A DNA stretch of 64,000 nt, from positions 25,870 to 89,869 of the forward strand of contig CAYNVT010000002.1 in the NCBI GenBank assembly GCA_964400685.1, written 5' to 3'. This DNA is from an uncultured Bacteriovoracaceae bacterium. GTDB taxonomy: Bacteria > Desulfobacterota > Desulfomonilia > UBA1062. The notes under the pieces were generated by a model. It was given only the letters and a program-made list of their open reading frames with translations, did no database searches and had not been told where the DNA came from. Each line of letters begins with the position of its first letter. Position 1 is the stretch's first letter. The position numbers and the translations under genes were made by a program. This document shows positions 1 through 64,000 of this stretch, in pieces.

Positions 1-624
1 TTGAGTAAGGATATCCTATTGGTGTCAAAACAGGATCGTGGTGAGATATTCGCTGTTTTCGATGGGATCAGCAGTGCTCCTAAGGGGATGAGTGCGGCTC
101 AGTATATGGCTGATCAATTGATTGAATTTTACCGGCAGACTGAAGAATATGGTCCTACCTGGGAAGGGCTTCAAAAACTATTATATAGCGGCAATCTGAG
201 CATATGTGAATGGGGGCTTATGCCCGGCACGGATAGACCCCTGGGTGGTTGTGCAGGTACTGTCGTATGGATCAAAGATAGTAATCTAACCGTGCTGCAT
301 GCAGGCGATACAATGGGAATATTGATTCGGGACGGGATCTCAGTACAACTCACAAGTTCTCATGAGCAAAAAGGGGCAATTTACCGCTATTTCGGGTTTG
401 GAAAAGGCCTCGTTATCGATGTGAATCATTACCAGGTCCAGGATGGTGATTTGATCCTGTTGTTTTCTGATGGAGTGACCAAGGTCTTCAGTCCAATGGA
501 AGCCGCCGACATAGTGATGAAATACGGGGATGCTGAAAAGGCCGTCTTCAGACTGGCCGATGAAACGCGCATGAAGGGTTCTACGGATGACATCACCGTT
601 ATTCTGGTAGAGATCGAGGAATAA
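1..624 (+). CDS. PP2C-family (SpoIIE-like) serine/threonine phosphatase, C-terminal part. The gene probably starts upstream of the window.
   Basis: Open from base 1. PP2C-like motifs: GGCAGTVVWIK, HAGDTMGIL, LLFSDGVTKVF, GSTDDITVILVEI. Confidence 0.6.
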   Translation: MSKDILLVSKQDRGEIFAVFDGISSAPKGMSAAQYMADQLIEFYRQTEEYGPTWEGLQKLLYSGNLSICEWGLMPGTDRPLGGCAGTVVWIKDSNLTVLHAGDTMGILIRDGISVQLTSSHEQKGAIYRYFGFGKGLVIDVNHYQVQDGDLILLFSDGVTKVFSPMEAADIVMKYGDAEKAVFRLADETRMKGSTDDITVILVEIEE

Positions 625-705
625 AATACGCCGTGTAGGATACCCAAAGCAACAAGGGCATGATTAATATTTCAAACCATAATATCTTAACGATTTACAC
701 AATGT

Positions 706-1998
706 GTGAGTAGTCAAATGAACAAGGGAATTTATGTTGCAGATAATCGGACGGTGTTTCATGAAGATACCGGCAAACTCTATTTTTTTAGCAAATCTTA
801 TGTCCAGGTCTTAAAAGGCTGGCCAAAACCGTGTGCCTGGATAAGAACTTATGAGACACCCCGTTGGACTCATTGCCGTCCATCTATTAAAATTCCCAAA
901 GGAAATCTGGAGGGGAAAATAAGGAAACTGTCCATGCCGTATAATCATCATGGTCAACTGCTTTTACCTGAATTTTATTATAAGAAAGAATTCAAGAAAT
1001 GGGAAGATCTGGCCTGGAACCGCTGGTATGATACCATCCCTCTCCATGTGCGGAAGTCAGTCAGCATCTATAGGGACCGGCAATGGCATATGCTGGAGTT
1101 TGTAGCATGTTGTGGCCCGGTGGCTTTGGATTTAATAAAAGCCAATCCTGCACTGGCATATGCCCTGGCGTCAAACTGGGTATTCCATAAACCGCAGATG
1201 AATCAACCGTTGCGCTTCGCCCAGGAACTTTTGAAAGCAGGCAAAAATCAGCGTGATGTTCTTGCATGGCTGGGTTTCCAGCCATCAGAGCAAATCCGCA
1301 GAATTCTCAGGAAGATAGTAGCCCGATCTGTCAGCATAGGTTCCCTGCTATCTTTACGGCAAAGGCTTCAGGATGACAGAGTCGTAAAAACCCTCAGTCA
1401 TCTGGACCGAATCAACAGAGGAGTTATCAGGATCATAATAGACCCTGAACTATTCAGATTTGTCTCACCTGTATTTCTTCATGAACTGTCCCAGAGCAAA
1501 AACGAAGACAGAAAAGCTACCACTGCATGGGTTTTAAGACACTTTAAAGGAGTGTATGAATATATTCTTTCATCGAATAGAAAATTTCCAGTATTGAATT
1601 CTTTAAAAAAACTGGATGAATTCTGTATTATGATTCAGAATAAAGTATGTAAAATTCAAAGCGGTAAAATCGATGTCGCATTTCCACCTCCACCCGTTGC
1701 CGGAACACCAAGCATAATTCCTTTCGTCAACTCACATGAATTGATTGAAGAAGGAGTTCTGCAAAAAAACTGTGTAGCAGACTATATTGGAAATGTTGCG
1801 TTTGATAAAAATATGTACCTTTACAAAATCCTTTCTCCTGAAAGATGCACTCTTTCATTGGAGAAGAACGGCTCCCAATGGAAGATCGGACAACTGGCCC
1901 GGGCATGCAACAGAGCGCCTTCAATTGAAACCATATCTTTTGTTAAGACTTGGCTTAAGGAAAATACCGCAAAAGAAGTTCTGCATGATAATCTATAA
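706..1998 (+). CDS. hypothetical protein (430 aa)
   Basis: Long ORF with no recognisable motif. Start uncertain: GTG at 706 or ATG at 718. Confidence 0.5.
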   Translation: MSSQMNKGIYVADNRTVFHEDTGKLYFFSKSYVQVLKGWPKPCAWIRTYETPRWTHCRPSIKIPKGNLEGKIRKLSMPYNHHGQLLLPEFYYKKEFKKWEDLAWNRWYDTIPLHVRKSVSIYRDRQWHMLEFVACCGPVALDLIKANPALAYALASNWVFHKPQMNQPLRFAQELLKAGKNQRDVLAWLGFQPSEQIRRILRKIVARSVSIGSLLSLRQRLQDDRVVKTLSHLDRINRGVIRIIIDPELFRFVSPVFLHELSQSKNEDRKATTAWVLRHFKGVYEYILSSNRKFPVLNSLKKLDEFCIMIQNKVCKIQSGKIDVAFPPPPVAGTPSIIPFVNSHELIEEGVLQKNCVADYIGNVAFDKNMYLYKILSPERCTLSLEKNGSQWKIGQLARACNRAPSIETISFVKTWLKENTAKEVLHDNL

Positions 1999-2158
1999 GA
2001 CATCGATTAAATCTCCACATACTATGATGAGAAATTGAACTGAATGAGCTTCGGCTGAAAACCAAGAACTGTTAAATTTGGTACAAGTTTTGTCAAGATT
2101 TCCGTCAAAGGTCGTCTTTTAAAATAATGGATCGACAATCAATAATGGAGGAAAATTT

Positions 2159-2881
2159 ATGAAGCTGGTTTTTAAGCGTGTGCAGAATATTAAGAAAAAT
2201 ATTAAGATATTTTACAGCCTTCTTATCGCCACTTGCCTTATTTTGAGCGCATGTTCCCATGTACCTGAAAGACATGTTCAAAGAGATGAAACGGCTTCAA
2301 AAAACATATTTGTTTCAGAGAAAGATCCGGATATCACCATCAAGCCGAACAGTGACTTTATTTATATCGGGAGCAAGGAGCTTTATGACAAGGGCAGCAG
2401 AGACACACAGTATGTTGAGAAGATGGAACAGTACACTTACATCTACGTTTCACAGGGAAAAGCAAAAAGAATACTGGTAGTCAAATTCTGTACCATAATT
2501 GATGACAGCTATACGTTTTTATCAGATTTCTTTTCATTCAGAATTAAAGGGATACTGGCCAGAGGAACCGAACTCTTGAGCGACGGAAACAAATACGGGT
2601 ATTGTATCGGAACCATGACCTCGGAATATGATGATACTTCTATGGCTCTTGTTGAAAAGGGCTATCTGCTTCCTGAGTGCCTGATGGTCAAAGAGATGGG
2701 TAGGATATATTCAGAAAAGTACGACAAAAAAATCCTCATTTCATATTACGAAGATATAGATGACACCGGAATAGACTGCAGCGACTGGCAGTGGGGCCTA
2801 GGATCAAAAGAAAAGAAGTACTTTATCGAAGGTTTCATCAAAAGAAGCAAAGAGGCTTTTTATATAGCCAACAAAGATTAG
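2159..2881 (+). CDS. putative lipoprotein (240 aa)
   Basis: RBS GGAGGAAAAtttATG. N-terminal hydrophobic signal with lipobox-like LILSAC. Confidence 0.6.
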   Translation: MKLVFKRVQNIKKNIKIFYSLLIATCLILSACSHVPERHVQRDETASKNIFVSEKDPDITIKPNSDFIYIGSKELYDKGSRDTQYVEKMEQYTYIYVSQGKAKRILVVKFCTIIDDSYTFLSDFFSFRIKGILARGTELLSDGNKYGYCIGTMTSEYDDTSMALVEKGYLLPECLMVKEMGRIYSEKYDKKILISYYEDIDDTGIDCSDWQWGLGSKEKKYFIEGFIKRSKEAFYIANKD

Positions 2882-3166
2882 AAATAAGGCTGTTTGCTGA
2901 CTTCGGATTCAATTTCGAAATCTATCAGCAAAAGAGCGTAAGGTATGACATGATGAGAAGTGCTGAGATGAAATCGATATCTGCTTTTCACAAAAAAGAA
3001 AGATCGATGGTTCAGAGTAGATCACAGCAATGCAACATATGAATCTTCAAGCAAAATTAATTATAATTAAAAGGAAATGCTATTGAAAATGAATTAAGTT
3101 TACTGTAGCGTAAAATTATATTGTTAAATGAATTAGATCAGTGAATCGATTAGGGCGGAGGTAATT

Positions 3167-3352
3167 ATGTCGGATTATTCAAGTTGTCCCAATTGCGGTC
3201 GCAAAGCCAGGAATGCAATTTCGAGCAATTATTTCCTTGTGTCCAAGTGCAAAGATTGCGGGAAAGTTTATTGCAAGGAGTGCGGCGGAAGTCACTGTCC
3301 TTCATGCGGTTCATCAAAATCGAGCGAAACCGGTAAAGTGTATGCGAAATAG
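3167..3352 (+). CDS. small zinc-ribbon protein (61 aa) with four CxxC pairs
   Basis: RBS GGCGGAGGtaattATG. Motifs: CPNCG, CKDCG, CKECG, CPSCG. Confidence 0.55.
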   Translation: MSDYSSCPNCGRKARNAISSNYFLVSKCKDCGKVYCKECGGSHCPSCGSSKSSETGKVYAK

Positions 3353-3654
3353 TACATCTATTTACAATCTCTAACTCGGGCTATGGATACTATAATCAAA
3401 AAGAAGAGCTTATGATTCCAATAGAGAAAGATCCATTCAGAGTAAGAGGAGATAACGATTTCCCATATCATGCATGCTGTGCATGTTGCGGCCACATGAT
3501 AATTCAAATTAGTGGCCACTTTTGGTGTGAGCAATATAGAGATGATGTTGACGCAGACCATGTTTGTAAAAGATGGACACAAAAATAAAATAAATTTCAC
3601 AAAAGATAATATGGCTTAGATTAATATCAGATATGGTTTTAAAGGAGATTATAT

Positions 3655-4098
3655 ATGTATTCCTGGGATATGAATAAGCACTTATGGCAAGACGAAAAAG
3701 CCTTTAAAGGTTTTGAAATTGCAGTTGTAGGTATGAGTAAAGCTTCCTTGGATAACCCTTTTGATTTTAAAATGATTGCCGATATTTTGGATGGAATTAT
3801 GCAATCATATGAAACAAAATATGGTCCCATTGAAGATCCGATCTTCTTTTGGTATTTTGCAACAAGCAATGCCTTTTTCCTTCAAACAGGAAAGAAGTTT
3901 GATGAGCTTGGACGAGCACGAATTGCCTATATAATGAATGGATATAAAGAAGGTCTAACCAAACATTTGCTATACCCTTCATATACCAAAGTTATGATGG
4001 ATGTAATTTTTGAGAATGTGGAACAATTTGCTAACGATCATGATAATGTCTGGTTTTCAAGTAATAAACATAAGTTTGTTCCTATTCCTGATAAATAA
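3655..4098 (+). CDS. hypothetical protein (147 aa)
   Basis: RBS AAAGGAGAttatatATG. AT-rich ORF. Confidence 0.5.
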   Translation: MYSWDMNKHLWQDEKAFKGFEIAVVGMSKASLDNPFDFKMIADILDGIMQSYETKYGPIEDPIFFWYFATSNAFFLQTGKKFDELGRARIAYIMNGYKEGLTKHLLYPSYTKVMMDVIFENVEQFANDHDNVWFSSNKHKFVPIPDK

Positions 4099-4119
4099 CC
4101 TAATTAAAGAGGCCAAGAA

Positions 4120-4332
4120 ATGAGCGAGAAGGAATTCAAGCAGACTTGCCCAGTATGTGGGAAAAAATCCGAAGAGGTTTATTATTGTAGTCGTTGTGAA
4201 CGATATTGGTGTCTATCTCTACGATGCCCTACAGCACCAAACCCATTAATTATGAAATACGGTTCATGGGAATTTAACTCTATTCGTAACTGTCCAAGGT
4301 GTAGGGATAGAGGACACGTTTATCTTAAGTGA
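4120..4332 (+). CDS. small zinc-ribbon protein (70 aa)
   Basis: RBS AAGAGGccaagaaATG. Motifs: CPVCG, CSRCE, CPRCRDRG. Confidence 0.55.
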   Translation: MSEKEFKQTCPVCGKKSEEVYYCSRCERYWCLSLRCPTAPNPLIMKYGSWEFNSIRNCPRCRDRGHVYLK

Positions 4333-4438
4333 CATGAAAAACATATTAAGCTCAACCTACTCGCTAATACAACTAGATAATTATTTGTTTTAGGTTGACA
4401 TGATATTTGAAAATATCACCTATTAAAGGAGATTGTAA

Positions 4439-4798
4439 ATGAAGATAAAACTTAGTCAAGTTGAGCCTTTTAGCGCTCCTCATATAGATAAACATCAAGC
4501 TGCACTATTTTCAGCTCATTTGACACCGTCAGATACATTCGACTTTAATGGTGATAAAATACCAAAAAGTATGTTGCTACATACCCTGAAATTTAATCTT
4601 CCAAGACATAGTTTTGCACATGGATACTTGTTATCCATAGATGTTGATAGATTCATACAAATTTGCGAGACTGGAGTATATAAATCAATGGGTGAAATTC
4701 TACAAATCTATGTAATCGGTGCCATTGAGATCGAATATGGTGGCGAAATGTCTGATACTAAAATTCGAGCAAAAAGTTTAAAACTAAATCTACAATAA
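4439..4798 (+). CDS. hypothetical protein (119 aa)
   Basis: RBS AAAGGAGAttgtaaATG. Confidence 0.5.
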   Translation: MKIKLSQVEPFSAPHIDKHQAALFSAHLTPSDTFDFNGDKIPKSMLLHTLKFNLPRHSFAHGYLLSIDVDRFIQICETGVYKSMGEILQIYVIGAIEIEYGGEMSDTKIRAKSLKLNLQ

Positions 4799-4842
4799 AG
4801 AAGACCAGCATTTAGCGAAACTATTCTTCGAAAGGAGATAAT

Positions 4843-5295
4843 ATGGACCTTGAATTAGTTGAAGATATTATTGAGTGGCTCAGGGAGTATGAATTTAAAA
4901 TAGATATTGTTAAAAAGGGAGTATTATATAACCTGTATTATAATCTACAAAATCCAGATAAAAAATACGAATTGGAATTCTATAAAGTTGACGAGGCAGG
5001 TACTCTCGGTCTAAAAATTCAATGGCACTATGGCAAAGTAGTAGATTTAAAAGCAACATTATTTTGCCTAACTCTAAACTGTACACTCTTTAAAGATAGC
5101 GGACCTTTATTCGCCGGATTTTTACCAATGTCTGATAAAAGCGTGGATTTTATGCTGGTCGGACAGATGATCTTTTCTCCAAATACTCCACCAGAGGAGG
5201 TTGCAACACTACTTTTTTTTAATGCATTCATGAATTATCTCTTTTTAGATATTAATATACCAGGTGTCCGGCTATATCCATTCAAGAAGGATTAA
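4843..5295 (+). CDS. hypothetical protein (150 aa)
   Basis: RBS AAAGGAGAtaatATG. Confidence 0.5.
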   Translation: MDLELVEDIIEWLREYEFKIDIVKKGVLYNLYYNLQNPDKKYELEFYKVDEAGTLGLKIQWHYGKVVDLKATLFCLTLNCTLFKDSGPLFAGFLPMSDKSVDFMLVGQMIFSPNTPPEEVATLLFFNAFMNYLFLDINIPGVRLYPFKKD

Positions 5296-5300
5296 ATATC

Positions 5301-5438
5301 ATGGCTATTTATAAGTGCAAGGATTGTCCTTTTTTTGAAAAAAAGGGGTCGTGGCCTGGCACGACTTTTTATTGTAACAAGTTCCACACAAAAGTCGATT
5401 ACAATAAATCCGCCTGTTCCGATATGAAAGGTAAATAG
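5301..5438 (+). CDS. possible Cys-rich mini-protein (45 aa)
   Basis: Below the ORF-track cutoff, found by reading. Sequence MAIYKCKDCPFFEKKGSWPGTTFYCNKFHTKVDYNKSACSDMKGK with CxxC ... C ... C spacing. Weak AAGGAT RBS. Confidence 0.3.
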   Translation: MAIYKCKDCPFFEKKGSWPGTTFYCNKFHTKVDYNKSACSDMKGK

Positions 5439-5556
5439 ATCGATGATTACGCTGGTGTGATCATTTTTCGTGGGCATATATGAAGGGTAAACTTATGCAC
5501 CCTCTTAAAAAAAAGCCGGGGTCCATAGAGTGTACGACTATGGGGATTGATGCAAT

Positions 5557-5868
5557 ATGATAGAAATTACTGGCGAAGTAGATCAAAAAGAAAGAAGTCA
5601 GATGATGAGACCTGGGGTTGTTAAGCCGGATCCCAAGGAATTCACACATATTCCTGTCTTTCGCCTTCGGATTTTGACCTCTTCCGGAAAGTTAGTACAG
5701 GTATTGTATAAAGGCGAACCGCCGGGTGATGCTGATATCGGGCATGAAGTTAAAGTGAAAGGGGTAGAGAGAGGTGGTATTATCCACGCAAGGAGTATTT
5801 TCAATTTAACAACAGACTCATGGGTAACAGCGCCCCCCGGACTTTTACAAAAACTCTTCGGAGACTAA
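5557..5868 (+). CDS. hypothetical protein (103 aa)
   Basis: ORF immediately upstream of the large ATPase, with a 9-nt gap. Weak RBS. Confidence 0.4.
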   Translation: MIEITGEVDQKERSQMMRPGVVKPDPKEFTHIPVFRLRILTSSGKLVQVLYKGEPPGDADIGHEVKVKGVERGGIIHARSIFNLTTDSWVTAPPGLLQKLFGD

Positions 5869-5877
5869 ATCAGTATT

Positions 5878-8800
5878 ATGGGAATATACGATAAACAAGC
5901 TCCAGATGATGACGTGACTAGCGCTGTTCAGATATTGGAGAGGAGGGACCTTGATCTCGTCACCGATATTGATCTGCACAGTTATACCGGATCAGGAAGT
6001 TCTGCTGCCTGGGAAGGGGCGCAGTTTGAATTTTTGAAAGTGAAGGCCATTTCAAGGTCACTTGCAGATAAAAAGTCTGATGTTGAGCGTTACTTGATGG
6101 AAGATGTCTTGTCTGGACTGAACGGTCTGAAAGCTCCTTTTGTTTATTTAATAATAGGGTCAGAATTGAAGGTTAGTATTTACCTTGGGATTTTAAATAA
6201 ATCTATGACCAAAACTTCTGTTCCCCTTCATCTTGATATGCTTTCAAGTTCGTTGCAGAGCACATTTCCTGACATAGAGCTTGAGGCGTTGAGTAAATAT
6301 GATGTTGATAGTAACATTGTGCAATTTATTCAAAAGTGCCGGTATTATGGCATAATGACCGGAGTTCCAACAGCAAAAATCGGAGTAGAAGAACATGGAA
6401 TCGAACAGATTGAGCGGTTGTTGAGAGGACTATACCGACAGGAATTTGGGTATATGATAATTGCAGATCCTGTTAATGATATTGATGTAATCAAGTCATT
6501 TGATGACATAGCAAATATTATCAGGGAAAAATCTCCATTAATAAAGGAATCAAAGCAAGTTAGTCAGTCATCAAGAGTTACTGTGAGCGGAGAATCGCTC
6601 AACAGATCAGTGCAATATTATGTGGAATTGCTTGAGGCACTGCTTGGAAAGTTACAATTGGCTAAAGCTCAGGGCATGTGGCGGACAATGGCTTATTATT
6701 TCTCCCCAAGCCATGCAACAACAGCCAAGATGAGCACTTTGCTGAGAACTGTGTTCAGTGGAGAAGAGTCAGTCCCTGAAGCGATTCGTACTATTGCTCT
6801 AACAAACAAGAATCCATCAGCAATCCTTACTCAATTCAGGCAGATTGAACTTGATTTGAACTCTCATACGGCATCTTCAGCAGATCATCCATTGCAAAAG
6901 ATAATAAAACACAAATTTGCATCAATCCTGAATTCCCGTGATCTAGCCACACTGACACACCTTCCAAAGGAAGAGATGCCTGGATATGACGTCAAGGATA
7001 CTGCGAGATTCGGTGTCTGTCTACCTGACAGGAGCTCTGCAGATACTCTTACTATTGGCGAGATAATAGATCGTGGCAGCGGTACAGGTAATCATTATGG
7101 CGTTTATGTACAAGAATTAGTTAAGCATGGTTTAATAGCAGGCGTGACTGGTAGTGGTAAGACTAATACCTGTCTGAATCTTATCAGTAGGCTATGGAAG
7201 AATGGTAATTCTGGAGTGCCGTTTTTGGTTATAGAACCTGCAAAAGCCGAATATCGATCTCTATTGAATATAGAAGGGTATGAAGACCTGCAGGTATTCA
7301 CTCTCGGGGATGAGATGACTTCTCCTTTCAGACTGAATCCCTTTGAGATAATGGAAGGGGTAAAACTTCAAACACACATAGATAACCTCAGGGCGGTTTT
7401 TAATGCAAGTTTTGTCATGTATGCCCCGATGCCATATGTTCTCGAGAGGTGCATCCATGAAGTATATAAAGATAAAGGATGGGATTTGACCACCAACCTG
7501 AATAGATCTTCTGGAACTACTGATAGAAGTCCTTATGGGGTATTCCCAACACTGACTGATCTCTATGAGAAAATCGATCCTGTAGTTGATGCCATGGGAT
7601 ATGAAGACAGACTGACGATGGATATTAAAGCTGGATTAAAAGCCAGGATCGGAAGCCTGAGAATAGGAGGGAAAGGTTCGATGCTTGATTCTTCTCTGTC
7701 TATTCCCATGGACAACTTATTGAATAAACCCACGATCCTCGAACTTCAGAGTATAGGGGATGATGAGGAAAAAGCATTTATCATGGGACTTTTGATAGCA
7801 AGGCTTTATGAATACAGGGAAATTGAAAGCAAAAGAAAAGGAAACAATGCCGGATTGAAACATGTCACCCTCATAGAAGAGGCACATAGATTGTTAACTA
7901 AAGCCTCCACGGATTTCGGCAATCTTGAGAACGTAAGCACAAAGGCAAAGGCTGTTGAGACCTTCTGCAATATTCTTTCTGAGATCAGAGCCTTTGGAGA
8001 AGGCATTTTAATTGCTGAGCAGATACCTTCAAAACTAGCCCAGGACGCAATCAAGAATACAAATCTCAAGATCATGCACCGGATTGTTGCTAAGGATGAC
8101 CGTGACCTGATGGGTGACACCATGAATCTTAATGAACAGCAGAACAAGTTCATTTCGATCATGGCCAAGGGTGAAGCAGCTGTTTTTTCAGAAGGGTTTA
8201 ATGAGCCTTTCCTGGTTAGAGTATCACATTACCAGTCATCGTCAAAAAAGATAAATCCTAAGGTTGACAGCATACAGGATAAGGATGTCAGCCGGTTTAT
8301 GGCAAATAAACTGAGAACACTTGATAATGTATTGGGCAGGCACAGCGGCTGCAAACAATGTCAGTATAAATGTGCTTATAGAGATACTGCAAATCATCTT
8401 CTTTCAAGTCAAGAACTTATCAGTTATTTTTGCAAATTCATATTTGCGATAATAGAAAAGCCAGACAGTTTAACAACTGTTTTCCCACCTTTCAGAGATG
8501 CCGTATTGATAGATTTAAGAGATTCATTACAGAAAGAAGAAGAAGTTAATGAGATCATGTTCTGCTTCCTGATAAATGCGGGTGAATCTTATATTCGTGA
8601 AAAGGGAAGGAAGTATGATCTAGCCTCGAAATATTTATTCGCTTTATTTAATACCTATAACAATTTTATAAATTCCTATTTTGCAATTCCTGTGAAGACA
8701 CAGTTATCAGATGATACCAGAAGGTATCTTAATGTATTCCAGAGATGTTATAGAGAAAGTTTTGCAACTGAAAATGGTCCCTTTCCTGGGTGCAACGAGT

Positions 8801-9093
8801 TTTGTAAAAACAGGTGCTTTTTTAAGTATGATGTTGAACCACTTATTAAGGATAATCTAAAAGACAAAGAATACAAAGAAATTATAAGGATCAAAGACTT
8901 AAAACAGGCTAAAGCAAGACTTAGGGAATACTGTATTGAAACTGCCCGAAATATGACTCTGGGTAATAACGGTAATAGCCCTGATTTTGTGGAGAATATT
9001 GCACTCTGCTTTTTTATACAGAAATCAGTCAAGGATAGAATGGATAAAGTTTTGGATAATGTGAAAAATTGGTTTTTTAACATAAAGGATTAA
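5878..9093 (+). CDS. large HerA/FtsK-superfamily (DUF87-like) P-loop ATPase with Cys-rich C-terminal region (1071 aa)
   Basis: Walker A GVTGSGKTNT. Walker B/DEAH-like VTLIEEAHRLL. C-terminal cysteine clusters CKQCQYKCAYRD and CNEFCKNRCFF. Confidence 0.7.
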   Translation: MGIYDKQAPDDDVTSAVQILERRDLDLVTDIDLHSYTGSGSSAAWEGAQFEFLKVKAISRSLADKKSDVERYLMEDVLSGLNGLKAPFVYLIIGSELKVSIYLGILNKSMTKTSVPLHLDMLSSSLQSTFPDIELEALSKYDVDSNIVQFIQKCRYYGIMTGVPTAKIGVEEHGIEQIERLLRGLYRQEFGYMIIADPVNDIDVIKSFDDIANIIREKSPLIKESKQVSQSSRVTVSGESLNRSVQYYVELLEALLGKLQLAKAQGMWRTMAYYFSPSHATTAKMSTLLRTVFSGEESVPEAIRTIALTNKNPSAILTQFRQIELDLNSHTASSADHPLQKIIKHKFASILNSRDLATLTHLPKEEMPGYDVKDTARFGVCLPDRSSADTLTIGEIIDRGSGTGNHYGVYVQELVKHGLIAGVTGSGKTNTCLNLISRLWKNGNSGVPFLVIEPAKAEYRSLLNIEGYEDLQVFTLGDEMTSPFRLNPFEIMEGVKLQTHIDNLRAVFNASFVMYAPMPYVLERCIHEVYKDKGWDLTTNLNRSSGTTDRSPYGVFPTLTDLYEKIDPVVDAMGYEDRLTMDIKAGLKARIGSLRIGGKGSMLDSSLSIPMDNLLNKPTILELQSIGDDEEKAFIMGLLIARLYEYREIESKRKGNNAGLKHVTLIEEAHRLLTKASTDFGNLENVSTKAKAVETFCNILSEIRAFGEGILIAEQIPSKLAQDAIKNTNLKIMHRIVAKDDRDLMGDTMNLNEQQNKFISIMAKGEAAVFSEGFNEPFLVRVSHYQSSSKKINPKVDSIQDKDVSRFMANKLRTLDNVLGRHSGCKQCQYKCAYRDTANHLLSSQELISYFCKFIFAIIEKPDSLTTVFPPFRDAVLIDLRDSLQKEEEVNEIMFCFLINAGESYIREKGRKYDLASKYLFALFNTYNNFINSYFAIPVKTQLSDDTRRYLNVFQRCYRESFATENGPFPGCNEFCKNRCFFKYDVEPLIKDNLKDKEYKEIIRIKDLKQAKARLREYCIETARNMTLGNNGNSPDFVENIALCFFIQKSVKDRMDKVLDNVKNWFFNIKD

Positions 9094-9125
9094 ATCTTAA
9101 ATTAAGAGTTAGGGAGGGAATAGGT

Positions 9126-10013
9126 ATGAAAGATGTTCCTCAAACTGATGAAACACCAGAAAAAGAGATTGCTCAACCACCTGAAAAGCAGCTCGATACA
9201 TATGATAATTTAAGAACAGATGACAATTCAGGACGAACTGAAACCTATGATGATCTGAGAGAAACCGGCGATGGGAAACAGATGAGCACATATGACGATT
9301 TACGGGCAGAGGACGAAGTAACAGAAAAAAAAGACTCAAAATCTGACGCTGACTCCTTAAAAATTAATAGGCATGAAATAGTTGAACAGCGAAGAATAGA
9401 TCAGGCTGCTGAGGACATCAAGCAAAATGAATGGATGAATCCCCAAAAATGGAAAACATTGAATGTCGACGATCAGAGACAAGCTCTCGAAGACTGTGGA
9501 AAATCCCTTGGAAAAGCATATGACCACCCCGAACCGCCAATCATAACCAAAGATTTGAACAATCCAAATTTACAAGGCACTTATGGAGATGGTTACTCAT
9601 ATCGTCCGGAAAGTCCTTATGCTGACAAGAATGGAGTTACTGGCGCTGACTATGGCATAGAAATAAATGAAAATAGCAGGAAGGATCTTTTTGGTGAAGA
9701 TCCACGGAAGGCTGTTGAGACCTACGGACATGAGTTCAGGCATTCATATCAGCATGAACAGGCATTACGTTACGAAAAAGGGTTCGGAGTTGATGATCCT
9801 GAAAAGGCTAAAGAATGGTCGGAAAATTTTAAGGACAATAACTATAAAAATGCGCCGGATGCTGAATTAGCAAAAAGTGATCCTGAAAAATATTATAAGA
9901 AGTATGAGGAATACAGAAATCAGCCGGTGGAAAGCGATGCTCGAGAATTTGGAAGAAAATTATCTTCCAGTGTTTATTCGGATTACGAAAACATTGAGAA
10001 GGAAGAAAAGTGA
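9126..10013 (+). CDS. acidic hypothetical protein with tandem TYDDLR-type repeats (295 aa)
   Basis: RBS GAGGGAAtaggtATG. Three degenerate repeats: TYDNLRTDDNSGR, TETYDDLRETGDG, MSTYDDLRAEDEV. Confidence 0.55.
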   Translation: MKDVPQTDETPEKEIAQPPEKQLDTYDNLRTDDNSGRTETYDDLRETGDGKQMSTYDDLRAEDEVTEKKDSKSDADSLKINRHEIVEQRRIDQAAEDIKQNEWMNPQKWKTLNVDDQRQALEDCGKSLGKAYDHPEPPIITKDLNNPNLQGTYGDGYSYRPESPYADKNGVTGADYGIEINENSRKDLFGEDPRKAVETYGHEFRHSYQHEQALRYEKGFGVDDPEKAKEWSENFKDNNYKNAPDAELAKSDPEKYYKKYEEYRNQPVESDAREFGRKLSSSVYSDYENIEKEEK

Positions 10014-10189
10014 ACATCGAAACTTTATGGCATTTATTGATATTATGAAAAATGTAAAATTGTTGACGATCTTCTTGATCATGAAGATTCACTTTATTGG
10101 GAAAACATATCTATGGGGGATACAATTAAATGGATGACTGCTTTCTAATCTCAAGTGAGCTGGATCACTATATTTTCAAGGAGGAATGA

Positions 10190-10528
10190 ATGGGTGGTCT
10201 TTCTAACGCACTCTGGCTATGGCTCCCGGTACTTATATATAAAATTATTGCGGCAATCTTCAGGACCATATGGAAATTCAACCTTTGGATTCTTCAGACG
10301 ATCAGTGGAGTACCCTTGTATTATTGCAGGCCTGAGTACCGTTTACCGGCGATTTTTTTAGGGACGTTAGGGTTGTTATTTGCGTTAAGCTGTCTATCAA
10401 TAATCCTGACATTGGGTTCCGTATCGAATTACAATGCTGAAAACATAAGCCAATTATTTGTATTTTGCATTGTTGGGCTTGGACTGCTGGTATTATGCAG
10501 AGTCCTAATAAGAAGAGGATCAATTTAA
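10190..10528 (+). CDS. small integral membrane protein (112 aa)
   Basis: RBS AAGGAGGaatgaATG. Three hydrophobic segments. Confidence 0.5.
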   Translation: MGGLSNALWLWLPVLIYKIIAAIFRTIWKFNLWILQTISGVPLYYCRPEYRLPAIFLGTLGLLFALSCLSIILTLGSVSNYNAENISQLFVFCIVGLGLLVLCRVLIRRGSI

Positions 10529-10530
10529 AA

Positions 10531-11196
10531 ATGAAAATAAAATATAAGAACACAAATTATAATATTCAATTTGGAATGGGACAACCATTGACAATGGGTG
10601 TTACGATAATAGGTGGAATATCGATCGTACTATATATCCTGACCCAGACGAAGAGAGATATCCTTTACCCTTTGTTAGGATTCATCCCGTCCAATGTCTT
10701 TGGAAAACTCATGGTCTGGCAGTTTGTAACGGCTAATTTTATGCACATTAATCTGACACATTTAATCTTTAATATGTTCGGGCTTTACATGTTCGGCTGT
10801 CCTGTTGAAAAGAAGATGGGGCAAATTGAATTTATCAAATATTTTCTTTTCTGTGGAATTGGGGGCTATTTGCTTGCATTTATTCTATGGCTCATCGGAT
10901 TAAGTCCGAATCATCTTATTATCGGAGCTTCAGCCGGAATTTATGGCTTATTGTTAGCATTTTCTCTTTTGTATCCTAATCAGAAGATATTGCTTTTCTT
11001 TGTCATTCCTATGCAGGCAAAATGGTTGGCTGTAATCTTCGGAGGATTAGAATTTTTCCTTATGTTCAGAAGTGATGGCATCAGCCACATCGGACATCTT
11101 GGGGGATTATTGGCAGGCTTAGGTTATTTTATGTATATGAAGAAAATAGACTATGATGATGAGGAGGATAATGATGAGGAGGAGAGCGATTCATAA
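10531..11196 (+). CDS. rhomboid-family intramembrane serine protease
   Basis: GASAGIYGLL (GxSG catalytic Ser) and HIGHLGGLLAG (catalytic His helix). Multiple TM segments. Start placed at the ATG after the upstream gene's stop; the track ORF extends further in-frame. Confidence 0.7.
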   Translation: MKIKYKNTNYNIQFGMGQPLTMGVTIIGGISIVLYILTQTKRDILYPLLGFIPSNVFGKLMVWQFVTANFMHINLTHLIFNMFGLYMFGCPVEKKMGQIEFIKYFLFCGIGGYLLAFILWLIGLSPNHLIIGASAGIYGLLLAFSLLYPNQKILLFFVIPMQAKWLAVIFGGLEFFLMFRSDGISHIGHLGGLLAGLGYFMYMKKIDYDDEEDNDEEESDS

Positions 11197-11487
11197 GATA
11201 TTATCTTAACAGGATAAACCTAAAAACGACTTTATTAGCGATAACCTATATGAATTTAGCATGCTATACAATTTATGATTTTAAAGTAATAAGTGAAAGG
11301 ATAAAACTAATAAAAACGTTTTATTCATGCCTGTTTAAAGAGGTATTCTTAAAGAGAAATTCTTTGGAAGGTTTTTTAAACAAGATCAATAAATTAATTG
11401 AGTTAGAGTTAATGTCTGTTTATTCAAACTGTTTAATAACTCCAGTATGGGGTTCAAATGAATTAAATTGAACACAAGGAGATATCA

Positions 11488-13821
11488 ATGGGAGGAATTG
11501 ATCTTGGCTGGAGTGGTAAACAGGATAATCCCAAACTGCGCCAGCAGATGACCGAAGAACTGGTTATTCTCTGCAAAGATATGGGCTGGGAGCATGAGGT
11601 CTTATCTCCACGGCAGACATTCACAACCATAGTAGAACCCCCTTACTGGTACATGATGCAACATAACAATCCCATGTATTCAGGTAACCCTGAAACAAAT
11701 TCTCCATCAGATCAAATAGAGCACAAATTTATTGGTGAGAAGGATATTACTGAATACGTTTATAAAATCCCGAATCCCTTGAAAGGGAAGATATTTGAGG
11801 TCGCACGTGAAGGAGTGATTATTTATCCCTATGGGACGGAACCCGATTTTATAACTGAATGCTCCTTTGCATTTATTCTTGGAAAAAATTTACCTTTCAA
11901 ATTGCAGAACAATATCGCCACCCAACCAGAAAGGTTTCATGATGGTGAAAAAAGAAATGATCATTTTATTCTTCATGGTGATGCACGAATGAACAGCAAT
12001 GCTGCATATGGCCTTTGCAAACTTATGACTATTATCAAGCGTTTATGGGTACCTGGTCTCACTTTTGATGCAGAAGGTATAGATGAGCAAGCAAAGAGCA
12101 TAGCAGAAAATTTTGGGATGTTCCTCACATCAGGCAAACAAGTGCTTGCACTTTTGAGGAGTAGTAAATTCAGGGATCAATTGGCCAAGTTAACATCATT
12201 TGCCGAGACTAGAATGAATGTGGGCAATTATCCGAAATTCTGGGACCGTTATTGTAGTTTCATTAAACACGTAGGGGATGCTCCTATCCCTGATCTGGAA
12301 GCTCTCACGGCCATGATGAATAACAAGTATGCCAATAAATGGCTGAAGGTTAGTATTGCCGCTTTGCTATTCACTCCCGGTAATGTCCATGAGTTCTTGC
12401 GGAATCATGATATCCGCGATCTGGGCACCCTCTGTGAAAGGGGCAAAGATATCCTGATGTGCCCTTATCCACCCAGTGTTGAAGATATGGGTAAGAATGA
12501 AATTGATGTTAACCTCCGTAAGGCACTCTGGTTCCTTGCAGATCCACAAACCGACATCGATGAAAATGAAATTATTGGATTTGTAGAAAACATCCCTGAA
12601 ACATCCCCAAAAACTTCACCTGTCGCTGCCAAGGAAAAAGTATCTGATCCGGTACCACATATAATCTGGAACGATACTGAACATTATGAGGCTATCTTAT
12701 CGGATATTTCATGTCAGATGAATGCCATGAATCCAAAGAACATCATGCAGTTCTTCAACAGTATAGATAAAATTGATTTCTCCATGGACGTGAGCCATAA
12801 GGTAATCTGGCATGACGGAATAGCTATTGCAGTTAAAAACCTGGATGCGATCTTCTTTTATAATATATGTGATCTTTGGGCTGGTTTGCCGGTTGTGGAG
12901 CAGATGTTTCAGGTTGACCCCGAACCTATATACAGTACCAGGGATGATTTTATAGAAACATTCATGCCATTGTTATATACGAGTAAGGATGAGATAATCA
13001 TAACTGGTTGCGGAAAGGAATTACGTTCAGAATTATTCAGATCTGTAATCTCTGAATGGAATATTGAATATAGGGAACCTCCTGAAGAAGCATGGAAGGT
13101 CAGCTACTGGATCAAGGAAAAGCATAGGGATTGGTATTTTTGGAAAGGACTTCTTATAAATGTGCAGGAACATGTGGGCGAAGACAAAAGTTCCATACAA
13201 ATGAGTGTTTGCCCTTTCACTGTATATCCGGAGATCATTAAATATATTCACGGATGGAAATATTTCTTCAGATTCTCTGAGTTATGCAATCCATTGAATG
13301 ATTATTTCTCACCGCTTACGACTAATCGTTTAAAGAGACTCGGATTCCAATTTCTGGCAGATCTTGTTCAAGTGTCTTATGAAACAATCATAGAGATGCT
13401 TAAGAAGACTCCGGGTAAAGGTGTGAGGTCAATCGAGGAGATAAGGGATGTATTTGGTAAAAAAGAAGATTTTCAAAATGGACGGATAACCTTTGGGATG
13501 AATCTAAAAGAGGATGTTCTTGGACCTGCATCAGCCTCGCGGTGGTGGCCGATGGCTAATCACAGACTCTGCGCTGATGCCCTCTGCAGGGGATGTATAT
13601 ATAATGAGAAAAGTGAAGACGACAGACGCATCTGTATTCTGCGGAATCAGACAATTCGGAATGAGCATGAAGAATTCTGCCTGTCATTTTGTTTACATGA
13701 AAAGATAAGAAAAAAACCTGATAATAATATTGCTTTAGGTCCAGTTTTTAGAATGTTTGCCTCTGGCACGATCGGTTTCAGACCGTATGATATCCCAGAT
13801 AAAATGAAGGAGGATATATGA
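11488..13821 (+). CDS. hypothetical protein (777 aa), first gene of the TPR-CHAT operon
   Basis: RBS ACAAGGAGAtatcaATG. No recognisable motif. Its stop overlaps the next start (ATGA). Confidence 0.65.
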   Translation: MGGIDLGWSGKQDNPKLRQQMTEELVILCKDMGWEHEVLSPRQTFTTIVEPPYWYMMQHNNPMYSGNPETNSPSDQIEHKFIGEKDITEYVYKIPNPLKGKIFEVAREGVIIYPYGTEPDFITECSFAFILGKNLPFKLQNNIATQPERFHDGEKRNDHFILHGDARMNSNAAYGLCKLMTIIKRLWVPGLTFDAEGIDEQAKSIAENFGMFLTSGKQVLALLRSSKFRDQLAKLTSFAETRMNVGNYPKFWDRYCSFIKHVGDAPIPDLEALTAMMNNKYANKWLKVSIAALLFTPGNVHEFLRNHDIRDLGTLCERGKDILMCPYPPSVEDMGKNEIDVNLRKALWFLADPQTDIDENEIIGFVENIPETSPKTSPVAAKEKVSDPVPHIIWNDTEHYEAILSDISCQMNAMNPKNIMQFFNSIDKIDFSMDVSHKVIWHDGIAIAVKNLDAIFFYNICDLWAGLPVVEQMFQVDPEPIYSTRDDFIETFMPLLYTSKDEIIITGCGKELRSELFRSVISEWNIEYREPPEEAWKVSYWIKEKHRDWYFWKGLLINVQEHVGEDKSSIQMSVCPFTVYPEIIKYIHGWKYFFRFSELCNPLNDYFSPLTTNRLKRLGFQFLADLVQVSYETIIEMLKKTPGKGVRSIEEIRDVFGKKEDFQNGRITFGMNLKEDVLGPASASRWWPMANHRLCADALCRGCIYNEKSEDDRRICILRNQTIRNEHEEFCLSFCLHEKIRKKPDNNIALGPVFRMFASGTIGFRPYDIPDKMKEDI

Positions 13822-14144
13822 ATTATGAGCAAGCCAGTAGATTGCTTGAACAAATCGAGAAGACCTCACTGGTTGAACTGAAACGTGAATTACTTATTAA
13901 AGCGACTGAATACGCCCATATCCGAGCGGAGTATTTCCTGACGGACCTGACAGGGAAAACCGAGATGGAAGACAGGCGCAAAAGAGCTCATAACTCCCTT
14001 ATTGATGCCTGTAATATCCTGAGCAGAAATATGCGCAGATTGGAAGAGGAAAATGACTGGCGGGGGGACCTGGGCGATGACCGCAAGGTCATTGGAGATT
14101 TTGCATGCTATGTTCATTGCATCCTTGGAGTTTCGGCAAGATAA
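13818..14144 (+). CDS. hypothetical helical protein (108 aa)
   Basis: Overlaps upstream gene by 4 nt. Ends 4 nt before the TPR-CHAT gene. Confidence 0.5.
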   Translation: MNYEQASRLLEQIEKTSLVELKRELLIKATEYAHIRAEYFLTDLTGKTEMEDRRKRAHNSLIDACNILSRNMRRLEEENDWRGDLGDDRKVIGDFACYVHCILGVSAR

Positions 14145-14147
14145 TTC

Positions 14148-16859
14148 ATGAGCGATAAAGAGATTATTTTCACTGACGAAGAGATCCAGAACTTGCTGGC
14201 CGGAGATGCCGGTTTCAAAAGGATGCTAAACGGCATGTCCAAAGGCCAGGCTGCAGGTGTAAAAAGCATTATAACGAATCACAAACTTCTGAACATTCTT
14301 ATGAAATTTCTTCCCAAAAATTATAAGTACCAGTTTCAACAGATCTTCGATAAGGGATTGACCAAACCGGACCATGCGGTCAGGTTCTATGAGGAAGGGC
14401 GTTTCTTCGAGGCGAGAGAGATGCTCCTCAAATATATAGAGCTCTTCAATTACACATCCGACACCAAGTGGGGGGCCTTGAATAAGGCTGTGGATTTCTC
14501 TACAAAACGCGCGAGATCATTGTGTTATCACCTTTTGGGCGAGATCGAATGGACTCTGGGAAATGCTGAAAATGCTGGCTATTGCTATGGTTGTTCCCTG
14601 GAGATTGCCAAAGAAATCAATGATGTGGATACGATTGCAAAAGCGCTGCTGGGGTTGGGCATCTACAACGGAGAGAAGGGAGAATATGGCCGGGCATTTG
14701 ATTACTGTCAGACTGCCCTCAAGACCATAGAAGGCTTGCCGGAAGATCCGTGGAGGTTGCGCCAGAAGACTCTGAATGCAATGGGCGTCATGTTAAGTTC
14801 TATCGGAGAGTCTGACGGTGCATGCGAATGCGCCTTGCAGGCGCTTGAAATATGCAGGGAGACAGACGACCGTAGAAACCTGCCGGTATGTCTGAATAAC
14901 TTTGCAATTAGACTGGTTGGTATAGAGGAATATGAAACAGCTTTAAATGTGCTCTATGAAGGTCTTGACATTGCCGAAGAGGAAAACAACCTGTGCATGC
15001 AGGCCCTGATACTGTGTAACCTGGGGGATGTTAAGGGCATGTATAATGGTCCCGATGCAGATGAAACAGTTATGGCAGACATCGAATTATTATATGAAAG
15101 GGCTTTGCAATTGGGTGAAGAAACCGGTTCAAAACCAATACAAGCCTTGGCAATGCGTTCTATTGGTCAACTCAACTGGCGCATGGGTGATTATAATGCT
15201 GCACTTGGCTATTTCGAAGATGCTTTGCAGATATGTCGGCGCATTGGTGCCAGGGCTGACGAAGCAGGGATTCTGCTTGATCTCGGGATGTTCTTAAGGG
15301 ATGGCTTTGATGATATTGAAGGGGCTTGTCAGAGGCTGAGGGAATGCATTGCAATCATAGAAACCATGAGAAGCGGCCTTAAAAGGGAGACCCATCGCAT
15401 AACCTTTGCCCATCAAAGCATTGAACCTTACGCCTTGATAGTGGAAAGTCTGGTGCAGTGCGGTCATATTGAAGAGGCTCTTACCTATGTTGAGAGGTCA
15501 AAATCCAGAGCCATGCTTGATTTGCTCGGCACAAGACTGCAAAAGAATATGCTTCTTAAAAGCGAGAGCCCTGAGTTTGTGCGGGCTTTGACTCTTTTGA
15601 AAGAAATGGATGAACTTCGTATGGCCCTTGATTCGCTCCAACACGATGAGGAAGGCGGCGATGAAAAAAGAGGAGGTCACACGGCATCAGATGCTGAATT
15701 GTCCAATGCCATGATTGATGAACTTATTCTTAAGGAAAAATCATTTGCCGCCGCTTACGCAGCCTTCAGCGCCGTTGATCCGGAGACGGCATCTCTCGTA
15801 GGTGTAGCGCCAGTGATGTTTGACCATCCTGCAGATATGCTGGATGAAGAAACGATCCTGGTAAACCTGTATCAAACAGATAAGGCTTTGTTGATGTTTT
15901 TTGTTGCAGGTGATGCCAACGTTGAATCTTTTACTGTACCCATGTCTGGCCTGGAAGCTGAAGAAATCATTTGGAACCTCACGCTATCAATGCAGGAAAG
16001 CGCTACATATGATGTTCGCGCGCATGCATATATCAGAGAGGTGCAGAGACCTCTGACTGACCTTTATGACAGATTATTCCAGCCGGTTGAAAAGTTGATT
16101 TCAAGATATAAAAGGATAATCATAGCTCCTCATCTCTTCTGGCACTACCTGCCGTTTCATGCCTTGTATGACCGGAAGGGGAAAGCCTTCCTCTGCGACC
16201 GTTTCGAGGTGGGGATTTGCCCCTCCGCTTCCGTGCTTAAGCTTTGTATTGAAAAGAACAGGACCGGCAGGGGCAGCGCATTGATAATGTCACGCGATAA
16301 TGGTGATCTGCCTTATGCAGACCATGAGGCTGATCTGCTGGCAGCCTCCTTTTATCCTGAATGTGCGGTATTCAAGGGACAAGATGCTAATTGGGGGAAC
16401 TTGAGGAGCCGGCCAGAAGGCTATGACATAATCCATCTGGCATGTCATGGTATGTTTGACGGGTCACAACCTTTTCTCTCCGGTATCGATATACCGCCTG
16501 ACGCAGATGAAGCCCGGAGGACATATCTGCTTGATCTGTTCGATATGCACCTGAATTGTACACAGGTGACATTAAGCTCATGTGAATCGGGGATGAACCA
16601 GTTCACATCGGCCGATGAATTGACTGGCCTAAGCAGGGGATTGTTCTATGCAGGTGCGGCTTCGGTTATGTTGAGCCTCTGGAAAGTCGGCGATGAATCC
16701 ACATGCCAGCTTATGGAGAATTATTACTGGCATTTTGCAAAAAACATGCGAACGAAAACACGAGCCTTGCAGCTTGCCATGCAGGCGCTCAAATCACGGC
16801 CTGAATTTGCACATCCCCGATTCTGGGCGCCATTTGTCATAATGGGGGACTGGAGATGA
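14148..16859 (+). CDS. TPR-repeat protein with C-terminal CHAT (caspase-like) protease domain (903 aa)
   Basis: TPR-like helical repeats in the N-terminal half. CHAT His/Cys dyad contexts IIHLACHGMF and VTLSSCESG. Confidence 0.8.
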   Translation: MSDKEIIFTDEEIQNLLAGDAGFKRMLNGMSKGQAAGVKSIITNHKLLNILMKFLPKNYKYQFQQIFDKGLTKPDHAVRFYEEGRFFEAREMLLKYIELFNYTSDTKWGALNKAVDFSTKRARSLCYHLLGEIEWTLGNAENAGYCYGCSLEIAKEINDVDTIAKALLGLGIYNGEKGEYGRAFDYCQTALKTIEGLPEDPWRLRQKTLNAMGVMLSSIGESDGACECALQALEICRETDDRRNLPVCLNNFAIRLVGIEEYETALNVLYEGLDIAEEENNLCMQALILCNLGDVKGMYNGPDADETVMADIELLYERALQLGEETGSKPIQALAMRSIGQLNWRMGDYNAALGYFEDALQICRRIGARADEAGILLDLGMFLRDGFDDIEGACQRLRECIAIIETMRSGLKRETHRITFAHQSIEPYALIVESLVQCGHIEEALTYVERSKSRAMLDLLGTRLQKNMLLKSESPEFVRALTLLKEMDELRMALDSLQHDEEGGDEKRGGHTASDAELSNAMIDELILKEKSFAAAYAAFSAVDPETASLVGVAPVMFDHPADMLDEETILVNLYQTDKALLMFFVAGDANVESFTVPMSGLEAEEIIWNLTLSMQESATYDVRAHAYIREVQRPLTDLYDRLFQPVEKLISRYKRIIIAPHLFWHYLPFHALYDRKGKAFLCDRFEVGICPSASVLKLCIEKNRTGRGSALIMSRDNGDLPYADHEADLLAASFYPECAVFKGQDANWGNLRSRPEGYDIIHLACHGMFDGSQPFLSGIDIPPDADEARRTYLLDLFDMHLNCTQVTLSSCESGMNQFTSADELTGLSRGLFYAGAASVMLSLWKVGDESTCQLMENYYWHFAKNMRTKTRALQLAMQALKSRPEFAHPRFWAPFVIMGDWR

Positions 16860-16932
16860 AAAATAATCCTTCAGAAAGGAGAGCTGTCAGATTTGATCGG
16901 AACTAATACATTTAATGAAATTTCAGTCTATT

Positions 16933-17247
16933 TTAAATGCTTTTTAGTATTGAGGTTCTTGTATTAGCGTACTCTTCTTTTGAAATTAATCCTTTGTTAA
17001 AGAGTTCCTGAAGTTTAGCTAATCTTGCTTCAGGAGTTGATGTTGCATTTTCGCGCCCCCTAGATTTTTCTCCAGCAATCTGCTGTAACATAGATATATT
17101 TTCTCTTGTTGCTTCTATTTGGTCGCTCTGTTCTTCATATGGTTCATCATCAATAATCTCTTGCAATATTTGCCTTTCATTATCAATTTCAATAAGAATC
17201 TCTTCCAATGTTCTTTTTTCCCAGTTTTCATAATAATCACGTCTCAT
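16933..17247 (-). CDS. SHOCT-domain protein (104 aa)
   Basis: C-terminal LAKLQELFNKGLISKEEYANTRTSIL matches the SHOCT motif. Confidence 0.5.
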   Translation of the reverse strand: MRRDYYENWEKRTLEEILIEIDNERQILQEIIDDEPYEEQSDQIEATRENISMLQQIAGEKSRGRENATSTPEARLAKLQELFNKGLISKEEYANTRTSILKSI

Positions 17248-17428
17248 ACTACACTCCTCAAATAATTAATTGTCAGAATCTCAATGCTTTCAAAAACTAT
17301 ATTGCCGCGAAATAATAATGTAAAAATATTAACTCGACAAGTTTACAATATATCCTGTTTCCTTAATATTTAAGAAGCAACAGGAATTAATACCCATCTC
17401 TTAACTAGATAATTTTATTTACCAGTTG

Positions 17429-17956
17429 TCATATTGGATCATTATAGACGTCACACTCATCTTCAAGCCATTCTGACAGGTTTTCTTTAGTAAGTTCGCG
17501 CATTGGCAATCGTGTAACACTGAACCCTGCACTTTTGAGCTTATTGACCATTATGGGGGCCTCAGAAGGATTCATTGAGTGAATGAGAATTGGAACTGAT
17601 CGAGGCACATAATCAATAATTGCATCAACAACGTTCATACCTGACAGCTTCTTTTCATCTGCGCAGACAATTTGTTCCTGCAAATCATGATCAAGCATAA
17701 TTCCTGAATAAGGTGAATCGCCCTGGCGACTTCGATGATCCATTTTAACTACACCGAGAGCTCTTCCTGCTGATGGCGCATGAACAACCCTTATATGTTT
17801 CGGAAGATACGATATCAGGATTCTCGCACGTTCCTGATCATCTTCAACCAGCAAGATCCTTTGAAAAGTGGGATTTTGATGTAAATCCATAATATGTTCA
17901 TAGACGAAATAAATCCAGAAAGTCGACTTCCATTTTTCTACCAATCGTCTTGACAA
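17429..17956 (-). CDS. stand-alone response-regulator receiver (REC)-like protein
   Basis: ILLVEDDQE ... IMLDHDL ... ILIHSMNP spacing is typical of a CheY-like fold. Start may be an internal Met. Confidence 0.5.
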   Translation of the reverse strand: MSRRLVEKWKSTFWIYFVYEHIMDLHQNPTFQRILLVEDDQERARILISYLPKHIRVVHAPSAGRALGVVKMDHRSRQGDSPYSGIMLDHDLQEQIVCADEKKLSGMNVVDAIIDYVPRSVPILIHSMNPSEAPIMVNKLKSAGFSVTRLPMRELTKENLSEWLEDECDVYNDPI

Positions 17957-18057
17957 AATAAAATCTACTTGTTAGCTACCCTTAGAGTTTTGGATTCCAT
18001 TTGATTGGGCATCAATAATTCCATAAAGAGGAGGGTACGCTCTTCGGACAGGAACAT

Positions 18058-19065
18058 ATGCCGCAAAGTCTGAATGTAGAAAAGATGAGATTTCAAGACT
18101 ACCCACGTTTATCCAATGCAGATCTTGTATCCATGTGCATAAACAAAGACCGTGATGCATGGAATGAGTTTTTCCGTCGATATGACCACGAAATTGAAAG
18201 AGCCATCATTAAAACCTTAAGACGAACAAATTATTACGTAGAAAATCAAGACTACTACCAGGATATCGTTTACGAGATAAAAGAGCCTGTTATTGTGAAA
18301 CTTTATCGGGACAAAGGACTTGAGGGCTGTGACCATCCGGAACGGGTAAAGGCATGGTTATGGAAGATTGCAATCAATAAGACTGTGGATTGGTTGAAGC
18401 AACGCAACGCGGTAAAGAACATACCAAAGAGATTTATCGAGGATACGCTGCTTTCTCTATATACACCTCTTAATGAAGATGAAGATATCATTTTGATCGA
18501 TAAAATCGAAGACGATTATGAAAGTGGACAAATAGATCATGATGAAGCCCTAAAAAACATTATCGATGATATTTTAAAACGGATAGAGGAGATTGACAAT
18601 ATCAGGGCATATTGGACACTTAAACTAAGCCTGATTGCCCACATACCGCTTACGGATAAAAATATACTAGCATTGGCAGAATTTAATGGTATGCCTGTGG
18701 AAGATGTACAGAAAAAACTGGTAGAAATTTACAAGTATGTGGATAAAAAGATTCAAAAAAAGGAGAAAAATGAAGCAAAAGCTATCACTCTTGGTTACAG
18801 GATTTTACGTCTCCAAGCTCTGAGTAAAATTGCTGGCAAGGAAGGCTTTTCTCAAAAGCAAACGGAATTAGAGGCTGAGATAATGGCGTGTTCTGTCCAA
18901 CGAAAAGATTGCATTACCCAGAGCCAGATAGTCTGTCGACCTTCAAACATGGACATCGGTCTGTTAGTCGGGTTACCGATAGATAAAGTCAATCAAGTCA
19001 CTAATATTCTCATTCGCATTCGGGATTCTTTGTCCATGAAAGCAGGTTATGTACAGGAGGATTAA
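18058..19065 (+). CDS. sigma-70 family (ECF-like) RNA polymerase sigma factor with extended C-terminus
   Basis: Region 2-like DAWNEFFRRYDHEIERAI and AWLWKIAINKTVDWLKQRN. Confidence 0.55.
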   Translation: MPQSLNVEKMRFQDYPRLSNADLVSMCINKDRDAWNEFFRRYDHEIERAIIKTLRRTNYYVENQDYYQDIVYEIKEPVIVKLYRDKGLEGCDHPERVKAWLWKIAINKTVDWLKQRNAVKNIPKRFIEDTLLSLYTPLNEDEDIILIDKIEDDYESGQIDHDEALKNIIDDILKRIEEIDNIRAYWTLKLSLIAHIPLTDKNILALAEFNGMPVEDVQKKLVEIYKYVDKKIQKKEKNEAKAITLGYRILRLQALSKIAGKEGFSQKQTELEAEIMACSVQRKDCITQSQIVCRPSNMDIGLLVGLPIDKVNQVTNILIRIRDSLSMKAGYVQED

Positions 19066-19138
19066 GACTCTATATAGGGATTCACAAAGATCCCTTGGAT
19101 ATTATTATGTAAAGTATCGTCTATAAGGAGTAGGGATA

Positions 19139-19981
19139 TTGGAAAAAGATAAAAAGATGTTTCTGGAGAGGGTTATACACATGGAAAAGGGATCCCTTAA
19201 ACCAGAAAATATTAGTAAGCCCATTCCAAACTGTGAACGGTTTGTAGAGGATGATTTTGATTCATATGTGAGAGAGAAGATGCCAGTCGCAAATATTGAA
19301 GTTTTTGAGAACCATTGTGTACAATGCATAAATTGCGCTAGACGTCTGATCCAGGCAAGAAAAACTTTGATTAGGGAACGGGAGAAAGTTAAAGCAGAAC
19401 AGGGCTATCAATGGACAATGCATCTACTGGATAGGATAGATCAGGAGAAACTAGCGAATGAACCTGTTAAAAAAGACTTCAGTGCAAATATCATCAGTAT
19501 TATACTAACTGGTATACAGGAAGTTCTTCAAGTGGTTCAAACAACAGGGGATGTTTTGGAGTTGGTGCCGATACAGTCGCGAAGATATCATTCAAAGCCA
19601 ATATCTGTTGGTATGGACACACAGAATAAAGACAATGGTGGAAAGAATATAATAAATGCACAGGAGTATGAAAATCAGTCAGCCATTCAGATCGTACAGG
19701 AATTTGAACAGCCCAGTATATCGGTCCAGTCGACCATCACCAGAGAAGGCACTGAATATCTGCGGGTTGTAGTTTCCGTATACGATAAGGATGTTGATGA
19801 TTTCATATCAGGGTTAGAGATACAAATACACCAGGGTCCGAATCTTGAACACACAACTCTGAGTGATTTAAACGGTGAAGCTAGCTTTCTGCTAAGTGTC
19901 GCGGTGGAGTATAAGATTGATATTATACGTGATAATACGTCTATCGGACGTATCCACTTAGAAATGCAAACACCTGTTTAA
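19139..19981 (+). CDS. putative anti-sigma factor with zf-HC2 zinc finger
   Basis: ENHCVQCINCARRL (H-x3-C-x2-C) near the N-terminus. Lies directly downstream of the sigma factor. TTG start at 19139 or ATG at 19157. Confidence 0.55.
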   Translation: MEKDKKMFLERVIHMEKGSLKPENISKPIPNCERFVEDDFDSYVREKMPVANIEVFENHCVQCINCARRLIQARKTLIREREKVKAEQGYQWTMHLLDRIDQEKLANEPVKKDFSANIISIILTGIQEVLQVVQTTGDVLELVPIQSRRYHSKPISVGMDTQNKDNGGKNIINAQEYENQSAIQIVQEFEQPSISVQSTITREGTEYLRVVVSVYDKDVDDFISGLEIQIHQGPNLEHTTLSDLNGEASFLLSVAVEYKIDIIRDNTSIGRIHLEMQTPV

Positions 19982-20192
19982 TGATGAAATATTTGATGTT
20001 TCATAGAGAAGTTTTCAATTAAAGTTCTCGTATCAGATATAGAAACAATGTGATATCCTTAAAGAGTTATTGGTTGAGGTATATTTAATGGTATTATAGG
20101 AGTGAAACGCTTGTAAACCCATATTACTAATTTACCCATATATGAATAATTATGAAAAAATGTATTCATCCAGCAAATTTTGAGGTGACTTC

Positions 20193-22004
20193 ATGGACGA
20201 GAATAGGACCGAAAATAAAGTGATGAATAGAAGATTAGATAAACTTGACGAATCTATGGTGTGCATGATGGTAGGTAGTGATCTAACCTATAGGGCTCAA
20301 GAAGGTCAGCTTAAACCCGTCATTGGCCGTAATGAGTCAGTCGATCATATTCTGGCACTGTTGTCTCGAAGGGGCATGAAGAATGTTATACTTACGGGGG
20401 ACCCCGGTGTTGGGAAAACAGTTCTAATCGAAGAAATCGCAAATCGGATTGCTAATGGTGATGTGCCGTCAACAATGTCAAAAGTTAGAATCATTCAGAC
20501 ATCTTTTTCCGAAATATGGGGTTATGTAGCAAATAGTGAAGATTGGGGAAAATATTTGAATACATTAAAGAAATTGTTGACCGAAATCCATGAAATGAAT
20601 GCCATTTTATTTATGGATGAAATTCATTCAATCTTTGGTCATCCATACAGCATGGCATATCTACGTCCATACCTTACCGAAGGGACATTGACTATTATCG
20701 GTGCAACTACTGACCATGAATATTATACATTTATAAATAAAGATCAAGCAACTGCAAGACGATTCGCTCATGTCCGAATCGAAGAAGCCAGTGAAACAAC
20801 TACAATCGCTATATTGGAAAAAGAATTATCCCAAATTGAATCCATATATGGATGTGGAATCGAGAATGAGGAAGTCATTAAATATCTTATAAAATTGAGC
20901 AACGCTTTCATTCCATACAGAAGTCAACCATCCAAAGCACTTGAAATTCTGGATCAAGTAGTTGTTTCCAAGTCAATCAGGAATGATACAAGTCCGATTG
21001 CGAAAGCTGATATACAGAAGGCCATAAGTCAAGCAGTCAATATACCCGAAGAGGCCATATCTGCACCGAAAGAGCGACTTGAAGCTATGGAGAATATACT
21101 AAATGCCCATATCCTGGGTCAGGAACAAGTTATTTCCAGGCTATGCAGGAGACTGTTGATATCAAAAGCTTCAGTTTGTGTAACGCCAGAACGTCCTGAT
21201 GGTGTCTTTATGCTGGCAGGTCCAACCGGGGTGGGAAAGACGGAATTGGCAAAGGCTCTTTCGACATACCTTACAGGAAGTGATAAAAATCTGATACGCT
21301 TGGACATGAGTGCTTTTTCTGGAGAGGAATCAATCTACTCGATCCTCGGTTATCCAGGGAAACAAGGTACTGATGATGTCCAGAACGTGCCCTTGCTGAC
21401 TCGCCAACTAAGAGCACAACCTTACTCGGTTCTGCTTTTAGATGAGATTGAAAAGGCACACAAAGTTGTGAGGTTGTTGTTCCTCCATGCATTCGATACA
21501 GGGAAGATGATTGATAACATAGGAAATGAAATCTTTCTTCGCAACACCGTTATTATTATGACGACAAACGTAGGTTTTTCGGTCAGGAAAGCAATCATAT
21601 CAATACCTGGACAAACTTTGGACAGGAATAATTTGGAATATGAGCATGCTGCAACGGAAAAAATAAAGGAAGAATTTCCTCAGGAATTTCTAGGTAGAAT
21701 TGATGATATCCTTTTCTTTAAACCGTTAACCAAAAATATTATGAACGGGTTTGTTGGGCAAAAGATACGCTGTTTGGAACAAATAACAGGCAAGAAATTG
21801 AATGCAACACAGAATGCAATCAAACTGATTTGCGAAAAAGGATTTCATCCTGAATATGGTGCTCGTGACTTGAATCGAGCCGTTGATGAGTTATTGGGTT
21901 ATAAACTGGCGCTTTTAAAGTTTTCTGTTGATTGGGATTCTATTTCAAGTATCAAAATTGATAGGTCAAAAACAAAGGATGAATTAAAATTAACAGCAAT
22001 ATAA
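20193..22004 (+). CDS. compact ClpA/ClpC-family AAA+ ATPase with two nucleotide-binding domains (603 aa)
   Basis: D1 Walker A GDPGVGKT. D2 Walker A GPTGVGKT. ClpP-docking tripeptide loop candidate TTNVGFSV. No large N-domain. Confidence 0.8.
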   Translation: MDENRTENKVMNRRLDKLDESMVCMMVGSDLTYRAQEGQLKPVIGRNESVDHILALLSRRGMKNVILTGDPGVGKTVLIEEIANRIANGDVPSTMSKVRIIQTSFSEIWGYVANSEDWGKYLNTLKKLLTEIHEMNAILFMDEIHSIFGHPYSMAYLRPYLTEGTLTIIGATTDHEYYTFINKDQATARRFAHVRIEEASETTTIAILEKELSQIESIYGCGIENEEVIKYLIKLSNAFIPYRSQPSKALEILDQVVVSKSIRNDTSPIAKADIQKAISQAVNIPEEAISAPKERLEAMENILNAHILGQEQVISRLCRRLLISKASVCVTPERPDGVFMLAGPTGVGKTELAKALSTYLTGSDKNLIRLDMSAFSGEESIYSILGYPGKQGTDDVQNVPLLTRQLRAQPYSVLLLDEIEKAHKVVRLLFLHAFDTGKMIDNIGNEIFLRNTVIIMTTNVGFSVRKAIISIPGQTLDRNNLEYEHAATEKIKEEFPQEFLGRIDDILFFKPLTKNIMNGFVGQKIRCLEQITGKKLNATQNAIKLICEKGFHPEYGARDLNRAVDELLGYKLALLKFSVDWDSISSIKIDRSKTKDELKLTAI

Positions 22005-22029
22005 TAGGCAAATAAGAGGAGATAAGTAT

Positions 22030-22563
22030 ATGAAATATGATGATATCAATCCGAAGAACATACTTTATAAGAATCGCATCCTTTTTCTTTCTGGTGATAT
22101 CAATCAGGAAAGGGCTTATGATATAATTCCAATGTTTATGGTTTTAGACAGCTTGGGTGAGGAACCGATAAAACTTTATGTTGACAGCCCCGGCGGCGAA
22201 ATGTCTGCCGGATTGGCAATTTACGATGCCATGCGATTTATAAAGGCGCCGGTTTACACAATATGCATCGGTCGAGCGGCTTCCATGGCAGCATGGATTC
22301 TTGCCGCAGGTGCAAAAGGAAACCGTATCGCTTCTGAAAATGCCCAGATAATGATACATCAGGGGCGTACTATGATGGGTGGTACATTTACCGATTTAAA
22401 AATCAGCATGAACGAATTTACCCGTATGGATCAACGTATGATAGATATTCTGTCAAAACATACAGGTCAAAGCCAGGATAACATTGCCAGAGCGCTTGAA
22501 CGGGATTGCTGGATGACCCCCAAGGAGGCAAAAGAATTTGGTATCATTGACTCAATTGTGTAA
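22030..22563 (+). CDS. clpP: ClpP-family serine protease
   Basis: GRAASMAAWIL (catalytic Ser), IMIHQG (His), ERDCWMTPKEAKEFGIIDSIV (Asp). RBS GAGGAGAtaagtatATG. Confidence 0.8.
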   Translation: MKYDDINPKNILYKNRILFLSGDINQERAYDIIPMFMVLDSLGEEPIKLYVDSPGGEMSAGLAIYDAMRFIKAPVYTICIGRAASMAAWILAAGAKGNRIASENAQIMIHQGRTMMGGTFTDLKISMNEFTRMDQRMIDILSKHTGQSQDNIARALERDCWMTPKEAKEFGIIDSIV

Positions 22564-22605
22564 GCATACGATTTGTAATAGAAATAGCAATAGGAGGTAC
22601 TGAAA

Positions 22606-23124
22606 ATGTCAATTCTAGTAGGTAATGAAATCCTGGCTGCAATAAAGCGAGGTGAAATTATCATTGACCCACTTGATGAATCTCAAGTCGGTCCCGGTTC
22701 TGTTGACCTTACTTTAGGGAATGATTTCAGGGTTTTCAGGAAACAGAGTAAGATCTATCATGTGCGTAATGAATCTGATTTTGCTGATGTCACTGAATTA
22801 GTTTCATTGGCGAGCGGGGATTATATCTCAATAAGCCCTGGTGAAATGATTCTGGGCATTACAAAGGAACGCATAACACTGAAGGAAACTATTGCCGGAT
22901 GGCTGGAAGGTCGCAGCCGTTTCGCCAGGTTTGGCCTGGCTGTTCATGTCACGGCAGGCTTTATGCAACCCGGCATTTCAAATCATCAGGTATTGGAGAT
23001 AGTTAATTTGGGCCATACGCCGCTGGCACTGTATCCGGGGACAAGAATCTGCCAGTTTATTTTTGAACGATGTGAGGGTTCGGCAAAATACCAGGGCAGA
23101 TTTGCTGATCAGGTAAAACCCTGA
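22606..23124 (+). CDS. dcd: dCTP deaminase
   Basis: N-terminal SILVGNEILAAIKRGEIIIDP ... VDLTLGN, typical of Dcd/dUTPase-fold deaminases. Confidence 0.75.
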   Translation: MSILVGNEILAAIKRGEIIIDPLDESQVGPGSVDLTLGNDFRVFRKQSKIYHVRNESDFADVTELVSLASGDYISISPGEMILGITKERITLKETIAGWLEGRSRFARFGLAVHVTAGFMQPGISNHQVLEIVNLGHTPLALYPGTRICQFIFERCEGSAKYQGRFADQVKP

Positions 23125-23149
23125 TAATTAAATTAATTCGGAGGGAGAT

Positions 23150-23767
23150 ATGAAAGATGGATCAAAAAAAATTGATTATGATAGTATCTTAAATAATATT
23201 CGAATTGATTTGTTTCCTTCAGAAAAGGAATGTGCTAACTATGCAAAATATGAACATCTTCCTGAATTTTTAAATAAGATTGATGAAAATGATTGGATAT
23301 CGGTCCTCAATCTATGTGATTTAAAAGAATTTAACCAACGGAATCTCGGATATGGACTTTTAAAAAAATTTAATTATGAGCCAATTAAAGATTTTGTAAT
23401 CAGACGCTTATCTAGCGATGATTTTTCTTTTAAAGATAAGGTTGCCTTGATATTTGTCCTCCTGGATTATGAAGGATTAGAATTAAAATATCATGAAAAA
23501 GCATTTCATATATTTAAAGAAAATAAAGATAAATTTATTGATCATATTAAGGATTGGTTAAATGGAATGAGTATAGTTGAGTATTGTAAATCAAGGATTA
23601 GTGGTGAAACGCCTAAGCCAAAAACCAAGCATTGGTTATACTTATACTGTTTACATCTGTCAAAAGAGATTGTTTGGGATATTTGTAAAAAAGAGACTTA
23701 TTTGAATGATATAGATGAAGTTGTAAAAAAAATGATTATAAAGTTAGATGATGAAATTGTTACTTAA
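23150..23767 (+). CDS. hypothetical protein (205 aa)
   Basis: RBS GGAGGGAGAtATG. K/N-rich with no motif. Confidence 0.5.
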   Translation: MKDGSKKIDYDSILNNIRIDLFPSEKECANYAKYEHLPEFLNKIDENDWISVLNLCDLKEFNQRNLGYGLLKKFNYEPIKDFVIRRLSSDDFSFKDKVALIFVLLDYEGLELKYHEKAFHIFKENKDKFIDHIKDWLNGMSIVEYCKSRISGETPKPKTKHWLYLYCLHLSKEIVWDICKKETYLNDIDEVVKKMIIKLDDEIVT

Positions 23768-23949
23768 TAATAACTAAGATTTTCATGCGTATTGAAATAT
23801 TATTTTACTAACTGACACTACAAATTTGTCTAAATAAATCTGATTTTATTCGGAATAATCGCGAAATCAAAAAGATACAATAATATAACATATAGATATT
23901 ATTATTATTCATGTTGGTATGTATATTGCTTAAAAGAATATAAAAAAAT

Positions 23950-24351
23950 ATGGGGAGCCAAAAGGTGAAGAATCTCCTGGTTGTTGATGATGAAGAAAAT
24001 TATAGGTTTTCTATTCAATTCGCATTGAAAAAGCATTACCAGATTTTTCTTGCCCGGAATATGGAAGAGGCATTGGAGATCCTGAAGCGAAATGATGTCA
24101 AGATAGACATGGCACTGATAGATATACGACTGGCAGCCGAGGATGATGAAAATATTGATGGTATAAAAATTCTTGAATGGATTCAAATGAATCAGGAAAA
24201 CATCGATGTGTTTATGATGAGTTCATACAAGGTATTTGACTATGGTATTAAGGCTTTGAACCTTGGCGCCAGACACTTTTTTGAAAAACCACTAGATATT
24301 ATATCACTGAAAACAATACTGAATGAAAAGAGTTCTTCTCATGGGGGATAA
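23950..24351 (+). CDS. single-domain response regulator (REC)
   Basis: LLVVDDEEN ... MALIDIRL ... receiver-domain motifs. Confidence 0.6.
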   Translation: MGSQKVKNLLVVDDEENYRFSIQFALKKHYQIFLARNMEEALEILKRNDVKIDMALIDIRLAAEDDENIDGIKILEWIQMNQENIDVFMMSSYKVFDYGIKALNLGARHFFEKPLDIISLKTILNEKSSSHGG

Positions 24352-25219
24352 CTATCTTCTGCAATTTATTGCAAATGGCTTGATCATGGGCTCTATTTAT
24401 GCGTTGACGGGTCTTGGTTTTTCATTAGTTTACAACACAACCCGTATTTTTCACATTGCATACGCTGCCCTTTTCACTGCGGGCGGGTATGCTTGTTATG
24501 TCTGTTCTGCCAAGGGCATCCCTTTTACACTTTCAATCAGTATTGCAGTAGTGGTCACATCATTTGCAGGTTTTCTAATAGAGAGAGCGGTTTATCGGCC
24601 TCTTTTTAAAAAAAATGCTTCTTTGGTCGTATATATAATCTCTTCCATTGGCGTTATGGCCCTACTTATAAATCTTATAGCTCTTGTTTGGGGAAATGAA
24701 GTGAAAATGCTAACATCCGGCATAAGTAGCGTTATAAATATTCACGGATTGACCTTTTCGATCATGCAGATTTACCAGTTGATATATTCTATTGTATGCA
24801 TCATCGCTGTGATGTCTTTAATAAGATATACAAAGGCCGGTATTTTTTTACGATCGATGAGGGATGATACGGACCTGGCAATGACTTTCGGATTGGACAT
24901 TTTCCGAATGCGGTCATATATTTTCATCATAAGCTCTGCCCTTGTTGGCCTTGCTGGTGGGCTTGTAGGTTATGACGTAGGCATAACCCCTTTTGGAGGT
25001 ATGGATATTCTACTTATATCCTTGGTAGCCCTGATAATAGGAGGAATCGGGCATTTCGAAGGGGTTATCCTGGGAGGATTCCTGTTAGGAATCATTCAAT
25101 CTTTAATCGCATATCAATTGTCGATAAAGTGGTCCGGAGCAACCGTATTCATAATACTGGTTGTTTTCTTAATTCTCAAACCTCAAGGTTTATTCGGCCG
25201 GAAAGCAAGGGAGATTTAA
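24323..25219 (+). CDS. livH: branched-chain amino acid ABC transporter permease (LivH-like)
   Basis: Conserved N-terminal LLQFIANGLIMGSIYALTGLGFSLVY and multi-TM topology. True start is probably an internal Met near 24341. Confidence 0.75.
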   Translation: MKRVLLMGDNYLLQFIANGLIMGSIYALTGLGFSLVYNTTRIFHIAYAALFTAGGYACYVCSAKGIPFTLSISIAVVVTSFAGFLIERAVYRPLFKKNASLVVYIISSIGVMALLINLIALVWGNEVKMLTSGISSVINIHGLTFSIMQIYQLIYSIVCIIAVMSLIRYTKAGIFLRSMRDDTDLAMTFGLDIFRMRSYIFIISSALVGLAGGLVGYDVGITPFGGMDILLISLVALIIGGIGHFEGVILGGFLLGIIQSLIAYQLSIKWSGATVFIILVVFLILKPQGLFGRKAREI

Positions 25220-26094
25220 TGAATTATCTTCTTCATCTGCTGATCATGATGAACATATATTTACCATTGATTCTAGGAATGAACCTTCTTGCAGGCTATT
25301 CAAACATGATCTCCATGTGTCAGGGGGCCTTCTATGGCATAGGGGCTTATATAACGGCAATTGTCATTGTTAAAATGAACTTGGGTTTTATGCCTGCAAT
25401 ATCTCTTGTCTGCCTCGGTGCGATTTTGTTCAGTCTTGTCATTTCCCTGCCGTCATTGAAGCTGCATGGTGACTATTTTGTTCTTGCAACACTCGCTTTC
25501 ATGATGGTTACATTTTCGATAATGTATAATTGGATACCTGTAACTAACGGACCTTATGGAATATCAGGGATTCCAAGACCCACTCTGCTGGGCATCGTCA
25601 AGATTGACACGATAGGCGCTTTCGCTCTCTTATCATCGATGGTTTCTGTATTAATGGTAATTGTTTTCAGGGCATTGGTTCATTCTCCTTTTGGAAGGGT
25701 TCTTCAGGCAATACGTGATGATGAAACACTTGTGGAAAGTTCAGGGCGGAACATTTTCCATTTCAAAGTATTTGCATTCGCCATCTCGGCAGTCATGTCT
25801 GCAATAGCCGGTTTTATGTTTGCTACCTACATGACATATATAGATCCTTCCAGTTTCACACTTGATGAGTCAATCTTTATATTGAGTGCTGCGATTATTG
25901 GAGGGACAGGAAATATAATCGGTTCAATAGTAGCTGTCTTATTTATAATATCTATCCCTGAATTGATTAGACTGATCCAGTTCCCTGATGCTATAGCGCC
26001 CAATATCAGGCAAATAATATACGGGTTGATTTTGATCCTGCTCATGTATTTCAGACCAAAAGGCCTCTTGGGAAAGCACGAGTTTGGAAAATGA
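25219..26094 (+). CDS. livM: branched-chain amino acid ABC transporter permease (LivM-like)
   Basis: TAATG overlap with livH. Multi-TM. Followed directly by the ATPase genes. Confidence 0.75.
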   Translation: MNYLLHLLIMMNIYLPLILGMNLLAGYSNMISMCQGAFYGIGAYITAIVIVKMNLGFMPAISLVCLGAILFSLVISLPSLKLHGDYFVLATLAFMMVTFSIMYNWIPVTNGPYGISGIPRPTLLGIVKIDTIGAFALLSSMVSVLMVIVFRALVHSPFGRVLQAIRDDETLVESSGRNIFHFKVFAFAISAVMSAIAGFMFATYMTYIDPSSFTLDESIFILSAAIIGGTGNIIGSIVAVLFIISIPELIRLIQFPDAIAPNIRQIIYGLILILLMYFRPKGLLGKHEFGK

Positions 26095-27071
26095 AAGGGG
26101 AAACCATTCTCGAAATCAATGATATTTCCAAAAGGTTCTTTGGAATGAAGCCGGAAGAATCCTTCTGGGTCTTGAATGAGATAGATATAAGCATACGACG
26201 GGGTAAAATAAGCGCCCTTATCGGATCTAACGGCGCTGGAAAAACAACACTTTTCAACATCATATCAGGGTTTCTGCACCCTGACGCCGGAAGCATTGTT
26301 TTTTTTAATTCAGCAGGTGATTCCCATTGCTTTGTCAATGCATCAGACAATAAATCAAAACGTTCTTTGTCTATTCCTCCTCACAGGATTGCAGCTCTCG
26401 GAATCGGCAGACTATTCCAGGATGTAAAAATGTATCCCCATTTAAGTCTGATTGAAAATATAATCATGGGTTCACAAAACAGACTTGGGGAATACCCTTT
26501 TTCTTATTATAAGAAAAAAAATAGAAAAATTGAATATGAAAGATTACATAAGGCTATTCGCATTGCAGATCAAGTCATGGGTGATTCCTTATCTGAAGAA
26601 ATACCAGATTTACAACCAACTCAAAGCATACAGCATAAGCCCAAGTTCTGGCCTTATAATAAATACATCACATGGAAGAATAGCTATAATAACTATGGTG
26701 ACATATTTGTGAATCCTATTTTCAGCTCTATTCACAATGATGTACTTTTGAGAAACGCCGGTGAATTTTCTTTCGGCCAGCAACGACTAATTGCACTGGC
26801 AGGCCTGTTCATGGGGGAATACGATCTGCTTCTTCTCGACGAACCGACCGCGGGAGTTAATCCAAAGATAATCAACAAAATATTGAAAATGATACGGCAT
26901 TATGTTGATGCATTCGGAAAAACCGTTATCATGATTGAGCATAACATGGAAGCTGTGCTTCAAATCGCAGATGACTGCTATTTCATGGATGACGGGTATA
27001 TTAAACATTTCGGTTCTCCGGCAGATATATTGGGAAACCCAAAAGTCAGGAGAGAATATCTTGGAGTCTGA
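26091..27071 (+). CDS. livG: ABC transporter ATP-binding protein (LivG-like) with ~70-aa insertion
   Basis: Walker A GSNGAGKTT, signature FSFGQQRLIALAG, Walker B LLLLDEPTAG. K/N-rich insertion between Walker A and the signature motif. Confidence 0.75.
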   Translation: MKGETILEINDISKRFFGMKPEESFWVLNEIDISIRRGKISALIGSNGAGKTTLFNIISGFLHPDAGSIVFFNSAGDSHCFVNASDNKSKRSLSIPPHRIAALGIGRLFQDVKMYPHLSLIENIIMGSQNRLGEYPFSYYKKKNRKIEYERLHKAIRIADQVMGDSLSEEIPDLQPTQSIQHKPKFWPYNKYITWKNSYNNYGDIFVNPIFSSIHNDVLLRNAGEFSFGQQRLIALAGLFMGEYDLLLLDEPTAGVNPKIINKILKMIRHYVDAFGKTVIMIEHNMEAVLQIADDCYFMDDGYIKHFGSPADILGNPKVRREYLGV

Positions 27072-27072
27072 A

Positions 27073-27834
27073 ATGAATGCCATGGAGATTACTGGACTGA
27101 CAGTTGGTTACAACAAGCGCTCAGTACTGAAGGAGCTCAACCTAAACGTTGAACAGGGTAAAATGATAGCGATTGTTGGACAGAACGGCGCTGGAAAATC
27201 AACGTTTATAAAATCTGTAATGGGATTTGTTCGGCCTTCATATGGCGTTATTAAACTCTTTGGAGAGGATTTAACATCTGGACAGGTAAAAGATAAAATC
27301 AAAAAAGGAATCTATTACTTTATGCAGGGTGGGAAAATATTCCCTTCACTAACAGTTATGGAAAATCTGCTTTTTGCAGGTCACACCATTGATAAAAATA
27401 ATCTGGAATTAAGGATAAATGCAATTCTCAAACTAATTTTTTCTGATAGTGAACAGGAAACAATCCAGGATGGGAAAACCACAAAGGCGCAGTTTTTGAA
27501 AAAAAATGCAACAACCTTGAGCGGCGGAGAAAGACACAAGTTAGCAATTGCCATGGTGCTTTTAAATTATCCAAGGATGTTGCTTCTTGATGAACCTTCT
27601 GCGGGTCTTGCTCCGCAGGATGCAAAGAAAATGTACGATATCCTGAATTCTTACAGAACTGAGCGTCAGATGACAATTATTCTGGTCGAACAGAATGTCA
27701 AGCTTGCTGCTGAAAACAGCGACGAGATGCATCTTTTAATGGGTGGCAGTATTTTACGATCAGTGAGTTGTACAGAACTGAAGTCTTATGACGGTAATAT
27801 TGACATGCAGAAACTGGATAAATTCTTCTTTTAA
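27073..27834 (+). CDS. livF: ABC transporter ATP-binding protein (LivF-like)
   Basis: Walker A GQNGAGKST, signature LSGGERHKLAIAM, Walker B LLLDEPSAG. Start set at the ATG just after the livG stop. The track's upstream extension overlaps livG. Confidence 0.75.
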   Translation: MNAMEITGLTVGYNKRSVLKELNLNVEQGKMIAIVGQNGAGKSTFIKSVMGFVRPSYGVIKLFGEDLTSGQVKDKIKKGIYYFMQGGKIFPSLTVMENLLFAGHTIDKNNLELRINAILKLIFSDSEQETIQDGKTTKAQFLKKNATTLSGGERHKLAIAMVLLNYPRMLLLDEPSAGLAPQDAKKMYDILNSYRTERQMTIILVEQNVKLAAENSDEMHLLMGGSILRSVSCTELKSYDGNIDMQKLDKFFF

Positions 27835-27843
27835 CGGAGCTAT

Positions 27844-29160
27844 ATGAGAATATTATTAGTAAACCCTTATTCATCCTATAAAGCATCTGGAATGAGGTTC
27901 CAGTTGCCGAACCCTGCTTTAGCTTCATTAACTGCCGTATTGAAGGAGGCAGGATTTTTATTGGATTTGTGCGATTTTAATATTTTTGAAAATCCAATGA
28001 TCGGTCACATTGAGAACTATCTTGAAGATAATAATTATTGTGCGGTTGGGATAAGTGTTAGTATCGATACGCTGGAATTCACATCTGGGATTATCAGAAA
28101 AATAAAGAAAATAAATCCCGATTTGCCTGTAGTTATCGGTGGAGTACCCCTTAAATATCAACCTGAGCTGTGGATGAATGAGACAGGAGCCGATATTGGG
28201 GTTATTGGTGAGGGTGAACAGACTGCACCTGAATTATTTACTGCGCTACATAACAAAGTGAACATATCGAACATAAATGGTATTATTTATAAAGAGGACA
28301 ATCAATTATTAGTAACTCCGCAGAGATTGATTTTAACTAGTTTGAACTGCCTGCCGATTTCAGATTATTCACTCTTCGATTTGAAGTCATATTTTTCCAG
28401 TCAGTTCAGCAGGTGGTTATTTAATAATCTGAAAGGTTTTTATGTCATGACTTCAAGAGGGTGTGTGTATAACTGCCATTTCTGCTCCTCTATAGGAGGC
28501 ATAAGGGCACTGACATCCGAGAGGGTAGCGCAGGAAGTATCCATGATTGTCGAAAAATACAAGCTTGAGTCTGTTTTTTTGCGTGATGACATTTTTACAT
28601 ACGATCAGAAAAGGGTGTATGAAATTTCAGAAAAACTAGGAGAGATGAATATACAATGGTTATGCATGTCCCGGCCCAACCTGTTATGTAGGGCAGGTGA
28701 TAAAGACCTCATTATGTATATGGCAAAAAACGATTGTCGAACAATAATGATGGGTATTGAGAGTTATAATCAGGATATTCTTGATAGAAACATGAAAAAA
28801 ATTAATGTGGATGATATTGACAGGGCAATTGATAATTGCCAGTCTGCCGGAATTCGTGTAATTGGCTTCATACTTTTTGGGCTGCCGGGAGAAACAGAAG
28901 AAACCATCAGGAACACGCTTGAATTCATAAAGAAAACCAATATTGATGTATCAGCAAACATACTGCAACCTCTTCCAGGTTCAAAGATTTATGAAGATGC
29001 CATAATTTCCGGGAAGATAAAAAATGAAGTTCAATATCTGAAGGATTTTCATTTGTTTTGGGACAGGGAAGGGGAATATCTGCCTGTAAACATGACATTC
29101 CTTCCGGATAATGTTATTTTAAATGCAGCAAATGAAGCTCAATGCTTTAAAAATAAATAA
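27844..29160 (+). CDS. B12-binding domain radical SAM protein
   Basis: N-terminal B12-binding-like region. Radical SAM motif CVYNCHFCSS (Cx3Cx2C). Confidence 0.7.
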   Translation: MRILLVNPYSSYKASGMRFQLPNPALASLTAVLKEAGFLLDLCDFNIFENPMIGHIENYLEDNNYCAVGISVSIDTLEFTSGIIRKIKKINPDLPVVIGGVPLKYQPELWMNETGADIGVIGEGEQTAPELFTALHNKVNISNINGIIYKEDNQLLVTPQRLILTSLNCLPISDYSLFDLKSYFSSQFSRWLFNNLKGFYVMTSRGCVYNCHFCSSIGGIRALTSERVAQEVSMIVEKYKLESVFLRDDIFTYDQKRVYEISEKLGEMNIQWLCMSRPNLLCRAGDKDLIMYMAKNDCRTIMMGIESYNQDILDRNMKKINVDDIDRAIDNCQSAGIRVIGFILFGLPGETEETIRNTLEFIKKTNIDVSANILQPLPGSKIYEDAIISGKIKNEVQYLKDFHLFWDREGEYLPVNMTFLPDNVILNAANEAQCFKNK

Positions 29161-29177
29161 AAATAAGAGGTGTAGCA

Positions 29178-30278
29178 ATGGAAAACAAATTAAAAAAAAT
29201 CATGTTCTTACTTTTAATATGTACAGTCATGATCATTTCCTGTAGTGGCGGTCAGAAAAAGGATAACACAGTCAAGCTGGGGGCAATAATTCCATTGACT
29301 GGTCCAATTGCTCCTATTGGCGAGTTAATGAAAAGCGGTCTCGAACTTGCCAAAGAGGAAATCAATTCACAAAGCGCGCAAACGGGCTTAAAGGTAGAAA
29401 TTGTTTACGGTGATAACAAAGGTTTGCCAAAAGATGCTGTTTCTCAAATTCAAAAACAGATAAGCATTGATAAAATAAAATATTTCATTGTGAGTCCTAC
29501 TCCTGCCTGCATGGCTGTTGCCCCTATCGTTGACAAGGAAAAGGTCATAATGTTTGCCGGTTCGCTGCACCCTTATATTACAGAGCAGAGTAAATATATT
29601 TACCGAACGACCGTAAGTAATGCCGAAGTTGATGAATTGATAGCCAGGTATGCAGAAAAGAATAATTTTAAAAATATTGCTGTCATCTACGTGGAGGATG
29701 ACTTTGGTCAATCATCACTGCAATACTTTAAAAAGGTTTTCAAAGGTAATGTTATAGCAGAAGAACCATACAGCGAAAAAGACAGTGATTTCAGGGAACA
29801 GATATTAAAGATTAAAAAGGCAAATCCTGATGCAATTTTAACTTATGGTTATGGTACTGCTTATCCGATTATTTTAAAACAAATGGTGGAATACAATATA
29901 AATTTGCCAATCCTATCTGATACATCTATGGCCAACCCTCCGGTTCAGGCAGTAATAAACCAATTGCCACAGGCTTTTACAGACAGAATAGTGTTTGCAG
30001 CGCCTCTGTTCAGCAAGAGGTTTGTTGAACTTACAAGAGAGAAATTTTCCAAAGAGGCGAATTTGAATTATGCTTTTACTTATGATTTTGTTAAAATTGT
30101 TTCACAAGCCATTGAAAAAAATGGCAATGATGTCGAAAAAGTAAGGCAATACATTAATAATTTGAAAGATTTTACAGGCGCTGCAGAAAAGATCACTTTC
30201 CTGCCGAACAGAGACACTCGATCTGCTGTAAGACTTATGAAAATGAAGAATGGAAAGATCGTGGAGTTGGATTCTTGA
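29178..30278 (+). CDS. ABC transporter substrate-binding lipoprotein (Liv/amide-type periplasmic binding fold)
   Basis: Signal peptide with LICTVMIISCSG lipobox. Periplasmic binding-protein-like sequence. Last gene of the ABC operon. Confidence 0.65.
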   Translation: MENKLKKIMFLLLICTVMIISCSGGQKKDNTVKLGAIIPLTGPIAPIGELMKSGLELAKEEINSQSAQTGLKVEIVYGDNKGLPKDAVSQIQKQISIDKIKYFIVSPTPACMAVAPIVDKEKVIMFAGSLHPYITEQSKYIYRTTVSNAEVDELIARYAEKNNFKNIAVIYVEDDFGQSSLQYFKKVFKGNVIAEEPYSEKDSDFREQILKIKKANPDAILTYGYGTAYPIILKQMVEYNINLPILSDTSMANPPVQAVINQLPQAFTDRIVFAAPLFSKRFVELTREKFSKEANLNYAFTYDFVKIVSQAIEKNGNDVEKVRQYINNLKDFTGAAEKITFLPNRDTRSAVRLMKMKNGKIVELDS

Positions 30279-30302
30279 TAAGATATTTTTATTGATGCCT
30301 GT

Positions 30303-30333
30303 CAAGAGCTCATCCATAAAAGATGAGCTCTTG
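30303..30333. terminator. perfect 12-bp inverted repeat hairpin (CAAGAGCTCATC-N7-GATGAGCTCTTG) between the ABC operon and the AT-rich island
   Basis: Read directly. 25 nt after the SBP stop. No obvious T-tract, so it could instead be an operator palindrome. Confidence 0.4.
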
Positions 30334-30378
30334 AAATATAACTGCAGCTTGGATAACTATTATGGAGGTTAGTTGAAT

Positions 30379-33345
30379 ATGAATATTAATGATAGCCAGA
30401 ATAAGGTTATAAATACGCTATTTTTCGATTCAAAATATCTGGAGGAATCTATTAATAATAACAGTATTTCTAGATATCTTAAGGAACGCCTAGAAATCAA
30501 AAAAATATTTGGAATAAATTATAGTCTTAAGAGTTTGTTAAATGATTTTACTAAAACTGATGACACAGATTCTGAAAAAACTAATAATCAAATTACTGGG
30601 ACTATTTCTTTTTATGATTCTTCCATAAAAAAATGGATAGATAGTTATATCCTTGAGTTTGGATTATCATCTGCCATGAGTGTGGTACTGAAACAATTCA
30701 AATCTTTTATCGCTGGGAAAGATTGTTATTCGTTAACGGAAATGCTCATTGATCCACGCAAAGACAATGATCATCTCGTAGAAAAAGAAATTAAAACATG
30801 TAAGTTTGTGAAAACAGATGAAGAAGAATTTGGTATTAGATACCATTTATATTCAAGAGATTCTAATGAGTTTGAATTTGAACATGATGGAAAAAATGTT
30901 ATTAAAATCAAATGTGATTGTAACGAATACAAATGCAATGAAAGGAAGTGTCCATGTTTTAATAAAGATAACTGTATTAAGTTACCCGATATACAAAGTT
31001 GCCTGAATAGAATAATGGTTAAATTCGATGGAGATTATAAGACAATTGACTTTTTAAAAAACATGACAGAAGAAAATGAAGATCGGTATAAAAACCTCTT
31101 CAAAATCCTGTATATTCAACATAAGGTATTTAAATGGAAATATCTTTACTGTTTTGTAGCAACCTCTGATATTCCTGCAGGTGTTATTTATATTTACTCG
31201 CGAAATAGACTTGAATCGGTAGAAATAAATTTCTTCCAGATCCTTGCAAATCAATTATTCCTGCAGTTTGCACAGGGTGTAACTGTTGCAAAAATTAAAA
31301 ATGATACAATAAAATCAGCAATTACTTCTATCCTGGTAGATTCGTTTGCTCACAACATAGCCGCGCACAGCCTTTCTGCTCTTTCCTGGTATTATGCGAA
31401 CAAATCAGAAAAAGAAGTGAAGGCGATACAAAACTTAAAGAAGATTATTGATAATGATATAGAACAAGATGAACAATGGTTGAAAAATATAAATATTGAG
31501 ATAGAAAAATATACGGCATTGGATAAGGATATAGCACATCTACTCAGATATATCAGGAACAAAGCTGCTTTCTGGAGCGGTGTCACACGTGATTTTGCCT
31601 GCGGCGGTGAGATTAAAACATGGTATGAGGTTATCAGCGAATTCATTGCAAATCCGCTATTCTTGGGCACCATTGCCCATTCTGAAGGCGTTAACATAGT
31701 AAAAATCAATGTTAAATATAAAGATTCAAAAAATATGGAGGGGCAAGGAAGCGAAGAGATCGACTTGTCAGCCCTTATAAAGGAAGATAAAGATAGACAA
31801 TATAAATCAATACTGGCCAAGGATAAAATTATCCTGGAAGATATTAAGGATGTTCTTGACTCAGAGGAGTTTAGTGTATTCCTTCCAAATGGTATTGTAG
31901 GTCGTCATGCACTATTTACAATATTTGAAAACACTCTGCGTAATTTTAAGCACGCGATTGATAAAACTCAACCTGTTGATTTCAATGTTTTAATCGAACC
32001 ATCAACTGAGGAAAAATTTCAAGAAAAGCAGTTTAAAGTAACTGTATGGCTGGGCAATAAGTCAAAGATTATGGAAACAAAGACTAAAGACGGAAAAAGT
32101 AAGCTGATAAAAGTTGAAGATGAGTTAAGACGGATAGAAGAACAATCAGTTACCATGGAGTCAGGCTCTCCGCGTATGGGTGGTAGCTCACAGGACAAGA
32201 TATGCGCGTCAATGCTTTATACCAATACATTCAGTAAAGTGCACATGAAGCGAAAAGACGCTCCTTGGATAAAATCTAATGTCGAAGAAGATCAAACATG
32301 TAAAGAAAAAGGGGAAATTAAAAAATCATTTTCAATCTGGAAAGGTGAAATATTTAAAGTATTTAAAGAAATTAAAAGTATAGGTAATGAAGATAATGAA
32401 AATGCAAGCCGTTTCAAGTTCGCAATTGTTCCAGAAAGTACTGAAGAAAAAGAGGAGATTTTTTCCAAGCTGGCAGATCAAGGTGTTATTAGAATCCTGG
32501 AATTGCGAGTGAATGCTGCCAGTATAATAGAAAATGACGGAATTTATAAGCGTTGGAATGGAAGTTGGATTCGTGGAATAAAATCAATTTGTTTGTGTTT
32601 TGGGGATACCCCATTATTTATTATGGATAACAATTTGGCAATTAGAAAACTTAATACAACTGATCTAGAATACAGTAATCTTAGACAAATAATAAAAGAT
32701 AATAAAACCATAGACGGAATAAAGATTATAAAATTCAAGCATGGGAAAGATGACGAAATAGAGAAAAAAGATCAAATTGACCACAGAGGTCAGTGTATAT
32801 TAGGACAGAAATATTTCCCAAGATTTAGTAGAGGATGTCCTGACTGGGATACAAATAAAACCTCCTCCTTCGAGCAGCAGGATTTTATCGAAGCATTGCT
32901 TACAAGGATAAAGATATATGACAATCGCATATTTAATCGAGCATTTGAAAATGGAAAATTGGAATTATTCAAAGAGCATTTATTTTTAGATATTTGTGCT
33001 GAAGAAAATAAAGAAGGTAAGCCTGAGCTCAAAATAGATGAAAACATAAATTTTCTTGTTGTTCACCTCAGTATGATCGAGGCTATGGGTTATACTGAAG
33101 ATAAATTTAACGAATTTATTGAAAGAGAAGTAGTAGAAAAAAAATATTTTAAAGACCATTTCAGGCTTGTTATAACAACAGGAAGAGGAAGATCTGAATG
33201 GAATAGAAATATCAAGCCCGAATATCAAAAATACATAATATTCAGACCGCCGGAATCATTGATGACGGGTATTGAGGATGGCCTGATACTTAAAGATGAT
33301 TTTCAGGTGAAATATAACCTGGTTAAAATACTATTTGGCTCTTAG
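30379..33345 (+). CDS. large Cys-rich hypothetical protein (~988 aa) with possible GHKL-like ATPase segment
   Basis: RBS GGAGGttagttgaatATG. Cys cluster CDCNEYKCNERKCPCFNKDNC. N-box-like FENTLRNFKHAIDKT and Gly-rich ESGSPRMGGSSQ; weak evidence. Very AT-rich with K/N/I-biased composition. Confidence 0.55.
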   Translation: MNINDSQNKVINTLFFDSKYLEESINNNSISRYLKERLEIKKIFGINYSLKSLLNDFTKTDDTDSEKTNNQITGTISFYDSSIKKWIDSYILEFGLSSAMSVVLKQFKSFIAGKDCYSLTEMLIDPRKDNDHLVEKEIKTCKFVKTDEEEFGIRYHLYSRDSNEFEFEHDGKNVIKIKCDCNEYKCNERKCPCFNKDNCIKLPDIQSCLNRIMVKFDGDYKTIDFLKNMTEENEDRYKNLFKILYIQHKVFKWKYLYCFVATSDIPAGVIYIYSRNRLESVEINFFQILANQLFLQFAQGVTVAKIKNDTIKSAITSILVDSFAHNIAAHSLSALSWYYANKSEKEVKAIQNLKKIIDNDIEQDEQWLKNINIEIEKYTALDKDIAHLLRYIRNKAAFWSGVTRDFACGGEIKTWYEVISEFIANPLFLGTIAHSEGVNIVKINVKYKDSKNMEGQGSEEIDLSALIKEDKDRQYKSILAKDKIILEDIKDVLDSEEFSVFLPNGIVGRHALFTIFENTLRNFKHAIDKTQPVDFNVLIEPSTEEKFQEKQFKVTVWLGNKSKIMETKTKDGKSKLIKVEDELRRIEEQSVTMESGSPRMGGSSQDKICASMLYTNTFSKVHMKRKDAPWIKSNVEEDQTCKEKGEIKKSFSIWKGEIFKVFKEIKSIGNEDNENASRFKFAIVPESTEEKEEIFSKLADQGVIRILELRVNAASIIENDGIYKRWNGSWIRGIKSICLCFGDTPLFIMDNNLAIRKLNTTDLEYSNLRQIIKDNKTIDGIKIIKFKHGKDDEIEKKDQIDHRGQCILGQKYFPRFSRGCPDWDTNKTSSFEQQDFIEALLTRIKIYDNRIFNRAFENGKLELFKEHLFLDICAEENKEGKPELKIDENINFLVVHLSMIEAMGYTEDKFNEFIEREVVEKKYFKDHFRLVITTGRGRSEWNRNIKPEYQKYIIFRPPESLMTGIEDGLILKDDFQVKYNLVKILFGS

Positions 33346-33359
33346 GAGGAGACATTATA

Positions 33360-34112
33360 ATGAACAATAGAAGAGTTTTAATTATTACCGTAAAAGATCA
33401 ACAGATAACTGGTAGTGATAACTTTCTGAAAGATTACCAAGTAAATAACTATCAAAAAGATTGTATCAGATTCATAGATCTTCCTAAAGAAGGAAATACA
33501 AAAGAGTCATTTAATGAATTTTTAACTAAAGTTAAAAATAACATAACGAATGAAAAACAAATAAATTATATTGCTCTAATCCATTCTTCCACACAAGTCG
33601 GAGATTCCGAAAACACAATATCAAAAGACGAGTCTTTAAGGAAAAAGATAGAGGAAACATTAGATATTCTTGTAGGATATTTTGAGGGTGGAGATAAAAG
33701 AATAAATAAATTACTTAATGATTTTCATCGTATTGAGCCGGATGCTTTAGAGAATGAAAAAATAAAAGATAATGTATTTAATGATATATGGAATGCATAT
33801 ATTAGAGAATCACCCCAAAAAAAATATTATGATTCTTTAAAGAAGTTCATTCCTGTATTAATTGATTTTCATGGGCTTAACGACTGTTCAAAAAATGAAG
33901 ATGCTTTTATGAATTACCTGAAAGAAGTGAAAAAAGGAAAGAGATGGGATAATCTGGAACCTTCTGAATATGATGAAAATTTAAATATGTTTATTAGCAA
34001 ATGTAAATCGCTTGAAAGCATAAAAAATGTCAAGGAATTCGAAACATGCTTTATTAATGGTGAAAACAACGTATTCAACGAATTCAGAAAATTGAGAAAT
34101 ATCACTGGATAA
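33360..34112 (+). CDS. hypothetical protein (250 aa)
   Basis: RBS GGAGGAGAcattataATG. AT-rich. Confidence 0.5.
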   Translation: MNNRRVLIITVKDQQITGSDNFLKDYQVNNYQKDCIRFIDLPKEGNTKESFNEFLTKVKNNITNEKQINYIALIHSSTQVGDSENTISKDESLRKKIEETLDILVGYFEGGDKRINKLLNDFHRIEPDALENEKIKDNVFNDIWNAYIRESPQKKYYDSLKKFIPVLIDFHGLNDCSKNEDAFMNYLKEVKKGKRWDNLEPSEYDENLNMFISKCKSLESIKNVKEFETCFINGENNVFNEFRKLRNITG

Positions 34113-34114
34113 TA

Positions 34115-34918
34115 TTGATGAGACTGGTCCTTGTAGATAACAATGTCTCTGTAACAAAATCTTTACAGCTTTATTTCAGGAATGTCTTCTATGAGCAGTT
34201 GCTGGTCTATCCGGATGTTCATCAGGAACCGCCTAAGGATGGCGATTCAATAGTCCTTAGAGAGCCGGTAGAGATATATAATGCCCATTATTCGATATAT
34301 TCACAATGGTGCTCATATGCTCTTAAACAGGGCCTTAACCTGCGTATAATAATACTTACAACTGAAGGAGTTGACCAGCTTGAACGAAACCCCTTTTGCA
34401 TCAATATTATTGATTTAAGCAAAACATTACGGGAAAAATTCCAGACAATTTTTTCTTATCCAGCAAAGCCGGATACAACTATTCCTGATAAATCAAATTT
34501 TGACGACATAATTATTCGGCTAAAGACATTTTTCAAGGGGCATGGTGAAGGCAGCCTGATTAAAAACCTCAATGACATCTATCAGGATGTCAGTATGGCA
34601 CCTGTACTGGTTGCGCAAGGCGACAATTCGGTGGAAGAATGCATTGATAAATTAATCCTTAAATGGGCTAAACCAAGATGGGAGATATTCAAGGAACGGT
34701 ATCATAAATATCTTATTTATTTCCGTTATCTTCCATATTATACCGACATATTACTTCTTGCGGAAAATTTTCATACGATTGACAGCTATTTTACAAATAT
34801 ACCGCGGGACGAAAAGGAATTTATCCATACAGATATGAGACCCCCCTTTTTAAAAATACTCAAGACATTGGATGACATTGACAGACTTTATATTAAAAGC
34901 GAGGGGCCAATAAAATAA
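34115..34918 (+). CDS. hypothetical protein (267 aa)
   Basis: Starts 3 nt after the previous stop. Its stop overlaps the start of the sigma54 activator gene (TAATG). Confidence 0.5.
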   Translation: MMRLVLVDNNVSVTKSLQLYFRNVFYEQLLVYPDVHQEPPKDGDSIVLREPVEIYNAHYSIYSQWCSYALKQGLNLRIIILTTEGVDQLERNPFCINIIDLSKTLREKFQTIFSYPAKPDTTIPDKSNFDDIIIRLKTFFKGHGEGSLIKNLNDIYQDVSMAPVLVAQGDNSVEECIDKLILKWAKPRWEIFKERYHKYLIYFRYLPYYTDILLLAENFHTIDSYFTNIPRDEKEFIHTDMRPPFLKILKTLDDIDRLYIKSEGPIK

Positions 34919-36333
34919 TGGCAATTAAAGTTCTTATCATAGACGATGACCCTGCATTCATTGAAAGGGTGAAATTCGGCCTGAAACCCTTCAGATTTAT
35001 CCCGGTTTCCAACATACAGATGGCAAAAGAAATGATTGACGATACCATTGATGTTGTTATGCTTGACCTGAATCTCGACCCCTCCACGGATACAATGGAA
35101 GGCCTCGAATTACTTGACTACCTGAAGAAGGAATACCCTCATATACCTGTAACCGTAATAACAGGCTATGGAAACATTGATGTTGCTGTTGATGCCATGA
35201 AAAGAGGTGCAGACGATTTTCTCAAGAAAAGGGACATGGATATAATCGAATGGCGGAAACGAATTGAAATTTTGGCAAAAACAAAACAGTTGAAGGAACA
35301 GGTTGCAGATTATGAACATGAAAAATATCAGTTTATCGGGAATACACCTGAGATTATCGACATAAAGAAGCACCTTCGAACTATTGGAAATTATCCGGAC
35401 ATTACAGTATTGATTAGAGGTGAAACCGGGGTTGGAAAAGAAGTTGCTGCAAAATACCTGCACAGTCACAGTCCGAGATGCAACAAACCTTTTGTGGTTG
35501 TTAACATCAGTTCTTTTCAACCATCTTTGCTTGAAAGCGCCTTGTTCGGTCATCGTAAGGGCTCTTTTACCGGTGCGGACAGGGACCGTCTTGGCTTTTT
35601 CCGCAAAGCAGATGGAGGTGTGCTGTTTCTTGACGAGATCGGTGATCTGTCTCTCGAAGCCCAGGGAAAGATTCTCCGGTTCCTTCAAGACAGGACCATC
35701 AATATCGTTGGGGAAGAAACAGATCTGTATATAGACGTGCAGGTCATTGCAGCGACAAACAAAAACCTTGAGAGTCTTATCGTTGAGGGAACATTCAGGG
35801 AAGACCTTTATTATAGGATAAAAAACTATACCGTTCTTATTCCTCCTTTAAGACATCGTACTGAAGATATCCCTCCTCTTATAAATCATTTCGCCACAAA
35901 GTTAGATTCAAACAAGGAATCAGGAAAACTTAGTAAGAAAGCCCTTGAAATCCTTATGAACTATGCATGGCCTGGAAATATCCGGGAATTAAAGAATACC
36001 ATAGATTATGCGTTAATAAAAAGTGGCCAGCAATGCATTGAACCTTGCCACCTTCCTGCTGATATAATTAGTTTACCAAAGACTCAGAAAGCGCTTTACG
36101 ATCCAGATATCGAATTTCCACTCGACATTGAAGAAAGGGCGAAAGTTCTCCAGCTAACCCTTATTGATCGGGCTCTCGAAGTTACTTTCGGCAATAAAAG
36201 CAAGACAGCAGAGTTTCTGAACCTCGACCTGGACAAGTTGATGTATAAAATCAAATCTAACCATACAATGATACTGAATGGACCATATGAAAGTATAAAA
36301 ATGTATTATAAAAGTCTTTTCGTTGAAAAATGA
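34918..36333 (+). CDS. sigma-54-dependent transcriptional activator (NtrC family: REC + AAA+ + HTH)
   Basis: REC VLIIDDDPAF ... VVMLDLNL. AAA+ GETGVGKEVAAKYLH, GAF-less ESALFGH, GSFTGA, GGVLFLDEIGDL, RFLQDRT. Confidence 0.8.
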   Translation: MAIKVLIIDDDPAFIERVKFGLKPFRFIPVSNIQMAKEMIDDTIDVVMLDLNLDPSTDTMEGLELLDYLKKEYPHIPVTVITGYGNIDVAVDAMKRGADDFLKKRDMDIIEWRKRIEILAKTKQLKEQVADYEHEKYQFIGNTPEIIDIKKHLRTIGNYPDITVLIRGETGVGKEVAAKYLHSHSPRCNKPFVVVNISSFQPSLLESALFGHRKGSFTGADRDRLGFFRKADGGVLFLDEIGDLSLEAQGKILRFLQDRTINIVGEETDLYIDVQVIAATNKNLESLIVEGTFREDLYYRIKNYTVLIPPLRHRTEDIPPLINHFATKLDSNKESGKLSKKALEILMNYAWPGNIRELKNTIDYALIKSGQQCIEPCHLPADIISLPKTQKALYDPDIEFPLDIEERAKVLQLTLIDRALEVTFGNKSKTAEFLNLDLDKLMYKIKSNHTMILNGPYESIKMYYKSLFVEK

Positions 36334-36363
36334 TTCTTATTTTTGTTAATAAAAGGGGCGTTT

Positions 36364-39012
36364 ATGATTAAAACAATAGATTTCATGGGAAATAATGATT
36401 TATACGAAGCGATATCAGCATACTGCAAATTCAAATCTGAAGGTATTGAACTGATAAAATTAAGCAATATAGACAATACCACGAATAATGTATTGATTGT
36501 TGATCTTCATGATAAGGAAATTGTCAAGTCATTGGGTAAGCATTTAACGAGAACCGGTTCAGAAGAAATCCCTTTCATTGTAATTGTGGGGTTGGAGGAC
36601 AATCTGAATGATTATGATAAGTACATTAATAACCCAATTATTGATGACTTGTCCCCCATCCGACTGATGACACATGCCTGCGGGAAAAGATATTTCAAAT
36701 ACTTCAGCCTGCCGGCTCAAATTTCAGCACTCATATCATTTATCCTTCATGACAAAAAACCATTAAAGAACCCTTTTAAGCATCTTTCCGAAATGGTTAA
36801 TGACTTGCCAACAACAATTAAAGATCCTTTCGAAGATTTCATTATAGAAACAGGAAGATTTACCGACCCTGATTACAGAAGAATGAAGAGAATGAAGGTA
36901 TTTCATGATGACCCAGATAGGCCGAAACATGAGATGCAGTATTATGATTATGTCATCGCTTACCTCAAGTATCAGAGTTCATTAAAAAACGAACCCTTCA
37001 ACATACTGGTTATCGATAATAAACCTGGTGGTGTTAGAATTAAAAGTACAGATGAATCAAATAAACCAGATGATAGTATTATTAAAGGTATAAATAAATC
37101 ACTTCGGGATGCCCTGAAGGACATCGAGAATATATTCAAAGGTTATAAATTCTGGTTAGTTGAAGAAAAAAAGCATTTCAGCGATTTAAAGAATCACCTC
37201 ACTAATTTCCTTCAAGAAAAAAATAGTAAGGATCATGCAATCAATGAAAGGGCAATATTAAGCAAGATTAAGAATACCAGCGGTGAAGATGAGGACAGCA
37301 AACCTTGCAGATTCAATGATATTGATCTCATCCTGATTGATCTCTTTTTAGAAGAGGATGACATGAGCGGTATAGATTTTCTTCATCTGTTCACCCTCCT
37401 TTATCCACAGATCCCGGCCTTTATTCTTAGTAACAGTGAAGACCCTGAGATGATCACAAAAACCATAAAAGAGAAGGCTGATAACTATATTCTTAAAAAA
37501 TGCATCTACTCAATGCCGTTTATTTATTACGATTATATAGAACAGCTCGGAAGACTGGTGGACTACATTGAAGACAAAGACCTGAAGAGAAATCTAATTG
37601 GCAACCTTCGTTACTGGCGATTTAAGAAAGAATTCATCTGGTTTGGTGACAAATGCTACCATATGATCAATCATTCTTTTAATCACACAAATAACAACTG
37701 GCTGTTAGCAAATCAGATTTTACCTCATATCATTGATTATATCGAGCAATCTGAACAGCAATTTTATGATGAAGACATCTATGTCCTAAGTATGGCCATC
37801 TGGTTGCATGACTTGGGTCATAAAGGCAACGAACATTATGGTGAACCCCATGAGATTAGAGATCTCCACGGACTGATCAGCGGGGAGATAATTATGAAAC
37901 ACCCCGAATCATACGGCATTTTCGGGTATAGTGAACAAGAAGGATGTTCATGTGTGTCTCCCTATAGATGGGCATCATTCAGTCACCATAAAACAGCATT
38001 AGAGAGTATAAGAGAGCGTCTGGCAAATATTATGAGTTCATGTTGCATGATGACAAATGTCAATGAAACCACTGATATTAATAGAATATATAAACAGGTA
38101 CGCCGGTTGACTATTCTTGAAAAGATTGCCCTGTTATGCATTTTCCACAAAAGCAACTTTCCATTGGATGAAAAAGATATTCTTCAATTCGGACAGAAGG
38201 GAAAGCGGATACCTCTAGATTGCTATATCAATAATGATCAGACAACAAGTCCTATTCACTTAAAAAGTCTCACAGATATCTTGATTGATGATAATTTCAT
38301 TCGTCTTATGGCCCTCTTCAGATTCATAGATGGTCTGGACATTAATGAAAATCGTGTCGGCGATGGCACTGAGGAGGCAGTGAAGAAAGAAACCATTTTT
38401 AGGGATATTGAATATCAGAAGCTTAAGCTGAAAAGAGAGGTTGAAAGCTTGATAGAAATCAATCTAAGAGAGTCAAATCTTGAAAAGAGGTTTTTTAATC
38501 TCTTCTACGAGAGACCTGTCCAGGATCTTGAGAAAAACACCTGGATAAGTGATGACCTGAAAAAAGAACAGCGTCTGTTTCTTGATACACTGCGGATTAA
38601 CCTGCCACTTGAGAATTATTATACATTATTGGAATACATTGAATTTTTATCAGTTCAAGATGGTCATTTTGGATTGCACAACAGCATTATCAGTGTCGAT
38701 ATTCAACCCATGGTATTACCTGTCGCAAAAGACGGACTTCCATGTTTTAAGGTCAGTTACAAATCATCCAAGAGGAAAGAACAGCTTGAATCTGATGATA
38801 TAAAAGTAAAGATAAGAGGGGAAAAAGATGGAAAATCCATACGAAACCATCTGCTTGGTTTTAAAGATAAAGAAAAGATTGAAGAAGGTTATGTAAGGAA
38901 AGAACTTAACAATGGGAAAATATATTTAAAAGAATGGTTCGAAATAGATTCAACAGAAATTATTATAAAGACCAAAGATGATAAAACTGAAGAAGAAACA
39001 AGAAAAAAATAA
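36364..39012 (+). CDS. large REC-like + HD-domain phosphohydrolase protein (~882 aa)
   Basis: Receiver-like segment DIDLILIDLFLEEDDMSGIDFLHLF. HD motif H-x(n)-HD in NHSFNHT ... AIWLHDLGHKG. No GYP motif seen. Confidence 0.6.
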   Translation: MIKTIDFMGNNDLYEAISAYCKFKSEGIELIKLSNIDNTTNNVLIVDLHDKEIVKSLGKHLTRTGSEEIPFIVIVGLEDNLNDYDKYINNPIIDDLSPIRLMTHACGKRYFKYFSLPAQISALISFILHDKKPLKNPFKHLSEMVNDLPTTIKDPFEDFIIETGRFTDPDYRRMKRMKVFHDDPDRPKHEMQYYDYVIAYLKYQSSLKNEPFNILVIDNKPGGVRIKSTDESNKPDDSIIKGINKSLRDALKDIENIFKGYKFWLVEEKKHFSDLKNHLTNFLQEKNSKDHAINERAILSKIKNTSGEDEDSKPCRFNDIDLILIDLFLEEDDMSGIDFLHLFTLLYPQIPAFILSNSEDPEMITKTIKEKADNYILKKCIYSMPFIYYDYIEQLGRLVDYIEDKDLKRNLIGNLRYWRFKKEFIWFGDKCYHMINHSFNHTNNNWLLANQILPHIIDYIEQSEQQFYDEDIYVLSMAIWLHDLGHKGNEHYGEPHEIRDLHGLISGEIIMKHPESYGIFGYSEQEGCSCVSPYRWASFSHHKTALESIRERLANIMSSCCMMTNVNETTDINRIYKQVRRLTILEKIALLCIFHKSNFPLDEKDILQFGQKGKRIPLDCYINNDQTTSPIHLKSLTDILIDDNFIRLMALFRFIDGLDINENRVGDGTEEAVKKETIFRDIEYQKLKLKREVESLIEINLRESNLEKRFFNLFYERPVQDLEKNTWISDDLKKEQRLFLDTLRINLPLENYYTLLEYIEFLSVQDGHFGLHNSIISVDIQPMVLPVAKDGLPCFKVSYKSSKRKEQLESDDIKVKIRGEKDGKSIRNHLLGFKDKEKIEEGYVRKELNNGKIYLKEWFEIDSTEIIIKTKDDKTEEETRKK

Positions 39013-39105
39013 ATAGACAGGTTTTTTTCGAGACAGACAGCAAACATATAGAAGCCTATCACAAATGGGCGAGAGTTTATCCCAAATGGCTGATGAAAAG
39101 AATCT

Positions 39106-40164
39106 TCATTTTAACCTGCCAAGAAAACGATTTTTAAACGATTTGCCATTTACAGATAAGACGACGGAAACATGTGGTTTCCTTTTGCATACATCGACAT
39201 CTTGCAATAAGGATATGTCGCTCGCGCCCGATTTCGATTTGTTTAATCTTGCATAAGCATCTTTATAAAGCGAATTGTGCCAGGGATTACGCGGACGACG
39301 GTCAATTATTGTCTGACCCAAGGCGATGCCAGGCTCAGTAACAACATCAACTTGATAGGTATCTTGTTTTGTAATCAAATCATCCCAGATGGCCAGGCCT
39401 ACAGCCAGGGGATCATGCAGATAGCAGCCGTTAAAACTTTCGTTTCTGTGATAGAAATCCATATACATCTGGCAAATGTCCCAGGTAAAATTGCTATTCC
39501 CACTTTTGTTCTTAAGGGTGTGCAACTCACTTCGAGTCAGTGGGCATTGCATGCAGGCATCGAGACCGACAACCGTCATTGGGACACCGAAATTAAGGAC
39601 TTCAGCTGCGGCATCGGGATCACAGAATGCATTGAATTCAGCGACCGGTGAAATGTTGCCGTGCTTCTCATAAGCACCGCCCATCCAGATTATTCGTTTG
39701 ACGCGTCTAACCGCCTCCGGATCTTTACTTATGGCAAGGGCGATGTTTGTCAAGGGGGCTGTGGCAACAATCGTGAGGTTCTGCAAGGGGAGTGATCGTA
39801 GGGTTTCCAGGATCAGATCAACGGCCGATTGCTTATCTATTTTATCCGAAGATGGATTCGGATATTTCGCTGAAACATCACCTAGTCCATCGGGACCATG
39901 GATTCCGCCCGCACGAAACGGGCTCCGTTTAACCGGACGCCATGCCCCCATTGCAACAGGCGGTAATGGTTTTCTTTGGACCTGTTCAAGCGTTTTTATG
40001 GCGTTCAGGGCACATTGCTCAACACCTACATTCCCACCGCAAACGGTGATCGCCTTAACGTCTATTTCCGGTGATTTCATTGCAAGCATTATAGCCAGAG
40101 CGTCATCAACGCCTGGGTCCATGTCAAGAAGTATGGGGTGAGATTTAGATGCCGTCTTTTTCAT
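39106..40164 (-). CDS. inosine-uridine-preferring nucleoside hydrolase family protein with C-terminal extension
   Basis: N-terminal ILLDMDPGVDDALAIMLA (DxDxxxDD Ca-binding signature of IUNH). Confidence 0.75.
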   Translation of the reverse strand: MKKTASKSHPILLDMDPGVDDALAIMLAMKSPEIDVKAITVCGGNVGVEQCALNAIKTLEQVQRKPLPPVAMGAWRPVKRSPFRAGGIHGPDGLGDVSAKYPNPSSDKIDKQSAVDLILETLRSLPLQNLTIVATAPLTNIALAISKDPEAVRRVKRIIWMGGAYEKHGNISPVAEFNAFCDPDAAAEVLNFGVPMTVVGLDACMQCPLTRSELHTLKNKSGNSNFTWDICQMYMDFYHRNESFNGCYLHDPLAVGLAIWDDLITKQDTYQVDVVTEPGIALGQTIIDRRPRNPWHNSLYKDAYARLNKSKSGASDISLLQDVDVCKRKPHVSVVLSVNGKSFKNRFLGRLK

Positions 40165-41533
40165 AAGTGCCTTCCTTGCTCTTTAAGTATGTTATAGCTC
40201 TTTCATATTTGGATACTGAGGAAACAGACAGTTCTTTATCCAGACTGCTCAGAAGTTCTGCAATGATGACGATATCTTCTCGTATCATACCCTTACTTTC
40301 TATTTCAATCTCCACATCGGCTCCGATTCGCCTATCATTGATATCATTAAAATACACGTGATCTACACAGACCTCCGCCTGCTGATTTTGCTTGTTGTTA
40401 ATTGTAATAGAAACACGATTGGTGTTAATTTTAACAGCTCTTACAAGAGATTTGCAGTCCGGGGCCAGATAACTGATAAGGCGGCAGGGAAGGGCAGAAA
40501 TGCGCTCTCCTTTTTCGAGTAACTCTTTTTCTTTAATTGAGATAGGAGCTTCTTCTTCCGATCGGCTATACCACATTCCTTTCTCATTGGATGTTGTGTT
40601 TTGAACTTTTGTTTTGAGTGTTATTTGAACATAATCTTTTTTCTCGCGTAAACGAAATGACATTCCTGCATTGAAAAGACAAAAATTGATGTCATCGAAA
40701 TAGGTATCCTTCTGTAAAACTGGTTTGGTTTCCGCAATAATCCCCATATCTAAAGATAATAATCCCTTCCGGCATGCCAAAATCAATTTCTCAAAATCCT
40801 TATCGTTCATGTTTGACCGTAATAGCTTACACTCAATATCGTAAGGAGAAGGGGACTTTTCCGGCGGTTGCGGGATTGTCGATAAATATCTATCCACTAT
40901 TTCATTATATTTTTTTATATAGGGATGAACTGTGTTACGCCTACCTGCTGCATGTTCGAGCTCAGGCAAAGTCCAATAATTTTTACCATGGAAATCATTT
41001 TCCGGATATACAACAGTTTTAATGGTCCCATTTTCGGCATTCCATCTTACCCAATGAAAATGATCTGGGTCGATACCGTTTTTAGTCAGGGGATGAATTC
41101 TGTGATATTGGACTTTTGATTCAACGCCATTGACCTTTTTAATCTTTTCAAATTGTCTGGCAAACAGAGGACTGTGGGAATAATCAGGACGAGGTATGAT
41201 GTAGTATAAATTAGGATTGATGTCTTCTTCCGCTGACAGATTTGAAACCACCATAGTAGGTGTTAAAATAGTATCTATAATATGAATTACACCGCCATCA
41301 TATCGAAAGGAGTATCCATTCATATAGAAGAAAATATCCTGGCAAGAAATAAGAATTCCAAAAGAGTCCTTATTCATAGTCATGCGCCAGTCATCTGGCA
41401 AATACTCGTTTATGTCAGCGACGATACGGACAAACAGTTCAACTGATAATCCTCCACCACGTTCTTTGTGCCTGGCGATAGGATGAATATCTTCAGGATG
41501 TTCTTTATCTTGTGTACGGGAAAAGACAAGCAT
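40145..41533 (-). CDS. two-domain protein: unknown N-terminal domain + C-terminal CYTH (triphosphate tunnel metalloenzyme)-like domain
   Basis: C-terminal half has IAETKPVLQKDTYFDD ... FRLRE ... ITLKTK ... ADVEIEIES, matching the CYTH ExK/RLR/TxK/EIEIE pattern. Overlaps the hydrolase gene by 20 nt. Confidence 0.6.
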   Translation of the reverse strand: MLVFSRTQDKEHPEDIHPIARHKERGGGLSVELFVRIVADINEYLPDDWRMTMNKDSFGILISCQDIFFYMNGYSFRYDGGVIHIIDTILTPTMVVSNLSAEEDINPNLYYIIPRPDYSHSPLFARQFEKIKKVNGVESKVQYHRIHPLTKNGIDPDHFHWVRWNAENGTIKTVVYPENDFHGKNYWTLPELEHAAGRRNTVHPYIKKYNEIVDRYLSTIPQPPEKSPSPYDIECKLLRSNMNDKDFEKLILACRKGLLSLDMGIIAETKPVLQKDTYFDDINFCLFNAGMSFRLREKKDYVQITLKTKVQNTTSNEKGMWYSRSEEEAPISIKEKELLEKGERISALPCRLISYLAPDCKSLVRAVKINTNRVSITINNKQNQQAEVCVDHVYFNDINDRRIGADVEIEIESKGMIREDIVIIAELLSSLDKELSVSSVSKYERAITYLKSKEGTYEKDGI

Positions 41534-41976
41534 TTAAATAGCCTCCTTATATATAAACAAATTTTAATTTTTTCTATGAAGCAGTTTGTTCAGGGAAATA
41601 AATTCTTAGCATCAACTATATACGAAAAAGTAACTGATTCTTAACCAGTTGAACACTATGGTATATACGATTATACAACTTAAAAGACAACTTTGTTTTA
41701 TCCATAGCATTGACATCAACCTTAACCGTGTATAAAACGAAGGATGAGATACTCTTACATGTGTGATAGATACATCCTTTCTTGAGATTGGGATGCATAT
41801 CATAAATGTAGAAACAAAAGACGAATTTTCAAGTGGGGTAATATCCCTTGATGACAGACCAACAAGGGCCCCTTTTTTCAGGAATCACGCAGAAAAAGTC
41901 ATTAACATCGTACTAGTGTTGAAAGAGAAAACTTTGAAGACTTTCTGCTCAAATTTCTCATTGAGAAGGGTTAATT

Positions 41977-43215
41977 ATGACTTTTATTAGTGATAGCACC
42001 CTGGATAAACCTAAAATCATAGAGGCTGTTAGTGTATTTATACAGCCCCTTCAACTTGAAAGTCCCGATTCTCTTAATGATTATAAATGGTCCAAAATCA
42101 ATGAAAACGGATTTGACGATGATGATATAAGAATTGTTCAGTTAAAAGAATGGCAGGAAGAAATCATTGAGTATGGAACTATTAAAATTCAGGCGAGATT
42201 ATTACCGAAAATAGGTTGGATAAAAAAATGTGAATGGGTGGCGCTCATTATTGAAGCCCATTTGAACATAACAGATAATGATCTATATATTGATGATCTG
42301 CTTTCGTTTAACGTTGGATTTCGTAAATCAAGAGGTTTACCGGTCCCTGATAATAGCCATTTCGAAATGAATATAAATAATTATCTTCTCTCAAATGGAA
42401 AGCCCTGTTCAGATATTTATAAAAGATATGCTGATGAGATATTTGGAATGAACAAATATAAACCACTTTTAAACCTTCAAAAATCAGTCATACTTTCTCT
42501 TGGACGATTTGATCGTATTTTAACGGATAAAGACCTTTATCGTTTTGGCAGTGTTGCCTATCCCCATGAGCAAATTTCGGATGAATGGGTCAATACTGCA
42601 AGAGAGAACATGGTTGATCGCTGGATAAAAACAGGTTGGCGTTGCTTCGCTTATTCATACAGTATGGTTTATGCTCTCAACGAGTCATATCCAGGTAGAT
42701 TAGATGATAAAATCAGAGGTAACTTTCTAGATAAGTATGTAAGAACTGGTGTAACAATTGCTTTGCATAGGGCTATGCTTCAAGAATTGCCCCTGAAGCT
42801 TAAACAGGCAGAGAGCTTGGCCGAAATGCGTAAATGCCATCAGGAAATGGCAAGAATCAATAACTATGTTGGAGTCCGATGGACTTCTGAGGGTACACAG
42901 AATACAAAAATTGAACAGATATGGCGCAAGGCTACAGGCATTGAAGACAGAATGAACGAAGTAAAGCTGTTGCTGGAAGAGAAGATTGATGTTTATGAGG
43001 CTCAGGAGGCAGATAGATTAAATAATGGAATTTTCATATTACAAATAATCTTTGGTGCATTCTATGGAGCACAAATTGGCCTGGCATTGGGATCGGATTT
43101 TGTCCATTTGATTTTGGGTATGGTGATTGGACTTGTATTGATATTTATATTTATTTGGTTAGAAAAACGAATAAAGATTTTAGAGCGAATCAAGAAAATG
43201 AGTATTTTTAAATAA
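41977..43215 (+). CDS. hypothetical protein with C-terminal double TM anchor (412 aa)
   Basis: RBS AGAAGGGttaattATG. C-terminal hydrophobic helices IFILQIIFGAFYGAQIGLALG and LILGMVIGLVLIFIFIWL. Confidence 0.55.
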   Translation: MTFISDSTLDKPKIIEAVSVFIQPLQLESPDSLNDYKWSKINENGFDDDDIRIVQLKEWQEEIIEYGTIKIQARLLPKIGWIKKCEWVALIIEAHLNITDNDLYIDDLLSFNVGFRKSRGLPVPDNSHFEMNINNYLLSNGKPCSDIYKRYADEIFGMNKYKPLLNLQKSVILSLGRFDRILTDKDLYRFGSVAYPHEQISDEWVNTARENMVDRWIKTGWRCFAYSYSMVYALNESYPGRLDDKIRGNFLDKYVRTGVTIALHRAMLQELPLKLKQAESLAEMRKCHQEMARINNYVGVRWTSEGTQNTKIEQIWRKATGIEDRMNEVKLLLEEKIDVYEAQEADRLNNGIFILQIIFGAFYGAQIGLALGSDFVHLILGMVIGLVLIFIFIWLEKRIKILERIKKMSIFK

Positions 43216-43497
43216 TAATGTTAAATTTTAAGAGGCTATTGTTTTTATGTATCGATAAGAATTGATCATAAATTCGTTGATAACTTTTTTACGATTACTA
43301 TAGTTTATGCTTGTCAACTATCAGTGTATAATGAGTCATAGACTTATTAAGGTATATTTTTTGTAATGATAGCATCCTTAAAACATAAAAAGGTTTTGAT
43401 ATTCTGTCTTAAATGTGATTACGTTTAACTGGTTATAATTTTAACTGTTTGTGTCTGATGGTGTTATTCGTGATCTGACACACAGGAGGTTCTTAAA

Positions 43498-45633
43498 ATG
43501 AACAAAAAAAAATATTACTTACTTATTATCTTACTATTGATTTTTCTAATCCCTCTTTTTGCCAGCTGTAAACAGAAAGTAGATGAAGTTAGAACAACGA
43601 AAGAAACTATAAATATTCAAAAGGTAAAAGCCATTGATGGGATTGATTTATATTTGCTCATTGATGAATCTGGAAGTATGAGCGGTCAAATGGGTACAGA
43701 TAAGGCCGGACTGCGATTCGATGCCGGAAAATATCTGATCCAGAACCTTCTTGTAAAAAATAGTGATCCAGAGAATCCTAATCGAGTGGCTGTTATTCAT
43801 TTCGGAGATGATGCAACTTCAAAAGGATTGATTGATCTTACTCTTGGTGGTGTAAAGGATCTGGCAGTGGCTGTTGATAGCGACAGCAAGATAAATATGG
43901 GGGATACAAGTTTTTTGAGAGCTCTTGAAAAGGTTGTGTTATTAGATTCATCAGCCCCTGAATGCAAGAATGTAAGGAATAAGATCATCGTCATTTTTAC
44001 TGATGGTGAACCCGATGATGCAAGACATCTGGCCTCCATCCAGAAGTATTTCAATGAGATCCAGTTATACTTTAAAGAAAAAATGAAGGGATTTTCACTC
44101 TATGTTATTGGCATTGACAATCAATCATCTCGAATCAAGTTTTCCGATACCATGCCGGAATGGAAGAAAGTTGCAGGCGATAACAACGTTCATGTCCTTA
44201 GGGATGTAAAAGATCTATATACAAAATTCAACCAGACGATCCAACAGATATTCGAGTTGCCACAAATAGAACGTGTTACTGTAACTAAATCTGAAGATTT
44301 TGAAGTACAGCCTTATCTGGACAAGGTTGAATTCCACATTTTCACAGAATCAAATATAAAACTTGGTATCCGAAGACCTGATGGAAAACTTGTGAATGTA
44401 AAAGATAATGGTGTTTCACAGAAAACAGTAGGCCGGTATTCAATTCTAACCATTAATAGTCCTGAACCAGGTCTATGGAAGTATGAAATACTTGAAGGAA
44501 CAGGAAGCGTTAATATCTTGAGGAACCCAATACCTTTCAGGCTACAACTGGAATATCCTCCGAGCGTATATCCTGTAGGAAAACCGCTCATGATTCGTGC
44601 TCAATTTACCAAGGCGAATGGAGAAGAGGTTAAAGAGTTACCTGATTATCCACTTTCATTTACTGCGAAGGTTACATCACCGGATTATCCCAATTATGAT
44701 GAAGATGTTCAATTCCTTCCCAAAAACAAAATAAACAAAACTTATTATGCAAGTTTACCTGTGAAAATTGAGAAACCAGGTGAATATCATATTAAGTTGA
44801 AAGTAAAAGGCGGAACGCGTTTTGAGACTTCAAATACGCAAAAGATTTTTGTTCAATCATATCCGTACTTCAGCTTTTCCATTCCAGAACCACTCAATAC
44901 ATATCCTCTGTGTAAGAGTATGAAGATTGAGGCGACAATCAGACGTGGGAAAGAGATATCTGATCCAAAGAAAGAGTATCAAGATAACCCCAATGATCTT
45001 GTCCTTGTTCAGATCGTTTCATCTTCAAATAACCAGTCTTCTCCTGCTGTGTGGCTTAATTATGAAGGCAAGGGGAAGTACAGCTCAATTATCCCATTTG
45101 AATTGAAAGAAGGTAATTATACTTTTGCTGCAAAGGTTAAAGGAGAACCTAGGTTAGCAGACAAAATGATACCAACTGAACAGATTGAGGACTTTGATTT
45201 CTTCGTTTCTCCTACGGGAGGTCAGCTTACAAGTTCTATTGCTAAGATGGCTGGTATGATAATTTTAACCATTCTTATCATCTGGAGTATCTGGATTGTA
45301 ATATGGTTAAATATATTTACGAAAAAATTTTCCGGATATTTAAATGTATCTATCGGAGATGAACAATATATTGAAGGATACCAGGAATTCAAGTGGCTAA
45401 GACCAATAACAGCAGATATTAGCGGTGTGATAAGTGATGAGGATTCCAGAAAAAAGAGTAAAAAGAAAATATCATTCTGGGTCAAGGCAAAAGGTGAAGA
45501 TACAGTTTGTGTATATATAGGCGGGTGGGTTTCATTATTCCTTATGGGGATTATTTCGAAGAAATCATCAGTTTCAAAAGATGATGGAAATAGTGAACTT
45601 GGAGAATATATTGCGATTAAGATAAGTCAATAA
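43498..45633 (+). CDS. exported von Willebrand factor A (vWA) domain protein with C-terminal TM anchor (711 aa)
   Basis: RBS ACAGGAGGttcttaaaATG. Signal/lipobox LIPLFASC. MIDAS DxSxS in DLYLLIDESGSMSG. C-terminal TM MAGMIILTILIIWSIWIVIWL. Confidence 0.75.
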   Translation: MNKKKYYLLIILLLIFLIPLFASCKQKVDEVRTTKETINIQKVKAIDGIDLYLLIDESGSMSGQMGTDKAGLRFDAGKYLIQNLLVKNSDPENPNRVAVIHFGDDATSKGLIDLTLGGVKDLAVAVDSDSKINMGDTSFLRALEKVVLLDSSAPECKNVRNKIIVIFTDGEPDDARHLASIQKYFNEIQLYFKEKMKGFSLYVIGIDNQSSRIKFSDTMPEWKKVAGDNNVHVLRDVKDLYTKFNQTIQQIFELPQIERVTVTKSEDFEVQPYLDKVEFHIFTESNIKLGIRRPDGKLVNVKDNGVSQKTVGRYSILTINSPEPGLWKYEILEGTGSVNILRNPIPFRLQLEYPPSVYPVGKPLMIRAQFTKANGEEVKELPDYPLSFTAKVTSPDYPNYDEDVQFLPKNKINKTYYASLPVKIEKPGEYHIKLKVKGGTRFETSNTQKIFVQSYPYFSFSIPEPLNTYPLCKSMKIEATIRRGKEISDPKKEYQDNPNDLVLVQIVSSSNNQSSPAVWLNYEGKGKYSSIIPFELKEGNYTFAAKVKGEPRLADKMIPTEQIEDFDFFVSPTGGQLTSSIAKMAGMIILTILIIWSIWIVIWLNIFTKKFSGYLNVSIGDEQYIEGYQEFKWLRPITADISGVISDEDSRKKSKKKISFWVKAKGEDTVCVYIGGWVSLFLMGIISKKSSVSKDDGNSELGEYIAIKISQ

Positions 45634-45664
45634 TCCTGAAGAGTATTCAAAGGAGGATCAAGGT

Positions 45665-48600
45665 ATGGCAAGTGCATTCTTAGTGGTTGGTGTTGGTGGA
45701 TGCGGTCGTGGGGTCTGTACTCACATTAAACATGATATTGAGCAGGAATTTGGTTCTCTTGAAGCAGCAAAGATTAAAATATTAGTTATTGATGGTCCTG
45801 ATAAGGACGATGTTTATGCACTTCCAGGCGGTTTTGAAATTGATACCGGAAAAGATTCACCAGAGTTTTATCGAACTATGATAACGCCAGCACCTGTTAT
45901 AAAAAATATTGCAGGGGGCAGAATCAGTTCCAATGAAGCTTATATAGCTCAATGGTTATCTCAAAAAGCAGCTGAAAAAATTCCCACAGATTCAATAGAT
46001 CCAACAACAGGTTTTGGCGGGCATAGATCACCGGGACATGCTTACTTTTATCTTGATGTAGGTAATATCAAAACCAGGTTAGTTAGAGAATACGATATTG
46101 CTAGAAAATTACTTGGTGGTTCGGAAAAATCATCGAATCAGGTTATTATAGTTGTTGTCGGTTCACAGTCTGGAGGCACCGGTGCAGGTCTTCTTTTTGA
46201 TGTTATGCATTTATTGAGAGATATTGCATTGCAGAACCATGATATGGTTATGAGCTTTCTACCTTTGGCGAACACATATCATAACCTGCCTTCCAGTCCA
46301 GGGCAGATGGCGAATCACAATGCACAGAATTTTGCTGGTCTATTGAATCTGATGCGTTTCATGACTACAACAAACAATTTCCCTACCATTATCAAGTACA
46401 GTGATATGGTTGAAGTACATAATGCACGCATTGCCGACATACCGTTTGTTATTGATGGAAATGTGCCCAATGCAAAGTTTAATGATGTGCCCCCACGGCT
46501 TGGTGTTGTTCCGGTAATTGCAGATTTTCTCCTAACAATTATTAAAGATAATATCAGGACATCAGTTCTTCAGCCACGTATTACTGACTGGGCACAAAAA
46601 AATATAGGAGCAGCTGAGTATCCAGAGAAGTATGCTGCTTTGGGGGCAACCTCAATCCGTTATTCCCATAAAGATATCCTGCAAACATTTTCATATCGGT
46701 TTACAGTAGCACTCTACGATCTAATTCTGAATCCAATTGGGACAGAGTTTGATAAGGGAAAGATCATCGCAAACAGTATCCTTAACCAGATAACCTTTAC
46801 TCAGATGGTTGAAAACCCTCAATCTACTTCTCTGGAACCGCCATCACCACCTAAGTTCAGCCCTGAGTTCAGGACGTTAGGTTCGCGTATCCGAACAGGA
46901 AATCCCGGTGAACAACCTTTCCCCTATCCGGCGAAACCTTTTACTGAACAGATTGATTATGGACATAGTGTTACGCGGCTTGGAGGGTTACGTGAGAAAG
47001 TAGATGTCAAGAATGATGCAATTAAGCTTAAGGAGAATTTAAAGCTACGGTTAGAAACCTGGATAATGAATCAACACGAAAAAATCGTGACTAGAGTGGT
47101 TAAAGATATTGAAGATCAAATGAATGATGTTTTTTATGTAAAACAAGGAGAACATCTTGTCCCCAGGACTCTACAGGATTCACCAAGTTCTATTATCATT
47201 GCCAGGGATTTACTTAAGTATTTATTGGAAAAGCTGGAGAATTATCAAGGGCATTTATCGTCTGAGTTTAATAATCTTATGTATCCGAACGGACCTGAAA
47301 AGAACAGCATCATTGCTGAGCATCTGCTTAAGTTGAATGATGCTGAAACGAAAATGATTAAAAGAAGTAGTTCTGAGACTCAGAAGAAATATCTTGAAGT
47401 GATGCAAAAGCATTTTAACCTTGAAGTATGGGATATTCTTGTTCAAGGTTCTCAATCTATTACGAGTGATATAATAAAGCGGGTTAATAGCCTATGGAAT
47501 CTCATTGGTGAAGGGGCGGATGGTTGGATCACAATCCTAAGGAAGTATCGGGATCTGATTAACGGAATGTACCAGGGAGATCTTGAAAGACGTCGTGGCT
47601 TTGATAAGATGCGTTTAAGGAGATACGTGCCTAATACTGGGAGCGAAGCGGAAGACCGGCTTTTTGAAGAAGTTGCCGTTCCGGTTTTGAATTCATTGAA
47701 ACCAAAGGTTTATTGGACCTTTGCTATAGACTCACAGATTCCTGGCAAGTATGAGATTCTGATTAACTCCCCTTCAGTTCCCAACTATGATAACAAAAAA
47801 TCAATCAACGATCTTCGAGATGTAATAACAGGGAAGAAATTGGAAGATGTTCATTATTATAATCCCTTCAGTCATTGTCAGTATGCAATCAACGAGATCG
47901 GTGGACCGCTTGATAACAAAACTGTCTGGGACATACTTGAAATTGAATGTAATGAGTGCTGGTGTAAGGATCAAAGGATACCACCTGATAGACGAAATTC
48001 AGATGCTTTTGCTTTATATCTTGCTGAGGATTTCTTGAAACGGTCTGATGTGGCACTTGATTATAGAAATGCAGATAACCTTTTGAAACAGGATTACACG
48101 ATATGTTATCTTCCAGGAGATATAGGTAGTGTAGGTGGAAAATTCATTAAGGAGTTGGAAAATAAAGACTGTCAGATTTCATCACATCAGGGTCTTTCAA
48201 AAGAAGTGAGAAGAGTGAATCTGCACTTTAGAATACCTATCAAACAGTGGGGTTATTATGGACAGGCCCAAACAGATTACGTGAAATATATAGACAGCAA
48301 AGTGCCCAAAATACTTATTGATATATATCCACAGGAACAGAATGCAAACCGGATCAGAAAATATATTGAATCTAGGATTGACTATTCCTTCACCCAGGTT
48401 ATAGAAACATCTGTTTCATCTTTATTATATGATTATAATATTTTTCAAAAAGCAGCTCTCTGTTACGTTATGGGCCTGATCCCTACGGTGGCAGGCGCTG
48501 AAGCGATTTCACCAAAGAGGTATTCTCTGTCATTAAACGCAGGATCAATGGACTTGGGAGAAGAGTGGGATATTTATACGCTTATGAATAACATTAACCG

Positions 48601-48862
48601 GCCGGAAAGAGAAATGACAGATAAGCATTGGCAATCAAACATAGATGTACATGATGAAATTACCTCCATCTGGAACATATTCTTACAAGGACGTGTACAA
48701 AATCTATCTGGATTGGCAGTGGATTTAAAGGCACAAGTTAAAAATATTCAGCTGCCTTCTCCACCAACAGGACAAACTGACTCAATTGACCCACAAGGCA
48801 AACAACATTTAACATTGGCCATCAGGGCTGTCGTAGAAGAATATGCGGAGCTGCTACAATGA
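45665..48862 (+). CDS. giant tubulin/FtsZ-superfamily GTPase-like protein (1065 aa)
   Basis: RBS AAAGGAGGatcaaggtATG. N-terminal G-box FLVVGVGGCGRGV (compare FtsZ GVGGGG). T4 tubulin signature VVVGSQSGGTGAGLLFD (GGGTGSG-like). Long C-terminal extension of unknown fold. Confidence 0.6.
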   Translation: MASAFLVVGVGGCGRGVCTHIKHDIEQEFGSLEAAKIKILVIDGPDKDDVYALPGGFEIDTGKDSPEFYRTMITPAPVIKNIAGGRISSNEAYIAQWLSQKAAEKIPTDSIDPTTGFGGHRSPGHAYFYLDVGNIKTRLVREYDIARKLLGGSEKSSNQVIIVVVGSQSGGTGAGLLFDVMHLLRDIALQNHDMVMSFLPLANTYHNLPSSPGQMANHNAQNFAGLLNLMRFMTTTNNFPTIIKYSDMVEVHNARIADIPFVIDGNVPNAKFNDVPPRLGVVPVIADFLLTIIKDNIRTSVLQPRITDWAQKNIGAAEYPEKYAALGATSIRYSHKDILQTFSYRFTVALYDLILNPIGTEFDKGKIIANSILNQITFTQMVENPQSTSLEPPSPPKFSPEFRTLGSRIRTGNPGEQPFPYPAKPFTEQIDYGHSVTRLGGLREKVDVKNDAIKLKENLKLRLETWIMNQHEKIVTRVVKDIEDQMNDVFYVKQGEHLVPRTLQDSPSSIIIARDLLKYLLEKLENYQGHLSSEFNNLMYPNGPEKNSIIAEHLLKLNDAETKMIKRSSSETQKKYLEVMQKHFNLEVWDILVQGSQSITSDIIKRVNSLWNLIGEGADGWITILRKYRDLINGMYQGDLERRRGFDKMRLRRYVPNTGSEAEDRLFEEVAVPVLNSLKPKVYWTFAIDSQIPGKYEILINSPSVPNYDNKKSINDLRDVITGKKLEDVHYYNPFSHCQYAINEIGGPLDNKTVWDILEIECNECWCKDQRIPPDRRNSDAFALYLAEDFLKRSDVALDYRNADNLLKQDYTICYLPGDIGSVGGKFIKELENKDCQISSHQGLSKEVRRVNLHFRIPIKQWGYYGQAQTDYVKYIDSKVPKILIDIYPQEQNANRIRKYIESRIDYSFTQVIETSVSSLLYDYNIFQKAALCYVMGLIPTVAGAEAISPKRYSLSLNAGSMDLGEEWDIYTLMNNINRPEREMTDKHWQSNIDVHDEITSIWNIFLQGRVQNLSGLAVDLKAQVKNIQLPSPPTGQTDSIDPQGKQHLTLAIRAVVEEYAELLQ

Positions 48863-49671
48863 TAATAATGAAGGATTCTAAATAATTTTGCATAACTGTA
48901 TTTATTGGATCACATTGCAATATTATTTGTTGAATAAAAGAATCTTTGCTAGGTATAGCAAACAAATTGGTAGATGCAACATAAGTACATTTTACGTTAC
49001 TTTCCAATTCTTCGGAAATGTATACGATAATTAGTCGTCCCTGAAAAACCCGATATCAGATCAGATGGGCGCCCAATTGAGGCGCCTGTTATGTTTTTGG
49101 GGGAAGAAAATGTGCCATAAAATGAGCACAAAAAAGAAGCAAGCTCTTTCATGAGCTTGGAAAAGTTGAAAGAGCTGATGCAAGCATAAGATCAACATGC
49201 CTGTTTTCCCTTGGTCACTTTTCAACTGAGGTCTGATGGGTTTCTAGCCGAGTGTGTCATAGGTATGAAATAAAATAATCTCATGTACGGGTTCTCTAAT
49301 CCAGTTAATTAAATTACAGTTCCCCATCAGGTTCAAGAATCGAATTACTTTTCTCAACTATCATTATATCCATAAATACTCCTACTTCTTAAAGACTATA
49401 ACGATAATTTTCATGAATTGTGCTCACCATTCTTTAAACTGACCAAAATCAAGGGACGGTATGTCAATTTTTCAGGTTTATCATATTAGGTTGCATTTTC
49501 CTGAGTTGACATAAGATGGGTTATTAGCAGCTTTTCATTGATACCAGGTTTTAAATAGCAGGATCACTTCTCCTACCTAACTTTAGAATAAAACATTCTA
49601 TGCATGGTCACATTTTTTGCCAAAGGCCGTCTATGTTTATCAAGAAAAAAAATAAATAAAGGAGATTGTAA

Positions 49672-50670
49672 ATGAGAAAAGTATCACTGTTGCTATCATT
49701 GTTATTCGTATTATTGCTTTCATCGCCGGCTTGGGCAATAAATGTTTCATTGACAACTACTATTGAGGGTGGGAACAAGCCGGTAGTAGTTGGAAAGACA
49801 AATTTACCTGATGGTATGAAGCTTTCTGTTTCAATGAATAGTAATAACAGAGTTCTTATTCGTAAAGATACAGTAACAGTTGTTAGTGGATCTTTTCGCA
49901 CTTATCCGTTTACCCGTAATGGTTCAGAGCTTAATGCAGGCTCATATACGGTTGTCATTAATTCACTTGGAACAGCAGACCAGCCTCCGTCAGTTCGAGA
50001 TGTTTTAGGTAAAGGCGGTAATAAGCTTACGGGGGCTAATGTTATAAAAACTAAAAATGGGAGCAATATCATATCATATAGCTTTTCTTTTTTGTTAAGC
50101 AGTAACAGTTCACCAGAAAAGGAAAAAGCTTCACAAAGCAATGAAAAATCATCAACTGTTTCAAACTTTTTTAAACGTCCAAACGGAAACTTGGAAGATT
50201 TTCAGATGAAGGGGAAGCTGGGAGTTGGTATCGAGATCTCTGTCGCAAATTTTGGTATTGGCCCAACAGTAGAATATTGGTTTACTGATAATATAGCAGT
50301 GGAGGCATTTTATTCCGGTTTGGCAGATTGGAATGCATATGGAGCACGTGGTGAATATCTTATTAATAAACCATTCTCAATTTCTAAGATAAAAGCAAAA
50401 CCATATATCGGTATTGGTTACTCTTGGATAAAAGGTCCATCTGAAGATTATGGCGGAGTATCATCCAAGATAGAGGGAAGTGGTTTCGACTTGCATGCTG
50501 GTTTACTTGCCTCTGTTCCATATCTACCCAAGAATCTTATGTCACGGATTGAAGTTAATTACTCAAACGCTGATGTAAAAACTACAGCCTCAGCTGGTGA
50601 TTACACTGCATCAAGTTCATCTAATTTCAGCAATTTCGGTGCTGGGATAGGTTTATACTACTTCTTCTAG
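49672..50670 (+). CDS. outer-membrane beta-barrel protein (332 aa)
   Basis: RBS AAAGGAGAttgtaaATG. Signal peptide ending SPAWA. Alternating amphipathic strands. C-terminal GAGIGLYYFF aromatic terminus. Confidence 0.65.
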   Translation: MRKVSLLLSLLFVLLLSSPAWAINVSLTTTIEGGNKPVVVGKTNLPDGMKLSVSMNSNNRVLIRKDTVTVVSGSFRTYPFTRNGSELNAGSYTVVINSLGTADQPPSVRDVLGKGGNKLTGANVIKTKNGSNIISYSFSFLLSSNSSPEKEKASQSNEKSSTVSNFFKRPNGNLEDFQMKGKLGVGIEISVANFGIGPTVEYWFTDNIAVEAFYSGLADWNAYGARGEYLINKPFSISKIKAKPYIGIGYSWIKGPSEDYGGVSSKIEGSGFDLHAGLLASVPYLPKNLMSRIEVNYSNADVKTTASAGDYTASSSSNFSNFGAGIGLYYFF

Positions 50671-50913
50671 GCGAGGGTTAGAAAGCCTCTGATTTTGAGA
50701 ATGGAAATTATCATGACACAGTATTTACAAAATACAAGTAACAAGGAATTAAAGAGGGATGGGATATATATTCCATCCCCTCCTTGTACGTTGTTCACTA
50801 ATCTTCATAATGATCGAGATATGTGGTCGAAATCGAATTAGAATTCCTGGTGGATTTTTCCGTCCAGATATCAATCTCCCTTGTGGACAATTTGAAAAGA
50901 AATCATCCAGCTG

Positions 50914-52107
50914 ATGTCAATTAATATATTTTCTAAATTGCTTATCCTTTCTATTGTAATCACTGTTGCTTGTAATCCTTCGTATGGGGCTGAAGGTCCG
51001 GAAATGACCGATCAGGAAAGTAATAAAGACCCTTCAAAGGAAAATCAGTTTGATACTTGTATCTCAGAGACAAAGAGCGCTTTATCAGGAATATCTTTAA
51101 AGCTTAGCATTGGAGGAGAAATTAATAATTGGAAAGTCGGGACAAGAAGCAGCAAGGAAGATCAGGAAAAGGTAATTGATTATGATTCTGAGGGGCTCGC
51201 ATGCGCCAGACTTCAGCTAAGTCTGGGTTCTCAAAACTATCCTGTTTTATACACCATGTATGAAACCCCCTTTAACCCGTCAGACAGGCAAAATGAAATG
51301 CTCCGGGTCAATAGCAAACAAGAAGGAGGGATGGAACTTTTCACTGGTTATATAGATATAGCACCTATTGTAAAATATATTATGCCCTCGAATTCATTCC
51401 TAGGAGCAGTTGCAGAGTTTCTTTTTTCTGTAAGATTCAAATATACAAGGGATCTTTTCTATTGTGATGCTGATGTACTTAAACCTTCATACTATGTGCC
51501 GATGACGGCAACGATAGATTATGTTGAGCGTGTGTTGTCAGGTATTGCCAAACTTGAACCGGGAGAGGAGATAACATTCAAATCACAGTTTGATTATCAG
51601 GAGATAACTCTTCCCTTATTTGATTTAGGGGATCCTGAAACAAAATTTACAACGCACAAATTCAGGATGGGATATTTCCAGATGAAGTACGGCAAACCAA
51701 CTGATGCGGTTGGTTTGCAAGTGGACAGGTTGCCTTTGATCTGCGAAACCGAATATGAATCACAAGGACTTGTCATTGCATTTCAAACAATAGATCCTAA
51801 TGCAGCAGGACTTAATTTTGATCTCAGTGTGGGTCTCGGAATAAACAACAGCGTAAAATCGGCAATAGATTTCGATCAGGTGTATGGGAAAAAGACAGAA
51901 GCATCTTTTGCAATGTGCACACTGGCGATATGGTACAACTTGTATTTTGGCAAAAAAAATAATTCAGGATTTTTCACTACTGTCGGAGGCTCAGTCCAGC
52001 CTGTAATAGCTGTTATCAAAACTGATGAAGACAATAGTTACTCAGCTATTTTTAGGGATGAAGACACCCTGTTCAAAGGCTTTTTCTCTATCGGGTATAG
52101 TTTTTAG
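50914..52107 (+). CDS. secreted hypothetical protein, possible OMP beta-barrel (397 aa)
   Basis: Signal peptide ILSIVITVACNPSYGA. C-terminus SIGYSF. Confidence 0.5.
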   Translation: MSINIFSKLLILSIVITVACNPSYGAEGPEMTDQESNKDPSKENQFDTCISETKSALSGISLKLSIGGEINNWKVGTRSSKEDQEKVIDYDSEGLACARLQLSLGSQNYPVLYTMYETPFNPSDRQNEMLRVNSKQEGGMELFTGYIDIAPIVKYIMPSNSFLGAVAEFLFSVRFKYTRDLFYCDADVLKPSYYVPMTATIDYVERVLSGIAKLEPGEEITFKSQFDYQEITLPLFDLGDPETKFTTHKFRMGYFQMKYGKPTDAVGLQVDRLPLICETEYESQGLVIAFQTIDPNAAGLNFDLSVGLGINNSVKSAIDFDQVYGKKTEASFAMCTLAIWYNLYFGKKNNSGFFTTVGGSVQPVIAVIKTDEDNSYSAIFRDEDTLFKGFFSIGYSF

Positions 52108-52338
52108 AAACTTTTGGCCATGGATGGGAAGATAAAGAATCATTGATTGATCAATAATTATTTTAAAAGTGAACATCGCACGCCCATCAGTAAACAAGGA
52201 TCAAACAAAGATTGAAAGTCAGAGGATAGAAATTGGTTTGAACAGAACAAAACAGGGAGGGGGCATGGGAAACAATCAATTGAAGCGGATCGGCAAATAT
52301 TTGCCATCTTATCTGGATCAACTCAAAGATCAGGTAAA

Positions 52339-53115
52339 AGCCTATCTCCAGAAATTGTTCCTACAGGATTTACTGATTTAGATTCATTCCTCAAGGGGGG
52401 CATGATACCAGGAAGGCTGTATGTGCTCTCAGGTGCTCCAGCAATGGGGAAAACATCCTTGGCACTCACTATCATGGAGCACTTGTCGATACATGAACAT
52501 CGCCCGGTAGTATATTTTTCGCCATTAATGCGCAGCTGTCATATGCTGGGGCGTCTATTAGCCTCTTTGACCGGGATAGAAATCAAGAAATTTCATAATG
52601 TCTTCATGCTGAATCCGGAAGAGCTTGAAAGGATTAGCACCAGTGCGCAACAAATTTATGAGGCGCCATTCTATTTGAATGAAGATGCTGAAATCACTGG
52701 TATTCAGATCTGTGAAAAGATCAGGGACCTCTCTTCCCGAGAAAAATTAGCCCTGGCAGTTATTGACAATAGTGAGTTTATATCTATAAAGGCAAGGTCA
52801 AAGAAAAAAAGCGATTCCTGGAAAATATTAAAGAAAGTGGCATTACAGTGCAGGATTCCGATACTGTTGATCAGAGATGTCAAATTTACCAGGAATGCTA
52901 GACGGCCAAATCTTTCGGACCTGAGGGGAACAGGAGTCATGGGAGATTTTGCCGATCTCGTCATGTTCTTACATCGCGGGAACGTCTATAAACCCGATGA
53001 GCTTAGAAACAATATAGCGGAATTATCAGTCCAAATGAACAGGTGTGGTCCGACTGGGACGTTACGTTTGCGATGGAATGCTGACCTGGCCAAGCTTTCT
53101 TCTTTATTAATATAA
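52339..53115 (+). pseudogene. DnaB-family replicative helicase C-terminal (RecA-like) domain only. N-terminal domain absent; likely a gene remnant.
   Basis: In-frame PEIVPTGFTDLDSFLKGGMIPGRLYVLSGAPAMGKTS (DnaB linker + Walker A), LAVIDNSEFIS (Walker B), RRPNLSDLRGTGVMGDFADLVMFLHR (arginine-finger region). A stop codon at 52336-52338 lies directly upstream of this frame. First Met is at 52402. Confidence 0.55.
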
Positions 53116-53287
53116 AAAAAATCAAATTCATGTCAGCGAGTAGCGCATTGATAGCAGGCAGCCCGCGGCGCCGCATCATCACTGCTCGGGATAGGGCTCA
53201 ATTCCTCCGCCTCAAGCGTCAACTAATTGAGAATAACAGATGAAGTGTCTAGCGACATCCGAAAAAACTAATCTAATTCAGTTATTA

Positions 53288-53515
53288 TGTCGATATCTGC
53301 ATTGCATATCGACATACTATGCAGATATTATAAGGTTCTCTAAAAATATAGTTCACTGTGACTTGAAAATTCATTTCGTAAACCACATGCTATAACCGCA
53401 AGGGATATTTATCTAAATTTATCAAAATGAATTTGTAATTTTGTATCCTTTTCTGCCGACGCTATGCAAAACATAATAATATTACACGACGCCATGCACA
53501 GTGTTCTTTTTCAAC
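53288..53515 (+). repeat. intergenic repeat family, copy A (long form)
   Basis: Shares the ATCGACATACTATGCAGATATTA ... TTTGTATCC ... CCGACGCTATGC ... CACGACGCCATGCAC ... CTTTTTCAAC backbone with copies B-D. Begins with a 9-bp inverted repeat TGTCGATAT-N9-ATATCGACA. Confidence 0.7.
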
Positions 53516-53541
53516 TAGACGCATTATAGATCAAATATACC

Positions 53542-54816
53542 TTGATTATTAGTATTACAGATGCTTATTATCAAGGTGTGAAATACAACAGTCGCATAGC
53601 CGAAGAAGACCTCAAATCAGCTTTCAAGGTTATGAGTGTCGTTATGGTTTCAGGCGCCAGACAGGTCGGTAAAACAACCATGATCAGGCATGTTTTTCCT
53701 GATATTAAAAGAGTTGAATTCAGTCCACATGGAGATAATCATGGCGCGAGAACAGATCCGCATCTTTTTTTAAACAGTTATCAAACGCCATTGATACTCG
53801 ATGAAGTCCAATATGTTCCTGAACTTCTATCTGCAATCAAGATGCGTCTTGAAAATATAAATGAGCCTGGCCAATATATTCTAACAGGATCGCAGCATCT
53901 TGCAATACTTAAAGCCGTACAGGAAAGCCTTGCCGGAAGAGTTCTGAATATCAACATGTATCCTCTTTCTTTTTCAGAGATTAAAGATATGGGAAAAAGC
54001 GCCTGCTGGCTTGGTAACTATCTTGAAAAACCATCATCGCTTTTATCTTTAAAATCTTTCAATGAAAATGAAAGCCTTGCTCATTGTATCTGGAAGGGTG
54101 GACTTCCCAAACTCCTTGAACTTTCCGATAAGATGGTTTTCAAATATTTGCATTCATATGTTGAAACATATTTATTACACGATGTTTTTACCCTTCTGAA
54201 TATAAGAAACAGAGATTCTTTTATGCTGTTTCTTGGACTTTGCGCAGCCTTGACTGCTCAGGAAATCAATTATTCCGAGTTTGGGAGGGCGTTAGGCATA
54301 AACCAGAAGACAGCCCAGAACTGGCTGAGTGTGCTAAGAAACACTTTCCAATGGCATGAGATTCTCCCTTATCACGGCAATACAATAAAACGTTTGAGTG
54401 AGAAGCCCAAAGGTCATTTTGGCGACACAGGACTTGCCTGCTATTTTCAGAGGATAACATCTCCACAGGCCTTGATTGTAAGCCCGTTGTTTGGCTCTCT
54501 TTTTGAAACATGGGCGTTCAATGAAATTCTCAGACAGACAACAAGCCTTGCCGCCATGCCAAATATCTGGCATTGGCGAACATCTGCCGGCGCCGAGGTT
54601 GACGTTATTCTTGAAATTGACGGAAAGTTTTATCCTATCGAGATGAAAAGCCGTACATCTCTGAAAAAGAAAGATGCAAGCGGCATCAATGCCTTTAGAG
54701 AAACATATGACAAGAATCTGAATATTATGCCTGGGCTCATTATATATGCCGGTGTTGAATGTTATTGGCTTACTGATAATATAATAGCAGTACCGTGGAA
54801 TCTGATTGGAAGATGA
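53542..54816 (+). CDS. AAA_14/DUF4143-family ATPase (424 aa)
   Basis: P-loop MVSGARQVGKTTMI. Family-typical architecture. Start codon uncertain. Confidence 0.7.
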   Translation: MIISITDAYYQGVKYNSRIAEEDLKSAFKVMSVVMVSGARQVGKTTMIRHVFPDIKRVEFSPHGDNHGARTDPHLFLNSYQTPLILDEVQYVPELLSAIKMRLENINEPGQYILTGSQHLAILKAVQESLAGRVLNINMYPLSFSEIKDMGKSACWLGNYLEKPSSLLSLKSFNENESLAHCIWKGGLPKLLELSDKMVFKYLHSYVETYLLHDVFTLLNIRNRDSFMLFLGLCAALTAQEINYSEFGRALGINQKTAQNWLSVLRNTFQWHEILPYHGNTIKRLSEKPKGHFGDTGLACYFQRITSPQALIVSPLFGSLFETWAFNEILRQTTSLAAMPNIWHWRTSAGAEVDVILEIDGKFYPIEMKSRTSLKKKDASGINAFRETYDKNLNIMPGLIIYAGVECYWLTDNIIAVPWNLIGR

Positions 54817-54893
54817 TAAAGCAATCAATTTATTGACAATAAGCTCAGAGAAGCAGTTTTAAGCTGTTTTCAAAATAATATTACAATTAGAAG

Positions 54894-55030
54894 TTTTGTA
54901 TCCTATTTGTATCCTTTTCTACCGACACTATGCGTAACATATTGATATTACACGGCGCCATGCACACTATGCACAGTGTTCTTTTTCAACCGTCTGCTTA
55001 AAATTGCGTAATTAAATTAATGGGTTAATT
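54894..55030 (+). repeat. intergenic repeat family, copy B
   Basis: TTTGTATCCTATTTGTATCC ... ACCGACACTATGCGTAAC ... CTTTTTCAACCG ... AATTAATGGGTTA. About 85-90% identical to copies C and D by eye. Confidence 0.7.
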
Positions 55031-55147
55031 TACTTCCCTATAAATACTACTTTAGATAATATTTAGAATTTCCCTACTTCGAAAATTTATAGATAATGGG
55101 CAATTACAATTTGATAGAAATGGGGGGGGGAGATTATCAAAGGATCA

Positions 55148-56311
55148 CTAATCACGATCATCATAGAACTTTAAACAGTTCTCATTGAGTGGATCAATTC
55201 TGTCTGCATATTTTTGCATCCAGTTTATCCAGTTTTCTATTTTTGTATTCGGAGGAATTTCACCAAAACGATTTATACAAGCTTGCTTGTATAAAGATAA
55301 ATACTCTCTTATCTCTTTGCTTTTTTTGAACAGGTCCAACTGATCATTTAGAAATTCAACCTTTTTCGAATAGACATATTCTCTGTGTCTTTGCTCTTCC
55401 CATAATCTTCTTTGTTCAGCCCATTTCTTTTCTTGTTCTTCCTTTTTAATTCGCCATTGTTTCTTGGCTAGAGCTGCTTTATTGAGACCTATAATAAAAT
55501 TATTGAGAAGATCCTCAACACGCTGGTTTTTTCCATCTTCCCATTTTTTCCTGGTTTTATCGAACTCTGAATCAACGATTTGCAAGCAGAGTCTTCCTGA
55601 TGGCTCATAATAATATTCATGATTATACAAAAAGTGATTTTCTCTTTCTCTTTTTTCTTGAAGCGTTGGTTTTTTCTCAAACCTTGAATAGGTCTCAATG
55701 ATTGAAAACCTGATATCTTCATCCAGTACTTTTACACTATTTTTTATCTCATCATCTGCTATTTTGACTATATAACCTCTCGATTCGAAAGCCTTCAACA
55801 ACGTATCAATGATAGTTAATGAACGAGATATGTTCTTTGGCGAAACATAAAGATCAAGACATTTTTTTGTTTGTGGTCTCACTAACCCTCTAAAATCGGG
55901 TTTCTGTTTTTGAAGATCTTTCTCTGTTTTAATAACCAATGGATGAGGTGAGGCTAGGGTGGCTGAGACCACGATTGAATTTTCATCATTTTTCTCAAAT
56001 TCTATGATTGCTTTTATTTCATCATTCTCTGATACATTTGTTGATCTTTCATTATTTTCATTTCTGGTAAAAGTATGAGATATAATATTTGTATCCTTCG
56101 GTAATTCTGGTAATGGGATCTGCTTTACGGAATAGCCATATTTCTTTCTTTGCCAGTATCCATTTGCAGGAACAGGGACATGAAGTTTCTTACAAACTTT
56201 TTTCAACCCATTGTCAGATATTCCATATTCTTTCGCAAGTCGAATCATTGGGGTTGTCCAAACTTTATTGTACAACTCATCACGGGTAATTATAGTGGTT
56301 TTATTAACCAA
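55148..56311 (-). CDS. hypothetical protein (387 aa), K/E-rich central region
   Basis: Long minus-strand ORF. Its N-terminus (VWTTPMIRLAKEYGISDNGLKKVCKKLHVPVPANGYW) has no family I can name. Confidence 0.55.
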   Translation of the reverse strand: MVNKTTIITRDELYNKVWTTPMIRLAKEYGISDNGLKKVCKKLHVPVPANGYWQRKKYGYSVKQIPLPELPKDTNIISHTFTRNENNERSTNVSENDEIKAIIEFEKNDENSIVVSATLASPHPLVIKTEKDLQKQKPDFRGLVRPQTKKCLDLYVSPKNISRSLTIIDTLLKAFESRGYIVKIADDEIKNSVKVLDEDIRFSIIETYSRFEKKPTLQEKRERENHFLYNHEYYYEPSGRLCLQIVDSEFDKTRKKWEDGKNQRVEDLLNNFIIGLNKAALAKKQWRIKKEEQEKKWAEQRRLWEEQRHREYVYSKKVEFLNDQLDLFKKSKEIREYLSLYKQACINRFGEIPPNTKIENWINWMQKYADRIDPLNENCLKFYDDRD

Positions 56312-56505
56312 ATCAGCCTTCCTTAATGCAGTTATTTGAGTGATTTATTTCTTTTAAAAACTAGCACATTTGATAACGTTTAAAAAGTATGTGCTCTTAA
56401 AATTATCGGTAAATATAATACCGGTCATGTCAACTTAAGTTATTCCTTTGTTTATTGACTATCTCCAGATAGTATGGAATAATCGTACTTACTGGAGATA
56501 ATTAA

Positions 56506-57114
56506 GTGAACAAGAGCGACCCGGTTTATCTTGATTACATATACCTGATGGATAAGCTTAAGGATTATTCATCACCGAAATCAAAACTTACAACTATGAT
56601 AAAATCAGGGGAAATCATTAAGGTAAAGAGAGGATTGTACCTTCCCGGCGATAGAAAATCTTATTCTCTCAAAACCCTGGCAAACAAAATTTACGGTCCC
56701 TCCTATATTTCATTTGAATATGCGCTATCCTATTACAATCTCATACCTGAAAGAACGGATGTGATAACATCCGCCAGTCTTGAAAAAAGCAAGAATAAGA
56801 TATTTGAAACACCGGTAGCAACCTTTGTATACAGAAGCGTTAGTAAGGATGTTTATTCTCTTGGGGTTGTTAGAAAGGAAGAAGACGGGAACCCTTTCTT
56901 AATCGCAACAAAGGAAAAGGCCTTATGTGATTTTTTATCAAAGATGAAGACAGAGGTATCAAATAAAAATATCAGGTCTCTTCTTATAGATGATCTCAGG
57001 ATTGATGAAGAAGAACTCCTCAAGCTTAATATTGATGATATTGCCGGGCTTGTTCCTCTCTACAGGAAAAAAAGTCTGACAGTTCTTCTGAATTTCTTAA
57101 AGGAAGGTTTCTAA
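56506..57114 (+). CDS. AbiEi-like antitoxin/transcriptional regulator (type IV TA)
   Basis: Immediately upstream of, and translationally coupled (TAATG) to, an AbiEii-type nucleotidyltransferase. Size and position fit AbiEi. Confidence 0.5.
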   Translation: MNKSDPVYLDYIYLMDKLKDYSSPKSKLTTMIKSGEIIKVKRGLYLPGDRKSYSLKTLANKIYGPSYISFEYALSYYNLIPERTDVITSASLEKSKNKIFETPVATFVYRSVSKDVYSLGVVRKEEDGNPFLIATKEKALCDFLSKMKTEVSNKNIRSLLIDDLRIDEEELLKLNIDDIAGLVPLYRKKSLTVLLNFLKEGF

Positions 57115-57986
57115 TGCATAACGCTGTTGCCGACATGCTGGATAAATACAACTGCAAGACTATCGATGATTACAGGAATGCCTTAAAAGAAATCATTCAG
57201 GAGATTGCGCTATTGGGACTTTTCAGGGGTAATTTTTTCGATTCCGCAGCGTTTTATGGTGGTACTGCATTACGGATTTTTTATGGCCTTGACAGATTTT
57301 CTGAAGACATTGATTTTTCACTTATAAGTAAATCTGAAGGTTTTAATATCAAGCCATTCTGCGAGGTTATAAAGAATGAACTCGATGCATATGGATTCGA
57401 TGTTGAGGTCTCGCAAAAGAAGAAAACAGCAGACTCAAACATTGAATCCGCCTTTATTAAAGGCGGAACCTTGATACATCTGCTGAAAGTTGGTGCCATT
57501 AATCCACCGATAAAGGGCATAACTGATAATGAACTCCTAAAAATAAAGATAGAAGTTGATACCGATCCGCCAGAAGGAGCGACATATGAAGTGAAGTATC
57601 TGCTCAACCCTATCCCATTTCATGTCAGGCTTTTTTCTCCATCTTCTCTTTTTGCCGGTAAAATTCATGCACTCTTGTTCAGGAACTGGAGGAGCGGCAG
57701 GATTAAAGGTCGCGATCTGTACGATTATGTCTGGTATCTTTCAAAATCGATTCCGGTAAATATCCATCATCTTGAAGGACGCATGAGGCAGACGGATCAT
57801 TTAAAAGATGGAGCAAGTCTAAATATTGAAAAACTAAAGAATCTCCTATTGAAAAGGTTTTCTTCTATTAACTATGAACAGGCTAAACAGGATGTTCTTC
57901 CTTTCATCAAAAAACCTGATGCATTGGGGATTTGGTCAGTAGATTTCTTCAACTCAATCACAAAGGACAAACTTATTTCTGAATAA
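57114..57986 (+). CDS. AbiEii/AbiGii-family nucleotidyltransferase toxin (DUF1814)
   Basis: FYGGTALRIFYGLDRFSEDIDFSLI, the GGTALR ... DIDF NTase signature of AbiEii. Confidence 0.65.
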   Translation: MHNAVADMLDKYNCKTIDDYRNALKEIIQEIALLGLFRGNFFDSAAFYGGTALRIFYGLDRFSEDIDFSLISKSEGFNIKPFCEVIKNELDAYGFDVEVSQKKKTADSNIESAFIKGGTLIHLLKVGAINPPIKGITDNELLKIKIEVDTDPPEGATYEVKYLLNPIPFHVRLFSPSSLFAGKIHALLFRNWRSGRIKGRDLYDYVWYLSKSIPVNIHHLEGRMRQTDHLKDGASLNIEKLKNLLLKRFSSINYEQAKQDVLPFIKKPDALGIWSVDFFNSITKDKLISE

Positions 57987-57991
57987 TGAAA

Positions 57992-58161
57992 TTTGTATCC
58001 TATTTGTATCCTTTTCTGCCGACACTATGCGTAACATATTGATATTACACGACGCCATGCACACTATGCACAGCGTTCTTTTTCAACCGGCCGCTTGAAA
58101 TTGCGTAATTATATTAATGGGTTATGTTACATTTTTGTCGATACGTCTGTTGAATGGGGTT
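57992..58161 (+). repeat. intergenic repeat family, copy C
   Basis: Near-identical to copy D from TTTGTATCCTATTTGTATCC through GAATGGGGTT, then diverges. Confidence 0.7.
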
Positions 58162-58485
58162 AAACAGGTCTATGGTGTGTATTACGCAATCTCAATTCTG
58201 GAAACAATATCCTGAAAGGAATCCTTCGACCAAATTGAGGGAGTCAAAGCGTCTTTGATGAAAGTTGATGCTTCGATTCGTGTTTTGTTAATGTCGAAAG
58301 TCTCGATAGCTTCATGAAAATGTCTGAAAAAAAGATCCCTTGTTAGTTCATGTGCCCTTTTCCGTTCTCTCCAGGCTGAGAATCTTTCCGATTGCCTTGT
58401 GTTATTCTTTTTCTTATATATTTATTGCTTTGATATTTAACCTGTTAGTTGTATTATTAGCCTTGTTTTTTGGGAGGTTTTATTC

Positions 58486-59793
58486 ATGAAAAGACTTATT
58501 GATAAGCATCTTATCAACTGGAAAACCGGAAAGAAAAGAAAATCACTTCTGTTGAGGGGCGCTCGTCAAGTTGGTAAAACCTATTCCATAAGGGAACTTG
58601 GAAAATCCTTTGAGCATTATTGCGAGGTCAATTTTGAAGAACACCCTGCGGCCTCCGAGATGTTCAAGCAGAGTCGCGATCCAGATGAATTGATGAAAAA
58701 GTTATCTGTCTATTTTGAAAAGCCGATAGTTGAGGGCAAAACGCTTCTTTTCCTAGACGAAATCCAGGCTTGCCCGGATGCGCTCAGAAGTCTTCGATTC
58801 TTCAATGAAAAGAATCCGGGGCTTCATGTCGCTGCTGCAGGTTCTCTTCTGGAATTCGCCATTGAGGAAATCCCCTCTTTTGGAGTTGGAAGAATTGAAT
58901 CTATATTCATGTATCCGCTTTCATTCTTTGAATACCTCGAAGCTGCTGGTCATAAAATTATGCTGGAAGCAATAATGGAGGCTTCTTATGATAAACCTTT
59001 GAATGACCAGACACACAGAAAGTTAATGGAGGAGCTCAGGTTGTTCATCTTAACCGGCGGTATGCCGGAAGCCGTTGAGGTTTTTATCGAGGCTTCAGAT
59101 TTCAGCCAGTCAAAAAAAGTGCTGGACGCCATTTTGATCTCCATCATTGATGACTTTGCAAAATACAGAAAAAGAACCCCTTTGGCCCGGCTTGTTGAGG
59201 TTTTCAAATCTATTGGCATCCAGGCTGGCCATAAATTCAAATACAGCAATGTCTCGGAAGATAAATCGATTGTTATTAAAGATGCGCTGTTAATGCTTAT
59301 CAAGGCGGGGCTTGCCTATCAGGTCATACACACATCCGCAGGCGGGGTTCCACTTGGAGCACAAATAGATCCAGCCAAATTTAAGGTAATCATGTTTGAT
59401 ACGGGACTGCAATTAAAACAGTTGGGGTTGAAGATGTCAGATTTAATATCTGAAGATATGAACACCTTTGTTAACAAGGGTGGTCTGGCTGAACAATTTG
59501 TAGGAACGGAACTGGTAAAAGCGATATCAATATCGTCACATCCGGAACTCTATTATTGGCATCGGGAATCAAAGTCGAGCAATGCCGAAGTGGATTATGT
59601 GATAGAAAATAATAATGGCATAATCCCTGTAGAGGTAAAGAGCGGAACAAAAGGTTCAATGCAAAGCATGAGGTTGTTCCTTAATGAACGCAAATTAAGC
59701 CGTGGCTTCAGGATATCTTCAGAAGGCTTTGGTCGCTATGAAAACATTATAGTGGTTCCCTTATACGCTGCCGGAAGGCTTTATGAATTGTAG
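58486..59793 (+). CDS. AAA_14/DUF4143-family ATPase (435 aa)
   Basis: P-loop LRGARQVGKTYSI. Walker B-like LLFLDEIQ. Distant paralog of the 53542 gene. Confidence 0.7.
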   Translation: MKRLIDKHLINWKTGKKRKSLLLRGARQVGKTYSIRELGKSFEHYCEVNFEEHPAASEMFKQSRDPDELMKKLSVYFEKPIVEGKTLLFLDEIQACPDALRSLRFFNEKNPGLHVAAAGSLLEFAIEEIPSFGVGRIESIFMYPLSFFEYLEAAGHKIMLEAIMEASYDKPLNDQTHRKLMEELRLFILTGGMPEAVEVFIEASDFSQSKKVLDAILISIIDDFAKYRKRTPLARLVEVFKSIGIQAGHKFKYSNVSEDKSIVIKDALLMLIKAGLAYQVIHTSAGGVPLGAQIDPAKFKVIMFDTGLQLKQLGLKMSDLISEDMNTFVNKGGLAEQFVGTELVKAISISSHPELYYWHRESKSSNAEVDYVIENNNGIIPVEVKSGTKGSMQSMRLFLNERKLSRGFRISSEGFGRYENIIVVPLYAAGRLYEL

Positions 59794-59916
59794 TCTCGGA
59801 CTATAGCGTAAGGTGCAAAGCATTTGTTTGTTTGGGTAATGAGTTTTGGTAATCACACTTAAATTAAAAAAATCTCCTCATAATATATTGTTTTCTGCAT
59901 AATATATCGGCTGGTT

Positions 59917-60222
59917 ATCGACATACTATGCAGATATTACAAGATGCCTCTATGAATACATTTCATGACAATTTAAAAAAGTTCACTTAATTAATCCACT
60001 ATTTATAACCGCAAGAAATAGTTAGCTAAATTGATCAAAATGAATTTGTAATTTTGTATCCTATTTGTATCCTTTTCTGCCGACGCTATGCGTAACACAT
60101 TGATATTACACGACGCCATGCACACTATGCACAGCGCTCTTTTTCAACCGGCCGCTTGAAATTGCGTAATTATATTAATGGGTTATGTTACATTTTTGTC
60201 GATACGTCTGTTGAATGGGGTT
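59917..60222 (+). repeat. intergenic repeat family, copy D (long form), contiguous with the tRNA-like 3' fragment
   Basis: Contains both the long 5' extension shared with copy A and the 3' extension shared with copy C. Confidence 0.7.
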
Positions 60223-60259
60223 CAGGGGGTCGAAGGTTCAAATCCTTTCGTCCCGACCA
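60222..60259 (+). other. tRNA-like 3' fragment (variable region + T-arm + acceptor 3' strand + CCA) without a matching 5' half
   Basis: T-stem GAAGG, loop TTCAAAT, T-stem CCTTT, then CGTCCCG-A-CCA. No complementary CGGGRYG 5' strand or anticodon arm within 100 nt upstream. Confidence 0.45.
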
Positions 60260-60368
60260 ATATAATAAAATAAACAACTAATCCGGGGTTGTTTTCTGAC
60301 AGATATCATTCCGATTTTCCGGCTATTCCTGAAGCGCTCTCCATGCTGCCTGTAATGTTTTTTTAATA

Positions 60369-63194
60369 TCAGAATGTGTATCCTATCGAGAAATGGAAGG
60401 CCCCGGGATTTTCATCTTCTCTGGGGTCTATTTTGAGCCCGTATAACAGACTTACCGGGCCGATAGGCGTGATATAACTAAGACCGAGCCCGACTGATGA
60501 GCGGAAACTGTCGGTCCCGGCATCCGTGACGGGTTTCTGAATTGAACCTGTATCATAGAAGAGAGTGGCTTCCAGGCTGCTGATCAGTTCTATTCGGGCC
60601 TCCAGGCTGGCATTTATGGAAAGCCGTCCACCGACCGGATTATCCTGGGAATCATAGCGGAGCATGTTCTCTGCATAGCCGCGCACCGAGAAGGTCCCTC
60701 CGAGATAAAACAGCTGGTCAACCGGGATCGAGCTTGAAGTGTCATAAGGATCGATATAGCCTACGCCCCCCATCCCGGCGAAAGTGACCCGCGACAATGG
60801 CCGCCAGTATCCACGCATAAGAAGCTTGTATTTAAAGAAATTGTCCAGAGAGTTCTCCAGACCCCTTGAAACATCAACGTATATAGATGAATAGATACCC
60901 TTCGAAGGCCGGACAAAAGAGTCCCGCGTATCATATTCCACTCCTGGTGTTGTTACCAGAATACTGCGCGGCAGATATGTATCATCGGTTACGATGGAGG
61001 AGTCTTGAGGGAACTGTTCACGTCGTTCGTACCTGAATCCCAGGCTTGCCGTTACATGCTCAGGGGTAAATTTGCGCTGGAAGTTTATCGAGCCTGCAAG
61101 GTCTTTGACTCCGAATGTCTGATTGAAGTCCTCCTTGCGTTCGTATGCTACTGAATAGGTTGTCGAGATATCGGTTCCGAATAAATTCCGCTGGTTAAGG
61201 GCGACCTCGCCTTTGTACCCGACCTGGCTTATCTCGCCGCTAACCCAGGTGTTATAGTTCATTCCGAAAAGGTTTCTGTCACCCGCCCGGGCATTTCCAT
61301 AGAATCCGTTGTCGCTCCTGTATCCCACGCCGCCCTGGATATAATACGGCGGTGTTTCCTCAACATCAACTAAAAGGGGTATACACTCTTCCTTATCCTT
61401 CAGGCCGGGGGTTTTGAACTGGACGGATTTAAATATCCCCATATCGCGGATGTTCTTCTGACCATTAAGAATCGCGGCAAGGGAGAACTTATCGCCGGGC
61501 TTGATCTTGAGTTCACGGTCAAGTATCTTCCTGCGGGTTTTCAGATTGCCTTTGTAGTAGATATTCCCCATGCTGACAAGAGGTCCTTCGTTGACTTCAT
61601 AGCTTACATCGGCTCCTGAACGGTCAGGTCTGAATCCGGCACTGCTTATTACTGATACATAAGGATGACCCGAAGCGGAAATCAGGTTGGCAAGCGAGAC
61701 CTCGTCTTTTTTCATCAGCATATCGCTGAAAGGCTGTCCCGCCTTGAGCCGAAGGGATTCCAGGGCTTTTTCCCGGGACATGACCGTTAGGCCCGTAATC
61801 GTAAGAGTCTTCACCAGGGACTCGACGCCCTCGTCGATGTTCATTGTGATATCAACTGAGGTTTTATCCTTACTCCAGACGATATCGGGGGTTATTTTCA
61901 CATCCTGATAGCCCGCCTGCAAATAGCGGTTCTTAATGGCTGAAATATCCATGTCCAGCAGCTCCGGTACATAGTCGTCTTCTTTTGAGAGGGCCCTGGT
62001 TCCTGTCTTTATTGTCTTTTTAAGTGCCTCCTCATCAAAGGCCGAATTTCCTGTGAACCGCATCGAGTTTACCGTTGTGTGCGGGCCTTCCGTAATGGCT
62101 AGTTCGATGCGGCGCGTGGTTAAGTCATTGTCTGTTGTCTTTTCATCGTGAATTTGCACTTCGGTGAAAAGATAGCCTGCCATGCGGTAGCGCTTCTTGA
62201 TGTTTTCGATGCTTTTGCGCAGGCCGCGGTCCCTTCGGTTGCCTTCCTTGAATATGACAAGGTCCTTCTTGAGGGTTGAGGACCAGAATCGATGATTGCC
62301 GGAAAAGGAGACTTCATAGCGCGGGCCTTCCTTGATGTTCAGGTCTATAGAAACAAGCGCCTTGCCGGGGTCCCTGCTTATGGTGGGATGTATCTCGCAT
62401 TCAGGGTATCGTCTCTTGTAGTAGAGCTTTGTAAGATTTTTAACATCCCGGTCGAATTTCTGTTCCTTGAAGCGCCTCGATTCGAGAATCAGGAAGGATG
62501 TCCGCCAGACATTCATGTGCATTCTGATTGCTGAAGTGGATATGCCACTGTTGCCGTCGATAGTGAAATCATCCAGGACATAATAGTCTCCTGGTTGTAT
62601 CTGCACGTTGATAAGGGATGTTCCGGCTGCGATATCACGGGCTTCCTCAATTTTCACTCTCGGCTGAATATAGCCCTCTAGGGTGTAAAGATCACCGAGA
62701 CGGGCCTCATGTTCGGTAAGAGACCCGGGAAGAAGCGTGTCGCCGGGGTAGATGCTCATGGCTTTCAGTACTTCGCTCTTGAACAGCGGATACTCGCCCC
62801 TGACCCTGATATCCCTGATCACACGTGCAGGCTTAAGGACAAAGGTGACCTCAATGCCATTATCAAACGCCTTGACCAATGGCATTATTTCCTCGAAGTT
62901 GCCGCTCAGGCTGAGGGACTCGACAGATTCTTTATATTTACCGGCAGTGAATTGTTCATTCTGATGAAGGACGATGAGATCGCGCGCCATCTGCTCTACC
63001 AAAGGGGTACACCAGGGGCATTCCGTGATTATGATGTCCACCCGGCGCATTACAGACCCTTCAAAGGTGGCGTAATTGAAGGCATCTTCCGTTAGAACAG
63101 GCGCATCCTCACCCGAGGCATTGGCGGCGGACACGATAATTAACAGCATGGCAGGCAGGAGCAGCTTTAAAATTATGGTTTTAACGGAATTCAT
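60369..63194 (-). CDS. bamA: outer membrane protein assembly factor BamA (Omp85 family; POTRA repeats + beta-barrel)
   Basis: Signal peptide. 941 aa. POTRA-like repeats. C-terminal barrel ending FHFSIGYTF. Confidence 0.75.
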   Translation of the reverse strand: MNSVKTIILKLLLPAMLLIIVSAANASGEDAPVLTEDAFNYATFEGSVMRRVDIIITECPWCTPLVEQMARDLIVLHQNEQFTAGKYKESVESLSLSGNFEEIMPLVKAFDNGIEVTFVLKPARVIRDIRVRGEYPLFKSEVLKAMSIYPGDTLLPGSLTEHEARLGDLYTLEGYIQPRVKIEEARDIAAGTSLINVQIQPGDYYVLDDFTIDGNSGISTSAIRMHMNVWRTSFLILESRRFKEQKFDRDVKNLTKLYYKRRYPECEIHPTISRDPGKALVSIDLNIKEGPRYEVSFSGNHRFWSSTLKKDLVIFKEGNRRDRGLRKSIENIKKRYRMAGYLFTEVQIHDEKTTDNDLTTRRIELAITEGPHTTVNSMRFTGNSAFDEEALKKTIKTGTRALSKEDDYVPELLDMDISAIKNRYLQAGYQDVKITPDIVWSKDKTSVDITMNIDEGVESLVKTLTITGLTVMSREKALESLRLKAGQPFSDMLMKKDEVSLANLISASGHPYVSVISSAGFRPDRSGADVSYEVNEGPLVSMGNIYYKGNLKTRRKILDRELKIKPGDKFSLAAILNGQKNIRDMGIFKSVQFKTPGLKDKEECIPLLVDVEETPPYYIQGGVGYRSDNGFYGNARAGDRNLFGMNYNTWVSGEISQVGYKGEVALNQRNLFGTDISTTYSVAYERKEDFNQTFGVKDLAGSINFQRKFTPEHVTASLGFRYERREQFPQDSSIVTDDTYLPRSILVTTPGVEYDTRDSFVRPSKGIYSSIYVDVSRGLENSLDNFFKYKLLMRGYWRPLSRVTFAGMGGVGYIDPYDTSSSIPVDQLFYLGGTFSVRGYAENMLRYDSQDNPVGGRLSINASLEARIELISSLEATLFYDTGSIQKPVTDAGTDSFRSSVGLGLSYITPIGPVSLLYGLKIDPREDENPGAFHFSIGYTF

Positions 63195-64000
63195 GTTTGA
63201 CCTGGATTTCAGCCCCGTAATTGCCGCTCGTGCCTGGGTAGCCGTTCACCATAAGATTGTCGAACAGCTTATAGGAAACAATCCCCCACTGGGATGTCAC
63301 GTTGTTCCGGGTTTCCATTTCATAGGAGATGCTGAAGCGTTTTGATATATCCTTGCCGACTGTGAACTTCATATCGCTGCTGGTTTTAGATCCAGTCGGG
63401 CTCGAGTATTCCAGCTTGAGGGTATCAATGCTAGCGGCTTTCTTGATCTCCGAGCCATATGTGCTTGCCAGCAGTTCTGCAGCCATGAGGGAAGGCGAGG
63501 CCTTTGCTGTAGAATTCTTTTGTGTGAGCTCGCTGAATGTTTTTCCCATGACAAGCAGGGAGACTATATCAGACTGGACCTCAGTCGGTTGAGAGCTCAG
63601 TTGCATTTTCAGGTTGTCGAGCGGGCCTTCGAGCGAGAGGTAAATGGTCCAGTCGCGTACCTTGGTCTGGCTTATAATATCCAGGTTCGCTTCGGTCCTG
63701 TTGGGATTCAGGAAATCGATGACGCCTCGTGTGACGGTGAAGGTGTTGTTCTGAAAGATAACCGTCCCATTTATTACGCTTATTCTGCCGTTTACCAAAG
63801 GATCGCCCACAGTGCCGGTTATTTCCAGGTCCGGGTTGAGTTCGATCAAAGCAACGTTGTTGTCTATTTTCACTTCACCGCGGCGCTTCATTCTAACGTC
63901 GAGGGTCATGTCTTTAATGAATGGCGGCAGGGCCTCCGTACGCCTGATGGAATGTTTGCGCTTCGGGAGGATTCCTTCGACAGCGCCGGTAAGGAGATTG
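63181..64000 (-). CDS. TamB-like translocation/assembly module protein, C-terminal (DUF490) part. The gene continues beyond the window end.
   Basis: ORF is open to the window edge with no stop upstream of the listed Met. C-terminal beta-rich DUF490-like tail ...GNYGAEIQVKHEFR. Overlaps bamA start by 14 nt. Confidence 0.55.
   Translation of the reverse strand, partial: NLLTGAVEGILPKRKHSIRRTEALPPFIKDMTLDVRMKRRGEVKIDNNVALIELNPDLEITGTVGDPLVNGRISVINGTVIFQNNTFTVTRGVIDFLNPNRTEANLDIISQTKVRDWTIYLSLEGPLDNLKMQLSSQPTEVQSDIVSLLVMGKTFSELTQKNSTAKASPSLMAAELLASTYGSEIKKAASIDTLKLEYSSPTGSKTSSDMKFTVGKDISKRFSISYEMETRNNVTSQWGIVSYKLFDNLMVNGYPGTSGNYGAEIQVKHEFR

What the first reader, a model, noticed from the sequence alone, without database searches (positions are those of the whole stretch)
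41977..52107. Membrane protein + exported vWA protein + 1065-aa tubulin/FtsZ-like GTPase, followed by two beta-barrel OMPs
The 45665-48862 product carries a GTPase-family G-box (GVGGCGRG) and a T4 tubulin signature (GSQSGGTGAG, compare GGGTGSG). It is about three times the size of FtsZ or TubZ and has a roughly 700-aa uncharacterised C-terminus. It sits 31 nt downstream of an exported, C-terminally anchored vWA/MIDAS protein and after a 412-aa protein with a C-terminal double TM. Two OMP beta-barrel genes follow. Divergent bacterial FtsZ/tubulin families linked to membrane-remodelling or vWA partners have been proposed in the literature, but I cannot place this protein in a named family. The pairing suggests an envelope-associated cytomotive or defence module.
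Basis: partly seen in the sequence, partly recalled or inferred. Interest (0 to 1): 0.8.

Follow-up and report, generated by a model that had tools for sequence, protein, structure and literature searches.

The report
FtsZl1 tubulin-like protein with vWA partner
The 1065-aa protein belongs to a tubulin/FtsZ-like family described by sequence analysis in 2010 (FtsZl1, Pfam Tubulin_2) and sits beside that family's usual membrane-anchored vWA partner; in relatives the pair travels with nucleotide-degrading enzymes and type III CRISPR genes, which points to a still untested role in phage defence.

Summary

The vWA gene lies directly upstream in every related locus with readable upstream DNA, with one exception. 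It encodes a lipoprotein with an intact MIDAS site, Ig-like domains, one TM helix and a cytoplasmic tail of about 100 aa.

The two putative OMP genes are not part of the module. No relative has them, and an 810-nt gap with a terminator-like hairpin separates them from the tubulin-like gene.

The 412-aa protein is CorA-like, on moderate evidence, and occurs only in close relatives. It links to a second gene set: a CYTH protein, a REC/HD-CE protein and an IU-nucleoside hydrolase. That set, or CARF genes, or type III CRISPR genes, recurs beside the pair in independent lineages.

Best reading: a known but uncharacterised vWA-FtsZl1 module acting inside a nucleotide-centred defence ensemble. The mechanism is inferred. 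Interest is moderate.

The parts
43498..45633 (+). vWA partner, 711 aa. In order: signal peptide with a conserved Cys24 (probable lipoprotein), extracytoplasmic vWA domain with intact MIDAS (D56, S58, S60, T137, D169), about 340 aa of Ig-like beta domains, one TM helix (about 576-610) and a cytoplasmic tail (611-711).
   Evidence: Pfam VWA/VWA_2 plus weak Ig-like hits. Hydropathy and MIDAS in 17 homologues. Directly upstream of the tubulin-like gene in all related loci with readable upstream DNA except L036.
41977..43215 (+). CorA-like membrane protein, 412 aa. It has an N-terminal alpha/beta domain, long stalk helices and two C-terminal TM helices. The motif GAQIG sits where CorA has GMN. Probable membrane effector or channel.
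40145..41533 (-). CYTH-domain protein, 462 aa. It has an unknown N-terminal domain of about 225 aa and a CYTH domain with DIECK and EIEIESK motifs. Transcribed divergently from the CorA-like gene.
   Evidence: PF01928 at 2.3e-11. Motifs. A homologue of the N-terminal domain lies directly downstream of vWA-Tub in L020. A CYTH gene follows the ORF1 homologue in L032.
39106..40164 (-). Inosine-uridine-preferring nucleoside hydrolase, 352 aa, with the catalytic DxDxxxDD motif intact (DMDPGVDD).
   Evidence: PF01156 at 2.8e-87. Motif. Homologues lie beside vWA-Tub in L020, L037-40 and L042, and one is fused to HD-CE in L032.
36343..39012 (+). 889-aa protein with a receiver-like domain (about 218-400) and an HD-CE phosphohydrolase domain (WLHDLGH). 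It is a weak relative of the HD-CE proteins found beside vWA-Tub elsewhere.
   Evidence: Pfam Response_reg 8e-7 and HD-CE 1.2e-4, both below Pfam cut-offs. PADLOC CARF_HD at 9e-4. Weak BLAST matches to the L010, L011, L032 and L037 HD-CE proteins. Membership in the system is inferred.
49064..49090 (+). Terminator-like hairpin (10 pairs, 6 G-C, T-rich tail) about 200 nt after the tubulin-like stop codon. Probable end of the transcription unit.
   Evidence: Consensus scan and sequence. This is a consensus match only.
49672..52107 (+). Two putative outer-membrane proteins (332 and 397 aa). Judged NOT to belong to the module.
   Evidence: Weak OMP_b-brl hit at 1.2e-3 for the first ORF only. No homologue in any of 42 related loci. 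An 810-nt gap with a terminator-like site separates them from the tubulin-like gene.

Best explanation
Genes 43498-48862 are an ordinary member of the vWA + FtsZl1 (Pfam Tubulin_2) two-gene module.

Shown:
- The large protein has a complete tubulin/FtsZ fold and a full set of nucleotide-binding loops.
- Its partner is a membrane-anchored protein with a metal-dependent ligand-binding vWA domain predicted to lie outside the cytoplasm and a short tail predicted to lie inside.
- The two genes are almost never separated.
- In this subfamily the pair recurs next to IU-nucleoside hydrolase, HD-CE phosphohydrolases (some fused to CARF or TCAD9 kinase-like domains), a CYTH protein, a ClpB-like AAA+ ATPase and, in two lineages, type III CRISPR effector genes.

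Inferred:
- The vWA ectodomain senses or binds something at the envelope, or simply anchors the complex.
- Its cytoplasmic tail recruits the tubulin-like protein.
- The tubulin-like protein binds GTP and self-assembles into a membrane-proximal polymer or scaffold.
- That assembly acts as a threshold switch or platform for a nucleotide-centred abortive-defence response. The response would be carried out by the neighbouring HD-CE / CYTH / nucleoside-hydrolase enzymes (nucleotide or signal degradation) and by the CorA-like two-TM protein (membrane permeabilisation).

The OMP genes are unrelated neighbours.

The confidence of 0.5 is for the whole statement. Family identity and obligate vWA pairing stand at about 0.95, a defence or conflict role at about 0.55, and the specific sensor-scaffold-effector sequence at about 0.25.
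For: Family and fold:
- PF13809 at 90.7 bits. PF13809 is equated with FtsZl1 in PMC9871819. The family description (about 1050 aa, helical middle region, vWA operon partner with intact MIDAS and TM segments) is in PMC2875224.
- G9, G11, G12, G14, G116, G118, R121 and S167-G175 are conserved across 117 family members.

Pairing:
- vWA is directly upstream, on the same strand, 8-50 nt away, in every related locus with readable upstream DNA except L036.
- The partner's architecture is conserved in all 17 full-length homologues examined.

Context:
- L020: NH + vWA + Tub + CYTH.
- L032: ORF1 homologue + CYTH + a single polypeptide carrying REC, HD-CE and IU-NH.
- L010 and L011: HD-CE + TCAD9, and in L011 also a deaminase and an NT5C nucleotidase.
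- L004: TCAD9, with DarT/Macro nearby.
- L037-40 and L042: CARF, IU-NH, AAA+, vWA and Tub; L037-40 also carry a CARF-HD-CE fusion, a second HD-CE gene after Tub, and UvrD_C.
- L041: type III RAMPs + Csx19 + Csx3, then vWA-Tub, then TIR/NACHT genes.
- L002: Cmr type III-B genes 2.5 kb downstream.
- Altae-Tran 2023 lists 'Tubulin + other protein + vWA' as a CRISPR-linked candidate. Kaur 2020 files tubulin + vWA systems as conflict systems.
- The window itself carries TPR-CHAT, a HerA-like protein, AbiEii and PDC-S01 genes.

Enzyme motifs are intact: NH DMDPGVDD, CYTH DIECK and EIEIESK, HD WLHDLGH.
Against: - No experiment exists for any FtsZl1 protein, and no structure is solved. The best PDB sequence hit is TubZ at E 0.026.
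- The window has no CRISPR array, no cas gene and no detectable CARF domain.
- PADLOC has no model that matches the vWA or tubulin-like proteins.
- A canonical acidic T7 pair was not found. The family has Asn at the likely H8 position (Asp308 in the window), so polymerisation-stimulated GTP hydrolysis is unproven.
- The window's 889-aa HD-CE assignment rests on sub-threshold hits.
- Several relatives (L016, L018/19, L023) sit among kinase or metabolic genes rather than defence genes.
- Gene neighbourhood shows linkage. It does not show the order of events.
Confidence: 0.5

Rival explanations
1. A housekeeping-type membrane-remodelling or vesicle-forming cytoskeletal machine, as Makarova & Koonin proposed in 2010. 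FtsZl1 filaments, tethered by the vWA protein, would deform the inner membrane. The defence-gene neighbours would be coincidental island cargo.
For: This is the original proposal for the family. The partner is membrane-anchored with a cytoplasmic tail. The protein has a complete tubulin fold plus a long helical region. Some relatives have no obvious defence neighbours (L018/19, L023).
Against: IU-NH, HD-CE, CARF, CYTH and type III CRISPR genes recur beside the pair in independent lineages in different gene orders, and one locus has an HD-CE-NH fusion. That is hard to explain by chance. The subfamily is rare and patchy across phyla, with about 51 clusters among 1.84 billion representatives, which is typical of mobile defence cargo. 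The window region has low GC compared with the BamA end.
Confidence: 0.2
2. Part of a regulated nucleoside or nucleotide salvage pathway. The recurrent Liv-type ABC transporter, nucleoside hydrolase, NT5C, deaminase and HD enzymes would form a catabolic pathway, with vWA-FtsZl1 as an envelope-associated accessory.
For: A Peripla_BP_6 / BPD_transp_2 ABC transporter lies near the modules in the window, L001/L033, L032, L018/19 and L023. The neighbouring enzymes all act on nucleotides.
Against: Liv-type transporters are very common, so chance proximity is plausible. The transporter neighbours in L018 are SDR and 2-hydroxyacid dehydrogenases, which look like unrelated metabolism. CARF, Csx3, RAMP, TIR, DarT and AbiE neighbours do not fit salvage.
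Confidence: 0.08
3. One reading: one envelope-spanning machine made of the inner-membrane protein, the vWA protein, the tubulin-like protein and the two outer-membrane beta-barrels.
For: All five genes are on the same strand. Makarova & Koonin noted OmpA-family neighbours in some FtsZl1 loci.
Against: No OMP1 or OMP2 homologue occurs in any of 42 related loci. An 810-nt gap with a terminator-like hairpin lies between the tubulin-like gene and the first OMP gene. The OMP calls are weak, and no OmpA peptidoglycan-binding domain was found.
Confidence: 0.04
4. A DNA-segregation tubulin of a plasmid or phage (TubZ/PhuZ type), or an extra cell-division FtsZ.
For: TubZ, PhuZ and FtsZ are among the structural matches.
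Against: No match in 72,556 plasmids, 50,697 phages or IMG/VR viral contigs. No TubR-like gene and no centromere repeats. No PF00091, FtsZ_C or Tubulin_C match. The protein has about 620 extra residues and an obligate vWA membrane partner.
Confidence: 0.03

Closest known systems
FtsZl1 family (Makarova & Koonin 2010; Pfam PF13809 Tubulin_2) with its vWA operon partner
   Same: Full-length PF13809 match. About 1050-1100 aa. N-terminal tubulin/FtsZ-like GTP-binding domain, then a long helical region and a further C-terminal domain. Adjacent vWA gene with intact MIDAS, signal peptide and TM segment. No FtsZ_C or Tubulin_C domain.
Tubulin + vWA arms of the DO-GTPase / GAP1-N2 conflict systems (Kaur, Burroughs, Iyer & Aravind 2020)
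   Same: A tubulin-domain protein with a C-terminal helical or coiled-coil extension, paired with a membrane protein whose vWA domain faces outward. Interpreted there as an NTP-dependent assembly that sets a threshold in a conflict system.
   Different: No DO-GTPase, GAP1 or FNIII-repeat gene was found next to the pair in the window or its relatives. Those systems are described in Firmicutes and Actinobacteria. The loci here come from Acidobacteriota, Deltaproteobacteria, Ignavibacteria, Poribacteria and Armatimonadia-like MAGs.
CRISPR-linked 'Tubulin + other protein + vWA' candidates (UAS-129, UAS-130; Altae-Tran et al. 2023)
   Same: The same gene pair was noticed next to CRISPR loci. Relatives of the window's protein sit beside type III genes (L002, L041) and CARF genes (L037-42).
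   Different: The window has no CRISPR-Cas genes within 64 kb. That paper gives only an association score, with no mechanism and no link to IU-NH, HD-CE, CYTH or a CorA-like gene. I could not check whether UAS-129 is this same subfamily.
CetZ, archaeal and eukaryotic tubulins, TubZ, FtsZ (solved structures)
   Different: 10-16% identity. A large insert between S2 and S3 (residues about 43-110). No recognisable NxDxxD/E T7 motif. About 620 extra C-terminal residues. A dedicated vWA membrane partner.
CorA Mg2+ channels and type III CRISPR-associated CorA effectors (comparison for the 412-aa protein)
   Same: N-terminal alpha/beta cytoplasmic domain, long stalk helix and two C-terminal TM helices. 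Hit to PADLOC's CorA model. CorA is the top Foldseek PDB match.

Membership tests
FtsZl1 / Pfam Tubulin_2 (PF13809) | Match to the family profile above the curated threshold | tested here: met
   90.7 bits against a cut-off of 27; E 1.5e-25; residues 6-350 cover profile positions 1-354 of 356.
FtsZl1 / Pfam Tubulin_2 (PF13809) | Tubulin/FtsZ fold of the N-terminal region | tested here: met
FtsZl1 / Pfam Tubulin_2 (PF13809) | GTP-binding signature loops (T1 GxGxxG, T4 GGGTGxG-like) | tested here: met
   GVGGCGRG at residues 8-15 and SGGTGAG at 169-175. G9, G11, G12, G14, G170 and G173 are 99-100% conserved, and G171, T172 and G175 are 94-98% conserved, in 117 family N-domains.
FtsZl1 / Pfam Tubulin_2 (PF13809) | Architecture of about 1000-1100 aa with a helical/coiled-coil middle region and a distinct C-terminal domain | tested here: met
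   Helices 445-647, then an alpha/beta region 650-1065. Conserved along the full length in the subfamily.
FtsZl1 / Pfam Tubulin_2 (PF13809) | Operon partner with a vWA domain and intact MIDAS | tested here: met
   The partner ends 31 nt upstream. MIDAS is DESGS. The gene is directly upstream of the tubulin-like gene in all related loci with readable upstream DNA except L036.
Canonical FtsZ / tubulin (PF00091 with FtsZ_C or Tubulin_C) | PF00091 match and a family C-terminal domain | tested here: not met
   No PF00091, FtsZ_C or Tubulin_C hit at E up to 0.1. Profile searches of PDB sequences reach only TubZ at E 0.026 and FtsZ at E 5.8, both at the T4 loop.
Canonical FtsZ / tubulin (PF00091 with FtsZ_C or Tubulin_C) | T7 synergy loop with catalytic acidic residues (NxDxxD/E) | tested here: inconclusive
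TubZ / PhuZ DNA-segregation tubulins | Encoded on a plasmid or phage with a TubR-like adaptor and centromere repeats | tested here: not met
   No tblastn match in plasmid or phage collections. No match in viral contigs. No repeats in the window.
DO-GTPase / GAP1-N2 tubulin systems (Kaur 2020) | Adjacent TRAFAC DO-GTPase, GAP1 and FNIII-repeat proteins | tested here: not met
   Pfam scans of the larger window ORFs and of relatives' neighbours show no P-loop GTPase or FNIII genes beside the pair. GAP1 itself has no profile in the libraries used.
Type III CRISPR / cyclic-oligoadenylate accessory module | CARF or SAVED sensor domain, or cas10/RAMP genes, in the same locus | tested here: not met
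   In the window: no CRISPR array, no cas or CARF Pfam hit, and only a PADLOC CARF_HD hit on the HD part at 9e-4. The feature is met in relatives L002, L037-42 and L041.
CorA superfamily (412-aa protein) | Two C-terminal TM helices preceded by a long stalk helix and an N-terminal alpha/beta domain | tested here: met
   Hydropathy. AF2 secondary structure, pLDDT 72.
CorA superfamily (412-aa protein) | GMN motif at the end of TM1 | tested here: not met
   The sequence is YGAQIG. GAQIG is invariant in all four homologues.
CorA superfamily (412-aa protein) | Significant profile or fold match to CorA | tested here: inconclusive
Outer-membrane beta-barrel proteins (49672-52107) | Profile match to an OMP barrel family | tested here: inconclusive
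   First ORF: OMP_b-brl at 19.5 bits against a cut-off of 28.7. Second ORF: no hit. No PDB relatives for either. Both have a signal peptide and a C-terminal Phe.

The most novel reading that the evidence does not exclude
The vWA-FtsZl1 pair is the sensor and switch of a previously undescribed multi-gene immune system. The envelope-facing vWA lipoprotein detects phage attack or envelope damage. Its tail nucleates a GTP-dependent tubulin-like polymer. That polymer licenses a nucleotide-destroying cascade: an HD-CE NTP triphosphohydrolase releases PPPi, the CYTH triphosphatase removes it, and IU-nucleoside hydrolase destroys the nucleoside. A CorA-like pore acts alongside. In some lineages the system is additionally wired to type III CRISPR cyclic-oligoadenylate signalling through CARF-HD-CE proteins. 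This would be the first cellular tubulin homologue shown to work in immunity.
Probability: 0.25. Interest if true: 0.8.

Novelty: new variant of a known kind. Interest (0 to 1): 0.55.

Why it matters
FtsZl1 is one of the most divergent branches of the tubulin/FtsZ superfamily. Fifteen years after its description it still has no known function and no solved structure.

This locus and its relatives give three concrete handles.
- A confident model shows that the complete two-domain tubulin core is retained.
- The partner protein has a fixed topology that places a ligand-binding vWA domain outside the cytoplasm and a short tail inside.
- The pair is repeatedly linked to nucleotide-degrading enzymes, CARF proteins and type III CRISPR genes.

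Together these turn a vague 'membrane remodelling' proposal into a testable defence hypothesis. They also nominate compact operons (for example the L037 type, or window 36343-48862) for phage-challenge experiments.

If the hypothesis is wrong, the result is still useful. The finding then reduces to a known family with unrelated OMP neighbours.

Tried and rejected
- The look-up of encoding contigs with the window's own tubulin-like protein and with its identical database copy P0001 found nothing. The source organism stayed unnamed.
- The genome scan with the 18-sequence alignment failed for lack of a conserved stretch. It was repeated with 10 closer sequences.
- A second word-indexed homology search with the alignment added almost nothing.
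- Profile searches of PDB sequences with the subfamily alignment and with a 50-sequence family alignment did not reach tubulins significantly. T7 therefore could not be mapped by sequence.
- The afdb50 fold library was unavailable.
- Lenient Pfam scans of the unknown N-terminal domains of the 889-aa and CYTH proteins, the 990-aa and 250-aa ORFs, and the L037 and L032 unknown proteins gave nothing credible.
- No sigma-54 promoter lies in front of the module despite the conserved sigma-54 regulator nearby.
- Rfam, tRNA, tandem-repeat and CRISPR-like repeat scans of the window were all empty.
- No literature hit explains the Pfam name 'HD-CE'.
- Rejected: OMP membership in the module; a TubZ/PhuZ-type segregation role; a cell-division role.
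- The ABC-transporter link is treated as possibly chance.
Full report
**1. Observation**

The five ORFs are at the stated coordinates.
- The 45665-48862 product (1065 aa) carries GVGGCGRG at its N-terminus and GSQSGGTGAG at residues 166-175. An AAGGAGG ribosome-binding site lies 8 nt before its start codon.
- The vWA gene ends 31 nt upstream of it.
- The vWA product has a signal peptide ending in a cysteine, a VWA domain (PF00092 at 2.8e-11, PF13519 at 7.7e-9), the MIDAS sequence DESGS, weak Ig-like matches, one TM helix at about 576-610 and a tail of about 100 aa.
- The 412-aa protein has two C-terminal TM helices.
- The two downstream ORFs have signal peptides and a C-terminal Phe. Only the first gives an OMP_b-brl hit, and that hit is below threshold.

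**2. Family identity**

The large protein matches Pfam PF13809 'Tubulin_2' over the whole profile (90.7 bits, E 1.5e-25). Santana-Molina et al. (PMC9871819) state that Tubulin_2 corresponds to the 'FtsZ-like' proteins of Makarova & Koonin 2010.

That paper (PMC2875224) describes FtsZl1 as follows:
- proteins of about 1050 aa;
- encoded in predicted operons with vWA proteins that keep the MIDAS motif and often have signal peptides or TM segments.

So the protein is not unplaceable. It is a member of a family defined by sequence analysis that has never been studied experimentally. PDB sequence searches find no solved relative beyond a T4-loop match to TubZ at E 0.026.

**3. Structure**

The aligned lengths mean that both the GTPase domain and the second (activation) domain are present. 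This goes beyond the 2010 sequence analysis, which could align only to helix H5.

Across 117 family N-domains, the T1, T3-like (G116, G118, R121, G124) and T4 residues are nearly invariant.

It places helix H7 at residues 281-299.

I found no NxDxxD/E motif. The likely H8 position is Asn in 77% of the family and Asp308 in the window. The T7 question therefore stays open.

**4. Co-conservation with vWA**

Scans of genomes and metagenomes, plus contig look-ups, gave 42 loci.
- In every locus of this subfamily where upstream DNA is readable, a homologue of the 711-aa vWA protein lies immediately upstream on the same strand. The one exception is L036.
- All 17 full-length partners examined have the same plan. 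It consists of an N-terminal signal, the lipobox-position Cys conserved in at least 80% of them, intact MIDAS residues, a beta-rich region, one TM helix and a cytoplasmic tail of 85-145 aa.
- The ectodomain is more conserved than the TM helix and tail.
- The tubulin-like protein has no signal peptide and no convincing TM helix, so the tail is the only part of the partner that can reach it. This last step is an inference.

**5. What does not belong**

OMP1 and OMP2 have no homologue in any related locus. An 810-nt gap containing a 10-bp G+C-rich hairpin with a T tract (49064-49090) follows the tubulin-like gene. I conclude that the OMP genes are separate neighbours.

**6. The 412-aa protein**

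It matches PADLOC's CorA model (E 1.2e-4, C-terminal half) but not Pfam's CorA model. A moderate-quality model (pLDDT 72, four sequences) shows an alpha/beta N-domain, long helices and two TM helices.

Its family is tiny, with four clusters. It precedes vWA-Tub only in the closest relatives. In L032, however, a homologue is followed by a CYTH gene and then by a 1383-aa single polypeptide with REC-like, HD-CE and IU-nucleoside-hydrolase parts.

**7. Extended neighbourhood**

The window has the same parts as separate genes just upstream of the finding:
- an 889-aa REC/HD-CE protein (36343-39012, sub-threshold hits);
- an IU-nucleoside hydrolase (39106-40164, minus strand; PF01156 at 2.8e-87);
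- a 462-aa CYTH protein (40145-41533, minus strand).

Their catalytic motifs are intact.

Independent lineages repeat the theme in different gene orders:
- L020: NH, vWA, Tub, CYTH.
- L010 and L011: HD-CE + TCAD9, and in L011 also a cytidine-deaminase-like gene and an NT5C nucleotidase.
- L004: TCAD9 after Tub, with DarT/Macro nearby.
- L037-40 and L042: CARF (Cas_APE2256), an unknown gene, IU-NH, a ClpB-like AAA+, vWA and Tub. L037-40 also carry a CARF-HD-CE fusion, a second HD-CE gene after Tub, and UvrD_C.
- L041: type III RAMPs, Csx19 and Csx3, then vWA-Tub, then DUF4062-NACHT and TIR genes.
- L002: Cmr genes 2.5 kb downstream.

IU-NH is a rare gene, so its appearance in three independent lineages, plus the fusion, is very unlikely to be chance. 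This is my own rough estimate, not a formal test.

The window also holds TPR-CHAT, HerA-like, AbiEii and PDC-S01 genes. Its GC content is lower than that of its BamA end.

**8. Literature**

- Kaur et al. 2020 (PMC7159879) place tubulin + outward-facing vWA pairs inside GTPase-centred conflict systems. They propose NTP-driven multimerisation as a threshold device.
- Altae-Tran et al. 2023 (PMC10910872) list 'Tubulin + other protein + vWA' (UAS-129), 'Tubulin system' (UAS-130) and 'vWA + Tubulin' as CRISPR-associated candidates.
- I found no paper that links the pair to IU-NH, HD-CE, CYTH or a CorA-like gene.
- I found no experimental study of FtsZl1.

**9. Mechanism**

Shown:
- fold, motifs and partner topology;
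- obligate pairing;
- recurrent neighbours.

Inferred:
- the vWA ectodomain binds a ligand, or anchors the complex, at the envelope;
- its tail recruits the tubulin-like protein;
- GTP-dependent assembly creates a membrane-proximal scaffold or switch;
- the neighbouring enzymes and the CorA-like protein execute a nucleotide-centred abortive response.

One chemically coherent version rests on established family biochemistry. HD dNTPases release PPPi. CYTH triphosphate-tunnel enzymes hydrolyse PPPi. IU-NH cleaves nucleosides. This version is speculation for these particular proteins.

**10. Rivals**

- Membrane remodelling without a defence role (confidence 0.2).
- Nucleoside salvage linked to the recurrent Liv-type ABC transporter (0.08).
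- The five-gene envelope machine that includes the OMPs (0.04).
- A TubZ/PhuZ or FtsZ-like role (0.03). No plasmid, phage or viral-contig match was found.

**11. Verdict**

- The core is a known kind (FtsZl1 + vWA).
- The subfamily's conserved association with nucleotide hydrolases, CARF proteins, type III CRISPR genes and a CorA-like protein appears not to have been described. It gives the family a testable function.
- Interest is 0.55.

Noticed in passing
window 1-60000 versus 60001-64000: GC is 0.32-0.43 (0.46 in the 14-16 kb bin) across the first 60 kb. It rises to 0.48-0.50 at the end, where BamA (60369-63194, minus strand) lies. The low-GC stretch looks like an acquired island.
   Followed up: no
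window 5878-9093, 14148-16859, 56506-57986, 53542-54816, 58486-59793: Other conflict-type genes in the window: a HerA-like DUF87 protein (1071 aa), a TPR-CHAT protein (903 aa), AbiEii with a probable AbiEi just upstream, and two AAA_14-DUF4143 genes. The first of those two matches PADLOC PDC-S01 at 3.6e-102; the second was not scanned against PADLOC.
   Followed up: partly
window 20193-22004: A ClpB-like double-AAA+ protein (603 aa) is 28% identical (E 5e-68) to the 750-aa AAA+ encoded directly upstream of vWA-Tub in L037, L039 and L042. In the window it lies 23 kb away. Whether it belongs to the same system is unknown.
   Followed up: partly
window 24323-30278; L001/L033, L032, L018/L019, L023: A Liv-type ABC transporter (Peripla_BP_6, two BPD_transp_2 genes and, where sequence was available, ABC_tran genes) recurs beside the CorA-like or vWA-Tub modules in several lineages. 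In the window and in L001/L033 a radical-SAM gene sits with it. This could be a functional link or chance.
   Followed up: partly
window 23915-23930 (+): A sigma-54-like -24/-12 element (TGGTAT-N5-TTGCT) lies in the intergenic region upstream of the ABC-transporter genes. No such element lies in front of the vWA or CorA-like genes. Matches to the pattern are no more frequent in the window than in shuffled sequence.
   Followed up: no
window 34115-39012; L011 812-6273: The window and an Ignavibacteriaceae MAG share the gene order: small unknown protein (267 or 257 aa; E 2e-7), sigma-54 response regulator, HD-CE protein. This holds despite low sequence identity. L011 has an extra 238-aa gene between the last two.
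   Followed up: partly
window 30373-33345 and 33360-34112: A 990-aa ORF and a 250-aa ORF have no Pfam match, even at lenient thresholds. They sit between the transporter and the regulator genes.
   Followed up: partly
window 52402-53115: A 237-aa protein consists only of the DnaB C-terminal ATPase domain (PF03796 at 7.7e-42) and lacks the N-terminal helicase part. It also gives a weak PADLOC mad8 hit.
   Followed up: no
L036 10001-12925: One subfamily member (974 aa) lacks the vWA neighbour. It sits among RVT, Lon_C-NACHT, NTP_transf_2 and PIN genes.
   Followed up: no
L002 410-1849: The vWA partner next to the Cmr-linked relative corresponds only to residues 221-702 of the window's protein and has no vWA domain. 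This may be a truncation or an assembly artefact.
   Followed up: partly

What the first reader, a model, noticed from the sequence alone, without database searches (positions are those of the whole stretch)
53288..60259. Direct-repeat family bracketing each DUF4143 ATPase gene, better conserved than the genes themselves
Four copies (A 53288-53515, B 54894-55030, C 57992-58161, D 59917-60222) share a backbone at an estimated 85-90% identity. The two ATPase genes they bracket are only distant paralogs, so the repeats are not passive products of gene duplication. Copies A and D share a long 5' extension; copies C and D share a 3' extension. Each copy contains two direct CGACGCYATGC boxes spaced 21 nt apart. 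An in-frame stop-free stretch (ADAMRNTLILHDAMHTMHSALFQPAA-stop) is kept open in all copies despite substitutions and a 9-nt in-frame indel, but it has no start codon. Possibilities are tandem att-site scars from serial island integration, MITE-like elements, protein-binding iteron-like sites, or a structured ncRNA.
Basis: seen in the sequence. Interest (0 to 1): 0.65.

Follow-up and report, generated by a model that had tools for sequence, protein, structure and literature searches.

The report
Attachment-site arms of stacked tRNA-Pro islets
The four repeats are the conserved end-pieces (attachment-site arms) of small defence-gene islands that inserted one after another into a proline tRNA gene; this is a clean but ordinary example of how bacterial genomes pile up mobile DNA at tRNA genes.

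Summary
There are four direct copies: A 53293-53515, B 54885-55033, C 57980-58161 and D 59904-60222. They are 87-97% identical, while the two DUF4143 proteins share only 23% identity.

Relatives carry the intact tRNA at this same spot next to bamA.

Copy C ends exactly on the 11-nt anticodon-loop segment TGAATGGGGTT. One relative metagenome has the AbiE islet joined directly to the tRNA fragment, without window 58162-60222, and has an intact tRNA-Pro at the islet's other end.

So the repeats are the island-side arm of the attachment site of a family of small islets with no integrase: DUF4143/PDC-S01, then a 387-aa unknown gene plus AbiEi/AbiEii, then DUF4143/PDC-S01. They are stacked in tandem by site-specific recombination in the anticodon loop.

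No integrase lies in the window. A and B have lost the crossover segment.

The RNA-structure, small-ORF, MITE and integron readings all fail their tests. This is a new member of a known kind (tandem accretion, CIME-like). Interest is low to moderate.

The parts
53293..53515 (+). Copy A: long-form attachment-site arm at the right end of the DNA to its left ('islet 0'). It is truncated at its 3' end just after TTCAAC, so it lacks the last ~95 nt of the arm and the crossover segment.
53542..54816 (+). Cargo of islet 1: a DUF4143/AAA_14 ATPase (PADLOC candidate defence family PDC-S01). The likely true start is the GTG at 53578.
   Evidence: A homolog at >=90% identity sits in a different (HipA/NERD-UvrD) context elsewhere.
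54885..55033 (+). Copy B: short-form arm at the right end of islet 1. It is truncated 31 nt before the crossover segment and fused to the decayed left end of islet 2.
   Evidence: The junction was assembled independently, 100% identical, in Logan SRR12489248.
55148..56311 (-). Islet 2 gene of unknown function (387 aa). Its family lies at island edges next to tRNA genes. It is not a recognisable recombinase.
56506..57986 (+). Islet 2 cargo: AbiEi antitoxin (56506-57114) and AbiEii nucleotidyltransferase toxin (57114-57986).
57980..58161 (+). Copy C: short-form arm of islet 2, complete through the 11-nt crossover segment TGAATGGGGTT (58151-58161). Together with the start of islet 3 it forms the dyad CTGTTGAA-TGGGG-TTAAACAG (58146-58166).
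58162..59903 (+). Body of islet 3: a non-coding left side (58162-58485), the DUF4143/PDC-S01 ATPase gene (58486-59793), and a spacer. The whole islet (58162-60222, 2061 bp) is absent from relative L011.
59904..60211 (+). Copy D: long-form arm of islet 3. It contains TTTGTATCCT twice (60053, 60064), the boxes CGACGCTATGC (60081) and CGACGCCATGC (60111), and the ATGCACAC/ATGCACAG duplication.
60212..60259 (+). Displaced 3' 48 nt of tRNA-Pro(GGG), covering positions 29-77 (end of the anticodon stem, anticodon loop, T arm, acceptor strand, CCA). The first 11 nt (60212-60222) are the crossover segment shared with copy C.
   Evidence: ARAGORN finds no intact tRNA here.
60369..63194 (-). bamA-like Omp85 gene: the conserved chromosomal flank of the tRNA-Pro site. 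GC is 0.50, against 0.38 for everything to the left.

Best explanation
The repeat is the island-side arm of the attachment site of a family of small integrative islets. These islets target the anticodon loop of the tRNA-Pro(GGG) gene that lies next to bamA in this Desulfomonilia lineage.

Each islet ends on its right with the arm (about 170 nt minimal, about 310 nt in the long form). The arm is followed by the 11-nt crossover segment TGAATGGGGTT, which is the last 3 nt of the anticodon stem, the 7-nt loop, and 1 more nt.

Serial insertion of new islets at this segment created a tandem array. Every internal junction is 'arm + crossover segment + start of the next islet'. The last junction (D) is 'arm + crossover segment + remaining 3' half of the tRNA'.

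The arm stays similar while the cargo differs (two unrelated DUF4143/PDC-S01 ATPases, and an AbiE toxin-antitoxin pair). The likely reason is that it is the common cis-acting part: probably binding sites for a tyrosine integrase and its accessory proteins, namely the phased 11-nt boxes 30 nt apart and the TTTGTATCCT pair 11 nt apart. Copies also exchange sequence by homologous recombination.

The islets carry no integrase. They were either moved by an integrase encoded elsewhere or are deletion remnants of autonomous elements.

Junctions A and B later lost the crossover segment by deletion, which fused those islets in place.

Shown: the tRNA fragment, the intact tRNA in relatives, the exact boundaries, and the presence/absence polymorphism. 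Inferred: the integrase class, the binding role of the boxes, and supply of the integrase in trans.
For: 1. Window 60212-60259 is identical to the 3' 48 nt of the tRNA-Pro(GGG) found intact at the same place downstream of bamA in relative L003. The window has no intact tRNA and no 5' half.

2. L010 has a bamA flank 99.8% identical to the window from 60212 on. There, the bases left of TGAATGGGG are TAGCGCACC, which is the tRNA body and not the arm.

3. In JGI metagenome 3300047491, L011 reads AbiEii 3' end, arm, TGAATGGGGTT, tRNA 3' half, bamA. This is the window minus 58162-60222. L012 reads core flank, intact tRNA-Pro, 387-aa gene, AbiEi, AbiEii. That is a classical attL/attR pair with a 48-nt direct repeat around a ~3.4-kb islet with no integrase. 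L011 and L012 are two non-overlapping contigs of one metagenome, so placing them in one genome is an inference.

4. C and D are 97% identical up to ...GGGGTT and diverge immediately after it. D's identity to the tRNA starts exactly at T29. The shared block is therefore the anticodon loop, the commonest crossover sublocation (2083 of 3919 Islander islands; PMC4383910).

5. Junction C carries a dyad, CTGTTGAA-TGGGG-TTAAACAG. Five of the six positions contributed by islet 3 are complementary to the arm side (read). This is what a recombinase core site looks like.

6. Cargo is defence-type and unrelated between islets.

7. GC is 0.35-0.40 in the islets against 0.50 in the bamA flank.

8. The arm is mosaic. 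C versus the L011 copy differs at 0/119 distal and 5/51 proximal positions. C versus D differs at 3/119 distal and 0/51 proximal positions. This shows recombination between arms.
Against: - No integrase (PF00589 or any recombinase) was found in the 64-kb window. The only candidate by position, the 387-aa protein, gives a confident model with no recombinase-like fold match.
- The intact tRNA-Pro/attL of this genome is not in the window, and the left flank is not syntenic with relatives.
- Copies A and B lack the crossover segment, so their origin by the same mechanism is inferred, not shown.
- The left (P') sides of the islets share no similarity and carry no boxes, which is unusual for lambda-type attP sites.
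- Loss or gain of islet 3 could also be produced by RecA recombination between the 181-nt arms.
- Only five copies from two lineages exist, so conservation cannot be separated statistically from recent common descent.
Confidence: 0.78

Rival explanations
1. The islets are dead remnants, and the arms have no present function. Full-size islands with integrases integrated in tandem, and deletions then removed the integrase and left ends. The arms look conserved only because they are recent copies kept alike by gene conversion or homologous recombination. That recombination is also what now adds or removes cassettes.
For: - No integrase in any islet.
- A and B have clearly suffered deletions that removed the crossover segment.
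- Mosaic arms have recombination breakpoints inside them.
- Divergence from the relative is uneven. dS is 0.02 for the AbiEii 3' end, against 0.24-0.26 for the rest of the AbiE genes and 0.23-0.33 for the core.
- Decay to CIMEs followed by accretion is the standard route (PMC5704250).
Against: - The same 3.4-kb islet without an integrase is intact with both att sites in the relative.
- Islet 3 is only 2 kb and has precise boundaries and its own dyad core at the junction.
- Several phased direct repeats inside the arm are invariant in all five copies.
Confidence: 0.3
2. The repeat encodes a structured small RNA, or a small peptide (the stop-free frame ...LILHDAMHTMHSALFQPAA*), associated with the neighbouring defence genes. 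A tmRNA-like gene, with a tag frame lacking a start codon followed by a tRNA-like 3' end, is one form of this idea.
For: - The frame is open in all five copies and ends in AA-stop.
- A tRNA-like T arm, acceptor strand and CCA follow copy D.
- There is a weak Rfam tmRNA hit on 60213-60259 (7.7 bits, E 8.6).
Against: - ARAGORN finds no tmRNA or tRNA, and there is no Rfam family at gathering score.
- No 5' acceptor strand is present anywhere in the window.
- The tRNA-like end is fully explained as the 3' half of tRNA-Pro.
- Fold z-scores are -0.72, -0.18 and -1.43.
- The open frame is not longer than in 58% of shuffles. Changes are 19 non-synonymous against 4 synonymous, with no third-position bias.
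- The consensus scan found no promoter-like site inside the arm.
Confidence: 0.03
3. The repeats are integron-type attC sites, MITE-like transposable elements, or products of plain segmental duplication of a DUF4143 gene with its flanks.
For: The layout resembles a cassette array: small single-gene units, each followed by a conserved repeat, with the newest next to a fixed site.
Against: - There are no terminal inverted repeats or target-site duplications, and all copies are in direct orientation.
- There is no attC-like hairpin.
- No IntI or other recombinase is in the window.
- Boundaries fall in a tRNA anticodon loop.
- The cargo genes are unrelated (23% identity), and one unit has no DUF4143 gene at all. 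This excludes segmental duplication.
Confidence: 0.02

Closest known systems
Tandem genomic islands in tRNA/tmRNA genes, anticodon-centred attP class (Islander; Williams and co-workers, PMC4383910)
   Same: - Integration splits a tRNA gene and displaces a 3' fragment that marks the island end.
- The crossover is in the anticodon loop.
- Several islands are stacked at one tDNA.
- In the relative, the islet restores the full 48-nt 3' half of the tRNA.
   Different: - Islander islands by definition carry their own tyrosine integrase, and these islets have none.
- The repeated sequence here is mainly the island-side arm (170-310 nt), not the tRNA fragment. Internal junctions keep only 11 nt of tRNA, or none.
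- The islets are only 1.5-3.4 kb.
CIMEs (cis-mobilizable elements) and site-specific accretion with ICEs/IMEs (Pavlovic 2004; Bellanger 2011; reviewed in PMC5704250)
   Same: - Elements flanked by att sites that have lost integration and transfer genes.
- A new element integrates into the att site at the end of a resident one, giving tandem arrays.
   Different: - Those cases are in Firmicutes with a known partner ICE and its integrase. Here no partner element or integrase is identified.
- Even the most recent arrival (islet 3) lacks an integrase.
- Two of the four junctions have lost the crossover segment.
Tycheposon arrays and remnants in Prochlorococcus islands (bioRxiv 10.1101/2020.12.28.424599)
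   Same: - Successive integrations at the same tRNA push older elements inward.
- Elements are separated by partial tRNA copies.
- Degenerate remnants and defence/adaptive cargo are present.
   Different: - Tycheposons carry their own recombinases and replication modules.
- No sequence or gene relationship to them was found here.
- The junction repeat here is an element arm rather than a partial tRNA.
Integron gene-cassette arrays (works-like comparison only)
   Same: Small promoter-poor or single-gene units, each ending in a conserved recombination sequence. They accumulate next to a fixed site through a recombinase supplied in trans.
   Different: - No IntI, no attI, and no attC hairpin architecture.
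- The target is a tRNA anticodon loop.
- Trans-mobilisation is not demonstrated.
Islands integrated at ssrA in Dehalococcoides (PMC3146451; only its title and abstract start were read)
   Same: According to its title and abstract start, a horizontally acquired cargo island is integrated site-specifically at one small-RNA gene, by a mechanism the authors call common in that genus.
   Different: - The target gene there is tmRNA.
- No sequence comparison with that system was made here.
- I did not check whether its islands are stacked in tandem or carry integrases.

Membership tests
tRNA-targeting genomic island (Islander definition) | Displaced tDNA fragment in the same orientation as an intact copy of the same tDNA at the other end | tested here: inconclusive
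   The fragment is present (60212-60259). The intact tRNA-Pro is not in the 64-kb window. The full pair is present in the relative (L012 intact tRNA, L011 fragment).
tRNA-targeting genomic island (Islander definition) | Crossover at a canonical sublocation of the tRNA gene (anticodon loop or T-loop/junction) | tested here: met
   The block shared between junction C, junction D and the tRNA is T29-T39, which is the anticodon loop plus 4 flanking nt.
tRNA-targeting genomic island (Islander definition) | Tyrosine-recombinase integrase gene inside the island | tested here: not met
   No PF00589 or other recombinase domain was found in any ORF of the islets or of the window. The 387-aa protein has no recombinase-like fold match.
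CIME (cis-mobilizable element) | Flanked by attL- and attR-type sites | tested here: met
   Islet 3 is bounded by TGAATGGGGTT at 58151-58161 and 60212-60222. Islet 2 in the relative is bounded by a 48-nt repeat. This is not met for islets 1 and 2 in the window, where A and B lack the segment.
CIME (cis-mobilizable element) | Lacks its own integration and transfer genes | tested here: met
   The only genes are DUF4143 ATPases, AbiEi/AbiEii and a 387-aa unknown.
CIME (cis-mobilizable element) | Derived from, and mobilised in cis or trans by, a related ICE/IME with a cognate integrase | not testable with these tools
   No related full-length element was found in the viral, GTDB-representative, JGI, phage or plasmid collections.
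Integron cassette (attC) | Imperfect-palindrome attC with R''/L''-L'/R' cores, and an adjacent intI/attI | tested here: not met
   There is no significant hairpin (z -0.18 and -1.43), and no integrase in the window.
MITE | Terminal inverted repeats and target-site duplication, with dispersed copies | tested here: not met
   Only direct copies exist, all at islet junctions, with none elsewhere in the window.
tmRNA / tRNA gene | Complete acceptor stem (5' and 3' strands), T arm, and detection by ARAGORN/Rfam | tested here: not met
   ARAGORN finds 0 genes. The Rfam tmRNA hit is 7.7 bits against a gathering score of 47. The 5' strand CGGGACG... is absent.

The most novel reading that the evidence does not exclude
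The islets are not decay products. They are a genuine class of minimal cassettes without an integrase: one defence gene, a ~170-nt arm and an 11-nt core. A trans-acting tyrosine integrase repeatedly captures them at the attR side of a tRNA-Pro gene. This would be a functional analogue of an integron, built on a tRNA-targeting integrase, that assembles a defence-gene array.
Probability: 0.2. Interest if true: 0.55.

Novelty: new member of a known kind. Interest (0 to 1): 0.3.

Why it matters
It resolves an odd-looking 'repeat better conserved than its genes' into a readable history of a defence-gene hotspot. At least three small islets (PDC-S01/DUF4143, AbiE, PDC-S01/DUF4143) were added one after another at tRNA-Pro(GGG), and close relatives show the empty and one-islet states.

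It also gives precise boundaries. These could be used to look for the cognate integrase and to test whether defence cassettes of 2-3 kb without an integrase can be moved in trans. That bears on how defence islands are assembled in uncultivated Desulfobacterota.

In itself, though, it is an instance of tandem accretion at a tRNA gene, which is well documented.

Tried and rejected
1. tmRNA hypothesis. It was prompted by a start-less frame ending in AA-stop followed by a T arm, acceptor strand and CCA. It was rejected for three reasons: ARAGORN and Rfam were negative, there is no 5' acceptor strand, and the 3' end equals tRNA-Pro of relatives.

2. Structured RNA. Fold z-scores are not significant on either strand. 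Covariation could not be tested with five near-identical copies.

3. Coding frame. Rejected by the shuffle and substitution tests.

4. Search for more copies. All of the following gave nothing or chance hits:
   - exact-pattern scans of viral contigs, GTDB representative genomes and JGI metagenome contigs (four chance hits in coding DNA);
   - blastn against phages and plasmids;
   - a protein-anchored scan of genomes with the 387-aa protein.
   The only extra copy came from protein-context look-ups (L011).

5. Search for an integrase. Pfam, PHROG-style and PADLOC scans of the window ORFs and of the 79-codon start-less frame beside junction C were all negative. One PHROGs call failed on coordinates.

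7. Looking for the left end of the array. The window has no tRNA-Pro 5' half, no other tRNA fragment, and no synteny with the Transpeptidase flank seen in relatives. The source contig (91,772 nt) could not be fetched.


Full report
**Observation**

The region contains four direct copies of one non-coding sequence. Repeat finding, MAFFT and pairwise local alignment place them as follows:
- A at 53293-53515
- B at 54885-55033
- C at 57980-58161
- D at 59904-60222

C and D are 97% identical over 181 nt, B and C 93.5% over 139 nt, B and D 90% over 149 nt, and A and D 87% over about 200 aligned nt. A and D share a roughly 150-nt 5' extension.

The 3' ends form a staircase. A stops after TTCAAC, B stops 31 nt before the end of C, C stops at ...TGAATGGGGTT, and D continues.

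A profile of the copies finds nothing else in the 64-kb window. The two DUF4143 ATPases between the copies are only 23% identical.

Two corrections are needed. The two CGACRCYATGC boxes are 30 nt apart start-to-start. Also, the copies sit at every junction of a four-part array rather than specifically around DUF4143 genes, because B and C bracket a 387-aa unknown gene plus AbiEi/AbiEii.

**The tRNA fragment**

The decisive feature lies at the 3' end of copy D. The sequence 60212-60259 (TGAATGGGGTTCAGGGGGTCGAAGGTTCAAATCCTTTCGTCCCGACCA) has a T arm, a 7-nt acceptor strand, a discriminator base and CCA. Yet ARAGORN finds no tRNA or tmRNA anywhere in the window, and Rfam gives only a 7.7-bit tmRNA echo on those 47 nt.

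I first considered a divergent tmRNA, because the start-less frame ending in ...PAA-stop sits upstream of this tRNA-like end. That idea fails. No complementary 5' acceptor strand exists, and the true origin of the 3' end is clear from relatives.

**Evidence from relatives**

The flanking Omp85/BamA-like protein (60369-63194, minus strand) has homologs at 81-100% identity in Desulfomonilia assemblies.

- L003 (GCA_036567785.1). In this MAG, the gene is followed by an intact tRNA-Pro(GGG) whose last 48 nt are identical to window 60212-60259.
- L010. This Logan contig is 99.8% identical to the window from position 60212 rightwards. To the left it continues with TAGCGCACC, which is the body of the tRNA and not the repeat.
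- L011. This contig from JGI metagenome 3300047491 (bamA side 90% identical) reads: AbiEii 3' end, a fifth copy of the repeat, TGAATGGGGTT, the tRNA 3' half, bamA. It is the window with 58162-60222 missing.
- L012. This second contig of the same metagenome carries the conserved flank seen in L003 (transpeptidase, PAS/GAF kinase and so on). It then carries an intact tRNA-Pro(GGG), then about 230 nt, then the 387-aa gene, AbiEi and the start of AbiEii.

Taken together, L011 and L012 suggest that the relative has the textbook arrangement: intact tRNA, islet, 48-nt displaced tRNA fragment. The two contigs do not overlap, so assigning them to one genome is an inference. The islet there is about 3.4 kb and has no integrase.

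**What the repeat is**

It is the island-side arm of the attachment site.
- Copy D is arm + crossover segment + rest of the tRNA.
- Copy C is arm + crossover segment + beginning of the next islet.

The block common to C, D and the tRNA is exactly T29-T39 of the tRNA: three nt of anticodon stem, the seven-nt loop, and one more nt. The anticodon loop is the commonest crossover position for tyrosine integrases that target tRNA genes (2083 of 3919 islands in Islander; PMC4383910).

At junction C the arm side and the islet-3 side form a dyad, CTGTTGAA-TGGGG-TTAAACAG. Five of the six positions contributed by islet 3 are complementary to the arm side (read; rough chance about 0.005-0.01). This is the appearance of a recombinase core site and not of tRNA-derived sequence.

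Islet 3 (58162-60222, 2061 bp, one DUF4143/PDC-S01 gene) is thus a discrete insertion, or excision, bounded by 11-nt direct repeats.

**Junctions A and B**

Both lack the crossover segment. Comparison with L012 shows that the window has lost three things at B: the last 31 nt of the arm, the tRNA-like block, and part of the islet-2 left end. Only weak gapped similarity remains before the 387-aa gene.

I read A and B as older junctions fused by deletion. This is an inference. The B junction is not an assembly artefact, because a Logan contig from another run is 100% identical across it.

**Extent of the accessory block**

The whole 60 kb to the left of the tRNA fragment has GC 0.38, against 0.50 for the bamA side and 0.45-0.50 for the core flanks of relatives. 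It is also not syntenic with those flanks. The intact tRNA-Pro/attL of this genome, if it exists, therefore lies beyond the window.

**Why the arm is conserved**

Three things contribute.

1. It is the only part common to elements with unrelated cargo. It contains phased direct repeats that are invariant, or nearly so, in all five copies: TTTGTATCCT twice 11 nt apart (once in A), two CGACRCYATGC boxes 30 nt apart, and an ATGCACAC/ATGCACAG duplication. This is the usual architecture of arm-type binding sites for integrase and accessory proteins. That role is inferred, not shown.

2. The copies are recent relatives.

3. They recombine with each other.
   - Copy C is identical to the relative's copy in its distal 119 nt but differs at 5 of 51 proximal positions. 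It is identical to D proximally but differs at 3 distal positions.
   - Synonymous divergence from the relative is 0.02 for the last 88 codons of AbiEii. It is 0.24-0.26 for the rest of the AbiE genes and 0.23-0.33 for tamB/bamA.

**Alternatives tested**

- Structured RNA. Minimum free energies are ordinary (z = -0.72 for D, -0.18 and -1.43 for the two strands of C), and no Rfam family reaches threshold.
- Coding frame. The longest open run in the arm (42 codons) is matched or exceeded in 58% of shuffles. Differences between copies are 19 non-synonymous against 4 synonymous codons, summed over four non-independent pairwise comparisons with copy D, and show no third-position bias.
- Promoter. 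The consensus scan finds none inside the arm.
- MITE, attC or segmental duplication. There are no inverted termini, no hairpin and no dispersed copies, and the cargo is unrelated.

**What is missing**

The recombinase is missing. No ORF in the window has a recombinase domain.

The 387-aa protein occupies the position next to attL where an integrase is usually found. Its small family (29 proteins) sits at island edges in other genomes: next to tRNA-Arg and a PF00589 integrase in GCA_018433775.1, and at the border of a restriction/Thoeris-like island elsewhere. However, its confident AF2 model (pLDDT 88) matches no solved fold, and the gene is frameshifted in the relative. It is not a recognisable recombinase.

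The arm was not found in any DNA collection available, so no full-length parent element is known. Whether the islets are moved in trans or are deletion remnants therefore stays open. I put the remnant reading at about 0.3, and the 'genuine integrase-less cassette system' reading at about 0.2.

**Comparison with known systems**

The anatomy matches tandem islands at tDNAs (PMC4383910). It especially matches the accretion of CIMEs, which are elements that keep their att sites but have lost integration and transfer genes, with newcomers integrating into the attR site (PMC5704250). It also resembles the stacked tycheposons and remnants separated by partial tRNAs in Prochlorococcus islands (bioRxiv 10.1101/2020.12.28.424599).

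It fails the Islander membership criterion of an island-borne integrase. It meets the two structural CIME criteria for islet 3, and for islet 2 of the relative.

It works like an integron array in outline but shares none of its defining parts.

**Verdict**

The 'serial att-site' option is right, and the RNA, peptide, MITE and attC options are wrong. This is a new member of a known kind, of modest interest. Its main value is as a well-delimited case for asking how small defence cassettes without integrases are added at tRNA hotspots.

Noticed in passing
window 55148-56311 (-); L012:1309-2404; L013:8001-9173; L015:4033-5193: The 387-aa protein has no Pfam or PADLOC match and belongs to a small family (~29 proteins) with a conserved N-terminal motif (LTRxELYxxVWxxP...GISDxGLxKxCKxxxIPxPxxGYWxR). 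Its members sit at island edges: beside tRNA-Pro, beside tRNA-Arg(CCT) plus a tyrosine integrase, and at the border of a type I RM/SIR2-STALD/ThsB-TIR island. The AF2 model is confident (pLDDT 88, long coiled coil at 265-349) but has no PDB fold match.
   Followed up: partly
window 1-60222 versus 60260-64000: The entire 60 kb left of the tRNA fragment has GC 0.38, against 0.50 for the bamA/tamB side. It is rich in conflict-type genes: HerA/DUF87, CHAT-TPR, cREC_REC, a ClpB-like AAA+ next to ClpP, VWA plus a tubulin-like protein, and a DnaB_C-like ATPase. It may all be accessory DNA accumulated at tRNA-Pro. The intact tRNA is not in the window.
   Followed up: partly
window 57721-58161 versus L011; 55140-57555 versus L012: Divergence from the JGI relative is mosaic. 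dS is 0.02 for the last 88 codons of AbiEii (distal arm 0/119 differences) and 0.04 for the N-terminus of the 387-aa gene. It is 0.24-0.26 for AbiEi and the AbiEii N-terminus, and 0.23-0.33 for tamB/bamA. The islet ends look recently exchanged between lineages.
   Followed up: partly
window 58182-58418 (-): A 79-codon stop-free frame without a start codon ends 20 nt from the crossover segment of junction C (...AHELTRDLFFRHFHEAIETFDINKTRIEASTFIKDALTPSIWSKDSFQDIVSRIEIA*). It is possibly the C-terminal remnant of a lost islet gene. It has no Pfam match.
   Followed up: partly
window 53293-53330 and 59895-59931: Both long-form arms begin with a hairpin built on the same right arm (TATGCAGATAT) but with differently placed left arms. 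In A it is ATATCTGCAT...ATGCAGATAT with a 16-nt loop. In D it is TCTGCATA...TATGCAGA with a 25-nt loop. The role is unknown.
   Followed up: no
window 55125-55133: A run of nine G lies in the non-coding left end of islet 2. It is identical in the independent Logan contig L018. It could be a slippage-prone tract.
   Followed up: no
DUF4143-1 (window 53542-54816) and ENA contig of P0145: A homolog of the first DUF4143 ATPase at >=90% identity lies in a different neighbourhood elsewhere (HipA_C on one side, NERD/UvrD helicase on the other). The cargo gene therefore moves between defence contexts independently of the arm.
   Followed up: no
L013:7949-7977 and 9396-9424: In GCA_018433775.1 the homolog of the 387-aa gene is flanked by a repeated GAGTACC-N5-GAGTACCTTTT motif, between tRNA-Arg(CCT) and a tyrosine integrase gene. 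These may be arm-type sites of that unrelated island.
   Followed up: no
L001:12781-15789: In GCA_964513375.1 an intimin-like/beta-helix gene (871 aa) is inserted between bamA and the 3' end of the intact tRNA-Pro. The intergenic space on the other side of this tRNA is therefore also variable.
   Followed up: no
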